Source: Thalia democratica (lineage: Eukaryota). From it: a stretch of DNA of 64,000 bases. The translations under genes were made by a program, and so were the position numbers. The stretch spans positions 1 through 64,000 of the forward strand of contig CBDBBG010000230.1 of NCBI GenBank assembly GCA_965202585.1, written 5' to 3'. Below are positions 1-64,000 of the stretch, in pieces (position 1 is the stretch's first letter; every line of letters begins with the position of its first letter). The notes under the pieces are model-generated. The model worked only from the letters and a program-made list of their open reading frames with translations. It was not told the DNA's origin and did no database searches.

Positions 1-24
1 AGCTTTAGTATTTCTAAGGTAAAA

Positions 25-3000
25 TAAATCATTGAGTAAAACATACTTTTCAATCCAAAAACCACTTTTAAACTGAGATTAATCAAAGTAGAATTAAATT
101 ATGAAATAATAAATTTAAAGTATAGTAACAAATCAGACTTATAGATAAACATTAGTATATCAATAATAATAATAACGACTACATATTATAAATTCATAAG
201 AAACCATACTAACATTTTTATACACAAACTTAATAACATTACATAAATAACGACTACAGTGAACAACTCAAATATTTTGTGGCTTAGACACTGGTTGCAA
301 AAAACTAGCAAAAACTATGAGTAGTACGGGCTTAATCTCTTTTATACAACGTTAGAGTGAAATTAGTCTGTCATATCTTATAACTCAACTTAGATCTTTA
401 ACTTAGCTGATTAAAATTTAAATATAAGTTCATTTTGTGCATGGTTATTGTAATAAATTAATATTGTAATGTATCATAAATGTTAGCACAACTATGTTTG
501 TGTGGTTCTATAGTAAGTGCAAGCTATACAACAAATTAGCTAGTACTTCAGTCGGAAAGCAAGTTTAATCTACTGACTTTATTGTAATACTTAAGTAAGT
601 ATTTTGACCAATAGGATGTAGCTAAAATTTAAGGCTTTTACCTACTTTAAACGGGTTATTAAAAAAATTAAACAAGAAAATTCATAAAATACTTTTAAAT
701 TCCACACTTGTGAAGAAATAAAAAGTTTGTAAAAGAATCGCCACGTAGCTTATTTAGAAAACAAAATTGAATGATCTAATGTTAAACTTAGCCAAAGAAT
801 TAAAAATGAAATGCATAAACATAAAATCCAAACTAAGAATTTAAAGTAATACTTCGCAAAGATAAATAACATAGAAGGCAACTACGACAGACTAAAAGAC
901 AAAAAAATTAAAGGATTAAATCTAGTTTTGAAACACGTTATGTGAAATCAATTGAAACAATGAAATCAACTGAAAAATACTGTTACATCTGTAATCATCT
1001 GGTTGAATAAAATTAAATATAAGCACAGATTAATAAATATATAACTTATGTTCTTGCATATTGTGTCAATTTGAAAAAATAAACTTGCTTAAAGTAGTCC
1101 AAACAATTAAGAAAAAGATTGAGTAATAGTTTTGAGAATAGATAAGTAGGCTGAACAGAGAAAAACATGAGTAATAGTTTTGACACATAGAATTTTTTGA
1201 GGTGTATTCGAATAGTTTAGGGTTGCTTACACTAAATGAAGCAAAAAATGACTGAGTTAGTTTCGTAAACCAGTGAAACAACAGTATTAAATAAAACGTA
1301 AAGTTAGAAGCCCATTAAAATTTGAATTGTTTTTACTTATTTTATAGCAGATTGAAAACTGAGAATACAATTACTCTAATGAAGCCAATTTTCAAGCCTT
1401 GTGGTCTGAAAAACTAGTAGAGAATATTCGATAATCTAAGACAAAAAAAGATATTTATGAAAATCTATTCAGCCTTTTCTTAATTTTGGGTTAGAAGATA
1501 ATTAAATACGAAACTACAAAATAGAAATGTAATAACGTTTTAGACTTATAAATAAATGCTTTAAAAGAGAAACCGTAGAAAATGTTATTTAAACTAACTT
1601 TTAATTGACTACTAACTTAAAAGACGAAGTTGGATCTAATCTTAATCTTGTTGAGAATAAGGTATGTTTAATCACGGATAAGACGTAGTTTACAAGAATA
1701 CCAGAAGTTTTGTTAAATTCTAAACAAATATATAATAACAGTATTAATTGAAATGAATGCTACAGCGTAAATAGTGACAAAGTTGGAGAAAATTTACGAA
1801 CCAGTGTTGCCATAACCGAATACTTTTTAAACGGTACAATAAAGGAATGTATAATTAGTTTTTATTTTTTACTTTTTAAACGTTTGTTTATTAAAAACTG
1901 AAATCTCATGTTCGTGCAATTAATTGGTAAATTAAGCATTTTGTTTAAACACGTATGTTGCAAGTGTATTTTCAAAATTCGAGAACCAATGAACGTTTGG
2001 CTAAATTAAATATTATACTGGTCACAAACAGAAAAAATACCAATAGTCGGAAAAGCAAAGAAAAATAACAGATAAATTTAGCTAACTTTCATAATTGTGA
2101 AGATAAATACAGAATTTATGAAATTCTTTAATTTAACAGTTTTGATTTCATATAACTCAAGTTTCAAAATCTCAAAGAACTTTATTTTCTTGTTATTGAA
2201 AAAATAGTTTATTTTGACTGTAAAAAATAATTTTATTGACCTGTAAACAAAATAAAAAAAACATAAGGCAGAACTACATGATGCCGCATTACAGTTTAGA
2301 GAAAACTGTTACTCTTCTTTTCTAAATAGACAAAATAATTTCATTTTTTAATAAACATAAACAGTGTTGCAGTTAAACAACAAGAACAAAGATTAAATAA
2401 TAAATACATACAAACAAAAGAATAATAATTAAAACAAACATACTAAGGACAAAGAGATTTATTTTCAAACTCATTGACAGCAAGTTTACGTTGTCAAATA
2501 AAAGTACCACTAAGATAATGTATGGTATACACAACCTTATATAGAAAAATAAGAACTTACGCTTAAATAACGAGATTTCTTTCTAGATAACTTTCTAAGA
2601 CATTAAAAATAGTTAGTTACTAAACTGGCATAACGGTAAAAAATTGAAAAACAAAAGTATAAAGCTGGTAATCGTTTGATCAATTTGCTACTATTTGGTT
2701 TACTTAACAATAAAAACGAACTCTGCGTAAAATTAATTGGATACAGACCGGGAAAACAGATTATAGAGGAAAGATAGTAGGGATGTATTACTGAAAAGAA
2801 ACAGCTTATCCGTTTAAGTTTAATAAACACAGTTTTTTTTTGGAAACTTTGAAAATAATCTAATAAACCACCGCAACAAGATGATAATCAATGATAAAAT
2901 ACTAATAGTTAGTCAGAAAAACAAAAAAAAGGTTCCCTAATTGATCACTAATAACGAATTAAGTGATAAACTTGGTAATTTAGACTAAACTGGTGATTCA

Positions 3001-6000
3001 TTTCAAGATCAAAAGTATTTAATCATAACTAAATAACAAAATTTAATGATTGTGAGTTCATTATTGTATATAGTATCTATCATGCACATATAATTAGTGT
3101 TAATAATGTCGTTACATGAGTTGCTCTACTTTGTCCATACAGTATAAGGAACTTTAAACTAAGATTAAATTTAAACAAAATACCATCTAAAGCTTGTCAT
3201 GAATCATGCATAGATAGTTAGTGATAGTACTGTCTGCATTAAACAAAATATAAGTTTTGTTTCTAATAAAGCACAACTATCTTATACTTGTAATGTACTT
3301 ATTACTATAGTTAAAAAAATAGTAAGATAACACTTTATGAGACTACTGAATTATGACGTAATAATCGGGAATATTTTTTTTTTTAATCTTAACAAATTGA
3401 CAAAATTATATGAAAAGATATGGACAAAAACAGTATTTTATTAGTGGTTAATTTAGAAGATGGCCAAACATTATTTATACAAATTAAGACGTAAATATTT
3501 ACTTATGTAAATGGAAAACTTTTGCTTAGTTTCTCTATAAGTGATATACATACAGTATTGTAAAGATACTACTTACAAAAGTGTATGGATTTGTACTGTT
3601 AAGAATGCGATGTATTATTAATAATAACATCATTTTCTTTCTCTTTTAAAACTAATGACGCTTAAAACTCAGTAAGTAATCTACTAACGCTCAGGAGTAA
3701 TTTGTACTGGCTTTACCTGTTACCTTAAATACAACGTGAGGGTGAAAGTAGCTATTATAATGAATAATTTAACTTTAAATTAAGTGAAAATAAAGTGTAG
3801 TTATGACTAAGGAGTACGAGCACATTTACTCGTACATCCAAGTCATAGTCTGTTATATTTTAACTTCCAGTGAAAATTAAGTTTAGTTGCACTAAGGAAG
3901 TTTGAGCACATTTACTCGTACTTCCAAGTCATAACTAATTTGGTTAATAGCAAACGAATAATAATAATTGACTAAAACACTTGATCGTTACTACAGTAAG
4001 TTTAAAAGCATCTCAAACTTAACATAATTATCAAATTACAGATTTTTTGCGTAGAGACATACTTGGTATTAAGCATCATACAAATAACGAAGCTCATAAC
4101 TAAAAGTAGTTGATGAGGAGTAATTTAGATTGTTATTAAAAATCGTAAATACTAAAAACGAGATAAAATCACTCACAATTACATTTACTACAAAGCATAA
4201 AACTTAAAACCTAAACTAAAAGATTATTAACAATATATCTATATAAGTTGGTTAAAAACCATAACAAAAACACACCTTAAACTTAGCATATAAACCAAAC
4301 AAATAAGAAGTAAAAGATTAAAACTTTAGGGGACATACATAAAGCCAATAGGCATACCTTACTTTAACAGTTTTTAGAAACTCTATAATTTCTACACAGA
4401 TAAAATGAATTGTCTTTAATTGTTTTAAAGTATGAAAATGCCAAACAAGCATACTTATAATTCATTTTCATAAATTTAGAATATTAAATCAAACAGACGC
4501 TCATTAAAAGCATTCAATACAAAGAAGACTTATTTGAACCGTGAAACTAGACTGAAAAACTGACAAAGCTTTAAATAAGTATTGTTTATGACATAAGGTT
4601 AAAAATTATAAATACCAGCACAACAATATGATAACTAATAATAAAACACTAATAACTGACTGTAGTTCGAAGATTATAAGTAGGGAATAAAAACAAACTT
4701 TACTAAATAAGAATACTTATTGATAATGATAATAATTAACAAAAAAAATTTTTAATCTTATGAAAAACAGTATATATTTTAAAGAGTGGCCAAACTTTAT
4801 GAGTACGAATAACTATGAAGAAGAATAATTTAACTATGTGGAAAATTTTAGCTCAGTTTCTATTTAAAGACAATTTAAATTTCAAACTATGTATTTAGTT
4901 TGATTTTAACTACAGCGGAAAAGTTTAGTATCTTGTGGCTTAAATACTACTTACTAAGAAAACATATTGAGTTGGTAAGAATGCGGTATATACTATTTAA
5001 GTTTTAAAACAATAGGAAGCTGGACCCTGTAACATAAAAATAAGTAGAGATAGTCAAAATTTAATTAACCAAGAAAGCTTTTAAATTGATTTGAAAATCC
5101 ACACGTGTGAAGAAAGAAAATTTTTGTAAAAACAACGTAAATAATCGCCACGGAGCTTGTTCAAAAAACTTAGTTGAGTAACATAAAAATCAAATGTTTA
5201 ATTCAGTTGAAAAAGTAAAAGCATAAATGTTATAAATATATATTAAAATGAGATTTTAAAGCAATTTGTTTTTATTTTAGTATTTTGCAGCATAAACAAC
5301 CTTTTAAACAAGGCAACTAAACAGATTAAAGCTGAAGAATAAAACAAAACCTTATAAATAAAAGCATTAAGCTTATCGTGTTAAAGGACGTATACTTTAG
5401 AAAGAAGAATAAACACAGATGCTGAAAATTCAAATACTTAATTACTGTACGATTAACAACAAGCTATAATGTTAAGTTTGAAAATAACAAAGTGCTAAAG
5501 CTTGGTACAATTGATCGTAATCAGCAATGAGCAGAATATTAAACAGTTAATTACATGAAAAAGTTAGTTTTACAATACATCTTACTTTGTTGTGTATATA
5601 AATATTATGCGTGGATATCTCTATCAGTCTTAGTATAATACTATTAATAAGTTTCAAGTACAATATAATTTTTTTAATTAAAACTGAATGAGAGCGCTAA
5701 AAACTGAGAATACAATCAATCAAAATCGTTATTTTAACTTTTAAAAATAGCTTTTAACATTAGAATATGATCAAACTTGACTAATTCAAGAGATACTATA
5801 CAAAAGGTTTTTTAAACAAACTGTTAAACATGTTAACCGTCTAAATAAAATAAATCTTAAATGAAGAAAACTGTGTGATATACAAACAAAATAGTAAAAA
5901 CACAATACTAGCCATAAAATATAAGACATATGCGATTTCACTTCAAGTTTAAACTTTATAAATCATGCTACCGGTCGATTGAAGGCTATAACATATTTTC

Positions 6001-7250
6001 AAAATTTACTTCATTTGAAAGAAAACTATATTTTTAAATAGATCAATTGTTTAAGAATAGATATGTTTTGATATTGAATGATGGTCAAAATTGACTGAAA
6101 TTACAGTACATGGGAGATAATTCTAGAGACTTTCATTAGTATGCTTAATTTAATAACAATGTAAGCTAATTTTTTTTTTACTTTAAGGACAAAACTTTTG
6201 GGTAATGTCCACTTCTAAACCAATACTTGTCTAATGAAAATGACTTTAAGTAAAACTTTACAAGCAAATAAAAAGAAATGTAGTTAAACTAGTAGTGAGT
6301 ATATTTTAAGCTTTACCTTTTACGCACTAATTTTAAATTTAGAATAGTCGTAGAATCGAGAATACCAGTCAAGTTTACTGTAAAATTTTAACTTAGCTGA
6401 TTATACTTTAAATATAAGTTCACTTTAGGCATGTTTACTGTAATAAATATTGTAATGTATCATAAATGTTAGCACAATAGCTCTAGAGTAAGATCAAGCT
6501 ATAAAACAAATTAGTTAGTACTTCAGTCAGAAAGCATGTTTAATCCTAAAACTAACTTTGGTTTAATTACTCTTCCATTATTAAAAATTGCTTTAAATAT
6601 AACTTGCATATATTAGCAAAAACCTAATAAATTCGTAAAAATGAAAATACCGGATTATGACGCAACAATATGGTAAATATAAAATATATAAAATTCAAGG
6701 ATTTAATGTGGAAAAAGGCAGATATATAATAGCTAGTGTAATTAAAGCAAATTATTAGTACTTTGGACAATTTAACTTTATGTGGAAAATTTAAGAAGAA
6801 AATGTTTATGTATAAGTAGCATAAATTAAAAACAAGTCGCTCATGGGCAGTTTATATCTGTTATCTTTCAAACAACGTTAGAGTGAAATTAGTCTTTTAT
6901 AACTTAACTTTGAGTTAATAAAAGAGTTAAGTTATGTCTTAGAAGTACTAGCACACTTAATAAATAAATTCCAATAAAGCACAATTATCTTATACTTTTA
7001 ATGTACTTATTACTATAGATTAAAGAAAAATGGTAAGATAACACTTTATGAGACTACTGGATTATGACGTAATAATAGGAAATAGAAAAATAATTAAAAA
7101 TCTTAACAAATTGACAAAATTAAATGAAAAGATATGGACAGAAACAGTATTTTGTTAGTGCTTAATTTAGAAGATGGCCAAACTTTATTTATACAAATTA
7201 AGACGTAAATATTTACTTATGTAAATGGAAAACTAAAAAATAAAGTTTAT
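25..7250 (+). mobile_element. Decayed virus-like or large DNA-element coding island (older, rearranged relative of 27.0-36.5 kb); family unassigned
   Basis: A-rich plus strand with long reading frames broken by stops and frameshifts. Blocks align by eye with the island at 27-36.5 kb (25-200 with ~32,750-32,900; 400-660 with ~35,800-36,035; 4,760-6,890 with ~34,150-36,450). No PolB, integrase, capsid or Rep/helicase motif was recognised. Confidence 0.45.
3800..3935 (+). repeat. Two tandem copies (period 86 nt) of a ~50-nt stem-loop; AATAAA precedes the first, a variant (AATTAA) the second
   Basis: 3800-3849 reads gttatgact-aagga-gtacgag-cacattta-ctcgtac-atcc-aagtcatag; 3886-3935 is a variant ending aagtcataac. 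The same motif recurs at 6931-6956 (partial), 7251-7299 and 36484-36532. Confidence 0.8.
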
Positions 7251-7299
7251 TTATGACTTAGAAGTACTAGCACATTTACTCGTACATCCAAGTCATAAC
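7251..7299 (+). repeat. AATAAA-preceded ~50-nt stem-loop motif
   Basis: aataaagtttat-ttatgactt-agaagtactagcacatttactcgtacatcc-aagtcataac; homologous to 3800-3849. Confidence 0.8.
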
Positions 7300-7337
7300 T
7301 AAAAAAGGTGCCGACCAGCAGAGTAACTGGGCCTAAA

Positions 7338-7441
7338 GGACAAGAATTAAAAAAAAACTAAGGGCAGGCCGGGAGATGACAGGTGCGAAGCACCGTGTCA
7401 TCGACCGGCCGTAGCCCTTTGTTTTTTTTTAATTCTTGTCC
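7338..7441. other. 104-nt hairpin: perfect 21-bp basal stem, GC-rich bulged upper stem, GCGAAGC apex
   Basis: ggacaagaattaaaaaaaaac (7338-7358) is the exact reverse complement of 7421-7441. Inner pairings are agggc/gccct, ggccg/cggcc, gatgaca/tgtcatc and ggtgc/gcacc around a GAA loop (7387-7389). Confidence 0.95.
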
Positions 7442-7711
7442 GCTACCTAAAACTTACTTTTCAAACTCATCAATGTAAAACCACTCAGTTATTAATTGAA
7501 AAACTAAAACTGATATTACCGTCAGGCCTTTAATGGTTTCACATCAATGAATTAGATCACATAAGCTCAAGGTTAGTAAAAGATAACAGATAAAGACCGT
7601 ACAAATATAACGCAAAAACGTATATTTGATTGGCAGTTACGCTACTCACGGTCCATTTGACAGAAAAAGGTGGCCTTCAAGAAAAAGAGAAAAGGAAAAA
7701 TGTAAAAAATT

Positions 7712-7964
7712 TTTCGCCGGCGGAGCCGGCGAAATGCCTTAAAAAAATTATTTTAAATTATCCTCTCCGAAAATTTCGCACTCATTTTCGGTTTTGGGGA
7801 TTCCCCATTTTTGAAAAAATGGGTGACGGGTCTCTTAAATTTAGTGCGTACCTTAAGCGGGTGCGTAGTCCTTAAAGAAAAATTTTAATTATGACAGAGA
7901 AAATGTTATTAAAAAACTAGTGCGTACCTTATGCGAGTGCGTAATTCTTAGAATGCGTACCTTA
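7712..7964. repeat. Cluster of short hairpins plus five TGCGTA-core direct repeats (subterminal or origin-like module)
   Basis: tttcgccggc-GGA-gccggcgaaa (7712-7734), ggggattcccc (7796-7806), cccatttttgaaaaaatggg (7804-7823); TGCGTA at 7845, 7862, 7921, 7938 and 7954, three of them as TGCGTACCTTA. Confidence 0.8.
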
Positions 7965-8099
7965 TAGATGCATTTATTTTGTGAAAATTAAATTTTTAAG
8001 TTAGGGTTAAAACCCAAAAATAGATTAATACAGTTTCAGATACTACATCATCCTGTTAATCACCTAATATTTTACATATACATGGAAAACAGTTCATCA

Positions 8100-10700
8100 A
8101 TCTCATAGATAGGTGTACTTTTTAATGACAGAAAATAAATCAAATATAAAAAGAAAGAAACTACAGATCTTTTAAATGTGTACATTGACAATCTATTTAT
8201 ATGATTGAACTGTATTCTATGTATATTATATTATTATTCTATGTATATTCAAACAATAGTCAGTTAACTTGCTTATGTAAATTGATTTTACTTAGATAAC
8301 CTTTTTAAAACAGTATAAAACTTAAATTAATCAAAAATAAAAAAACAGTTGAGATTCATCTAAACAGTTAAAATTACTTTGATTCAAGTAGTAACAATGT
8401 TTTTGTCAAATAAAACTTTAAAGTTGTAAAAAATTGTTTATATTTTTGTTTAACTTCAATTTTATACTGTTCTTACTACAGGATATCATTTTACTTGTCA
8501 TTTAAATTGCATAAGCTAAAGTTTATGCATGATAGTTTATTTGGTCTCATTGTAAAGTAATTATTTAGCAATCTAATAAATACAAGGGTTTCTCACGCAC
8601 TGTTACTACTACTTATTAACTACTTCATATATTCACTTATAGACTTAAACTCTGAATGCTTACTTAATTGCTCTGTTTAATCACTGATTTTAGACAACTT
8701 ATTGTGTGTTTCTTAAAGTGTGCATACAAATTAAAGGTGTTTGATGTTTTGAACTTGTCATTTCAATACATTTTTACAAACTAAAACAGTTAAACCATAC
8801 TACTTTGTGTCAATAACATATTTTTGGTAGTCATTTCAAAGTTTCTTAAATATTTGCATCTTAAACACTCTGCATTTAACATCATTGAAAGTTTTCATAA
8901 ACTAACTTTTATACTATTCCAAAAATTTAGTCTTTACTTTTGACATATACATAGAAAACAGTACAGCAAGTTGTTGATAAAAGCTTATTAGTGCATTCAT
9001 ATGAACAAAAGAAATTATAGATAGATAAAAGAAGAAAAAAAAGTTAGTAAAAGAAGAATATAAAAAATTAAACAAAGGTAAAAATAATACCACATATGCA
9101 CTAACAACCTTTAATTCTTGCTTGCTGTGAACTGCTTTGTAAATATATGAATGTAAACTTAAAATTTTGGAACATATTGTTTACTGGCAAACCTAATTCT
9201 GATATGGTTTAACTGTTTTCTTTTGTGAAAAAATTGATAAAACAGCTTACTTTTGAAACTAATAACAATTTCCGTTTATAATTACTCTTGCAACTTATCT
9301 TTAATGCACACTTTAAGAAGTACTTCTTATTACAAATCATTAATCTATCAATATATAAATTACATTAGCACTATAAAAATTAATCAATTTAAATTCTATG
9401 TTGTAAATAAACTTCTACAATTAGCTTGGGTTGCTGTCTCTTTGGGCTTCATTCATGAATACAATACTTCTTTATACAAGCTTATAAAATTTAACACAAA
9501 TGTTGCTACTTTTTAATTAAGTTTTCTTTTAAGGTAGCCTATTAATCTTAGGAGAATGAAGCCCAACAAGACAATTATATGTTTATGGTATAAATCCAGG
9601 TTACAACTCTATGAATAGAAAGTGCTAGTCTGAATTTGTGCAAAACTTAACTAGCATCTAAAGTTTAATCTTATTCAAGTATGAGCACTCAAAAAATTTA
9701 ATATTAGCAAAAGGACTCAACCATTAATAAGTAGAAAATGTAAAATTTGAGGACAAATTATAAAGATTTATTATAAATATCTAAAAATCTGAATATTTAT
9801 CTAACCTGACCGGTAACCCTGGCAAAAGTACCAAGTTTTGCACAAATTAAAACAATCCAATCAACTATTAAACAAACTAACCTCAACAGCTGCTGTAGTA
9901 GGTACTCATCATCCCAAAAAAAAGTAACTCATTGCCTGAAATCAACATATAAGAAAAAGACATAGTTACAACTACAAAGGCTTTGAAAAAACCTCAGAAG
10001 TTTTAAAATTTTACAGAGGATCAAAAAAAAAATTCAATAATATTCTTTAGAGCTTTTTTTTACTCAGTTCACCTTACAATTATGTTTCAAGCATTTCAAA
10101 GACTGAGATGCAAGTTTTTAAAGCCTCTTGACGGTTTTTTTCTAGCATCATGTAAGTGGATTCAAGCCTGTTGACCTTGTCTGAGCATTTTATGTTGAAC
10201 ATGCTTGTAAGTATAACAAGCTTGCAACAATTTTTGTGAGTAAAGATACATGCATTCTATGATGAATTAGAAGATAAAATAAAAGACATTTTCAAAGGTT
10301 TTGCATGAGAAAAGCAATATTAATTATCAACATAAACTTTCAAGACTGTTGATTTCCATACTGGATCAAATGTTTTCTTAAACCTACTCACATAATAAAA
10401 TGTTTTAGAAGATAAAATGATCAACATATATCAAGAACTAGTTTTATCTTCAACAATATTGACAATCAAATGGAGTTTGCTCAAGTATTTTACAGAGCTC
10501 ACATAAACAGTATAAAAAAGAAAAAAAAAATTTAGAGTTACTTTACACCTACAGCATCTAGAGCACTTACTACTACAAGTGCTTTTCTCATAAGAATTTT
10601 CATTGAAAAAAATTACTTTGCAAAATACTATTTCGTTGTGATGTCACAATAAAATGTAAGATTTTACAGAATTCATTAAAAACTACAAATGGAAACACTA
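8100..10700 (-). pseudogene. Decayed intron-containing gene or transposon gene, product unknown
   Basis: A minus-strand AG..GT-bounded exon at 9882-9935 reads Q*VTFFWDDEYLLQQLL here and QWITFFWDAEYLLQQLL in the second copy. Other fragments are GYLKRKLN*KVATFVLNFISL (~9,538 downward) and RFKKTFDPVWKSTVLK (~10,390 downward). Boundaries are approximate. Confidence 0.4.
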
Positions 10701-11574
10701 TGTTAGCATAGCAGGGTGGTTTTTAGCTTTTCGAACATAAAATACTTTTTACTTTACATATTGTTAAAGCTCAAACAGTTTTTTCGTACAAACTTTATTG
10801 TTTAAATCTTATTTTCTTTTCTTTTTTTTTCTTTTTAAATAAGAATTGAAATTATTCTTCTTAATTTCTATCTTTTTTATTCCATAAGTGATAACTGGTT
10901 GAACATATTGTTTAATATTTAAGCTACAGTAATTCATTACGCTCCTAGAAATTACATTGACACCTTTATAAAAGTATATAGTTTAAGTATTTAACTCTCA
11001 ACTTTGCGAAATTGTATTTTATTTGTTTTAAAGATGTTTTTTACTTAATAATTTCTATAAGATTAACTATATATAGCTTAAAGCCTATATTTTCATCAGA
11101 TAATAGCATACATTTAATGTTTGTAAACTCATTTTACTTACTACTTAGTTTTTATCGTTTTACCATATTTGCCAAAACTACAAAGTTCTTCTTAGTCATT
11201 GATGTAACAACTTTTTGAAGCAGGTAGAAAAGAAAAAGCCATATTGTGCATAGTGAGCGAAAGATAAACAAAGACACCATAATAACAACTTTTATGAATG
11301 AGTCTAACAAATAAAGATTATTCAAAAAATTTTGAAAATTCAAAAAATTCAAAAAAAAAAACCTCAAATTTTGAATAAAATTCACTAAGAAACCCGGAAA
11401 TATAAAATATTTTTACATGTTAAAGTAATTAAATTTTATTAGATAAAAAAATCTATCATTTAGATATAACGTTTTTTGTCATTTTCAAAATTTTTTTTAA
11501 TAAAAAACCCATCTAAAGTAGTGATTTTACAGTATGGTTTCAATGACTTTATAATATTTTACACATTTTTTAAC

Positions 11575-11654
11575 TTAATTTTAAACTAAAAATAGACCCA
11601 AAAACGCGCACCAAAAACCTGAATAAAATTTCCCAAAAACAAGTAGCCACCCTG
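11575..11654. mobile_element. Right end of a hAT-like MITE immediately upstream of the arrestin ATG
   Basis: Ends in tagccaccctg (reverse complement CAGGGTGGCTA, a CAGGG-type terminal repeat) with repeated subterminal ccaaaaa motifs. No matching left end with a TSD was confirmed. Confidence 0.45.
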
Positions 11655-11664
11655 TATTAATTTC

Positions 11665-14600
11665 ATGGCTCCTAAAATAACATTTGAATTGAATAATGGA
11701 CAAACGATGTTTTATGCCGGTTCAGTTGTTGCTGGATTTGTCACAATCGAATTGTTTGAAGACTTGTCTAATGTCTTAGGTTACTTTTAAAGTAAAAGTT
11801 TTATTGAAACGTTTTTAAGTACAAATTTAAATACAGTTAAATTATTTTTTTATTTTTATATTTTCTTATTATTGCAAGTAACTACTACAACTAGTAATTA
11901 TCATGCTGTAGTTTTAAATCAATAAAAGTTATCACTTCCTAAAAATATTATAAAATTAAAATTGATTTATTGCTAACTCTATTAGATATGTATTAAAGCT
12001 TCTCTAACCACATGTTAATTTTTGAATACAATTGTATGTGTACTTTACTGAAAGCTTTATATCAATGTTATTCATTTCCAGTATTGCTCTAAAAGTTGTA
12101 AAACATTTTGAACTGCTAAAATTTAACGTAAACCTTATATTTATTGTTTAAAACTGAGTTGTGTTCAACAGAAGTGATTGTTCAAATGTCTGGAAAAGCT
12201 TTTGTGCACTGGTCAAGGGGAGGAGGTGATAGTCGTTCCAATTATTTTAACGAAGAGGATTACTTCAAATTACCCAATACTCTGCTACAAAGTACTTTTG
12301 GCATTTCTAATAGTTTATGGTTTTTGTGATTAAATTATAACGACTTACAGATTTGCAAGATGACAAGTTGAGAAGGGGCGAACACAAATTTCCGTTTTCT
12401 TTTAAGATACCCCACAACGTACCAGCTTCTTTTAATTGTCAGTTTGTTTTTAAAAATTACTTTCAATTGCTAATGATGCTTTAAAAGTGTTTTTATTTTA
12501 AACCATTAAATCACACTGAACAACTAAGTTAAAATAGTTTTTAAGTATTGTGTAGTTTTACATTGTGGTTAGTTCTTTCTGTTTTCATTAGTGATCAATA
12601 GTTTAGTATAGTCAATATTATCATTTAACTACTTAATTTTAGTAACTTTTCCTAATGACATTATAAATTTTAGATACTAAACGTTAAACTATTTACTAAT
12701 CTTGTGATTTCTAAGTACTTGCCTTGTTTTTGTTTAGTATTCAAAAGTAAAACTCTAAAAAAGTATTTATTTAAAACCCTTGAAAGTTCAAAAAAAAAAT
12801 TCAAAGGCTTTTGGGTTGCTCCTAATTTAAAGTACATAACTTTTCTATAGTTAATTATCTTATAAGTATTACACTAACACATGTTCCTGTGTGTTAACCG
12901 ATTAACACACTTCAACGGAGCTATGATAATGAAGGTAATGTACTACCTTCATTTGTAATCTTAATGTAGTGTATGTAATCTTCATCGAAAATAAAAGGCA
13001 TACAAAGTAATCTTATTAGTTTTTCTTCTTATATTAAGTTATTTAAAAGTTTTTGAAAATGTTAAACTTTAATAAAACAATTTATTTTATTAAAATAAAT
13101 TTTATCGAAAAATACAATGTAAATGAGCTAATCTAAAGTTTTCTGTTTGAAATATCGTGAACTTGACATGAAATTAAAGTTAATATTTTCATAAACTTTA
13201 CATGTTCAAAAATTTAATGGATTAGAACTAATGAGTAAAGTTATTGATTTTAACTTAACGGATAACGTATGAAAATTTGAAAATTAAAAGTTTTTAAATT
13301 TTTGAAACCGGATTAATTCGGTTTGGAATTGACTCTTGTGGGAATTGATTGGTGGGAGTTTATATAATTGGTTTTCTTCGGAATTGATTCGGTTGAAAAT
13401 TAGTTTGTATGGGATTTTATTTCTTTAGAATTGATTCGAGTGGGAATTAGTTTGTATGGGAATTGATTCGGTTGGGAAATGTGCTCAGTTTGAAACTGAG
13501 CGGTTCCCGAATTGTCATACATCGCTGAAATGAATTTTTGTTTTCTTAATACTTGACAACTATGACATCCTTTAAAAATAAATAAATAGCATAATTTGGA
13601 TTTTTTACCAATTAAGCAAAACTTTTTAATTTTTTAGTTATAGTTAAATTAATAATTTAAAACTTATTGTATACAACACATTATATAATTAAATATTTAA
13701 TTTAAATATAAATAATATAAATGTAATAAATTTTCTATATAAATTTTTCTTAATTTTCTCATTATAACTAACTACATTACTTTAAAACTTTTATACTTTT
13801 GGTTAAACTTTATTTAGTTTTTCGAGATATCTAGTTATTTTCAAATTTTACTTATAAATTTTAGGGAGCATAGTGAGTTTTCATGTCTCATGCACAAAAA
13901 AGAGAAACACATATTTATTTTACCGTAATTTACTAATTACAGTTTATTTATTCAAAAGGAGCATATGGTGGTAGTTGCTTAACATTTTTTGAATTTTTAA
14001 GCTTCATTTAAAATAAAGCTACCTTAATGGTTGCAGTGTTAAAAAAACAATTAACTTAATGAATACCGTTTTCAACACCTAATGTCTATTTATAAACAAT
14101 TGTAGAATCTAAAAATTACTGAAATTACCATAAATTTTTTCTTCTTCAGTACTAAACTATTAAGAACTAAGAAAACTTTTAATTCATAGAAATTTAAAAA
14201 AAATCTTTCTACAGTTTCATGGGGTTCTACAATTGCATACGTGTACTATGGTTTAAAGTTGAAGATAATACGTCATGGTATGCATTTCAATGTGGAGAAA
14301 AAACACCAGATTACTGTTATCGGTAACACACTCATGTACGAATGTCCTGTGAATCCTATGGTTGGTTTATTTGTATTCTTTTTATTTAAGTTTAATGGTT
14401 TATGTTGTTGTTTTTATTGAAGGTTACAGTAAACTCCGAAAATGTATTTTTTTTACAATTTTGTTACAAAAAATTACAGTTTATAAAAATACAGTCTTTG
14501 ATAAAAAATTGGAACATTTTAATTGATAAGTTATTTATTTTTGTTCAATAAATCTTAAAATAAATTAACATGCATTCAAAGTACAGCACAAAACAGGTAA

Positions 14601-17600
14601 CGTTTGGCTTGAGAGTTAGATCTCTTCTACCAACAAAAATTTCTGGCTAGCAAAATTTTCTTTAGATTATAGTTAACGTGTAAAAAACAAATAAAATCAG
14701 GCTTGTTGATATTTTTTAATGCAAAGTAATGTTTATAAAACTATTATTTTCCATAAAGGTTTGCCTCTTACCTTTTTCAAATTTTTATATATTAAAATTA
14801 CACAGCCCACTAAGACTTTTTTAAACAAGTCTGGCCCGCAACGGACTATTACTTTTGTTGAAAATTGCCCGCAGAGTAAACTAGTTTCTCATCCCTAGTA
14901 TAAATGAATCCCTTTGATACCAAAAAAAGATTTGAAAACACAAAGTATATCATAGCTGTTGATTTTTACGACGAGAAATAAATTAATAACATAAAAAGCA
15001 TCATGTTTGAAAATTAGAAACTGTATCGGGAAGTATAAAGCTTCTTGTATACTACACAACTTATATGCGAAATAATGTTTTAACTTTATAAGTAAATTTT
15101 TAAGAAGTTGCAAGAGTGCTTTAGGCAAACAGATTTATTTCTGTTATATTTTTTACATTCCAAAAATGTTTTTTGTATTATAAAGGTGATATATTCTTTA
15201 TATTTAGTTTAATTTACATAGCGCTGCATTGAATGCAGCTCTAAAAATAAGCTTTTCAACAACTTTTTGTATAGGAAATTTGTATATGTTTAAAATGCAG
15301 CTGACACAGTTTTAGCTTGCAGCGCCAGCCATTTAACGAATATTTGAAAATTGAATGTAAGATTTGAAAAACTAACAAGTTTATCTATAAGTTCAAAGAA
15401 AAAAAAAAACAGAAAAACTGAAATAAAGGGAAATTTTCTTTTTTATTCTTTTTTTTTTGAATAGGTGGGACTACAGCTCCAGTGTGCCACCCCACGCGAC
15501 GCCCCTGGTTTAAGATACTTCTTGTTACTTGTGTTCAATTGTAGTTTTAGTAAGTGTGTCGTGTGATTATTTTACTTTTGTAAATAAACTTTTGTTGACT
15601 TTTAAATATCTTAGATGTATCTATCTTATTTAACCATATCTATCCCATTAAATTACCCCTAGCAATTTAGATTGGTTACATTAGACACCACGTCGGCATC
15701 TCTTATCGAGACATCACAAGTCATTTATGACACAATTAAATAAAAATGCAATAACATCTAAATGGAGACTGAAAACCATATTAACCAAACAAAAGATACT
15801 TTAAATAATTACATGGTTTTTGTAAACTAGACCTTTCTTCTAAAAACTCCATAAATTTATTCATAAAACATATTTCATAAATTTTCAAGATAAACTTAGT
15901 AGAGGTGTTTAGAAAAAATCCTGGTTAGGCCTGAGCTATGCAGATAAGATTTCACTGAACTGAGGTGACCTGAGGAAAACCTTACTAAAATGAAATGAAT
16001 AAATTACCTACATGCATATTTATTTTTTATATTCTCGTAAGATAAAAGCCAAAATTTTATTTGAACCGAATTAGGTTCACGAGCATACATAAAGAACTAA
16101 ACATATAATGAATAAGTAAAAGAGCGGTTATCCAAAATGCTGAGATTAAAAGCCTTAATTATGTACTTAATTAATTTAAGAGTCTAACAAAAATGATTTA
16201 TCATAGTTTTATACTGCGTGTAAAACTCTAGATCAAAGTTTAGAAGTTTTTTATAAGTTTGAAAAAGCACTGTTTTATTCACTCAAGCGTGAAGCCATTA
16301 ATTAGTTTTACATTTCATTTAACCTTTGACAAACAATAAAGTACAATTCAAAAAATTTAAAAAGTATATAAATTTCGAGTTCGAATCTTGGATTCGGTAG
16401 ATCAATACTTTTGTCTCCCTTTTATTTTTGACTAATTAAATTTTAACTTTTGGTTTATTTAAATATCTTAAACTAAAACAAATTCTATTTGAAATCATTT
16501 TATGGCAAAAAAAAGCTAGTAACACACACTATAACAACTCCATTTGAAATATATGTACCTTAAATCAGCCTAATAAACGTAGGAACCAGTAGTTGCCAGG
16601 GCAACGAAGTCCATATGTTGTTGGTGCTGCAAAACTGGACCAATCACCGCTGAGATACAACTCAATAAAACTGGATTCGTTCCCGGTGAAACGGTGTACT
16701 GCAATATCAACATCGAAAATTTGAGGTTTTTAATTTTTTTAATATTTTCGAAAATTAATCCAACATGAGTAAATAGCCATTGAATTAATTTCACTTTACA
16801 AGCCACAGATATTCAGGACACCAAAAACAAATGTATTTAACTTGTATTGACGCTTATTAACAAAAAAATATTCTATAGAAATGTTTCGCTCATCGAGGTG
16901 ATCTGTATAAATCAAAAGATCTTATAATATTGAATAAATTAATTTCTTAATTCGTTTGATTTACAACTAGAAGCATTACTAAGTTTATATGTGAAAATTT
17001 TAAACGTTTTTAACCCAATATTTTTATTTCTTTATTTAAGCATTAAGTAGAATTCAAACTGTTTATTTAACTTTTACAAAACTTATCATAGAACTTGAAA
17101 GATTTTAACAGTTTTTCAAAGTTTATATAATTATTCTCTTTAAGCTAAAATGTTAAATTTAAATATTCATCAAGTTTGTTTTTGCTTTTTAGTGTTTTCG
17201 CTATTCTATTTCACAATTAGTTTTTAGAACTTTAATGTTTTAAACAAAGGATAAATGTATGTTTTTTGTGTACTGTATTTTTTACACAAAATTTATTTAT
17301 TCTTTCATTGTTATAAAGTTAAATTTATTGTGTTAAATTATGATGCGAGGGTTTTGTTACCAACAAACTATTTTTGCTTTTTACTCAATCTTACAAACAC
17401 AAAATTACTGTTTCAAATTTCAGCGCAACAAAACTAGTGGTTGCCAGATTGAATTTGAAGAGAAGTGTGTTTTTGAAGTGTGGAGCGGCAGGCGAGAATT
17501 TTAGTGATCGCCTAATTAAACTGGACTTGTACGGATGCAAAAGCAGAAAGGTTCTTGTTCTCAACAATGTTCCTTTTCAGGTTTGTCAATTGTTTTCTAA

Positions 17601-20578
17601 TGCTTTATCATTGTATTTATTTAATTCAATCGTTTTAGGTATTTGCATGCTTTTAAAATCTAAGTTTTTAATTTGTTGTTTATTTTTATACTTTAGAATG
17701 TAAATTTTAGATTAAGAATTAACTTCAAAATACATTAATTTTATACCTTGTTTAAATAATATTTTTTGCAACAAAAAACATTTATTAAAAAATATTAATA
17801 AAATTTCTTTAGTTTAAAATTTATTTTAGCCATATCTCTAAAAATGTTTACAAAACTTTAAAAGATAAAAATCTTTTGTAGGATTTTATTAGACCTACAC
17901 ACGCAACTTTTCTTTTTTTAAAATATGCTGTTTTTTGAGTTGTGGCGCTTTAAAAATAATCTAATGATTGGTTTGTCCGAATTTTTAATGTCCTGTACCA
18001 AGCTTTTTTATGTTGTAACTTACAATTTGAATATAAAATCAAAAAGTTGAATTGCTACTTAAGAATAGGTGTTTATACAAATATTTTAACAAAAATAATG
18101 AAAAACATTTTAAGTTTAAACTTAATACCAAAGGATTACCCTGTTTTTGTGCAGATTATTACTAATAGTGTTTTTTATTTTGTATAAAAATTATGAAATA
18201 TTTATAAATACCTGCATTAACTTTTTTTTAATAAATTATAACTGTGTTTTATAAAACATAGTCCATCCGAATAACAAAAAAATTTGTTTGTTTTAGTTAT
18301 AAAATACCGTTTTTATGATCATATGTATTTATAACACAGCTTTTTGTTTATTTGACTTTTTCTATAAAGTGTTAAAAAAGCATTATAAAATTCAATAAAT
18401 AATTGCAGTTACCAGTAGACCTTGCACCTTCAATGCTACCGTTCTGTTATATAATAAAACCGAACTATTTCCTTGAGGTTAGATTGAAGTATATTATATT
18501 TTTTATGACTTATATGCTATGCTATTTCAAGCGCTTTCAATGAATATCATTTTTGGAAATAAAAAATGGAAAAAATATTTTTTCGGCTGTAATGTGGTTT
18601 AAGTAAGAAAATATCTTTAGAAAATTAGTAAAATGAATCCATTTTTTTGTATATTTTAAGGTATGAGAATTTAATTAAAAAAATTTAATTTTGAAAAGCA
18701 TTATAGTTTTGATATAGTATGTTTTAGTGATATTTATAGTTCTTCGTATACCATATATATACGACAAAAAATAGTAAGTAAAATTTTAACAACTCACAGA
18801 ATTAGTATTTTTTTTGTTTCAAACGTATATTCTAAGGTTAGGCTTCATAATAGATTTGAGTATATAAATTCAAAATATTCTAATCAGTATTACTGTACTT
18901 TTCTAATATAAGACTGTCAAAATACTTTACTGCTAATTGAACATACTCTTCCCAATAGCCACACATAAACAAAGCATCTTATTGAATAAAGCTATTATCT
19001 CAAAATAAGTTTACACTCATATAAGTTTATATCAAAATTAGTTTAAATCTAAATAAGTTCATTAAAATATAATTTATTGATATTAAACAGCATTTATAAC
19101 TTGTTACTACCAAGGTATAAATAATTTTTTACCATGAAAACTTTTTTTAAATACTTACATGAATGCTAAAACAAATTATGTAAAAAAAGCTTTATTTCAA
19201 CAGTTTACAATCTTTTTTTTTTGCTTTTGTACAATATCAAAACACTGATAAGTTATTTGCATTAAAAAAAAAGTTAAATATTTAGTGCTCAAAACTACAG
19301 GTTTTTAGCATCTTTTTTCGCAATTAACAAATTGAATTAGCTAATATACTCAGTTTTGTTTTCCATTTATTGGTAGTATTATATTTTTTTCTTAAAAAAA
19401 TGGTAATATCTGTTTTTATTTTATACTTTGATACTTTTGGTTTCATTTATAACTTAATATTAATTTTTTTTCTTTATTTTTCACCTTTGTACTTTAGTGA
19501 GCATAGAAATTGATTCATTGTTCACAAAAATTTCTTATTTAACCTGTCAGTGGTTGTTAGTTTAGAGAACTGTAGTTTAAAGAAAAATATACAAATAATC
19601 AGTTGGCAAATGATTCTTGTCACGGTTGCCAAAAAACTTGGTGTCCTGGAATTTGATAATTTAGACAAAAAAAAACTGAAAGACCTGGAATTTTAGAAAT
19701 ATTGAAAAAAAAACATTGAATTTTTAACAAAAATCATTTAGAAATCTGAATTTTTAGTTATGTTTACTTTTAAAATATATATTTTTTTTTGTTTTACATA
19801 AGAAAAATTTATCATTTTTTTTTATTTAAACTGGTAATGGAGGTAAACATGTGAGTTTAAAAAAAAAGTGCAAGTAAAAGCAATGAATGTTACATTTTTC
19901 TGAAATTATCTTCATTAATTTAAGCTTGAAAAAATTCTGTTAATACTCATTCTATTAAGTTTCGTGTTTTGTCAAGTCTAGATTTTACTTAAAGCTAGTT
20001 GAATTAAAACTCCTTGTGTTTAAAATTTATTATCAATAAAATCTGAAACGACAACAAGCATAAGTACAAACAAACGTTCCTAATACAAACTTTTATAATA
20101 ATAAAATGAGCTCGAGTTCAGTTATTCTGCACTAGTACGTTTTTAAAGCTCGGAGGCTGCTGCCAAAAAACGTCATATAAACAATTTAGTACTGTGTTTA
20201 AAAATCAGTGAGTACTTATTGCAAATGCTTTTTACACTTAATTTGTCAAATTAAATTTTGTAACAAATATCTACATGTGTGCATCCCAGCTTGAAGGAGT
20301 ATTAGGCAATTGTCGCAACAACCTGAGGGCTTCGTGTCAACTGTACGTTGCTGGTGTCACTGGGCGTTAGTTGATTTGTATGAACTATCTGAGTTAAATA
20401 AAAAAAAACTATTTTTTTATTTTACTTAACAACCGTTACAACTAGTGATTAAAAAACCATTTGTTTCACAGCTGGTTACGCGCAACCATTAGCAAGCGAC
20501 CAGCCACCAAGTAACCAACCATCATTAGCTGAACCATCTGTACCACCTCCAGCATACCAACCACTTAATAATGCCTAG
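11665..20578 (+). CDS. ARRDC: Alpha-arrestin (arrestin domain-containing protein), 9 coding exons, 339 aa, copy 1
   Basis: Exons 11665-11779, 12172-12291, 12351-12437, 14215-14360, 16583-16725, 17424-17580, 18409-18477, 20290-20365, 20472-20578. All introns are GT-AG, phases are compatible and the total is 1,020 nt. Translation includes MAPKITFELNNGQTMFYAGSVVAGFVTIEL, SGKAFVHW, GEHKFPFSFKIPHNVPASF, ICCWCCKTGPITAEIQLNKTGFVPGETV and a C-terminal VPPPAYQPLNNA*. These are arrestin N/C-domain motifs plus the PPxY motif typical of alpha-arrestins. The symbol is family-level only. Confidence 0.93.
13305..13523. mobile_element. Minisatellite-bearing non-autonomous element in arrestin intron 3
   Basis: Degenerate GGGAATTGATTCGGTT-like repeats flanked by a 5' palindrome (aaaccg..cggttt, 13305-13324) and a 3' hairpin gggaa..gctcagttt-g-aaactgagc..ttccc (13474-13508). 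Confidence 0.55.
14832..14897. mobile_element. hAT-like MITE right-end fragment in intron 4
   Basis: Two gcccgca subterminal motifs followed by gtttctcatcccta, resembling ...GGCCCGC...CATCCCTA/G MITE ends. The other end was not found. Confidence 0.35.
15220..15507. mobile_element. MITE fragment with a CAGGGGCGTCGC-type terminus in intron 4
   Basis: GC-rich end gccaccccacgcgacgcccctg at 15486-15507. The left boundary is uncertain. Confidence 0.35.
19621..19835. mobile_element. hAT-like MITE fragment in intron 7
   Basis: Begins cacggttgcca (CAGGGTTGCCA-like) with two cctggaattt subterminal repeats. The right end is degenerate. Confidence 0.35.
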
Positions 20579-21579
20579 CTAAAAAGTTATTTTAGAATTT
20601 TTGAGAATCTAATTGAACTTGTTAATGCGACTTTTTTTGTTTGTAAAATGCTCACTGTAAAAAATAGAGTTAGTTACATCTGTTTGAATACTACTTAGTC
20701 ATCATTAGGATAATAATAATTGCACTTTTTATACTGCTCTATGAAGTGTTTGCGTCTTTAAAATAGTTATATTATAGCAACTTTCGAAAAAAAATTTAAG
20801 GCTTTAATTTTAATGGTTTTTAAAACTAACTACTTATTTACTTTCAATTAAGTTTTTCACTTTTTTTTAAACTTAACTACTTAATTTGTTAAAACTTAGT
20901 TTGTGATATTGGATTTTTATTTATTGGAAATACATTTATTAATTATTTCGTAATATACTTTTTAGGAACTTAATTTTTATAATTCTTACAAAAAATAAAT
21001 TTAAGATTGCCATAAACCGTAAGGTGTAGTTTTTTTGTATTAATTGATTATAAATAAAAGAAAAAGGTGTTTTGGTTTAAATAGGTAGATTTTTAAACGT
21101 TAGTTTATTCAAGCACTTTACTTTTAGAAAGTATAACATATAGTTTACCAGCCGTACCACATATAAGCAACGTAAACCTTTATAAGTTTAAACTTTAAAA
21201 CGATAACCCATAATTTATTTACAATTTCTTTAAACGTAAAGTACATTTATATGACCCTAATAATTGTTACTAACAATCATAATATTTTTGTAGATATAAA
21301 ATGTTTTTTAATTTATTACGTGTGCAGACGGGAAAGGGTTCTACAACAAGATCCACAAAATAAGGATCCGGATATAAGTGGAAAAAGGCCGTATCTCGCT
21401 TTTAAATAAGTAAATTAAAATTAACTTTAAGTATTAAATAAATGATTATGATTAAGTTATTTTAAACTAGCAGTTCAATGAGTTAGATAGTGTCGTCTAT
21501 TGTGTTTTGTAAAGTTATCTATTTTAAACATTACCTAATGCTCGAAACAGAGTATGTTCCAACAAACTTTAAGTGTAAA

Positions 21580-21920
21580 ACTGAATTTAACAAATAATTG
21601 AGCTACTTTTGTAAGCCAGTGCAACAATATTACTAGATGAAATGAAGTGTTCGAGGTCTATTAAAAGTTGAATTGTATTTAGTTATTTAATACAGATGAA
21701 AAACTGAGAATGTAATTACTCCAATGAAGACAAGTGTAGTCAAACTTAGAGCTTTTTATAAGGAAAACTAGTGAAAGATATTGGATAAACTGACAAAAAA
21801 AAAAAAGTTGTGTGAAATTCTATTTAGTCTTTACTTCACTAAGTTTAAATTAAGCAACTTGTTTGAACAAGTATGTTGCAGACATTTAATAATCAAGAAC
21901 TGAAGAACATTTGCCTAAAC
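21580..21920 (+). repeat. Detached fragment of the decayed coding-island family, downstream of the arrestin gene
   Basis: Aligns by eye with 1,230-1,500 (gaaaactgagaatacaattactctaatgaag vs gaaaaactgagaatgtaattactccaatgaag) and with ~1,930-2,010. Confidence 0.6.
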
Positions 21921-23451
21921 TAAAAATTTTCAGTCTTTGGCAGCGATTCTTAACCTGGAGTAAATTTACCCCTTGTTTACCAGATCTATTGACAATCTTT
22001 ACTTTAAATATGTAAATTAAAGTTTATAAATATTGTTTTTAGTTAATATATTAGTGTTTTTTGGTCTTTTTAAAAGCTAAACAAACTCATAAAAAATTAC
22101 GGTTTTTTATATTTAATAAACATGAATTTCAAAAAAAAGTTTACTTTAGAGTTACTTAAATCTAGTTTACAAAGCTTATTGATTTGTGTAGTACTTAAAC
22201 AATAGTATATAAGAGAACCCTTAGCTGCAATAAACATAAAAATAAATGTTTATACGGACACCAAGGTTTAGCTTAACTTTACAAACTATATTAACACGTA
22301 CGAAAGTACTTATGAAACTGTCAAAGTAAGTAATGTTTAATTAACTGTTAAAGAACTAATTAAATTAATATACTTTATAAAAAAGAAGTCTTTTTCTAAA
22401 GACCAAAAAAACTGTAGTCTCTAAAATTTATGCAAAAAATTGAATGATAATGAACAAGTAAAATTTTTTTTTGATTTTTTGTCCTTTTCTTTTTAAACTT
22501 GCTAATACTTAAAAATAAACATTTTCATCGTTTCTGGTGGAAAATTTCATGCTAAAAAACACCAAAAAAATTATCAAAACGATCAAAAATAAGGTTTTTA
22601 TCAAATTTTACAATCACGCTACTTTCTTATGGCAAATTTAAGCAGGAAAATTAATTTTAACACGTGGTTTCTCTTCTCTCGCTTTGAAATTTTTAAGCCA
22701 ATTATAAAATTTTAGCTATAACTATTTTAAACCTTTTAATTTTCAATAAAAAAGTTTTACTATCGTTTTCAGCCCAAAATTCTGCTTTAAAAAACACCAA
22801 ACACTTTTTAAAAAGGATGAAAAATAAGCTTTAAAACTTCAAATCTTTGAATTTGAACTATTTGGTTTTTCGAATACCTTTCAAACTTGTATGTGTTTGC
22901 ATTATATGAGTTAGAAGTTAAAAACTATAAGTTCGCATTTTTTTGATCCCATACATTTTGCATTGTGCGGGTAATTAGAAAATCAGTTTGAGGTAAGGTG
23001 AAAGTTTTTTTAAATCATCTAAAATTATGCAAAGGGTGTTTTTATGATACTTTCGAAACTTTAAATTTTTTCCAAAATCAAAAGTACCTGTAAAAATAAG
23101 CACCTTAGTAACCAGATAAAAACTTGGTCAGCACAGAAGAATTTTCACCAAGGCATAACTTTTCTAACAATGTTTCTAACCATATTTCAGTTCTTTGTGT
23201 TTGTTTTTAATGACATAAGAACTATTTTATTCATTGTATTCTTTGAAGTAAGTTTATTCTATTCGTTGATATTTATAAAAACATTCTGTTACGGAAGTAC
23301 AATTGTAAGAACAGAATTTTTAAAATTAAACCATTTATAGTTTATACATAGCTGTTGTACAAGCTACTTTTGTACATAAAAAAATTAAAGAATAATCTAA
23401 GATACTGACCAATTAAACCTAAAACAATTTGATAACACTTTATCATCAAAA

Positions 23452-23620
23452 TGTGCCGACAGCAGGACTCGATCTCACTACCTCCGGTTTTCGATTCCGA
23501 CTGACATTCACTGAACTACACAACCACTTGTATATGGTCTTCAATGTTGGTATATAAAGTTAACAAAATACTACATACTTTGATTTTCACAAAACAAATA
23601 AAAAGATCTCAATTACTAGA
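23452..23620 (-). repeat. tRNA-derived repeat or tRNA pseudogene with conserved upstream flank (a)
   Basis: Minus strand gtggttgtgtagttcagtg..(A-box-like)..ccggaggtagtgagatcgagtcc (B-box-like). The acceptor and anticodon stems do not pair properly. Confidence 0.6.
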
Positions 23621-24245
23621 GGAGAAATATTATATTTTATTCTTATAAGACAATATTATAAAAGATATGTTTCGGTAAGTGCTTGAATAAATATAGAATA
23701 CTTCGTTTTAAACAAGTTTGTTTAGCTATTATTTTCTAACTTTTCTATAAATTGTTAATATACTTTATTATAAATTGTAAATATTATATTCAATACAAAC
23801 GCGTGCCGATATGACATGCTGTGCTTTATAGTTGGTTTGTTTTTAGTTTGTAATTAAAAATTTGTTTTTATGACTGAATTAATTCATTAGTTCAGTTAAG
23901 TGGAATTTATGTCTGAACGGAGCATTAGTACGGCTTCTATTGTAAAGTATTGTTCTATTGTTAAGTTCTACCACTCGGCCATCACTGCTTGTTGATTAAC
24001 TTGATTTGAAATATATATTCTTATGAGAAAGGAGTATAAAGGTGGAAATTGTGTTACGGTCAGAACGAAGCGTGTCCCTTTAATTGGAGGACATTTCTGT
24101 TTTTAAAATAATATTTATTCTATGATATTAATTTTAGAAATACAACATTAGAGATGTGTTGACTTTAATATGTTAGTTTAAGGTTCAAATTAACATTGAA
24201 AGTAAGAACAAATTTGTGACAGAGTTTTTTATTAAACACTAAAGG

Positions 24246-24560
24246 TGTGCACAAAACAGCTTTACTGTGCTTAAATTATCTATTTCTTATTTAAAACTAG
24301 TTAATACTAAACATTTAAAAGTTACTCCATGTTGCACTCCTTTATTGTATTTATACTCCTAAAGCAAACTTAAATACAAGGCTTTGGACATGTTTTTAAT
24401 TGAAACAACCTAAATATATAAAAGATATTTAGAGAATAATAATAAAGTACTTTTTTTTATATATTTTAAGCGGTAGAAGCTAATTGACTTTAAAATTATT
24501 TCATATAATATTTTCAAATAATTTTACCTAAAAGAACTTGCTGAAATATTATCATTTAAA
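24246..24560. repeat. ~315-bp local direct repeat (a), also at 26,511-26,826
   Basis: tgtgcacaaaacagctttactgtgcttaaattatc... recurs with scattered substitutions at 26,511. Each copy lies next to a tRNA-like repeat. Confidence 0.9.
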
Positions 24561-24563
24561 ATT

Positions 24564-24700
24564 GCTTAACGCGGGACTCGATCTCGCTACCTCCGGCTCA
24601 CGAAATGGGTACACAATCGCTGAGCTGCACAACCACTTGTAAGCTGACTTCAATGCTGATATATAAAGTTAATAAAACACCATATGCTTTGATTTTCACA
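24564..24700 (-). repeat. tRNA-derived repeat (b)
   Basis: Minus strand gtggttgtgcagctcagcg...ttcgtgagccggaggtagcgagatcgagtcccgc, with a T-arm-like GCGAG-ATCGAGT-CCCGC. Confidence 0.65.
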
Positions 24701-25617
24701 ATATAGTTGATCATAAACTGTTTTTATGTAAAATATAGTAGTAATTATCAAAACTAGATTAGCTGAAATCTATTTATGTTTATTTTATTTTTTAATAACT
24801 AAAAGTAGCATTTGTTTTATGTTTTTGTAATATGGGTAAAGTGCAAATGTTTAGCTCTTAAACTTTAAGAAAAATAAGTTATGGAAAACGTTAAAATGTA
24901 AGTACCAGACTGAATGGCTGTACTTCCAGCTTGTACCAGATCAGCTTGTACGTGCTGGAAGTACAAAATAACTTACGAATATGATCAAGGGTTTATGCGT
25001 ATCTCTGAAAGCAACTCCATTACATGCACTGTAAATGGGTGGTCAGAAAACGTAGGAGGCGTTAAAAGTAAGCAAAAATTAATAAATAAATAAAAAGTTT
25101 GAACCAAAAATATTGCTTTATTACAGTTTTTTATAAAGTTTTTAAACGTTTTAAACTCGTAAAATCTACAGCCTATAGATAAACACAAGCATGTTTCAAC
25201 ACTGTGTTAGAACTATTGGCTTTTAAACAACAGTTTTATTAAGTTTGTCGTCTCCTACCAACCACGGACGAGTTCAATGTAAAATGTTAGAACTATACTT
25301 TACTGACGGCACCACGACTAGATTGGTGCAATACGCTTGCGATAATTCAAATTACCAGTTCTTGTACTTTATTCAACTATACATCACTAAGTGATGAGTA
25401 TATTTCAAGTTAAAAACTAAATTAACTAAATTATGGTTTTTAGTTTCGACAACATAAAAAGCATAACTACGAAAGACACCACATAAACAGAACGACCAAA
25501 TAAAAGCTTAAGTGGTATAAATTAAAACCTTCGTTACAAAAAATGTACCTTGACCAAAATGCTCAATAAGTTGAAATTTTCTTATTGAAATATTTTTAAC
25601 TCACTGACAACTAACAG

Positions 25618-26089
25618 GGGAATACGAGTTCAGCTCAACGGATACAAAGGGTATTTTTAACCAGGCTCGGGAGCAATGTCAAAGTATGAGTGGAGACCTA
25701 ATATATGAAAAGTTGGGACCCAGCGGGAAAACATATCACCCGTAAGTTGTATTTTAAATATATATGTCTTTAAAACAAAACAGCATTTCGTTATACAATT
25801 TGATTATGACATGAATTAGTGTAAAAATACTTGTTAAGAGTAAAAATATTTCTTTTTTTACCAGCTTAAAAAACCTCGATCAATTTTGTGTGGTTCACTA
25901 GTTAACTAACTCATCGTAAGAATATAATGAACAACTTAGATTTTGGTTTAGTTAGCAAAATAACAGAACATACCGTCCAAAACTGCGTGTATGTCCGTTT
26001 GAAGTTTGGACGGCTGGGTATGGACGACAATCATTGCTCGAATCCTTTTAAGTTGGGTCTCTGGCGAGATAAAACTGCCCGAAGAGTAA
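25618..26089 (+). pseudogene. C-type lectin domain pseudogene (two exons recognisable), copy 1
   Basis: Exon 25618-25741 (cag|...|gtaagt) encodes EYEFSSTDTKGIFNQAREQCQSMSGDLIYEKLGPSGKTYH. The next exon from 25865 has in-frame stops and frameshifts but retains QNCVYVRLKFGRLGMDDNHCSNPFKLGL and, after a 1-nt shift, (C)EIKLPEE*, the Cys pattern of a CTLD C-terminus. Confidence 0.75.
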
Positions 26090-26510
26090 AAAAAAATTGA
26101 GCTGTGCGTAGCAGAGCACAGCGCTTGTTGGTGTTGTTGTTTTGTATTTATTTTATGAGTTCGTGTTTTTAGATTATTTTGCTTTTGTTCGTTTTAATAA
26201 AACTTTGTACTTTTTTTCATTTAGGTTTTATAGCTCTGTATTTTATTAGTTTTTAAAGTTTGGTTTAACTCTTGTTAGATATTTATCATTAAAATGATGT
26301 AGTGAAACATTTTTTCTCTTTAAATTACCTAATAAGTCATCGTAATACTGTATAAAATTTTAGTATAGTCTAAAATGTTTTTTTATTGCATTTGTTTGAA
26401 ATCTCAAAGCAAAAGCTATATGCATGTTTGTCTGCTGTACAGTGAAAATGAGATTTTGTTTCATTTTCTTATTTCAGATATTTTAGTTGTTTTGTCCCGT
26501 AAGATACACT

Positions 26511-26826
26511 TGTGCCCAAAACAGCTTAACTGTGCTTAAATTATCTATTTCTTATTTAAAACTAGTTAATACTAAACATTTAAAAGTTACTCCATGATGC
26601 ACTCCTTTATTGTATTTATACTACTAAAGCAAACTTAAACACAAGGCTTTAGACATATTTTTAATTGAAACAACCTAAATATATAAAAAATATTTAGAGA
26701 ATAATAATAAAGTACTTTTTTTTATATATATTTTAAGCGGTAGAAGCTAATTGGCTTTTGAATTATTTCACATAATATTTTCAAATAATTTAACCTAAAA
26801 GAATTTGCTGAAAATTTATCATTTAA
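26511..26826. repeat. ~315-bp local direct repeat (b)
   Basis: Paralog of 24,246-24,560. Confidence 0.9.
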
Positions 26827-26858
26827 TTTCATATCTATTAAATTTCAAAATTATTCAT

Positions 26859-27027
26859 GCTTATCACTGGACTCGATCTAGTTACCTTCGGCTCACGCAG
26901 CGGGTTGACAGTCGCTGAGCTACACAACCACTTGTATGCTGACTTCAATGCTGGTATATAAACTTAATAAAACACTATATGCTTTGATTTTCACAAAAAA
27001 AAACAAAGAGTTATCAATTACTAGAGA
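26859..27027 (-). repeat. tRNA-derived repeat (c)
   Basis: Minus strand gtggttgtgtagctcagcg...gcgtgagccgaaggtaactagatcgagtcc, with the same ~80-nt upstream flank as (a) and (b). Confidence 0.6.
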
Positions 27028-27032
27028 TTGAT

Positions 27033-30000
27033 TAAAACCGTTTTAGTTTAACGGTTTTATAACTTGTATCTGACCACCGATTGAAGCTTGATGTGTTTAT
27101 TTCAAATTAGTATTCCACTACAAATAATTTTCACTATGCAATCATGAAATTCGCGTTCTTACTGTACACACAACTACCTTTTATACTTCTACATTAGTTT
27201 GATAAATTACTTGAGCCTTTTTTACATAGAAAAGTCGTGTAGAAAACATATTTTGACGTGGAATAAAGTTTTGGTTATACATTTTTGTTTTGCTTTATAG
27301 CGTAATAACAGCAGTTAGCTAATTTTATAAACTTTAGGTCACATAAAAAACAACTATAAAAATGGAAATAATATTTTTGAGGTGTGACAAGTCTAATCGT
27401 ATAAGTAAAAAAACTTCTTTGTGACTAAAAGTTAATTAAAAAGAAACCTTTGAAGAGTTTAATGTTATGGTATCAAGTTAAGAAATCTTATGTCCTTTTT
27501 AAATAACTAGTTTGTTTACTTAAAAACAAATTGTACAATATACTTAACAATAAATAATCGCAGTTTAAAGTTTACAAATAGAAAAATTTGTTTTTAAAGA
27601 ATCAAACTGCAAATCATTCTTCAAAATTATATATAAAAACAGATTACATGATAATACAAAAGCGCAGTTTATAATTAAATTTATAATACAAAAAAAAGTA
27701 TTGTTTTCAACATATTTATTCATTATGTCCAAACTAACATTTTAGTCTATTTGTCTACAAATTTCAACAGAGTTATTTTTTCCAAGTAAACGAAAATACT
27801 TGCTAAGTTAATTTTTTGAACAAGAGACTGTTTTTTCAATGATTTTTGTATTGATTGAAGGCAGGCATAACAACTCACTTATAATAACTTTACACTGATG
27901 ATTTGTGTACTTCATTTCATATAAAAACGACTTATAAAAATAAAATATTCTGTAATCTTAAATTTTGAACTAACTTATTATAGTTAAAATGTATTTGGAT
28001 GCTTTTTTTCGACTTTTTTTTTACAAAATTTCTTCAATGCAATAGTTTTAGTTCACAACTAGTTTCAATTAACTTAAAATAAATCAAAAGAAATTATGTT
28101 AGTACTGATTATAATAAATTCAATTACAATAACTATGTAAAACTTTTGAATCGTTGAAATATTGTTTTTACTGTCTAAGAAACCCATGTAGGTGCTCATA
28201 ATGCTTACAAACTAAAACAAATAACATGTGACACAAATTTTTATGTCTAATTGTAATTAAACTAAAACAGTGACTTGAACAACTTTTAACCGATTTTTAT
28301 AAACACACATTTTGTAGTATAAATCAATACTAAACTAAGAACTCCCTTGCTACTTATGAGACTTAGTATTGAATACCATAAAACAACATAACTATTTGAA
28401 TTGCAATAGAACGATACTGATAAATTACACTACAACGTAAAACTGTTGAGTTACTTATAGAATAATACCAAGGTTGTCTACTATAAAACTACAACATTCA
28501 TAGTACAACACCAAGAATATATACTATAGAACATTAAACTTTACTTGTAGTTTAAATATATCTGTTAAAAAAAGTAATATAAAAAATTTCAGTCTTTACT
28601 TATGGCTTACATTGTTTACAATAAAAGCTACAACGTAAGTAATGAAATAATCATGTAAAGCAACAAGATGATAATTAATGATAAAACAATAAGAGCAGTT
28701 TAAATTAAAAATCAGTATTCTTAAAAAAATAGGAGAACATAATAAAGTACATACATGTTAACTCATAAAACCTTAAAATGGGATATATATGTAATTATTA
28801 CTTGAAAGAAACAGTTTTAAATTTATAGTTAAATGAATATATTAATGAATGTAAAATTTTTATTCGAATTTAATTTAAAGTTTAAGCAGATTTTTGACTG
28901 TCGTGTAAACTAAAATATTTACTCATTTTAAAGATAGAATCAAAACAGTTTATTGGAAATATAAAAAGAGAACTAATAATGTTTTAACATTACAAATGAA
29001 AACAAGAAAATTTCAAATCAGATATCTTGATTGTTACGTCATTTCAACAATTAAGAACATTTAAAAGACTTGGATTAAATGAAAAAAAATTTGAATTAAA
29101 GTAACTAATAACATGGACAGTTTAATAATTTACGAACATTACAACATGATGTCTTCTTTAAACTTTAGTCTACAAAACATAAAAGTTTAAACATAGAAAA
29201 TAAACATGAATTAATCTTTACTACTTACTTTTAGACTGAATCAATATCAAATGAATTAAAATAAGAATTAAAGTAAATTGAATGTTGGGTAAGTCTATTA
29301 AACAAACTCTTAAAAAATATTATAATCATTTATAAACTACTATCTTTAGTCAATCTATTGATTTAAAAATATTTTTTAACGGTGACTCATAATTTTAAAA
29401 CGCTTTTTAGCAGCTAAAGTTATAGCTTACTTAATATATAAAACTTTAGTTTAATACTCAAAAATGACTCTTAATATTATATAAATTAAGAACATTTAAT
29501 AGGATCTTGAATAGGTAAATTAAATCAACAAAAATGCAAACTGTTGAGTTATACGCTCATCAGGTGTAGTACAACTGCAGTTATAGAAACTGAATGGCTT
29601 TAAAATGTTCACATTTATTCACAATATTCTAAGATTTGTAAGAACTAGCTCTCTGGAAATACGTACAACTTTTCTAAAATAATAAAGATTCAAATAAAAC
29701 AATTTCAGCTGATGACAGTAAACAACTTAGCTTTAGAAAAGTAAAAAAGCTATGAAAGTCCTTAAGTGGTATATTTGAAGTTGCTTTATTTTATTTTAGG
29801 CAAAAAACTAACTCAAAGTGTTTTTAATAATGACAAAATATAAATTAACAATGTTTTAGACATGGAATTTTAACAGGCGACAATACAACAAACAAACAAG
29901 ATTAGTTCAAGAAAACCATAGCAACGACATAAAACAACAATGTCACTCTGAATTAGTTCCATAAAATTGTTGAACTTGGTTTAGAGCATAATAAATGGAT

Positions 30001-33000
30001 TATTTAATACAAATATACAAAATTTGTAATAAATATCCATATTATAATACTAAAAACCACAGTTTAAATATGATATTTGTACGTTACTTTTGTACTTTTA
30101 ATATTTGCTCATTAAATGATGGCAGAAATCTTAAGACAGCACAACAAATAACTTACTGATTTATCACAAATATGATTTCAATATTTAACGAGATTGAAAA
30201 CCTAAAAAGCTCAGAAATTATTAAAATAAAACTTAAAAGAGTATCCAAAATAATATACTGGTACAAAATAGATTGAATGGTTTTAAGATGTACAAAAAAA
30301 AAAACCAAATCTTAATGTACAACGTATCTCCGACAACAATTGATACATTATTAACACAAGACATAAAGTTTTCAAAAACATAAAATAAAACCTGAAAGAT
30401 ATAACAATAATAATGAATGCAAACAAAAATAAAACTAAGGTAGGAATAAAACTTGTAACTGCCGAAATAAAAATTATTGATTTAAGAAAAAACGTCATTT
30501 ATGTAACTAAAATAAAATAGATAACCAAGTATGTTGCAGTAAAATTACTACAAAATCAGCAAAACACATCAGTTAAAAGATTAAATTTGATAAAAAAATA
30601 TATATAAAAAAACTAGTTTATCTAATTTAAACTAACTTACTTATATTAGTTTTAGAAAACGCATGGAAAACTAGACAAATGAAACATAACAACTCATTAG
30701 AGGAATAAGTCAAAGCTACACAACATATGTAAAAACTTTTGTATAAAACATTAACGAATACAGAAAAACAACAATTATAATAGGATGAATATTTATATTT
30801 ACCAAAAAGTCAGATTTGTATTAGACAAACCTCATGATAAAATAAAATGACTTGTAGTGGCATATGATATCTGTAAAATATCAAAAAAAAAAACGAGTAG
30901 AATTTATCGTGACTAGAGAATACCAGACATGATTACATTGAAAACTAGAATAAGAAATATTCAAAAAACAAATAAATGAAATGTTAACAAATTTAAATTC
31001 TGAACCATAATAAATGTTAAATGACGTTTAAAATCCACATTAAAACTTAAACAAGAACCCTAATATTCAACTTATTAACCTGCAATAGAAAGTACAAGCA
31101 AAGCAATTGTACTAAAAGTAAACTTAATGTTAAAAAACTAATTAAATTTCAAAAGTTTACTTGTTATAGACTGAAATTTGAACCATAGATAAGATAACCA
31201 TAAGATAAGCTTTTTTTCCGTTTCACTGCGAAAAACAATGTTTTATATCAAACAAAAATACGACTTTAAAACATAAGCTAGCAACTTCAGAAAAGTAAGC
31301 ATAAAATTAGGATGTGCAGATGTAAACTGTTAATCATAATCAAAAAGAAACTGTTCCTATTTAATAGTATAATCGAACACGCTGTTTGCAGTTCCAAAAT
31401 TAAAGGGAAATAAAATTTATTCATGTAATTTTAACCTAAAATTAATAAAGTTAAATTTAAAATTAATTAACCCCATTAATTATTAAGCTTATAAATAAAA
31501 GTTCATCGAAAATACAAACAAAGAATTTTTTGATATCTGGTACAGTTTCTGTGTATTTTCAATAAACAAATGTACTTTATTTAGGTTAAGAGTATTAAGA
31601 TCATGCTTTCGTATGCTCAACTTCAAATAGAATTTTTAGAATCTTAAAGTGTGTACCTTAACGACATTGCTTAAGTACTTGAAATTTAGGACAGAATACA
31701 CGACTTACTTACGAAATTAATACTACTACAACTACCTTTTAGAAAAGACCCAAAAACTCAAGAAAATATAAGCTCAATAGCTATTGAATTAAACAAAGAT
31801 ATTTTAGGAATGAGTAGCCACTGAAAAGAATAAACAAAAACTGATAGAGCTTAAGACAATAACTAATTTTCTAACCTCTTTAAATAACATAGTTAACAAA
31901 GATAACATAACTATACCTCCTTACATAAAACAATAATAAATATATAACTACCTTTAATTAATCAATACTATGTACAGTTCAGAAACAAAATGCTTGTATG
32001 ACTTTTGACTGTTTTAAAGCACCAAAAAACTGAATTGGTATTAGTAGATGCAGAGTAAATTGTCTAACTAGATAATGTAATTCAAAGTAGGATAGTTTGT
32101 AGAATGAGTTACGTTATGAAGTAAAATAAAAGAATATTCGTAAACATATGCTTAACTTAAATTAAATATAAACACATGCATAGACTTCTAAAGATTTCCA
32201 CATTATTTATCTTATTGAGCAAAGCAACCAAAATCAAACCAAGCAAATAGTTCTACAGCTCATTAATAAAAAATATAAATTAGTGTAATAAATTACTAAC
32301 AACAGTGCAAAAACTAAGAAAAAGCTAGAAACTCTTTATCCATACATCTAGACACTTAAAACGATATGTTACTAAAACTAATAGAAAGTTATCATACTAA
32401 ATGAGACTAGAAGATGACGTAATATTAGTGGGTATTAAGACTAAGTGAATTTCAACTAAAATACCTAAATTAACTAGACAAAAAAAGGCATTTCGTTACT
32501 ATAACAATGCATACAACTCTATGTGGACAAACTAAGAGGTTTGTTATGAGAAATTGAAACTTAATTGGTAGTTAAGCGGAAATTATTTGCGCTTAAAAGA
32601 ACATTCTTAATTACTTTGTCTTGAAATAACTTAACTTATTTACAAACATTATTAACTGAAGAGAACCCGTGGAAAGATTTTTAATAAGCCTTAAAATTAT
32701 TTTACAGTAACAACAAAAAAACAATGAAGTGTCTAACTAAAAATATATCTAAATCATGAGTCTTTTCCATCTATAAATCACTTTTAAACCAAAATTTATC
32801 GAAGTAGAATTAAATTAGAAAAGAATAAATTTAAAGTATAATAATGAATTTGATTTATAAACAAACGTTAGAATAAACTAAACCATAAACAAATTCAAAT
32901 AGAAAAAACCATTAAACAAACTCAAGTAATTCTACAGTAATAACAATGAAACATTAACTAAAACATGATCCTTTTTTGGTTGGTAAGACTTCGATTGACC

Positions 33001-36000
33001 AATAAATAAATTAAAACTAAAGAATATGAGGCTAAATAAATCCACTTCACAGTTTTCTAAACTTTCATTATAAATAATTTTCAAAAAATTAAGTTGAAAA
33101 AACAAAATACGACCTCGAAATTGAAATGGTTACTTGATTGGCGTAGTTTTTAACTTTGCCAGTATTTGGTTTAGACTCATTATACTTTGATTGACTTTAA
33201 TTGTAACATACCGTTTGTTGTTTAAGACATAAAATTGGAAATAACCATATGAAACAGCGCAACAAGATGATAATTAAAAATCAATTATTAAGAATTGAAA
33301 GTAATTTAAATATAAATTTATTTTAAGCGCAGTAAAGTATTGATTAAAACTGAATGCATACTTAATTGTTTACTTATGAAATACTGATCTACCAAAGTGA
33401 TTAGTATAAAATAAACAAATTTATTGTAGAAAATAAGTTAATAAAAGGGTGAACTAGTGATAAATAGCTATATATTGAAAGCTTAATAAGACAATTAAAA
33501 CCAAACTGATGATCTAAATTTAAAGGTTAAGATATAAAGTGTTTATTATCAGTAATACAATAACTGAGAGTCAATTATCACATAAGGCCCAAGCGTACCT
33601 GTATTATTCATTTTACATAGGTAAAATGCCTTTGTTATTTGAAATATGAACAGTGTTATGGCTAACAAAGAAAATACTTATATTAAATAGATGCGCTTTA
33701 AAAAAAATACGAACTTGGGAGATTTAATTCTTTTAAATTACTAAACAGCAAGTTTGTGCTTAGATAAGATATTAGCAAACATTATGTATGGTATACGCAA
33801 CCTTGTAGACCGAAAATTTGGTTTAAATGGCACAACATAAATTAGAGCTGAAAAATAACTCTAACTTCTAAACAATAACTTAAAACTCATAAAGCCTGTA
33901 AGTGGGATGTATATTTGAAAGCAAATTTAAATAACTTATTGTCTACTATTTTTTATACATATAAGTGTTGGTAATGTTAAATATCATGAAAAATTCTTTA
34001 TTTTGCCAATAAAATGTTAAAATCACAGAAATATTATTTAAAACTTACTATGTAAATAAATATACAACTTTATTAGTAGAAGACAATAAAAACTTATACT
34101 AAATAAAACTTTTTAATAATGATCAGAATAAATTTATTAAAAATTAACAAAATCATATGAGAAAACAATACTTATTTTAAACAGTGCCAAATTGTATGAG
34201 TACAAATTACTATGAAGAAGAATAATTTAACTATCCGGATAATTTTAGCTCAGTTTTTATTTAAAGACAATTAAAGTTTCATAATATGTATTAAACTGGG
34301 TGTCAAATACAGCGAAAAAAAATACTCTGCCTTAAATAGCACTTACTAAAAAAATATACTGGGTTAATAAGAATGCGATGTATCTTACTAAGTTTTATAA
34401 CCATAGGAAGGTGGACTCTGTAACATTAACATAAGTAGAGATAGTTAAAGTTTAATCAATCAAGAATTTTTCTTATTGAATTGAAAATCCAAACGTGTAA
34501 AGAAACAAAATGTTTGTAAACGTAAATAATTGCCACGAAGCTTATTCAGAAAACAAAATTGAGTAATATAAAGATCAAATGTTTAATTTAGTCGAAAAAG
34601 TAAAAGCATAAACATAAAACTTAAAATGAGATTTTAAAACAATATTTTGCAGCCTATCAAACAAGGCAACTCAACAGATTAAAACTAAAGAATAAAACAA
34701 AACGACACAAAAGAAAAATGAAAGCATTAAGCGTTCAAGGACTCATATTTTAGAAAGAAGGGTATACACAGATGCTAAAAACTCAGTTATTTAATTAATG
34801 TACAATTAACAATAAGCTATAATGTTAAGTTTAAATAATAATAAGCTTGGTACAATCGATCGTAACCAGCAATGAGTAGAATGTTTTATAGTTAATTACT
34901 GAAAAAGGTAGTTTTGAAAACACAGCTTACTTTGTTGTATATGATAATTATTATGCATGGATGTCTTTATCAGAATAATACTACTAATAAGTTTCAAGTA
35001 AAATGTATATTTTTATTTTAACTGAACTAGAGCACTAAATCAGAGAATACAATCAATCAAATAAAGTCATGATTTTCTAAAATACAAATACATAGCCTTA
35101 AACGTTAAAATATGATCAAACTCGACTAGTTCAAGAAATATCATAGAAAACAAACTGTTGAAAATCTTAAGCGTCTAAGTAAAATATATTTAAATGAAAT
35201 ATAAACAAAATATATAACTGCGTGATATATAAACAAAAGAGTAAAAAAACAATACTAGCTATAAAACATAAGAAATACACGACTTTACTTAACGTTTTGA
35301 CTTAGTAAACCATGCTACCGGTCGATTGAAGGCTAAAAAATATTTAAAAAATTTATATTATAAGAAAACTATATCTTAAAATAGATTAATTGTTTAGAAA
35401 TATATATGCTTTGATATGGGATGATGGTTAAAATTGACTGAAATACCGTACATTTGACAATATTCAAATGTTTTAGAGAGAAAGATAAAATAAGTTATAA
35501 GTTAGATAAATTTTTTTGTTAGCTAACAGAGTATCACTTAAAATATGCTTGATTTAATAACAGTAAAGATAATATTTTCTACTTTAAGGACAAACTTTTG
35601 GGTAAAACAATTTTGTCCACTTCTAAACCGATACTTGTCTAATGAAAATGACTTCAAGTCAAATTTAACAAGCAAAAAAAATGAAATGTAATTAAACCAC
35701 GGTAACATGACCATATTTTACCTTTTACGCACTAATTTTAAATTTAGAATAGTTGTAGAAATAAGTAAACCAGTTAAGTATAAACTATAAAATCTTAGCT
35801 TAGCAGATTATAATTTAAGTTCACCTTGTGCATGTATATTGTAATGTATCATAGATGCTAGCACAACTGTGTTTGTATAGTTCATTAGTAAGAGCAATCT
35901 ATTCAACAAATTAGACAATACTTCAGTCGGAAAGCAAGCTTAATCTTGAAACTAACTTTATTGTAATACTAAGTAAGTATTTTTACCAATAGGATGTAGC

Positions 36001-36480
36001 TTAAGTTTAAGGCTTTTACCTACTTTAAACGGGTTGTGCAAGTTGTGTGAACGGACTAATACTTTAGAAAGAAGAATATACACAATGGTTGATCAAGTGC
36101 AAGAAGTGTGAAGTACAAGAAGTTATTTGCTTTAAAAGATAGTTTATAAATATGCTTGCATGTATTTAAAAAAATTGCAAAAACCTAAAAAATTAGAGAA
36201 AAAAAAAGTGGAATACTGGATTATGACGCAACAATATGGTAAATAAAAAAAAATAAATTCTAGGATTTAATGTGGAAAAAAGCAAAAAAAGAAAAGTTTG
36301 TACAATTAATGCAAATTATTAGTAAAATTCCTTAAAACTATGTGGACAAATTAAGACATAAATATTTGTAGAAGTATTTAAAACAAGTGGCTCATGAGTA
36401 TTTTATATCTGTAGTCTTTCATACAACTTAAATACTAAAATTAGTATGTCATATCTAATATCTTCTAGTGAGAATAAAGT
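27033..36480 (+). mobile_element. Decayed ~9.5 kb virus-like or large DNA-element coding island; family unassigned
   Basis: Long A-rich frames broken largely by TAA/TAG, e.g. MLSYAQLQIEFLES*SVYLNDIA*VLEI*DRIHDLLTKLILLQLPFRKDPKTQENISSIAIELNKDILGMSSH near 31,610-31,825. It has internal paralogous blocks and no obvious introns. No hallmark domain was recognised. Confidence 0.5.
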
Positions 36481-36483
36481 TTA

Positions 36484-36532
36484 GTTTTGACTCAGAAGTA
36501 CTAGCACATTACTCGTACATCAAAGTCATAAC
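36484..36532 (+). repeat. AATAAA-preceded ~50-nt stem-loop motif
   Basis: gagaataaagtttagttttgactcagaagtactagcacattactcgtacatcaaagtcataac; homologous to 7251-7299. Confidence 0.75.
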
Positions 36533-36570
36533 TAAAAAAGGTGCCGACCAGCATAGTAACCGGGCCTAAA

Positions 36571-36675
36571 GGACAAGAATTAAAAAAAAACTAAGGGCAG
36601 GCCGGGGAGATGACAGGTGCGAAGCACCGTGTCATCGACCGGCCGTAGCCCTTTGTTTTTTTTTAATTCTTGTCC
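36571..36675. other. Second copy of the long GCGAAGC-capped hairpin (105 nt)
   Basis: Same as 7338-7441 except for one extra G in a bulge; the 21-bp basal stem is again perfect. Confidence 0.95.
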
Positions 36676-36949
36676 GCTACCTAAAACTTACTTTTCAAAC
36701 TCATCAATGTAAAACCACTCAGTTATTAATTGAAAAACTAAAACTGATATTACCGTCAGGCCTTTAATGGTCATACATCAATAAGTTAGATAACATAAGC
36801 TCAAGGTTAGTAAAAGATAACAGATAAAGACCGTACAAATACAACGCATATTTGTTTGACAGTTACGCTACTCACGGTCCATTTGACAGAAAAAGGTGGC
36901 CTTCAAGAAAAAAGGCCGTGGAGAAAAAGAGAAAAGGAAAAATGTGAAA

Positions 36950-37206
36950 AATTTTTCGCCGGCAGAGCCGGCGAAATGCCTTAAAAAAATTATTTTAAAT
37001 TATCCTCTCCAAAAATTTCGCACCCATTTTCGGTTTTGGGGATTCCCCATTTTTGAAAAAATGGGTGACGGGTCTCTTAAATTTAGTGCGTACCTTAAGC
37101 GGTGCGTAGTCCTTAAAGAAAAATTTTAATTATGACAGAGAAAAGGTTATTAAAAAACTAGTGCGTACCTTATGCGAGTGCGTAATTCTTAGAATGCGTA
37201 CCTTAT
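36950..37206. repeat. Second copy of the hairpin and TGCGTA-repeat module
   Basis: Matches 7712-7964. The loop of the tttcgccggc hairpin is AGA instead of GGA and the stem is unchanged. Confidence 0.8.
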
Positions 37207-37329
37207 AAATGCATTTATTTTGTGAAAATTACATTTTTAAGTTAGGGTTAAAACCCAAAAATAGATTAATATAGTTTCAGATGCTACATCATCCTGGTTA
37301 ATTACCTAATATTTTACATAGTTACTAAA

Positions 37330-39500
37330 ATAAGCTAAAGTTTATGCATGATAGTTTATTTGGTCTCATTGTAAAGTAATTATTTAGCAATCTAATAAAT
37401 ACAAGGGTTTCTCACGCACTGTTACTACTACTTATTAACTACTTCATATATTCACTTATAGACTTAAACTCTGAATGCTTACTTGATTGCTTTGTTTAAT
37501 CACTTATTTCAGACAACTTATTGTGTGTTTCTTAAAGTGTGCATACAATTTAAAGGTGTTTGATGTTTTGAACTTGTCATTTCAATACATTGTTACAAAC
37601 TAAAACAGTTAAGCCATACTACTTTGTGTCAATAACATATTTTTGGTAGTCATTTCAAAGTTTTTTAAATATTTGCATCTTAAACACTCTGCATTTAACA
37701 TCATTTAAAGTTTTCATAAACTAATTTTTATACTATTCCAAAAATTTAGTCTTTACTTTTGACATATACATAGAAAACAATGCAGCAAGTTGTTGATAAA
37801 AGCTTATTAGTGCATTAATATGAACAAAAGAAATTATAGATAGATAAAAGAAGAGAAAGAAGTTAGTAGTAGAAGAATATAAAAAATTAAACAAAGGTAA
37901 AAATTATACCACATATGCACTAACAACCTTTAAATTTTGCTTGCTGTGAACTGCTTTGTAAACTTAAAATTTTGGAACATATTGTTTACTGGCAAACCTA
38001 TTTCTGATATGGTTTAACTGTTTTCTTTTGTGAAAAAATTAATAAAACAGCTTACTTTTGAAACTAATAACAGTTTTGTTTTATAATTACTCTTGCAACT
38101 TATCTTTAATGCACACTTTAAGAAGTACTTCTTATTACAAATCATTAATCTATTAGTATATAAATTACATTAACACTATAAGAGTTAACCAATTTAAATT
38201 TTATGTTGTAAATAAATTTCTACAATTAGCTTGGGTTGCTGTCTCTTTGGGCTTCATCCATGAATACAATACTTCTTTACACAAGCTTATAAAATTTAAC
38301 ACAAATGTTGCTACTTTTTAATTAAGTTTTCTTTTAAGGTAGCCTATTAATCTTAGGAGAATGAAGCCCAACAAGACAATTATATGTTTATGGTATAAAT
38401 CCAGGTTACAACTCTATGAATAGAAAGTGATAGTCTGAATTTGTGCAAAACTTAACTAGCATCTAAAGTTTAATCTTATTCAAGTATGAGCACTCAAAAA
38501 ATTTAATATTAGCAAATGACTCAACCATTAATAAGTAGAAAATATAAAATTTGAAGACAAATTATAAAGATTTATTATAAATATCTAAAAATCTGAATAT
38601 TTATCTAACCTGACTGGTAACCCTGGCAAAAGTACCAAGTTTTGCACAAATTAAAACAATCTAATCAACTATTAAACAAACTAACCTCAACAGCTGCTGT
38701 AGTAGGTACTCAGCATCCCAAAAAAAAGTAATCCATTGCCTGAAATCAACATATAAGAAAAAGACATAGTTACAACTACAAAGGCTTTAAAAAAACCTCC
38801 GAAGTTTTAAAATTTTACAGAGGATCAAAAAAAATTAATTTCAATAGAATTCTTTAGAGCTTTTTTTTACTCAGTTCACCTTACAATTATGTTTCAAGCA
38901 TTTCAAAGACTGAGATTCAAGTTTTTAAAGCCTCTTGACGATTTTTTTCTAGCATCATGTAAGTGGATTCAAGCCTGTTGACCTTGTCTGAGCATTTTAT
39001 GTTGAACATGCTTGTAAGTATAACAAGCTTGCAACAATTTTTGTGAGTAAAGATACATGCATTCTATGATGAATTAGAAGATAAAATAAAAGACATTTTC
39101 AAAGGTTTTGCATGAGAAAAGCAATATTAATTATCAACATAAGCTTTCAAGACTGTTGATTTCCATACTGGATCAAATGTTTTCTTAAACCTACTCACAT
39201 AATAAAATGTTTTAGAAGATAAAATGATCAACATATATCAAGAACTAGTTTTATCTTCAACAATATTGACAATCAAATGGAGTTTGCTCAAGTATTTTAC
39301 AGAGCTCACATAAACAGTATAAAAAAGAAAAAAAAAATTTAGAGTTACTTTACACCTACAGCATCTAGAGCACTTACTACTACAAGTGCTTTTCTCATAA
39401 GAATTTTCATTGAAAAAAATTACTTTGCAAAATACTATTTCGTTGTGATGTCACAATAAAATGTAAGATTTTACAGAATTCATTAAAAACTACAAATGGA
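37330..39500 (-). pseudogene. Second, slightly less decayed copy of the minus-strand relic gene
   Basis: Aligns with 8,510-10,700. It retains Trp codons (QWITFFW; LYSWMKPK) where copy 1 has stops, and lacks the ~420 bp present at 8,090-8,510. Confidence 0.4.
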
Positions 39501-40471
39501 AACACTATGTTAGCATAGCAGGGTGGTTTTTAGCTTTTCGAACATAAAATACTTTTTACTTTACATATTGTTAAAGCTCAAACAGTTTTTTCGTACAAAC
39601 TTTATTGTTTAAATCTTATTTTCTTTTCTTTTTTTTTCTTTTTAAATAAGAATTGAAATTATTCTTCTTAATTTCTATCTTTTTTATTCCATAAGTGATA
39701 ACTGGTTGAACATATTGTTTAATATTTAAGCTACAGTAATTCATTACGCTCCTAGAAATTACATTGACACCTTTATAAAAGTATATAGTTTAAGTATTTA
39801 ACTCTCAACTTTGCGAAATTGTATTTTATTTGTTTTAAAGATGTTTTTTACTTAATAATTTCTATAAGATTAACTATATATAGCTTAAAGCCTATATTTT
39901 CATCAGATAATAGCATACATTTAATGTTTGTAAACTCATTTTACTTACTACTTAGTTTTTATCGTTTTACCATATTTGCCAAAACTACAAAGTTCTTCTT
40001 AGTCATTGATGTAACAACTTTTTGAAGCAGGTAGAAAAGAAAAAGCCATATTGTGCATAGTGAGCGAAAGATAAACAAAGACACCATAATAACAACTTTT
40101 ATGAATGAGTCTAACAAATAAAGATTATTCAAAAAATTTTGAAAATTCAAAAAATTCAAAAAAAAAAACCTCAAATTTTGAATAAAATTCACTAAGAAAC
40201 CCGGAAATATAAAATATTTTTACATGTTAAAGTAATTAAATTTTATTAGATAAAAAAATCTATCATTTAGATATAACGTTTTTTGTCATTTTCAAAATTT
40301 TTTTTAATAAAAAACCCATCTAAAGTAGTGATTTTACAGTATGGTTTCAATGACTTTATAATATTTTACACATTTTTTAACTTAATTTTAAACTAAAAAT
40401 AGACCCAAAAACGCGCACCAAAAACCTGAATAAAATTTCCCAAAAACAAGTAGCCACCCTGTATTAATTTC

Positions 40472-43400
40472 ATGGCTCCTAAAATAACATTTGAATTGAA
40501 TAATGGACAAACGATGTTTTATGCCGGTTCAGTTGTTGCTGGATTTGTCACAATCGAATTGTTTGAAGACTTGTCTAATGTCTTAGGTTACTTTTAAAGT
40601 AAAAGTTTTATTGAAACGTTTTTAAGTACAAATTTAAATACAGTTAAATTATTTTTTTATTTTTATATTTTCTTATTATTGCAAGTAACTACTACAACTA
40701 GTAATTATCATGCTGTAGTTTTAAATCAATAAAAGTTATCACTTCCTAAAAATATTATAAAATTAAAATTGATTTATTGCTAACTCTATTAGATATGTAT
40801 TAAAGCTTCTCTAACCACATGTTAATTTTTGAATACAATTGTATGTGTACTTTACTGAAAGCTTTATATCAATGTTATTCATTTCCAGTATTGCTCTAAA
40901 AGTTGTAAAACATTTTGAACTGCTAAAATTTAACGTAAACCTTATATTTATTGTTTAAAACTGAGTTGTGTTCAACAGAAGTGATTGTTCAAATGTCTGG
41001 AAAAGCTTTTGTGCACTGGTCAAGGGGAGGAGGTGATAGTCGTTCCAATTATTTTAACGAAGAGGATTACTTCAAATTACCCAATACTCTGCTACAAAGT
41101 ACTTTTGGCATTTCTAATAGTTTATGGTTTTTGTGATTAAATTATAACGACTTACAGATTTGCAAGATGACAAGTTGAGAAGGGGCGAACACAAATTTCC
41201 GTTTTCTTTTAAGATACCCCACAACGTACCAGCTTCTTTTAATTGTCAGTTTGTTTTTAAAAATTACTTTCAATTGCTAATGATGCTTTAAAAGTGTTTT
41301 TATTTTAAACCATTAAATCACACTGAACAACTAAGTTAAAATAGTTTTTAAGTATTGTGTAGTTTTACATTGTGGTTAGTTCTTTCTGTTTTCATTAGTG
41401 ATCAATAGTTTAGTATAGTCAATATTATCATTTAACTACTTAATTTTAGTAACTTTTCCTAATGACATTATAAATTTTAGATACTAAACGTTAAACTATT
41501 TACTAATCTTGTGATTTCTAAGTACTTGCCTTGTTTTTGTTTAGTATTCAAAAGTAAAACTCTAAAAAAGTATTTATTTAAAACCCTTGAAAGTTCAAAA
41601 AAAAAATTCAAAGGCTTTTGGGTTGCTCCTAATTTAAAGTACATAACTTTTCTATAGTTAATTATCTTATAAGTATTACACTAATACATGTTCCTGTGTG
41701 TTAACCGATTAACACACTTCAACGGAGCTATGATAATGAAGGTAATGTACTACCTTCATTTGTAATCTTAATGTAGTGTATGTAATCTTCATCGAAAATA
41801 AAAGGCATACAAAGTAATCTTATTAGTTTTTCTTCTTATATTAAGTTATTTAAAAGTTTTTGAAAATGTTAAACTTTAATAAAACAATTTATTTTATTAA
41901 AATAAATTTTATCGAAAAATACAATGTAAATGAGCTAATCTAAAGTTTTCTGTTTGAAATATCGTGAACTTGACATGAAATTAAAGTTAATATTTTCATA
42001 AACTTTACATGTTCAAAAATTTAATGGATTAGAACTAATGAGTAAAGTTATTGATTTTAACTTAACGGATAACGTATGAAAATTTGAAAATTAAAAGTTT
42101 TTAAATTTTTGAAACCGGATTAATTCGGTTTGGAATTGACTCTTGTGGGAATTGATTGGTGGGAGTTTATATAATTGGTTTTCTTCGGAATTGATTCGGT
42201 TGAAAATTAGTTTGTATGGGATTTTATTTCTTTAGAATTGATTCGAGTGGGAATTAGTTTGTATGGGAATTGATTCGGTTGGGAAATGTGCTCAGTTTGA
42301 AACTGAGCGGTTCCCGAATTGTCATACATCGCTGAAATGAATTTTTGTTTTCTTAATACTTGACAACTATGACATCCTTTAAAAATAAATAAATAGCATA
42401 ATTTGGATTTTTTACCAATTAAGCAAAACTTTTTAATTTTTTAGTTATAGTTAAATTAATAATTTAAAACTTATTGTATACAACACATTATATAATTAAA
42501 TATTTAATTTAAATATAAATAATATAAATGTAATAAATTTTCTATATAAATTTTTCTTAATTTTCTCATTATAACTAACTACATTACTTTAAAACTTTTA
42601 TACTTTTGGTTAAACTTTATTTAGTTTTTCGAGATATCTAGTTATTTTCAAATTTTACTTATAAATTTTAGGGATCATAGTGAGTTTTCATGTCTCATGC
42701 ACAAAAAAGAGAAACACATATTTATTTTACCGTAATTTACTAATTACAGTTTATTTATTCAAAAGGAGCATATGGTGGTAGTTGCTTAACATTTTTTGAA
42801 TTTTTAAGCTTCATTTAAAATAAAGCTACCTTAATGGTTGCAGTGTTAAAAAACAATTAACTTAATGAATACCGTTTTCAACACCTAATGTCTATTTATA
42901 AACAATTGTAGAATCTAAAAATTACTGAAATTACCATAAATTTTTTCTTCTTCAGTACTAAACTATTAAGAACTAAGAAAACTTTTAATTCATAGAAATT
43001 TAAAAAAAATCTTTCTACAGTTTCATGGGGTTCTACAATTGCATACGTGTACTATGGTTTAAAGTTGAAGATAATACGTCATGGTATGCATTTCAATGTG
43101 GAGAAAAAACACCAGATTACTGTTATCGGTAACACACTCATGTACGAATGTCCTGTGAATCCTATGGTTGGTTTATTTGTATTCTTTTTATTTAAGTTTA
43201 ATGGTTTATGTTGTTGTTTTTATTGAAGGTTACAGTAAACTCCGAAAATGTATTTTTTTTACAATTTTGTTACAAAAAATTACAGTTTATAAAAATACAG
43301 TCTTTGATAAAAAATTGGAACATTTTAATTGATAAGTTATTTATTTTTGTTCAATAAATCTTAAAATAAATTAACATGCATTCAAAGTACAGCACAAAAC

Positions 43401-46400
43401 AGGTAACGTTTGGCTTGAGAGTTAGATCTCTTCTACCAACAAAAATTTCTGGCTAGCAAAATTTTCTTTAGATTATAGTTAACGTGTAAAAAACAAATAA
43501 AATCAGGCTTGTTGATATTTTTTAATGCAAAGTAATGTTTATAAAACTATTATTTTCCATAAAGGTTTGCCTCTTACCTTTTTCAAATTTTTATATATTA
43601 AAATTACACAGCCCACTAAGACTTTTTTAAACAAGTCTGGCCCGCAACGGACTATTACTTTTGTTGAAAATTGCCCGCAGAGTAAACTAGTTTCTCATCC
43701 CTAGTATAAATGAATCCCTTTGATACCAAAAAAAGATTTGAAAACACAAAGTATATCATAGCTGTTGATTTTTACGACGAGAAATAAATTAATAACATAA
43801 AAAGCATCATGTTTGAAAATTAGAAACTGTATCGGGAAGTATAAAGCTTCTTGTATACTACACAACTTATATGCGAAATAATGTTTTAACTTTATAAGTA
43901 AATTTTTAAGAAGTTGCAAGAGTGCTTTAGGCAAACAGATTTATTTCTGTTATATTTTTTACATTCCAAAAATGTTTTTTGTATTATAAAGGTGATATAT
44001 TCTTTATATTTAGTTTAATTTACATAGCGCTGCATTGAATGCAGCTCTAAAAATAAGCTTTTCAACAACTTTTTGTATAGGAAATTTGTATATGTTTAAA
44101 ATGCAGCTGACACAGTTTTAGCTTGCAGCGCCAGCCATTTAACGAATATTTGAAAATTGAATGTAAGATTTGAAAAACTAACAAGTTTATCTATAAGTTC
44201 AAAGAAAAAAAAAAACAGAAAAACTGAAATAAAGGGAAATTTTCTTTTTTATTCTTTTTTTTTTGAATAGGTGGGACTACAGCTCCAGTGTGCCACCCCA
44301 CGCGACGCCCCTGGTTTAAGATACTTCTTGTTACTTGTGTTCAATTGTAGTTTTAGTAAGTGTGTCGTGTGATTATTTTACTTTTGTAAATAAACTTTTG
44401 TTGACTTTTAAATATCTTAGATGTATCTATCTTATTTAACCATATCTATCCCATTAAATTACCCCTAGCAATTTAGATTGGTTACATTAGACACCACGTC
44501 GGCATCTCTTATCGAGACATCACAAGTCATTTATGACACAATTAAATAAAAATGCAATAACATCTAAATGGAGACTGAAAACCATATTAACCAAACAAAA
44601 GATACTTTAAATAATTACATGGTTTTTGTAAACTAGACCTTTCTTCTAAAAACTCCATAAATTTATTCATAAAACATATTTCATAAATTTTCAAGATAAA
44701 CTTAGTAGAGGTGTTTAGAAAAAATCCTGGTTAGGCCTGAGCTATGCAGATAAGATTTCACTGAACTGAGGTGACCTGAGGAAAACCTTACTAAAATGAA
44801 ATGAATAAATTACCTACATGCATATTTATTTTTTATATTCTCGTAAGATAAAAGCCAAAATTTTATTTGAACCGAATTAGGTTCACGAGCATACATAAAG
44901 AACTAAACATATAATGAATAAGTAAAAGAGCGGTTATCCAAAATGCTGAGATTAAAAGCCTTAATTATGTACTTAATTAATTTAAGAGTCTAACAAAAAT
45001 GATTTATCATAGTTTTATACTGCGTGTAAAACTCTAGATCAAAGTTTAGAAGTTTTTTATAAGTTTGAAAAAGCACTGTTTTATTCACTCAAGCGTGAAG
45101 CCATTAATTAGTTTTACATTTCATTTAACCTTTGACAAACAATAAAGTACAATTCAAAAAATTTAAAAAGTATATAAATTTCGAGTTCGAATCTTGGATT
45201 CGGTAGATCAATACTTTTGTCTCCCTTTTATTTTTGACTAATTAAATTTTAACTTTTGGTTTATTTAAATATCTTAAACTAAAACAAATTCTATTTGAAA
45301 TCATTTTATGGCAAAAAAAAGCTAGTAACACACACTATAACAACTCCATTTGAAATATATGTACCTTAAATCAGCCTAATAAACGTAGGAACCAGTAGTT
45401 GCCAGGGCAACGAAGTCCATATGTTGTTGGTGCTGCAAAACTGGACCAATCACCGCTGAGATACAACTCAATAAAACTGGATTCGTTCCCGGTGAAACGG
45501 TGTACTGCAATATCAACATCGAAAATTTGAGGTTTTTAATTTTTTTAATATTTTCGAAAATTAATCCAACATGAGTAAATAGCCATTGAATTAATTTCAC
45601 TTTACAAGCCACAGATATTCAGGACACCAAAAACAAATGTATTTAACTTGTATTGACGCTTATTAACAAAAAAATATTCTATAGAAATGTTTCGCTCATC
45701 GAGGTGATCTGTATAAATCAAAAGATCTTATAATATTGAATAAATTAATTTCTTAATTCGTTTGATTTACAACTAGAAGCATTACTAAGTTTATATGTGA
45801 AAATTTTAAACGTTTTTAACCCAATATTTTTATTTCTTTATTTAAGCATTAAGTAGAATTCAAACTGTTTATTTAACTTTTACAAAACTTATCATAGAAC
45901 TTGAAAGATTTTAACAGTTTTTCAAAGTTTATATAATTATTCTCTTTAAGCTAAAATGTTAAATTTAAATATTCATCAAGTTTGTTTTTGCTTTTTAGTG
46001 TTTTCGCTATTCTATTTCACAATTAGTTTTTAGAACTTTAATGTTTTAAACAAAGGATAAATGTATGTTTTTTGTGTACTGTATTTTTTACACAAAATTT
46101 ATTTATTCTTTCATTGTTATAAAGTTAAATTTATTGTGTTAAATTATGATGCGAGGGTTTTGTTACCAACAAACTATTTTTGCTTTTTACTCAATCTTAC
46201 AAACACAAAATTACTGTTTCAAATTTCAGCGCAACAAAACTAGTGGTTGCCAGATTGAATTTGAAGAGAAGTGTGTTTTTGAAGTGTGGAGCGGCAGGCG
46301 AGAATTTTAGTGATCGCCTAATTAAACTGGACTTGTACGGATGCAAAAGCAGAAAGGTTCTTGTTCTCAACAATGTTCCTTTTCAGGTTTGTCAATTGTT

Positions 46401-49383
46401 TTCTAATGCTTTATCATTGTATTTATTTAATTCAATCGTTTTAGGTATTTGCATGCTTTTAAAATCTAAGTTTTTAATTTGTTGTTTATTTTTATACTTT
46501 AGAATGTAAATTTTAGATTAAGAATTAACTTCAAAATACATTAATTTTATACCTTGTTTAAATAATATTTTTTGCAACAAAAAACTTTTATTAAAAAATA
46601 TTAATAAAATTTCTTTAGTTTAAAATTTATTTTAGCCATATCTCTAAAAATGTTTACAAAACTTTAAAAGATAAAAATCTTTTGTAGGATTTTATTAGAC
46701 CTACACACGCAACTTTTCTTTTTTAAAATATGCTGTTTTTTGAGTTGTGGCGCTTTAAAAATAATCTAATGATTGGTTTGTCCGAATTTTTAATGTCCTG
46801 TACCAAGCTTTTTTATGTTGTAACTTACAATTTGAATATAAAATCAAAAAGTTGAATTGCTACTTAAGAATAGGTGTTTATACAAATATTTTAACAAAAA
46901 TAATGAAAAACATTTTAAGTTTAAACTTAATACCAAAGGATTACCCTGTTTTTGTGCAGATTATTACTAATAGTGTTTTTTATTTTGTATAAAAATTATG
47001 AAATATTTATAAATACCTGCATTAACTTTTTTTTAATAAATTATAACTGTGTTTTATAAAACATAGTCCATCCGAATAACAAAAAAATTTGTTTGTTTTA
47101 GTTATAAAATACCGTTTTTATGATCATATGTATTTATAACACAGCTTTTTGTTTATTTGACTTTTTCTATAAAGTGTTAAAAAAGCATTATAAAATTCAA
47201 TAAATAATTGCAGTTACCAGTAGACCTTGCACCTTCAATGCTACCGTTCTGTTATATAATAAAACCGAACTATTTCCTTGAGGTTAGATTGAAGTATATT
47301 ATATTTTTTATGACTTATATGCTATGCTATTTCAAGCGCTTTCAATGAATATCATTTTTGGAAATAAAAAATGGAAAAAATATTTTTTCGGCTGTAATGT
47401 GGTTTAAGTAAGAAATATCTTTAGAAAATTAGTAAAATGAATCCATTTTTTTGTATATTTTAAGGTATGAGAATTTAATTAAAAAAATTTAATTTTGAAA
47501 AGCATTATAGTTTTGATATAGTATGTTTTAGTGATATTTATAGTTCTTCGTATACCATATATATACGACAAAAAATAGTAAGTAAAATTTTAACAACTCA
47601 CAGAATTAGTATTTTTTTTGTTTCAAACGTATATTCTAAGGTTAGGCTTCATAATAGATTTGAGTATATAAATTCAAAATATTCTAATCAGTATTACTGT
47701 ACTTTTCTAATATAAGACTGTCAAAATACTTTACTGCTAATTGAACATACTCTTCCCAATAGCCACACATAAACAAGGCATCTTATTGAATAAAGCTATT
47801 ATCTCAAAATAAGTTTACACTCATATAAGTTTATATCAAAATTAGTTTAAATCTAAATAAGTTCATTAAAATATAATTTATTGATATTAAACAGCATTTA
47901 TAACTTGTTACTACCAAGGTATAAATAATTTTTTACCATGAAAACTTTTTTTAAATACTTACATGAATGCTAAAACAAATTATGTAAAAAAAGCTTTATT
48001 TCAACAGTTTACAATCTTTTTTTTTTGCTTTTGTACAATATCAAAACACTGATAAGTTATTTGCATTAAAAAAAAAGTTAAATATTTAGTGCTCAAAACT
48101 ACAGGTTTTTAGCATCTTTTTTCGCAATTAACAAATTGAATTAGCTAATATACTCAGTTTTGTTTTCCATTTATTGGTAGTATTATATTTTTTTCTTAAA
48201 AAAATGGTAATATCTGTTTTTATTTTATACTTTGATACTTTTGGTTTCATTTATAACTTAATATTAATTTTTTTTCTTTATTTTTCACCTTTGTACTTTA
48301 GTGAGCATAGAAATTGATTCATTGTTCACAAAAATTTCTTATTTAACCTGTCAGTGGTTGTTAGTTTAGAGAACTGTAGTTTAAAGAAAAATATACAAAT
48401 AATCAGTTGGCAAATGATTCTTGTCACGGTTGCCAAAAAACTTGGTGTCCTGGAATTTGATAATTTAGACAAAAAAAAACTGAAAGACCTGGAATTTTAG
48501 AAATATTGAAAAAAAAACATTGAATTTTTAACAAAAATCATTTAGAAATCTGAATTTTTAGTTATGTTTACTTTTAAAATATATATTTTTTTTTGTTTTA
48601 CATAAGAAAAATTTATCATTTTTTTTTATTTAAACTGGTAATGGAGGTAAACATGTGAGTTTAAAAAAAAAGTGCAAGTAAAAGCAATGAATGTTACATT
48701 TTTCTGAAATTATCTTCATTAATTTAAGCTTGAAAAAATTCTGTTAATACTCATTCTATTAAGTTTCGTGTTTTGTCAAGTCTAGATTTTACTTAAAGCT
48801 AGTTGAATTAAAACTCCTTGTGTTTAAAATTTATTATCAATAAAATCTGAAACGACAACAAGCATAAGTACAAACAAACGTTCCTAATACAAACTTTTAT
48901 AATAATAAAATGAGCTCGAGTTCAGTTATTCTGCACTAGTACGTTTTTAAAGCTCGGAGGCTGCTGCCAAAAAACGTCATATAAACAATTTAGTACTGTG
49001 TTTAAAAATCAGTGAGTACTTATTGCAAATGCTTTTTACACTTAATTTGTCAAATTAAATTTTGTAACAAATATCTACATGTGTGCATCCCAGCTTGAAG
49101 GAGTATTAGGCAATTGTCGCAACAACCTGAGGGCTTCGTGTCAACTGTACGTTGCTGGTGTCACTGGGCGTTAGTTGATTTGTATGAACTATCTGAGTTA
49201 AATAAAAAAAAAACTATTTTTTTATTTTACTTAACAACCGTTACAACTAGTGATTAAAAAACCATTTGTTTCACAGCTGGTTACGCGCAACCATTAGCAA
49301 GCGACCAGCCACCAAGTAACCAACCATCATTAGCTGAACCATCTGTACCACCTCCAGCATACCAACCACTTAATAATGCCTAG
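40472..49383 (+). CDS. ARRDC: Alpha-arrestin (arrestin domain-containing protein), 9 coding exons, 339 aa, copy 2
   Basis: Exons 40472-40586, 40979-41098, 41158-41244, 43021-43166, 45389-45531, 46230-46386, 47214-47282, 49094-49169, 49277-49383. Splice sites match copy 1 and no exonic difference was noticed by eye. Confidence 0.93.
42112..42330. mobile_element. Minisatellite-bearing element in intron 3, copy 2
   Basis: Duplicate of 13,305-13,523. Confidence 0.55.
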
Positions 49384-52256
49384 CTAAAAAGTTATTTTAG
49401 AATTTTTGAGAATCTAATTGAACTTGTTAATGCGACTTTTTTTGTTTGTAAAATGCTCACTGTAAAAAATAGAGTTAGTTACATCTGTTTGAATACTACT
49501 TAGTCATCATTAGGATAATAATAATTGCACTTTTTATACTGCTCTATGAAGTGTTTGCGTCTTTAAAATAGTTATATTATAGCAACTTTCGAAAAAAAAT
49601 TTAAGGCTTTAATTTTAATGGTTTTTAAAACTAACTACTTATTTACTTTCAATTAAGTTTTTCACTTTTTTTTAAACTTAACTACTTAATTTGTTAAAAC
49701 TTAGTTTGTGATATTGGATTTTTATTTATTGGAAATACATTTATTAATTATTTCGTAATATACTTTTTAGGAACTTAATTTTTATAATTCTTACAAAAAA
49801 TAAATTTAAGATTGCCATAAACCGTAAGGTGTAGTTTTTTTGTATTAATTGATTATAAATAAAAGAAAAAGGTGTTTTGGTTTAAATAGGTAGATTTTTA
49901 AACGTTAGTTTATTCAAGCACTTTACTTTTAGAAAGTATAACATATAGTTTACCAGCCGTACCACATATAAGCAACGTAAACCTTTATAAGTTTAAACTT
50001 TAAAACGATAACCCATAATTTATTTACAATTTCTTTAAACGTAAAGTACATTTATATGACCCTAATAATTGTTACTAACAATCATAATATTTTTGTAGAT
50101 ATAAAATGTTTTTTAATTTATTACGTGTGCAGACGGGAAAGGGTTCTACAACAAGATCCACAAAATAAGGATCCGGATATAAGTGGAAAAAGGCCGTATC
50201 TCGCTTTTAAATAAGTAAATTAAAATTAACTTTAAGTATTAAATAAATGATTATGATTAAGTTATTTTAAACTAGCAGTTCAATGAGTTAGATAGTGTCG
50301 TCTATTGTGTTTTGTAAAGTTATCTATTTTAAACATTACCTAATGCTCGAAACAGAGTATGTTCCAACAAACTTTAAGTGTAAAACTGAATTTAACAAAT
50401 AATTGAGCTACTTTTGTAAGCCAGTGCAACAATATTACTAGATGAAATGAAGTGTTCGAGGTCTATTAAAAGTTGAATTGTATTTAGTTATTTAATACAG
50501 ATGAAAAACTGAGAATGTAATTACTCCAATGAAGACAAGTGTAGTCAAACTTAGAGCTTTTTATAAGGAAAACTAGTGAAAGATATTGGATAAACTGACA
50601 AAAAAAAAAAAGTTGTGTGAAATTCTATTTAGTCTTTACTTCACTAAGTTTAAATTAAGCAACTTGTTTGAACAAGTATGTTGCAGACATTTAATAATCA
50701 AGAACTGAAGAACATTTGCCTAAACTAAAAATTTTCAGTCTTTGGCAGCGATTCTTAACCTGGAGTAAATTTACCCCTTGTTTACCAGATCTATTGACAA
50801 TCTTTACTTTAAATATGTAAATTAAAGTTTATAAATATTGTTTTTAGTTAATATATTAGTGTTTTTTGGTCTTTTTAAAAGCTAAACAAACTCATAAAAA
50901 ATTACGGTTTTTTATATTTAATAAACATGAATTTCAAAAAAAAGTTTACTTTAGAGTTACTTAAATCTAGTTTACAAAGCTTATTGATTTGTGTAGTACT
51001 TAAACAATAGTATATAAGAGAACCCTTAGCTGCAATAAACATAAAAATAAATGTTTATACGGACACCAAGGTTTAGCTTAACTTTACAAACTATATTAAC
51101 ACGTACGAAAGTACTTATGAAACTGTCAAAGTAAGTAATGTTTAATTAACTGTTAAAGAACTAATTAAATTAATATACTTTATAAAAAAGAAGTCTTTTT
51201 CTAAAGACCAAAAAAACTGTAGTCTCTAAAATTTATGCAAAAAATTGAATGATAATGAACAAGTAAAATTTTTTTTTGATTTTTTGTCCTTTTCTTTTTA
51301 AACTTGCTAATACTTAAAAATAAACATTTTCATCGTTTCTGGTGGAAAATTTCATGCTAAAAAACACCAAAAAAATTATCAAAACGATCAAAAATAAGGT
51401 TTTTATCAAATTTTACAATCACGCTACTTTCTTATGGCAAATTTAAGCAGGAAAATTAATTTTAACACGTGGTTTCTCTTCTCTCGCTTTGAAATTTTTA
51501 AGCCAATTATAAAATTTTAGCTATAACTATTTTAAACCTTTTAATTTTCAATAAAAAAGTTTTACTATCGTTTTCAGCCCAAAATTCTGCTTTAAAAAAC
51601 ACCAAACACTTTTTAAAAAGGATGAAAAATAAGCTTTAAAACTTCAAATCTTTGAATTTGAACTATTTGGTTTTTCGAATACCTTTCAAACTTGTATGTG
51701 TTTGCATTATATGAGTTAGAAGTTAAAAACTATAAGTTCGCATTTTTTTGATCCCATACATTTTGCATTGTGCGGGTAATTAGAAAATCAGTTTGAGGTA
51801 AGGTGAAAGTTTTTTTAAATCATCTAAAATTATGCAAAGGGTGTTTTTATGATACTTTCGAAACTTTAAATTTTTTCCAAAATCAAAAGTACCTGTAAAA
51901 ATAAGCACCTTAGTAACCAGATAAAAACTTGGTCAGCACAGAAGAATTTTCACCAAGGCATAACTTTTCTAACAATGTTTCTAACCATATTTCAGTTCTT
52001 TGTGTTTGTTTTTAATGACATAAGAACTATTTTATTCATTGTATTCTTTGAAGTAAGTTTATTCTATTCGTTGATATTTATAAAAACATTCTGTTACGGA
52101 AGTACAATTGTAAGAACAGAATTTTTAAAATTAAACCATTTATAGTTTATACATAGCTGTTGTACAAGCTACTTTTGTACATAAAAAAATTAAAGAATAA
52201 TCTAAGATACTGACCAATTAAACCTAAAACAATTTGATAACACTTTATCATCAAAA

Positions 52257-52425
52257 TGTGCCGACAGCAGGACTCGATCTCACTACCTCCGGTTTTCGAT
52301 TCCGACTGACATTCACTGAACTACACAACCACTTGTATATGGTCTTCAATGTTGGTATATAAAGTTAACAAAATACTACATACTTTGATTTTCACAAAAC
52401 AAATAAAAAGATCTCAATTACTAGA
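52257..52425 (-). repeat. tRNA-derived repeat (a), copy 2
   Basis: Duplicate of 23,452-23,620. Confidence 0.6.
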
Positions 52426-53368
52426 GGAGAAATATTATATTTTATTCTTATAAGACAATATTATAAAAGATATGTTTCGGTAAGTGCTTGAATAAATATA
52501 GAATACTTCGTTTTAAACAAGTTTGTTTAGCTATTATTTTCTAACTTTTCTATAAATTGTTAATATACTTTATTATAAATTGTAAATATTATATTCAATA
52601 CAAACGCGTGCCGATATGACATGCTGTGCTTTATAGTTGGTTTGTTTTTAGTTTGTAATTAAAAATTTGTTTTTATGACTGAATTAATTCATTAGTTCAG
52701 TTAAGTGGAATTTATGTCTGAACGGAGCATTAGTACGGCTTCTATTGTAAAGTATTGTTCTATTGTTAAGTTCTACCACTCGGCCATCACTGCTTGTTGA
52801 TTAACTTGATTTGAAATATATATTCTTATGAGAAAGGAGTATAAAGGTGGAAATTGTGTTACGGTCAGAACGAAGCGTGTCCCTTTAATTGGAGGACATT
52901 TCTGTTTTTAAAATAATATTTATTCTATGATATTAATTTTAGAAATACAACATTAGAGATGTGTTGACTTTAATATGTTAGTTTAAGGTTCAAATTAACA
53001 TTGAAAGTAAGAACAAATTTGTGACAGAGTTTTTTATTAAACACTAAAGGTGTGCACAAAACAGCTTTACTGTGCTTAAATTATCTATTTCTTATTTAAA
53101 ACTAGTTAATACTAAACATTTAAAAGTTACTCCATGTTGCACTCCTTTATTGTATTTATACTCCTAAAGCAAACTTAAATACAAGGCTTTGGACATGTTT
53201 TTAATTGAAACAACCTAAATATATAAAAGATATTTAGAGAATAATAATAAAGTACTTTTTTTTATATATTTTAAGCGGTAGAAGCTAATTGACTTTAAAA
53301 TTATTTCATATAATATTTTCAAATAATTTTACCTAAAAGAACTTGCTGAAATATTATCATTTAAAATT

Positions 53369-53505
53369 GCTTAACGCGGGACTCGATCTCGCTACCTCCG
53401 GCTCACGAAATGGGTACACAATCGCTGAGCTGCACAACCACTTGTAAGCTGACTTCAATGCTGATATATAAAGTTAATAAAACACCATATGCTTTGATTT
53501 TCACA
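53369..53505 (-). repeat. tRNA-derived repeat (b), copy 2
   Basis: Duplicate of 24,564-24,700. Confidence 0.65.
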
Positions 53506-54422
53506 ATATAGTTGATCATAAACTGTTTTTATGTAAAATATAGTAGTAATTATCAAAACTAGATTAGCTGAAATCTATTTATGTTTATTTTATTTTTTAA
53601 TAACTAAAAGTAGCATTTGTTTTATGTTTTTGTAATATGGGTAAAGTGCAAATGTTTAGCTCTTAAACTTTAAGAAAAATAAGTTATGGAAAACGTTAAA
53701 ATGTAAGTACCAGACTGAATGGCTGTACTTCCAGCTTGTACCAGATCAGCTTGTACGTGCTGGAAGTACAAAATAACTTACGAATATGATCAAGGGTTTA
53801 TGCGTATCTCTGAAAGCAACTCCATTACATGCACTGTAAATGGGTGGTCAGAAAACGTAGGAGGCGTTAAAAGTAAGCAAAAATTAATAAATAAATAAAA
53901 AGTTTGAACCAAAAATATTGCTTTATTACAGTTTTTTATAAAGTTTTTAAACGTTTTAAACTCGTAAAATCTACAGCCTATAGATAAACACAAGCATGTT
54001 TCAACACTGTGTTAGAACTATTGGCTTTTAAACAACAGTTTTATTAAGTTTGTCGTCTCCTACCAACCACGGACGAGTTCAATGTAAAATGTTAGAACTA
54101 TACTTTACTGACGGCACCACGACTAGATTGGTGCAATACGCTTGCGATAATTCAAATTACCAGTTCTTGTACTTTATTCAACTATACATCACTAAGTGAT
54201 GAGTATATTTCAAGTTAAAAACTAAATTAACTAAATTATGGTTTTTAGTTTCGACAACATAAAAAGCATAACTACGAAAGACACCACATAAACAGAACGA
54301 CCAAATAAAAGCTTAAGTGGTATAAATTAAAACCTTCGTTACAAAAAATGTACCTTGACCAAAATGCTCAATAAGTTGAAATTTTCTTATTGAAATATTT
54401 TTAACTCACTGACAACTAACAG

Positions 54423-54894
54423 GGGAATACGAGTTCAGCTCAACGGATACAAAGGGTATTTTTAACCAGGCTCGGGAGCAATGTCAAAGTATGAGTGGAG
54501 ACCTAATATATGAAAAGTTGGGACCCAGCGGGAAAACATATCACCCGTAAGTTGTATTTTAAATATATATGTCTTTAAAACAAAACAGCATTTCGTTATA
54601 CAATTTGATTATGACATGAATTAGTGTAAAAATACTTGTTAAGAGTAAAAATATTTCTTTTTTTACCAGCTTAAAAAACCTCGATCAATTTTGTGTGGTT
54701 CACTAGTTAACTAACTCATCGTAAGAATATAATGAACAACTTAGATTTTGGTTTAGTTAGCAAAATAACAGAACATACCGTCCAAAACTGCGTGTATGTC
54801 CGTTTGAAGTTTGGACGGCTGGGTATGGACGACAATCATTGCTCGAATCCTTTTAAGTTGGGTCTCTGGCGAGATAAAACTGCCCGAAGAGTAA
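54423..54894 (+). pseudogene. C-type lectin domain pseudogene, copy 2
   Basis: Duplicate of 25,618-26,089 with the same stops and frameshifts. Confidence 0.75.
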
Positions 54895-55663
54895 AAAAAA
54901 ATTGAGCTGTGCGTAGCAGAGCACAGCGCTTGTTGGTGTTGTTGTTTTGTATTTATTTTATGAGTTCGTGTTTTTAGATTATTTTGCTTTTGTTCGTTTT
55001 AATAAAACTTTGTACTTTTTTTCATTTAGGTTTTATAGCTCTGTATTTTATTAGTTTTTAAAGTTTGGTTTAACTCTTGTTAGATATTTATCATTAAAAT
55101 GATGTAGTGAAACATTTTTTCTCTTTAAATTACCTAATAAGTCATCGTAATACTGTATAAAATTTTAGTATAGTCTAAAATGTTTTTTTATTGCATTTGT
55201 TTGAAATCTCAAAGCAAAAGCTATATGCATGTTTGTCTGCTGTACAGTGAAAATGAGATTTTGTTTCATTTTCTTATTTCAGATATTTTAGTTGTTTTGT
55301 CCCGTAAGATACACTTGTGCCCAAAACAGCTTAACTGTGCTTAAATTATCTATTTCTTATTTAAAACTAGTTAATACTAAACATTTAAAAGTTACTCCAT
55401 GATGCACTCCTTTATTGTATTTATACTACTAAAGCAAACTTAAACACAAGGCTTTAGACATATTTTTAATTGAAACAACCTAAATATATAAAAAATATTT
55501 AGAGAATAATAATAAAGTACTTTTTTTTATATATATTTTAAGCGGTAGAAGCTAATTGGCTTTTGAATTATTTCACATAATATTTTCAAATAATTTAACC
55601 TAAAAGAATTTGCTGAAAATTTATCATTTAATTTCATATCTATTAAATTTCAAAATTATTCAT

Positions 55664-55832
55664 GCTTATCACTGGACTCGATCTAGTTACCTTCGGCTCA
55701 CGCAGCGGGTTGACAGTCGCTGAGCTACACAACCACTTGTATGCTGACTTCAATGCTGGTATATAAACTTAATAAAACACTATATGCTTTGATTTTCACA
55801 AAAAAAAACAAAGAGTTATCAATTACTAGAGA
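55664..55832 (-). repeat. tRNA-derived repeat (c), copy 2
   Basis: Duplicate of 26,859-27,027. Confidence 0.6.
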
Positions 55833-55837
55833 TTGAT

Positions 55838-58800
55838 TAAAACCGTTTTAGTTTAACGGTTTTATAACTTGTATCTGACCACCGATTGAAGCTTGATGTG
55901 TTTATTTCAAATTAGTATTCCACTACAAATAATTTTCACTATGCAATCATGAAATTCGCGTTCTTACTGTACACACAACTACCTTTTATACTTCTACATT
56001 AGTTTGATAAATTACTTGAGCCTTTTTTACATAGAAAAGTCGTGTAGAAAACATATTTTGACGTGGAATAAAGTTTTGGTTATACATTTTTGTTTTGCTT
56101 TATAGCGTAATAACAGCAGTTAGCTAATTTTATAAACTTTAGGTCACATAAAAAACAACTATAAAAATGGAAATAATATTTTTGAGGTGTGACAAGTCTA
56201 ATCGTATAAGTAAAAAAACTTCTTTGTGACTAAAAGTTAATTAAAAAGAAACCTTTGAAGAGTTTAATGTTATGGTATCAAGTTAAGAAATCTTATGTCC
56301 TTTTTAAATAACTAGTTTGTTTACTTAAAAACAAATTGTACAATATACTTAACAATAAATAATCGCAGTTTAAAGTTTACAAATAGAAAAATTTGTTTTT
56401 AAAGAATCAAACTGCAAATCATTCTTCAAAATTATATATAAAAACAGATTACATGATAATACAAAAGCGCAGTTTATAATTAAATTTATAATACAAAAAA
56501 AAGTATTGTTTTCAACATATTTATTCATTATGTCCAAACTAACATTTTAGTCTATTTGTCTACAAATTTCAACAGAGTTATTTTTTCCAAGTAAACGAAA
56601 ATACTTGCTAAGTTAATTTTTTGAACAAGAGACTGTTTTTTCAATGATTTTTGTATTGATTGAAGGCAGGCATAACAACTCACTTATAATAACTTTACAC
56701 TGATGATTTGTGTACTTCATTTCATATAAAAACGACTTATAAAAATAAAATATTCTGTAATCTTAAATTTTGAACTAACTTATTATAGTTAAAATGTATT
56801 TGGATGCTTTTTTTCGACTTTTTTTTTACAAAATTTCTTCAATGCAATAGTTTTAGTTCACAACTAGTTTCAATTAACTTAAAATAAATCAAAAGAAATT
56901 ATGTTAGTACTGATTATAATAAATTCAATTACAATAACTATGTAAAACTTTTGAATCGTTGAAATATTGTTTTTACTGTCTAAGAAACCCATGTAGGTGC
57001 TCATAATGCTTACAAACTAAAACAAATAACATGTGACACAAATTTTTATGTCTAATTGTAATTAAACTAAAACAGTGACTTGAACAACTTTTAACCGATT
57101 TTTATAAACACACATTTTGTAGTATAAATCAATACTAAACTAAGAACTCCCTTGCTACTTATGAGACTTAGTATTGAATACCATAAAACAACATAACTAT
57201 TTGAATTGCAATAGAACGATACTGATAAATTACACTACAACGTAAAACTGTTGAGTTACTTATAGAATAATACCAAGGTTGTCTACTATAAAACTACAAC
57301 ATTCATAGTACAACACCAAGAATATATACTATAGAACATTAAACTTTACTTGTAGTTTAAATATATCTGTTAAAAAAAGTAATATAAAAAATTTCAGTCT
57401 TTACTTATGGCTTACATTGTTTACAATAAAAGCTACAACGTAAGTAATGAAATAATCATGTAAAGCAACAAGATGATAATTAATGATAAAACAATAAGAG
57501 CAGTTTAAATTAAAAATCAGTATTCTTAAAAAAATAGGAGAACATAATAAAGTACATACATGTTAACTCATAAAACCTTAAAATGGGATATATATGTAAT
57601 TATTACTTGAAAGAAACAGTTTTAAATTTATAGTTAAATGAATATATTAATGAATGTAAAATTTTTATTCGAATTTAATTTAAAGTTTAAGCAGATTTTT
57701 GACTGTCGTGTAAACTAAAATATTTACTCATTTTAAAGATAGAATCAAAACAGTTTATTGGAAATATAAAAAGAGAACTAATAATGTTTTAACATTACAA
57801 ATGAAAACAAGAAAATTTCAAATCAGATATCTTGATTGTTACGTCATTTCAACAATTAAGAACATTTAAAAGACTTGGATTAAATGAAAAAAAATTTGAA
57901 TTAAAGTAACTAATAACATGGACAGTTTAATAATTTACGAACATTACAACATGATGTCTTCTTTAAACTTTAGTCTACAAAACATAAAAGTTTAAACATA
58001 GAAAATAAACATGAATTAATCTTTACTACTTACTTTTAGACTGAATCAATATCAAATGAATTAAAATAAGAATTAAAGTAAATTGAATGTTGGGTAAGTC
58101 TATTAAACAAACTCTTAAAAAATATTATAATCATTTATAAACTACTATCTTTAGTCAATCTATTGATTTAAAAATATTTTTTAACGGTGACTCATAATTT
58201 TAAAACGCTTTTTAGCAGCTAAAGTTATAGCTTACTTAATATATAAAACTTTAGTTTAATACTCAAAAATGACTCTTAATATTATATAAATTAAGAACAT
58301 TTAATAGGATCTTGAATAGGTAAATTAAATCAACAAAAATGCAAACTGTTGAGTTATACGCTCATCAGGTGTAGTACAACTGCAGTTATAGAAACTGAAT
58401 GGCTTTAAAATGTTCACATTTATTCACAATATTCTAAGATTTGTAAGAACTAGCTCTCTGGAAATACGTACAACTTTTCTAAAATAATAAAGATTCAAAT
58501 AAAACAATTTCAGCTGATGACAGTAAACAACTTAGCTTTAGAAAAGTAAAAAAGCTATGAAAGTCCTTAAGTGGTATATTTGAAGTTGCTTTATTTTATT
58601 TTAGGCAAAAAACTAACTCAAAGTGTTTTTAATAATGACAAAATATAAATTAACAATGTTTTAGACATGGAATTTTAACAGGCGACAATACAACAAACAA
58701 ACAAGATTAGTTCAAGAAAACCATAGCAACGACATAAAACAACAATGTCACTCTGAATTAGTTCCATAAAATTGTTGAACTTGGTTTAGAGCATAATAAA

Positions 58801-61800
58801 TGGATTATTTAATACAAATATACAAAATTTGTAATAAATATCCATATTATAATACTAAAAACCACAGTTTAAATATGATATTTGTACGTTACTTTTGTAC
58901 TTTTAATATTTGCTCATTAAATGATGGCAGAAATCTTAAGACAGCACAACAAATAACTTACTGATTTATCACAAATATGATTTCAATATTTAACGAGATT
59001 GAAAACCTAAAAAGCTCAGAAATTATTAAAATAAAACTTAAAAGAGTATCCAAAATAATATACTGGTACAAAATAGATTGAATGGTTTTAAGATGTACAA
59101 AAAAAAAAACCAAATCTTAATGTACAACGTATCTCCGACAACAATTGATACATTATTAACACAAGACATAAAGTTTTCAAAAACATAAAATAAAACCTGA
59201 AAGATATAACAATAATAATGAATGCAAACAAAAATAAAACTAAGGTAGGAATAAAACTTGTAACTGCCGAAATAAAAATTATTGATTTAAGAAAAAACGT
59301 CATTTATGTAACTAAAATAAAATAGATAACCAAGTATGTTGCAGTAAAATTACTACAAAATCAGCAAAACACATCAGTTAAAAGATTAAATTTGATAAAA
59401 AAATATATATAAAAAAACTAGTTTATCTAATTTAAACTAACTTACTTATATTAGTTTTAGAAAACGCATGGAAAACTAGACAAATGAAACATAACAACTC
59501 ATTAGAGGAATAAGTCAAAGCTACACAACATATGTAAAAACTTTTGTATAAAACATTAACGAATACAGAAAAACAACAATTATAATAGGATGAATATTTA
59601 TATTTACCAAAAAGTCAGATTTGTATTAGACAAACCTCATGATAAAATAAAATGACTTGTAGTGGCATATGATATCTGTAAAATATCAAAAAAAAAAACG
59701 AGTAGAATTTATCGTGACTAGAGAATACCAGACATGATTACATTGAAAACTAGAATAAGAAATATTCAAAAAACAAATAAATGAAATGTTAACAAATTTA
59801 AATTCTGAACCATAATAAATGTTAAATGACGTTTAAAATCCACATTAAAACTTAAACAAGAACCCTAATATTCAACTTATTAACCTGCAATAGAAAGTAC
59901 AAGCAAAGCAATTGTACTAAAAGTAAACTTAATGTTAAAAAACTAATTAAATTTCAAAAGTTTACTTGTTATAGACTGAAATTTGAACCATAGATAAGAT
60001 AACCATAAGATAAGCTTTTTTTCCGTTTCACTGCGAAAAACAATGTTTTATATCAAACAAAAATACGACTTTAAAACATAAGCTAGCAACTTCAGAAAAG
60101 TAAGCATAAAATTAGGATGTGCAGATGTAAACTGTTAATCATAATCAAAAAGAAACTGTTCCTATTTAATAGTATAATCGAACACGCTGTTTGCAGTTCC
60201 AAAATTAAAGGGAAATAAAATTTATTCATGTAATTTTAACCTAAAATTAATAAAGTTAAATTTAAAATTAATTAACCCCATTAATTATTAAGCTTATAAA
60301 TAAAAGTTCATCGAAAATACAAACAAAGAATTTTTTGATATCTGGTACAGTTTCTGTGTATTTTCAATAAACAAATGTACTTTATTTAGGTTAAGAGTAT
60401 TAAGATCATGCTTTCGTATGCTCAACTTCAAATAGAATTTTTAGAATCTTAAAGTGTGTACCTTAACGACATTGCTTAAGTACTTGAAATTTAGGACAGA
60501 ATACACGACTTACTTACGAAATTAATACTACTACAACTACCTTTTAGAAAAGACCCAAAAACTCAAGAAAATATAAGCTCAATAGCTATTGAATTAAACA
60601 AAGATATTTTAGGAATGAGTAGCCACTGAAAAGAATAAACAAAAACTGATAGAGCTTAAGACAATAACTAATTTTCTAACCTCTTTAAATAACATAGTTA
60701 ACAAAGATAACATAACTATACCTCCTTACATAAAACAATAATAAATATATAACTACCTTTAATTAATCAATACTATGTACAGTTCAGAAACAAAATGCTT
60801 GTATGACTTTTGACTGTTTTAAAGCACCAAAAAACTGAATTGGTATTAGTAGATGCAGAGTAAATTGTCTAACTAGATAATGTAATTCAAAGTAGGATAG
60901 TTTGTAGAATGAGTTACGTTATGAAGTAAAATAAAAGAATATTCGTAAACATATGCTTAACTTAAATTAAATATAAACACATGCATAGACTTCTAAAGAT
61001 TTCCACATTATTTATCTTATTGAGCAAAGCAACCAAAATCAAACCAAGCAAATAGTTCTACAGCTCATTAATAAAAAATATAAATTAGTGTAATAAATTA
61101 CTAACAACAGTGCAAAAACTAAGAAAAAGCTAGAAACTCTTTATCCATACATCTAGACACTTAAAACGATATGTTACTAAAACTAATAGAAAGTTATCAT
61201 ACTAAATGAGACTAGAAGATGACGTAATATTAGTGGGTATTAAGACTAAGTGAATTTCAACTAAAATACCTAAATTAACTAGACAAAAAAAGGCATTTCG
61301 TTACTATAACAATGCATACAACTCTATGTGGACAAACTAAGAGGTTTGTTATGAGAAATTGAAACTTAATTGGTAGTTAAGCGGAAATTATTTGCGCTTA
61401 AAAGAACATTCTTAATTACTTTGTCTTGAAATAACTTAACTTATTTACAAACATTATTAACTGAAGAGAACCCGTGGAAAGATTTTTAATAAGCCTTAAA
61501 ATTATTTTACAGTAACAACAAAAAAACAATGAAGTGTCTAACTAAAAATATATCTAAATCATGAGTCTTTTCCATCTATAAATCACTTTTAAACCAAAAT
61601 TTATCGAAGTAGAATTAAATTAGAAAAGAATAAATTTAAAGTATAATAATGAATTTGATTTATAAACAAACGTTAGAATAAACTAAACCATAAACAAATT
61701 CAAATAGAAAAAACCATTAAACAAACTCAAGTAATTCTACAGTAATAACAATGAAACATTAACTAAAACATGATCCTTTTTTGGTTGGTAAGACTTCGAT

Positions 61801-64000
61801 TGACCAATAAATAAATTAAAACTAAAGAATATGAGGCTAAATAAATCCACTTCACAGTTTTCTAAACTTTCATTATAAATAATTTTCAAAAAATTAAGTT
61901 GAAAAAACAAAATACGACCTCGAAATTGAAATGGTTACTTGATTGGCGTAGTTTTTAACTTTGCCAGTATTTGGTTTAGACTCATTATACTTTGATTGAC
62001 TTTAATTGTAACATACCGTTTGTTGTTTAAGACATAAAATTGGAAATAACCATATGAAACAGCGCAACAAGATGATAATTAAAAATCAATTATTAAGAAT
62101 TGAAAGTAATTTAAATATAAATTTATTTTAAGCGCAGTAAAGTATTGATTAAAACTGAATGCATACTTAATTGTTTACTTATGAAATACTGATCTACCAA
62201 AGTGATTAGTATAAAATAAACAAATTTATTGTAGAAAATAAGTTAATAAAAGGGTGAACTAGTGATAAATAGCTATATATTGAAAGCTTAATAAGACAAT
62301 TAAAACCAAACTGATGATCTAAATTTAAAGGTTAAGATATAAAGTGTTTATTATCAGTAATACAATAACTGAGAGTCAATTATCACATAAGGCCCAAGCG
62401 TACCTGTATTATTCATTTTACATAGGTAAAATGCCTTTGTTATTTGAAATATGAACAGTGTTATGGCTAACAAAGAAAATACTTATATTAAATAGATGCG
62501 CTTTAAAAAAAATACGAACTTGGGAGATTTAATTCTTTTAAATTACTAAACAGCAAGTTTGTGCTTAGATAAGATATTAGCAAACATTATGTATGGTATA
62601 CGCAACCTTGTAGACCGAAAATTTGGTTTAAATGGCACAACATAAATTAGAGCTGAAAAATAACTCTAACTTCTAAACAATAACTTAAAACTCATAAAGC
62701 CTGTAAGTGGGATGTATATTTGAAAGCAAATTTAAATAACTTATTGTCTACTATTTTTTATACATATAAGTGTTGGTAATGTTAAATATCATGAAAAATT
62801 CTTTATTTTGCCAATAAAATGTTAAAATCACAGAAATATTATTTAAAACTTACTATGTAAATAAATATACAACTTTATTAGTAGAAGACAATAAAAACTT
62901 ATACTAAATAAAACTTTTTAATAATGATCAGAATAAATTTATTAAAAATTAACAAAATCATATGAGAAAACAATACTTATTTTAAACAGTGCCAAATTGT
63001 ATGAGTACAAATTACTATGAAGAAGAATAATTTAACTATCCGGATAATTTTAGCTCAGTTTTTATTTAAAGACAATTAAAGTTTCATAATATGTATTAAA
63101 CTGGGTGTCAAATACAGCGAAAAAAAATACTCTGCCTTAAATAGCACTTACTAAAAAAATATACTGGGTTAATAAGAATGCGATGTATCTTACTAAGTTT
63201 TATAACCATAGGAAGGTGGACTCTGTAACATTAACATAAGTAGAGATAGTTAAAGTTTAATCAATCAAGAATTTTTCTTATTGAATTGAAAATCCAAACG
63301 TGTAAAGAAACAAAATGTTTGTAAACGTAAATAATTGCCACGAAGCTTATTCAGAAAACAAAATTGAGTAATATAAAGATCAAATGTTTAATTTAGTCGA
63401 AAAAGTAAAAGCATAAACATAAAACTTAAAATGAGATTTTAAAACAATATTTTGCAGCCTATCAAACAAGGCAACTCAACAGATTAAAACTAAAGAATAA
63501 AACAAAACGACACAAAAGAAAAATGAAAGCATTAAGCGTTCAAGGACTCATATTTTAGAAAGAAGGGTATACACAGATGCTAAAAACTCAGTTATTTAAT
63601 TAATGTACAATTAACAATAAGCTATAATGTTAAGTTTAAATAATAATAAGCTTGGTACAATCGATCGTAACCAGCAATGAGTAGAATGTTTTATAGTTAA
63701 TTACTGAAAAAGGTAGTTTTGAAAACACAGCTTACTTTGTTGTATATGATAATTATTATGCATGGATGTCTTTATCAGAATAATACTACTAATAAGTTTC
63801 AAGTAAAATGTATATTTTTATTTTAACTGAACTAGAGCACTAAATCAGAGAATACAATCAATCAAATAAAGTCATGATTTTCTAAAATACAAATACATAG
63901 CCTTAAACGTTAAAATATGATCAAACTCGACTAGTTCAAGAAATATCATAGAAAACAAACTGTTGAAAATCTTAAGCGTCTAAGTAAAATATATTTAAAT
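55838..64000 (+). mobile_element. Decayed coding island, copy 2 (truncated by the window end)
   Basis: Duplicate of 27,033-35,195. Confidence 0.5.

What the first reader, a model, noticed from the sequence alone, without database searches (positions are those of the whole stretch)
7338..7441. 104-nt GC-rich hairpin capped by the ultrastable GCGAAGC mini-loop
Seen: a perfect 21-bp basal stem plus four stacked GC-rich helices in an otherwise very AT-rich window; the copy at 36,571-36,675 differs only by one base in a bulge. Known: d(GCGAAGC) is an exceptionally stable ssDNA mini-hairpin, and long terminal hairpins serve as replication origins in parvoviruses and other ssDNA or rolling-hairpin replicons. 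Inference: a replication, priming or resolution signal, or a structured RNA, at the 3' end of the unassigned ~10 kb element. This is the best candidate here for an undescribed mobile system. Its conservation may partly reflect the younger age of this block rather than selection.
Basis: partly seen in the sequence, partly recalled or inferred. Interest (0 to 1): 0.7.

Follow-up and report, generated by a model that had tools for sequence, protein, structure and literature searches.

The report
Hairpin-cored element amplifying host genes
The hairpin is the most conserved part, and lies in the middle, of a long gene-less DNA element found about 480 times in this marine animal's genome; the element usually sits between two copies of neighbouring host DNA, and the hairpin likely serves as a single-stranded DNA signal that helps the element copy itself and multiply nearby genes.

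Summary
The hairpin is real (DNA z -14). It is not the end of an element. It is the internal core of a non-coding 10-18 kb element in a probable tunicate genome. About 480 cores lie mostly in head-to-tail arrays with 4-34 kb periods. Two hairpin types (at least 184 and 297 copies) have unrelated stems inside the same sequence frame, and both are capped by C-GNA-G or C-GNNA-G loops on the same strand. Paired positions vary about five times less than the flanks. Orientation is almost fixed (4 inverted copies, one event), so AAV-type flip/flop is not supported. Five of six solo copies lie between 2.8-13.5 kb direct repeats of host DNA (controls 1 of 5, P=0.07), and three arrays have the form X(EX)n. 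Arm markers were not seen without a core. No mobilising enzyme was found, and expression could not be tested. Helitron, Helentron, Replitron and MITE criteria are not met. Best reading: a single-stranded DNA signal of an undescribed duplication-driving element. A host-selected multicopy locus is the main rival. The scan's sequence look-up found no earlier report of this DNA.

The parts
7338..7441 (+). Type A core hairpin, copy 1: 45 bp, T.T mismatch, purine-rich internal loops, GC-GAA-GC cap
36571..36675 (+). Type A core hairpin, copy 2 (one extra G in an internal loop); a third copy lies just beyond the window at C239:65376
7307..7320 (+). 5' frame motif GGTGCCGACCAGCA, shared by hairpin types A and B (second copy 36540-36553)
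7438..7447 (+). Stem base plus 3' frame motif GTCC-GCTACC, shared by types A and B
7251..7298 (.). Imperfect inverted repeat of about 50 nt upstream of the frame in type A; further copies in the left arm at 3787-3847 and 3873-3938
   Evidence: sequence
7712..7734 (+). Second, small hairpin TTTCGCCGGC-GGA-GCCGGCGAAA, shared by A and B (second copy 36954-36976)
7796..7965 (+). GGGGATTCCCC palindrome and variable-number TAGTGCGTACC repeats that close the GC-richer core
7966..11300 (.). Right arm of copy 1: non-coding, 72-79% identical among 14 loci, ragged distal end
1..7250 (+). Left arm of copy 1 (the contig starts inside it): A-rich on +, shuffled strand-locked modules of about 200 bp, no reading frame signal
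28100..36480 (+). Left arm of copy 2; its left boundary may extend to about 25950; no 157-bp satellite in this copy
37200..40110 (.). Right arm of copy 2
11665..25950 (+). Host DNA carried in the 28.8-kb unit (repeated at about 40470-54760), including a multi-exon arrestin-domain-like gene from 11665 to about 20590
   Evidence: Arrestin_C E 1.6e-5, just under the Pfam cut-off, for 1 of 6 exons scanned
56900..64000 (+). Left arm of copy 3 (duplicate of the copy 2 left arm)

Best explanation
The hairpin is the conserved internal core of a 10-18 kb non-coding element with about 480 copies, and it likely folds on one DNA strand as a signal that a still unidentified nuclease or replication initiator would recognise, so that new copies likely arrive between two copies of local host DNA and would then expand into tandem arrays by unequal exchange. 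Shown: the anatomy (left arm, core, right arm; a 157-bp satellite at or near the left end in many copies), two unrelated stems in one frame, structure-specific constraint, fixed orientation, the X-E-X and X(EX)n layout, host genes inside X, and frequent sequence exchange among cores. Inferred: folding in single-stranded DNA, protein recognition of the bulged stem plus frame, copying by strand invasion and template switching (the left end joins the end of X; the ragged right end rejoins upstream with small templated inserts), and array growth by unequal crossing-over between the X copies.
For: The frame pattern gives 473 matches and 0 for the reversed control. Type A has at least 184 copies and type B at least 297; these counts include unplaced contigs that may repeat haplotypes. 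Type B has an unrelated stem of similar length, one A.A mismatch where type A has T.T, purine-rich internal loops, and loops GAA, GGA or GATA closed by C-G. In type A the common loop variant changes only the middle base (17 of 54 cores GGA). Only GNA loops formed the stable DNA mini-hairpin among GCNNNGC oligos (Tm 76 and 73 C for GAA and GGA), while r(GCGAAAGC) melted at 39 C (PMC13037366 passages). Variable positions in 54 distinct intact type A cores: 11 of 90 paired, 6 of 14 unpaired, 200 of 342 flank (4 broken or inverted cores dropped). In 19 cores picked by a flank marker only: 6 of 90 paired against 179 of 320 flank. Pairwise identity across 14 loci: hairpin 98.0%, adjacent core 88-93%, right arm 72-79% (loci picked by a 20-mer in the hairpin). 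Solo copies: host DNA duplicated across the element amounts to 13.5, 9.0, 8.6, 3.9, 2.8 and 0.8 kb in 6 of 6. The end of the duplicated block meets the element's left end exactly at C7 and C6:22.2 and within about 260 bp at C6:78.0. The arrays at C5:69.7, C4:96.7 and C8:6.0-6.4 carry the block on both outer flanks. Arm markers travel with cores: 97 of 100 listed left-arm hits (of 428) lie upstream of a listed core, read by eye, and the other 3 have damaged cores; 46 of 46 right-arm hits on large scaffolds (of 65) lie downstream of one. Templated inserts sit at the C6:78.0 junctions. Arm-to-arm copying events recur in the hairpin.
Against: No enzyme was found. The arms have no reading frame over 129 codons apart from cargo in one short unit. 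The only PIF1-family match in the genome is the host helicase. The Helitron Rep search was blank, but so was its control. One of 5 control windows also had a duplication across its centre (older, 86-91%), so 5 of 6 against 1 of 5 gives only P=0.067; 6 of 6 against 1 of 5 gives P=0.015. The C6:22.2 copy shares cargo with another array and probably moved inside a larger duplication. Solo copies keep the hairpin after insertion: 1 private change against 11.7 expected from X-X' divergence, or 3 differences by eye against 9.5 expected, P=0.015. A purely selfish copy should decay, so gene conversion or host selection is also needed. Damaged hairpins were still amplified in tandem: 4 inverted copies with a broken stem and a 925-bp unit cut inside the 3' arm. 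The strand folds as well as RNA, and G.T-type against A.C-type stem transitions were 7 to 4 by eye, which decides nothing.
Confidence: 0.5

Rival explanations
1. A host-selected multicopy locus: the core is a promoter plus structured RNA, or a chromosome-function signal, and the A-rich left arm is a long non-coding transcript (for example a small-RNA precursor). Copy number grows by ordinary segmental duplication and is homogenised by gene conversion.
For: The hairpin stays intact in old solo copies. Linkage among core variants decays within about 100 bp, with four gametes in 421 of 613 same-side site pairs 30-100 bp apart. The left arm has a steady one-sided A skew of +0.1 to +0.3. The RNA fold is stable and the + strand folds better than the - strand in most alleles.
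Against: No Rfam match at the gathering score in the window; only weak hits far below cut-off for type B loci. The stems have 0 (A) and 1 (B) fixed G.T pairs in about 87 pairs, and the loops follow the DNA GNA rule. A T9 run inside the 3' arm would stop RNA polymerase III (own knowledge). This reading does not explain why duplicated host blocks end at the element's left boundary.
Confidence: 0.25
2. A degenerate non-autonomous Helitron or Helentron (HLE1/HLE2) family whose termini have been obscured, with tandem arrays made by rolling-circle insertion and cargo taken up by end bypass.
For: HLE2 elements of Fusarium have GAA-looped terminal hairpins (PMC5148889 passages). HINE/DINE-1 elements carry central tandem repeats and are linked to gene duplications (PMC4067079 passages). 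The element carries a 157-bp satellite and at least one exon-like fragment.
Against: The hairpin is internal and 100 nt long. The outer ends of three fetched arrays show whole elements, not half cores, although two type B arrays end in a hairpin cut in its 3' arm. The left ends start at different satellite phases and the right ends are ragged. HLEs make no target duplication (PMC11417382 Introduction). No RepHel helicase was among the PIF1-family matches.
Confidence: 0.13
3. A passive fragile site: an old repeat whose palindrome breaks often, so that repair produces duplications and conversion tracts, with no selection and no dedicated enzyme.
For: About ten independent deletions, truncations or inversions fall in the hairpin. 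Large tandem duplications also occur without the element (1 of 5 controls). Arm-to-arm copying can keep stems paired without selection.
Against: Arm-to-arm copying erases mismatches, yet the T.T or A.A mismatch and the purine loops persist in most copies of both types. The same frame and loop rule hold around two unrelated stems. Orientation is almost fixed.
Confidence: 0.12

Closest known systems
Non-autonomous Helitron-like elements, HLE1 and HLE2 / HINE / DINE-1 (PMC11417382 abstract and Introduction; PMC4067079 and PMC5148889 passages)
   Same: Non-coding, GNA-looped hairpins, internal satellite, tandem copies, association with host gene duplication.
   Different: The hairpin here is internal and about 100 nt. 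No TC...CTRR or subterminal inverted repeats were found, the ends are ragged, kilobase flanking duplications are present, and no RepHel partner was found.
Primate core duplicons such as GOLGA8 (PMC12058530 passage; other details recalled)
   Same: A shared core sits at the centre of many segmental duplications that carry different flanking host DNA; palindromic structure is implicated.
   Different: Those cores are expressed protein-coding gene segments in a few dozen copies (recalled). This one is non-coding, has about 480 copies, and centres on a 100-nt constrained hairpin.
Alternative transposition: Ac/Ds reversed-ends transposition and P-element hybrid element insertion (PMC3744419 passages)
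   Same: Produces tandem direct duplications with the element at the junction.
   Different: Needs sharp transposon ends and leaves 8-bp target duplications. It is an occasional outcome there, whereas X-E-X is the usual state here and the ends are ragged.
Replitrons (PMC10288648 passages)
   Same: Copy-and-paste HUH elements with fuzzy right ends, variable target duplications and a putative hairpin.
   Different: Replitrons are 0.9-3.6 kb with short terminal direct repeats and a short hairpin near the end; none of these was seen here.
Single-strand origins and promoters with mini-hairpins: phage G4 origin, RSF1010 ssiA, phage N4 promoter (PMC13037366 passages)
   Same: C-GNA-G capped hairpins that act in single-stranded DNA.
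   Different: Those are bacterial and phage signals with short stems; no matching enzyme is known in this genome.
Parvovirus/AAV and poxvirus terminal hairpins (recalled, no call)
   Same: About 100-nt imperfect DNA hairpins with retained mismatches.
   Different: No flip/flop mixture, no terminal position, asymmetric flanks, no viral genes in the arms, and no hairpin-bearing match in viral contigs.

Membership tests
HLE1 (canonical Helitron) | 5' TC start and 3' short hairpin followed by CTRR at the terminus | tested here: not met
   The hairpin is followed by GCTACC and 4 kb of conserved arm; ends are ragged.
HLE1/HLE2 | No target-site duplication | tested here: not met
   2.8-13.5 kb flanking direct repeats in 5 of 6 solo copies; control 1 of 5.
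HLE2 (Helentron/HINE/DINE-1) | 12-15 bp subterminal inverted repeats, short 3' palindrome near the end, insertion in TT | tested here: not met
   No shared terminal sequence at either end in the junctions examined.
HLE1/HLE2 | Autonomous RepHel partner in the genome | tested here: inconclusive
   PF14214 blank with a blank control; PF05970 gave only the host PIF1, 3 candidates scored. The search is exon by exon and a lower bound.
Replitron | Short direct terminal repeats | tested here: not met
   None at the junctions examined.
Replitron | Y1 Rep transposase | not tested
Parvovirus-type rolling-hairpin replicon | Hairpin at the genome terminus, with flip and flop forms at resolved ends | tested here: not met
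   Internal position; 4 inverted A copies from one event, 0 inverted B copies.
Parvovirus-type rolling-hairpin replicon | NS1/Rep and capsid genes | tested here: not met
   No long frames in 12 sets of arms; of 34 long frames in the loci fetched by then, 20 were scanned and gave host-type domains or none, plus one reverse transcriptase.
Foldback MITE | Short element bounded by terminal inverted repeats and a short target duplication, found dispersed alone | tested here: not met
   All 10 loci examined over 20 kb carry both arms; the sequence next to the stem is the same in all copies.
Non-LTR / Penelope-like retroelement | Many copies truncated at one end, lacking the interior | tested here: not met
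   Arm markers were not seen without a core; no ribozyme at the Rfam gathering score.
Known structured RNA family | Rfam match at the gathering score | tested here: not met
Structured RNA or small-RNA precursor | Transcript or processed small RNA | not testable with these tools
   No RNA holder was listed.
Core duplicon | Shared core at the centre of duplications with differing flanks | tested here: met
Core duplicon | Core is an expressed gene segment (recalled) | tested here: inconclusive
   No coding frame; expression unknown.

The most novel reading that the evidence does not exclude
A new class of animal mobile DNA: an end-less, gene-less element whose internal GNA-capped single-stranded hairpin acts as an origin or nick site, which inserts by duplicating kilobases of its target, and which thereby seeds tandem amplification of whatever host genes lie there (arrestin-domain, BACK-Kelch, calpain, PARP, RING, kinase and DnaJ genes in the units seen).
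Probability: 0.4. Interest if true: 0.92.

Novelty: categorically new. Interest (0 to 1): 0.78.

Why it matters
How a shared core comes to drive segmental duplication and gene-family expansion is an open question. Here the candidate cause is narrowed to a 100-nt structure with natural variants: two unrelated stems, loop alleles, one inversion and about ten broken alleles. That makes it directly testable. If the element is mobile, it has no termini of any class tested and leaves flanking duplications far longer than ordinary target-site duplications. If it is a host locus instead, it is an unannotated family of about 480 copies under strong structural constraint. At 10-18 kb each, the elements alone would make up roughly 0.6-1% of the 802-Mb assembly (my arithmetic). 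The label 'categorically new' is provisional: it rests on failed membership tests and ten literature searches, not on a shown mechanism.

Tried and rejected
Rfam: nothing at the gathering score, and chance-level hits for type B loci. Viral contigs: 0 matches for the core 20-mer; the 9 matches to the loose frame pattern are GC-rich chance hits without the hairpin. Metagenome contigs: 0 in two scans. One own-genome pattern had a miscounted gap and found nothing. Expression: no RNA holder listed; three runs of unknown kind gave no cover of the core, which is no evidence either way. Contig depth over the core exceeded depth over the arms in one run, but it is not a copy number and was not used. 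Decayed-gene reading of the left arm: no codon periodicity and no excess of indels in threes. Circle-junction reading (core = joined ends): solo copies have both arms and array starts have whole elements. Retroelement reading with the satellite as 3' tail: rejected because core-less left arms were not seen. Recombination hotspot at the hairpin itself: linkage is no lower across the hairpin than beside it. G.T bias: inconclusive. Link to the earlier histone-tail-RING array: no H3 tail in the fetched loci. The protein atlas was unavailable, so the 536-codon frame beside one type B core (no Pfam match) stays unexplained. Literature searches that found no description of such an element. The library lacks most subscription journals, and no supplements were read.

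Full report
Observation. The 104-nt stretch folds as described, with z about -14 under DNA and RNA parameters. The second window copy differs by one G in an internal loop. The window is part of a head-to-tail array with a 28.8-kb period. The young duplication (99.7%) begins right of the core, and the 840-bp core block is 93.8% identical between copies, so the near-identity of the hairpins is not explained by youth. Strong hairpins as such are not rare here (4 loci in 300 kb of controls), so the case rests on context and conservation.

Host. The genome is 802 Mb in 1833 contigs. The best named homologues of its PIF1 helicase are from Ciona and Phallusia, at 46% identity, and the DNA occurs in marine metagenomes. 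I read it as a tunicate, probably pelagic; this is an inference from one gene.

Copy number and two hairpin types. The apex 20-mer occurs 127 times. A pattern made only of the sequence on either side of the hairpin matches 473 times, with 0 for the control. Many of those matches enclose a different hairpin, type B. A type A flank marker gives 184 and a type B stem pattern 297. Type B shares the frame GGTGCCGACCAGCA...GGCCTAAA-GGAC[stem]GTCC-GCTACC, a second small GGA-looped hairpin and the TAGTGCGTACC repeats. Its stem sequence is unrelated, yet it has a similar length, a single mismatch after 23 bp (type A: after 21), purine-rich internal loops, and the loops GAA, GGA or GATA closed by C-G. 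The review PMC13037366 (passages) reports that only GNA loops form the very stable DNA mini-hairpin among GCNNNGC oligos, that the RNA counterpart tested is far weaker, and that such hairpins occur at the G4 origin, ssiA and N4 promoters. The small hairpin reads GGA in 59 of 90 distinct contexts, is absent in 18, inverted in 5 and altered in 8.

Constraint. Among 54 distinct intact type A cores, 11 of 90 paired positions vary, against 6 of 14 unpaired and 200 of 342 flanking positions. In 19 cores chosen without reference to the hairpin the figures are 6 of 90 paired and 179 of 320 flank. Across 14 loci the hairpin is 98.0% identical and the right arm 72-79%. In contigs of four public runs from four studies, none of the 40 substitutions listed (of 91) falls in the hairpin. 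Two-sided stem changes and events that perfect a mismatch recur. These can arise by arm-to-arm copying and so do not prove selection, but most copies keep the mismatch and the loops. Inversion of the hairpin within its frame was found in 4 copies of one array and in no type B copy.

Anatomy. Ten loci examined over 20 kb all have a left arm, a core and about 4 kb of right arm. Six solo copies examined over 60 kb or more show the hairpin in the interior. The right end is ragged. The left arm is A-rich on +, built of shuffled modules that all face the same way, partly shared with type B, and shows no coding signal. A 157-bp satellite lies at or near the left end of many A and B elements, entered at different phases; the window copies lack it. 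Arm markers were not seen without a core: 97 of 100 listed left-arm hits by eye, the other 3 with damaged cores, and 46 of 46 right-arm hits on large scaffolds, with 9 of the 19 hits on small contigs unchecked.

Relation to host DNA. Between the elements of an array lies DNA that mostly differs from array to array and holds host genes: BACK-Kelch, calpain, kinase, PARP, RING, DnaJ and RRM domains (20 of 34 long frames scanned) and, in this window, an arrestin-domain-like gene. Solo copies are flanked by direct repeats of host DNA of 13.5, 9.0, 8.6, 3.9, 2.8 and 0.8 kb. At C7 and C6:22.2 the second repeat copy ends at the point where the first meets the satellite. At C6:78.0 the repeat ends about 260 bp before the satellite, with short templated pieces of nearby host DNA at both junctions. 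The flanks of C7, C6:60.7 and C6:78.0 match no other array, whereas C6:22.2 shares cargo with the C6:77.1 array and is a weak case. The arrays at C5:69.7, C4:96.7 (type B) and C8 carry the repeat on both outer sides, the form X(EX)n. A simple tandem duplication around a resident element would not put the whole block on both sides. The control is modest: 1 of 5 arbitrary windows had an older duplication across its centre, P=0.067 for blocks over 2.5 kb.

Mechanism. I infer that the element is copied into a new site by DNA synthesis with template switching, leaving X-E-X, and that unequal exchange between the X copies then builds arrays with one core per unit. The hairpin, its retained mismatches and the invariant frame look like a site for a protein that reads single-stranded DNA structure plus adjacent sequence, as HUH proteins do (PMC10288648 passages). 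None of this is shown. No partner was found. Two results pull towards the rival. First, solo copies have kept the hairpin since their flanks diverged (1 private change against 11.7 expected; 3 by eye against 9.5), assuming that X-X' divergence dates the insertion. Second, core variants are shuffled freely among loci. Frequent ectopic conversion plus selection on copies that go on to spread could give this, and so could host selection. Damaged hairpins can still be amplified locally, so local array growth does not need an intact stem.

Comparison. HLE1 and HLE2 are defined by terminal motifs and the absence of target duplication (PMC11417382 abstract and Introduction; PMC4067079 and PMC5148889 passages); these features were tested and not met. 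Replitron termini, Ac/Ds or P-element alternative transposition (PMC3744419 passages) and parvovirus-type ends (recalled) do not fit either. In effect it resembles primate core duplicons (PMC12058530 passage). The salp genome paper PMC10686999 (passages) has no mention of hairpins, inverted repeats or tandem arrays in its main text. Ten full-text searches gave no description of such an element. For papers not named above I saw only the listing and the start of the abstract. No supplements were read, and repeat libraries in them could hold a matching unnamed family.

Verdict. Interest 0.78; confidence in the proposed mechanism 0.5.

Noticed in passing
L071-L074 (G000:C1:13.130-13.134 Mb) and L083-L086 (C4:3.66 Mb): The 157-bp satellite forms inverted arrays (a run on one strand joined to a run on the other) at the left end of type B elements.
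   Followed up: partly
G000:C2:85.7-86.1 Mb, C4:11.5-12.0, 25.1-25.4, 26.4-26.7, 81.8-81.9 Mb, C6:70.8 Mb: Arrays often come as a run on one strand next to a run on the other, which suggests inverted amplification events.
   Followed up: no
L107 (G000:C8:6.375-6.382 Mb): At least seven identical 925-bp tandem units whose breakpoint lies in the T-run of the hairpin's 3' arm.
   Followed up: partly
L087:8393-10000:+: Open frame of at least 536 codons, 2.4 kb downstream of a type B core, with no Pfam match.
   Followed up: partly
L175:808-2664:-: Host PIF1 helicase encoded in a single uninterrupted frame; best named relatives are ascidian.
   Followed up: yes
window 11550-11650 and 7717-7743: Very high contig depth in public runs: a high-copy repeat just after the right arm, and the small hairpin at about five times the depth of the large one, so it may occur in other repeats.
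   Followed up: no
window 25608-25742 and 25942-26085: Two exon-like stretches that resemble a C-type lectin domain by recalled motifs; Pfam gave no match. Part is shared with C5:69.7 and C6:13.45.
   Followed up: partly
window 23411-23621, 24246-24701, 26511-27026: Dispersed repeat family of 200-450 bp in the cargo, with a motif like a tRNA-derived SINE box (recalled).
   Followed up: no
L052:3434-4864, L061:208-1662, L056:8472-9779, L074:3260-3970: Long single-frame BACK-Kelch, calpain and PARP-domain genes are amplified as array cargo.
   Followed up: partly
L077:4633-6150:-: Reverse-transcriptase frame of 506 codons inserted in the short 8.8-kb type B unit beside a RING gene.
   Followed up: no
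L041-L042 and L171-L174 (G000:C9:45.73-45.75 Mb): A 397-bp tandem array in inverted arrangement interrupts the right arm of a solo copy.
   Followed up: no
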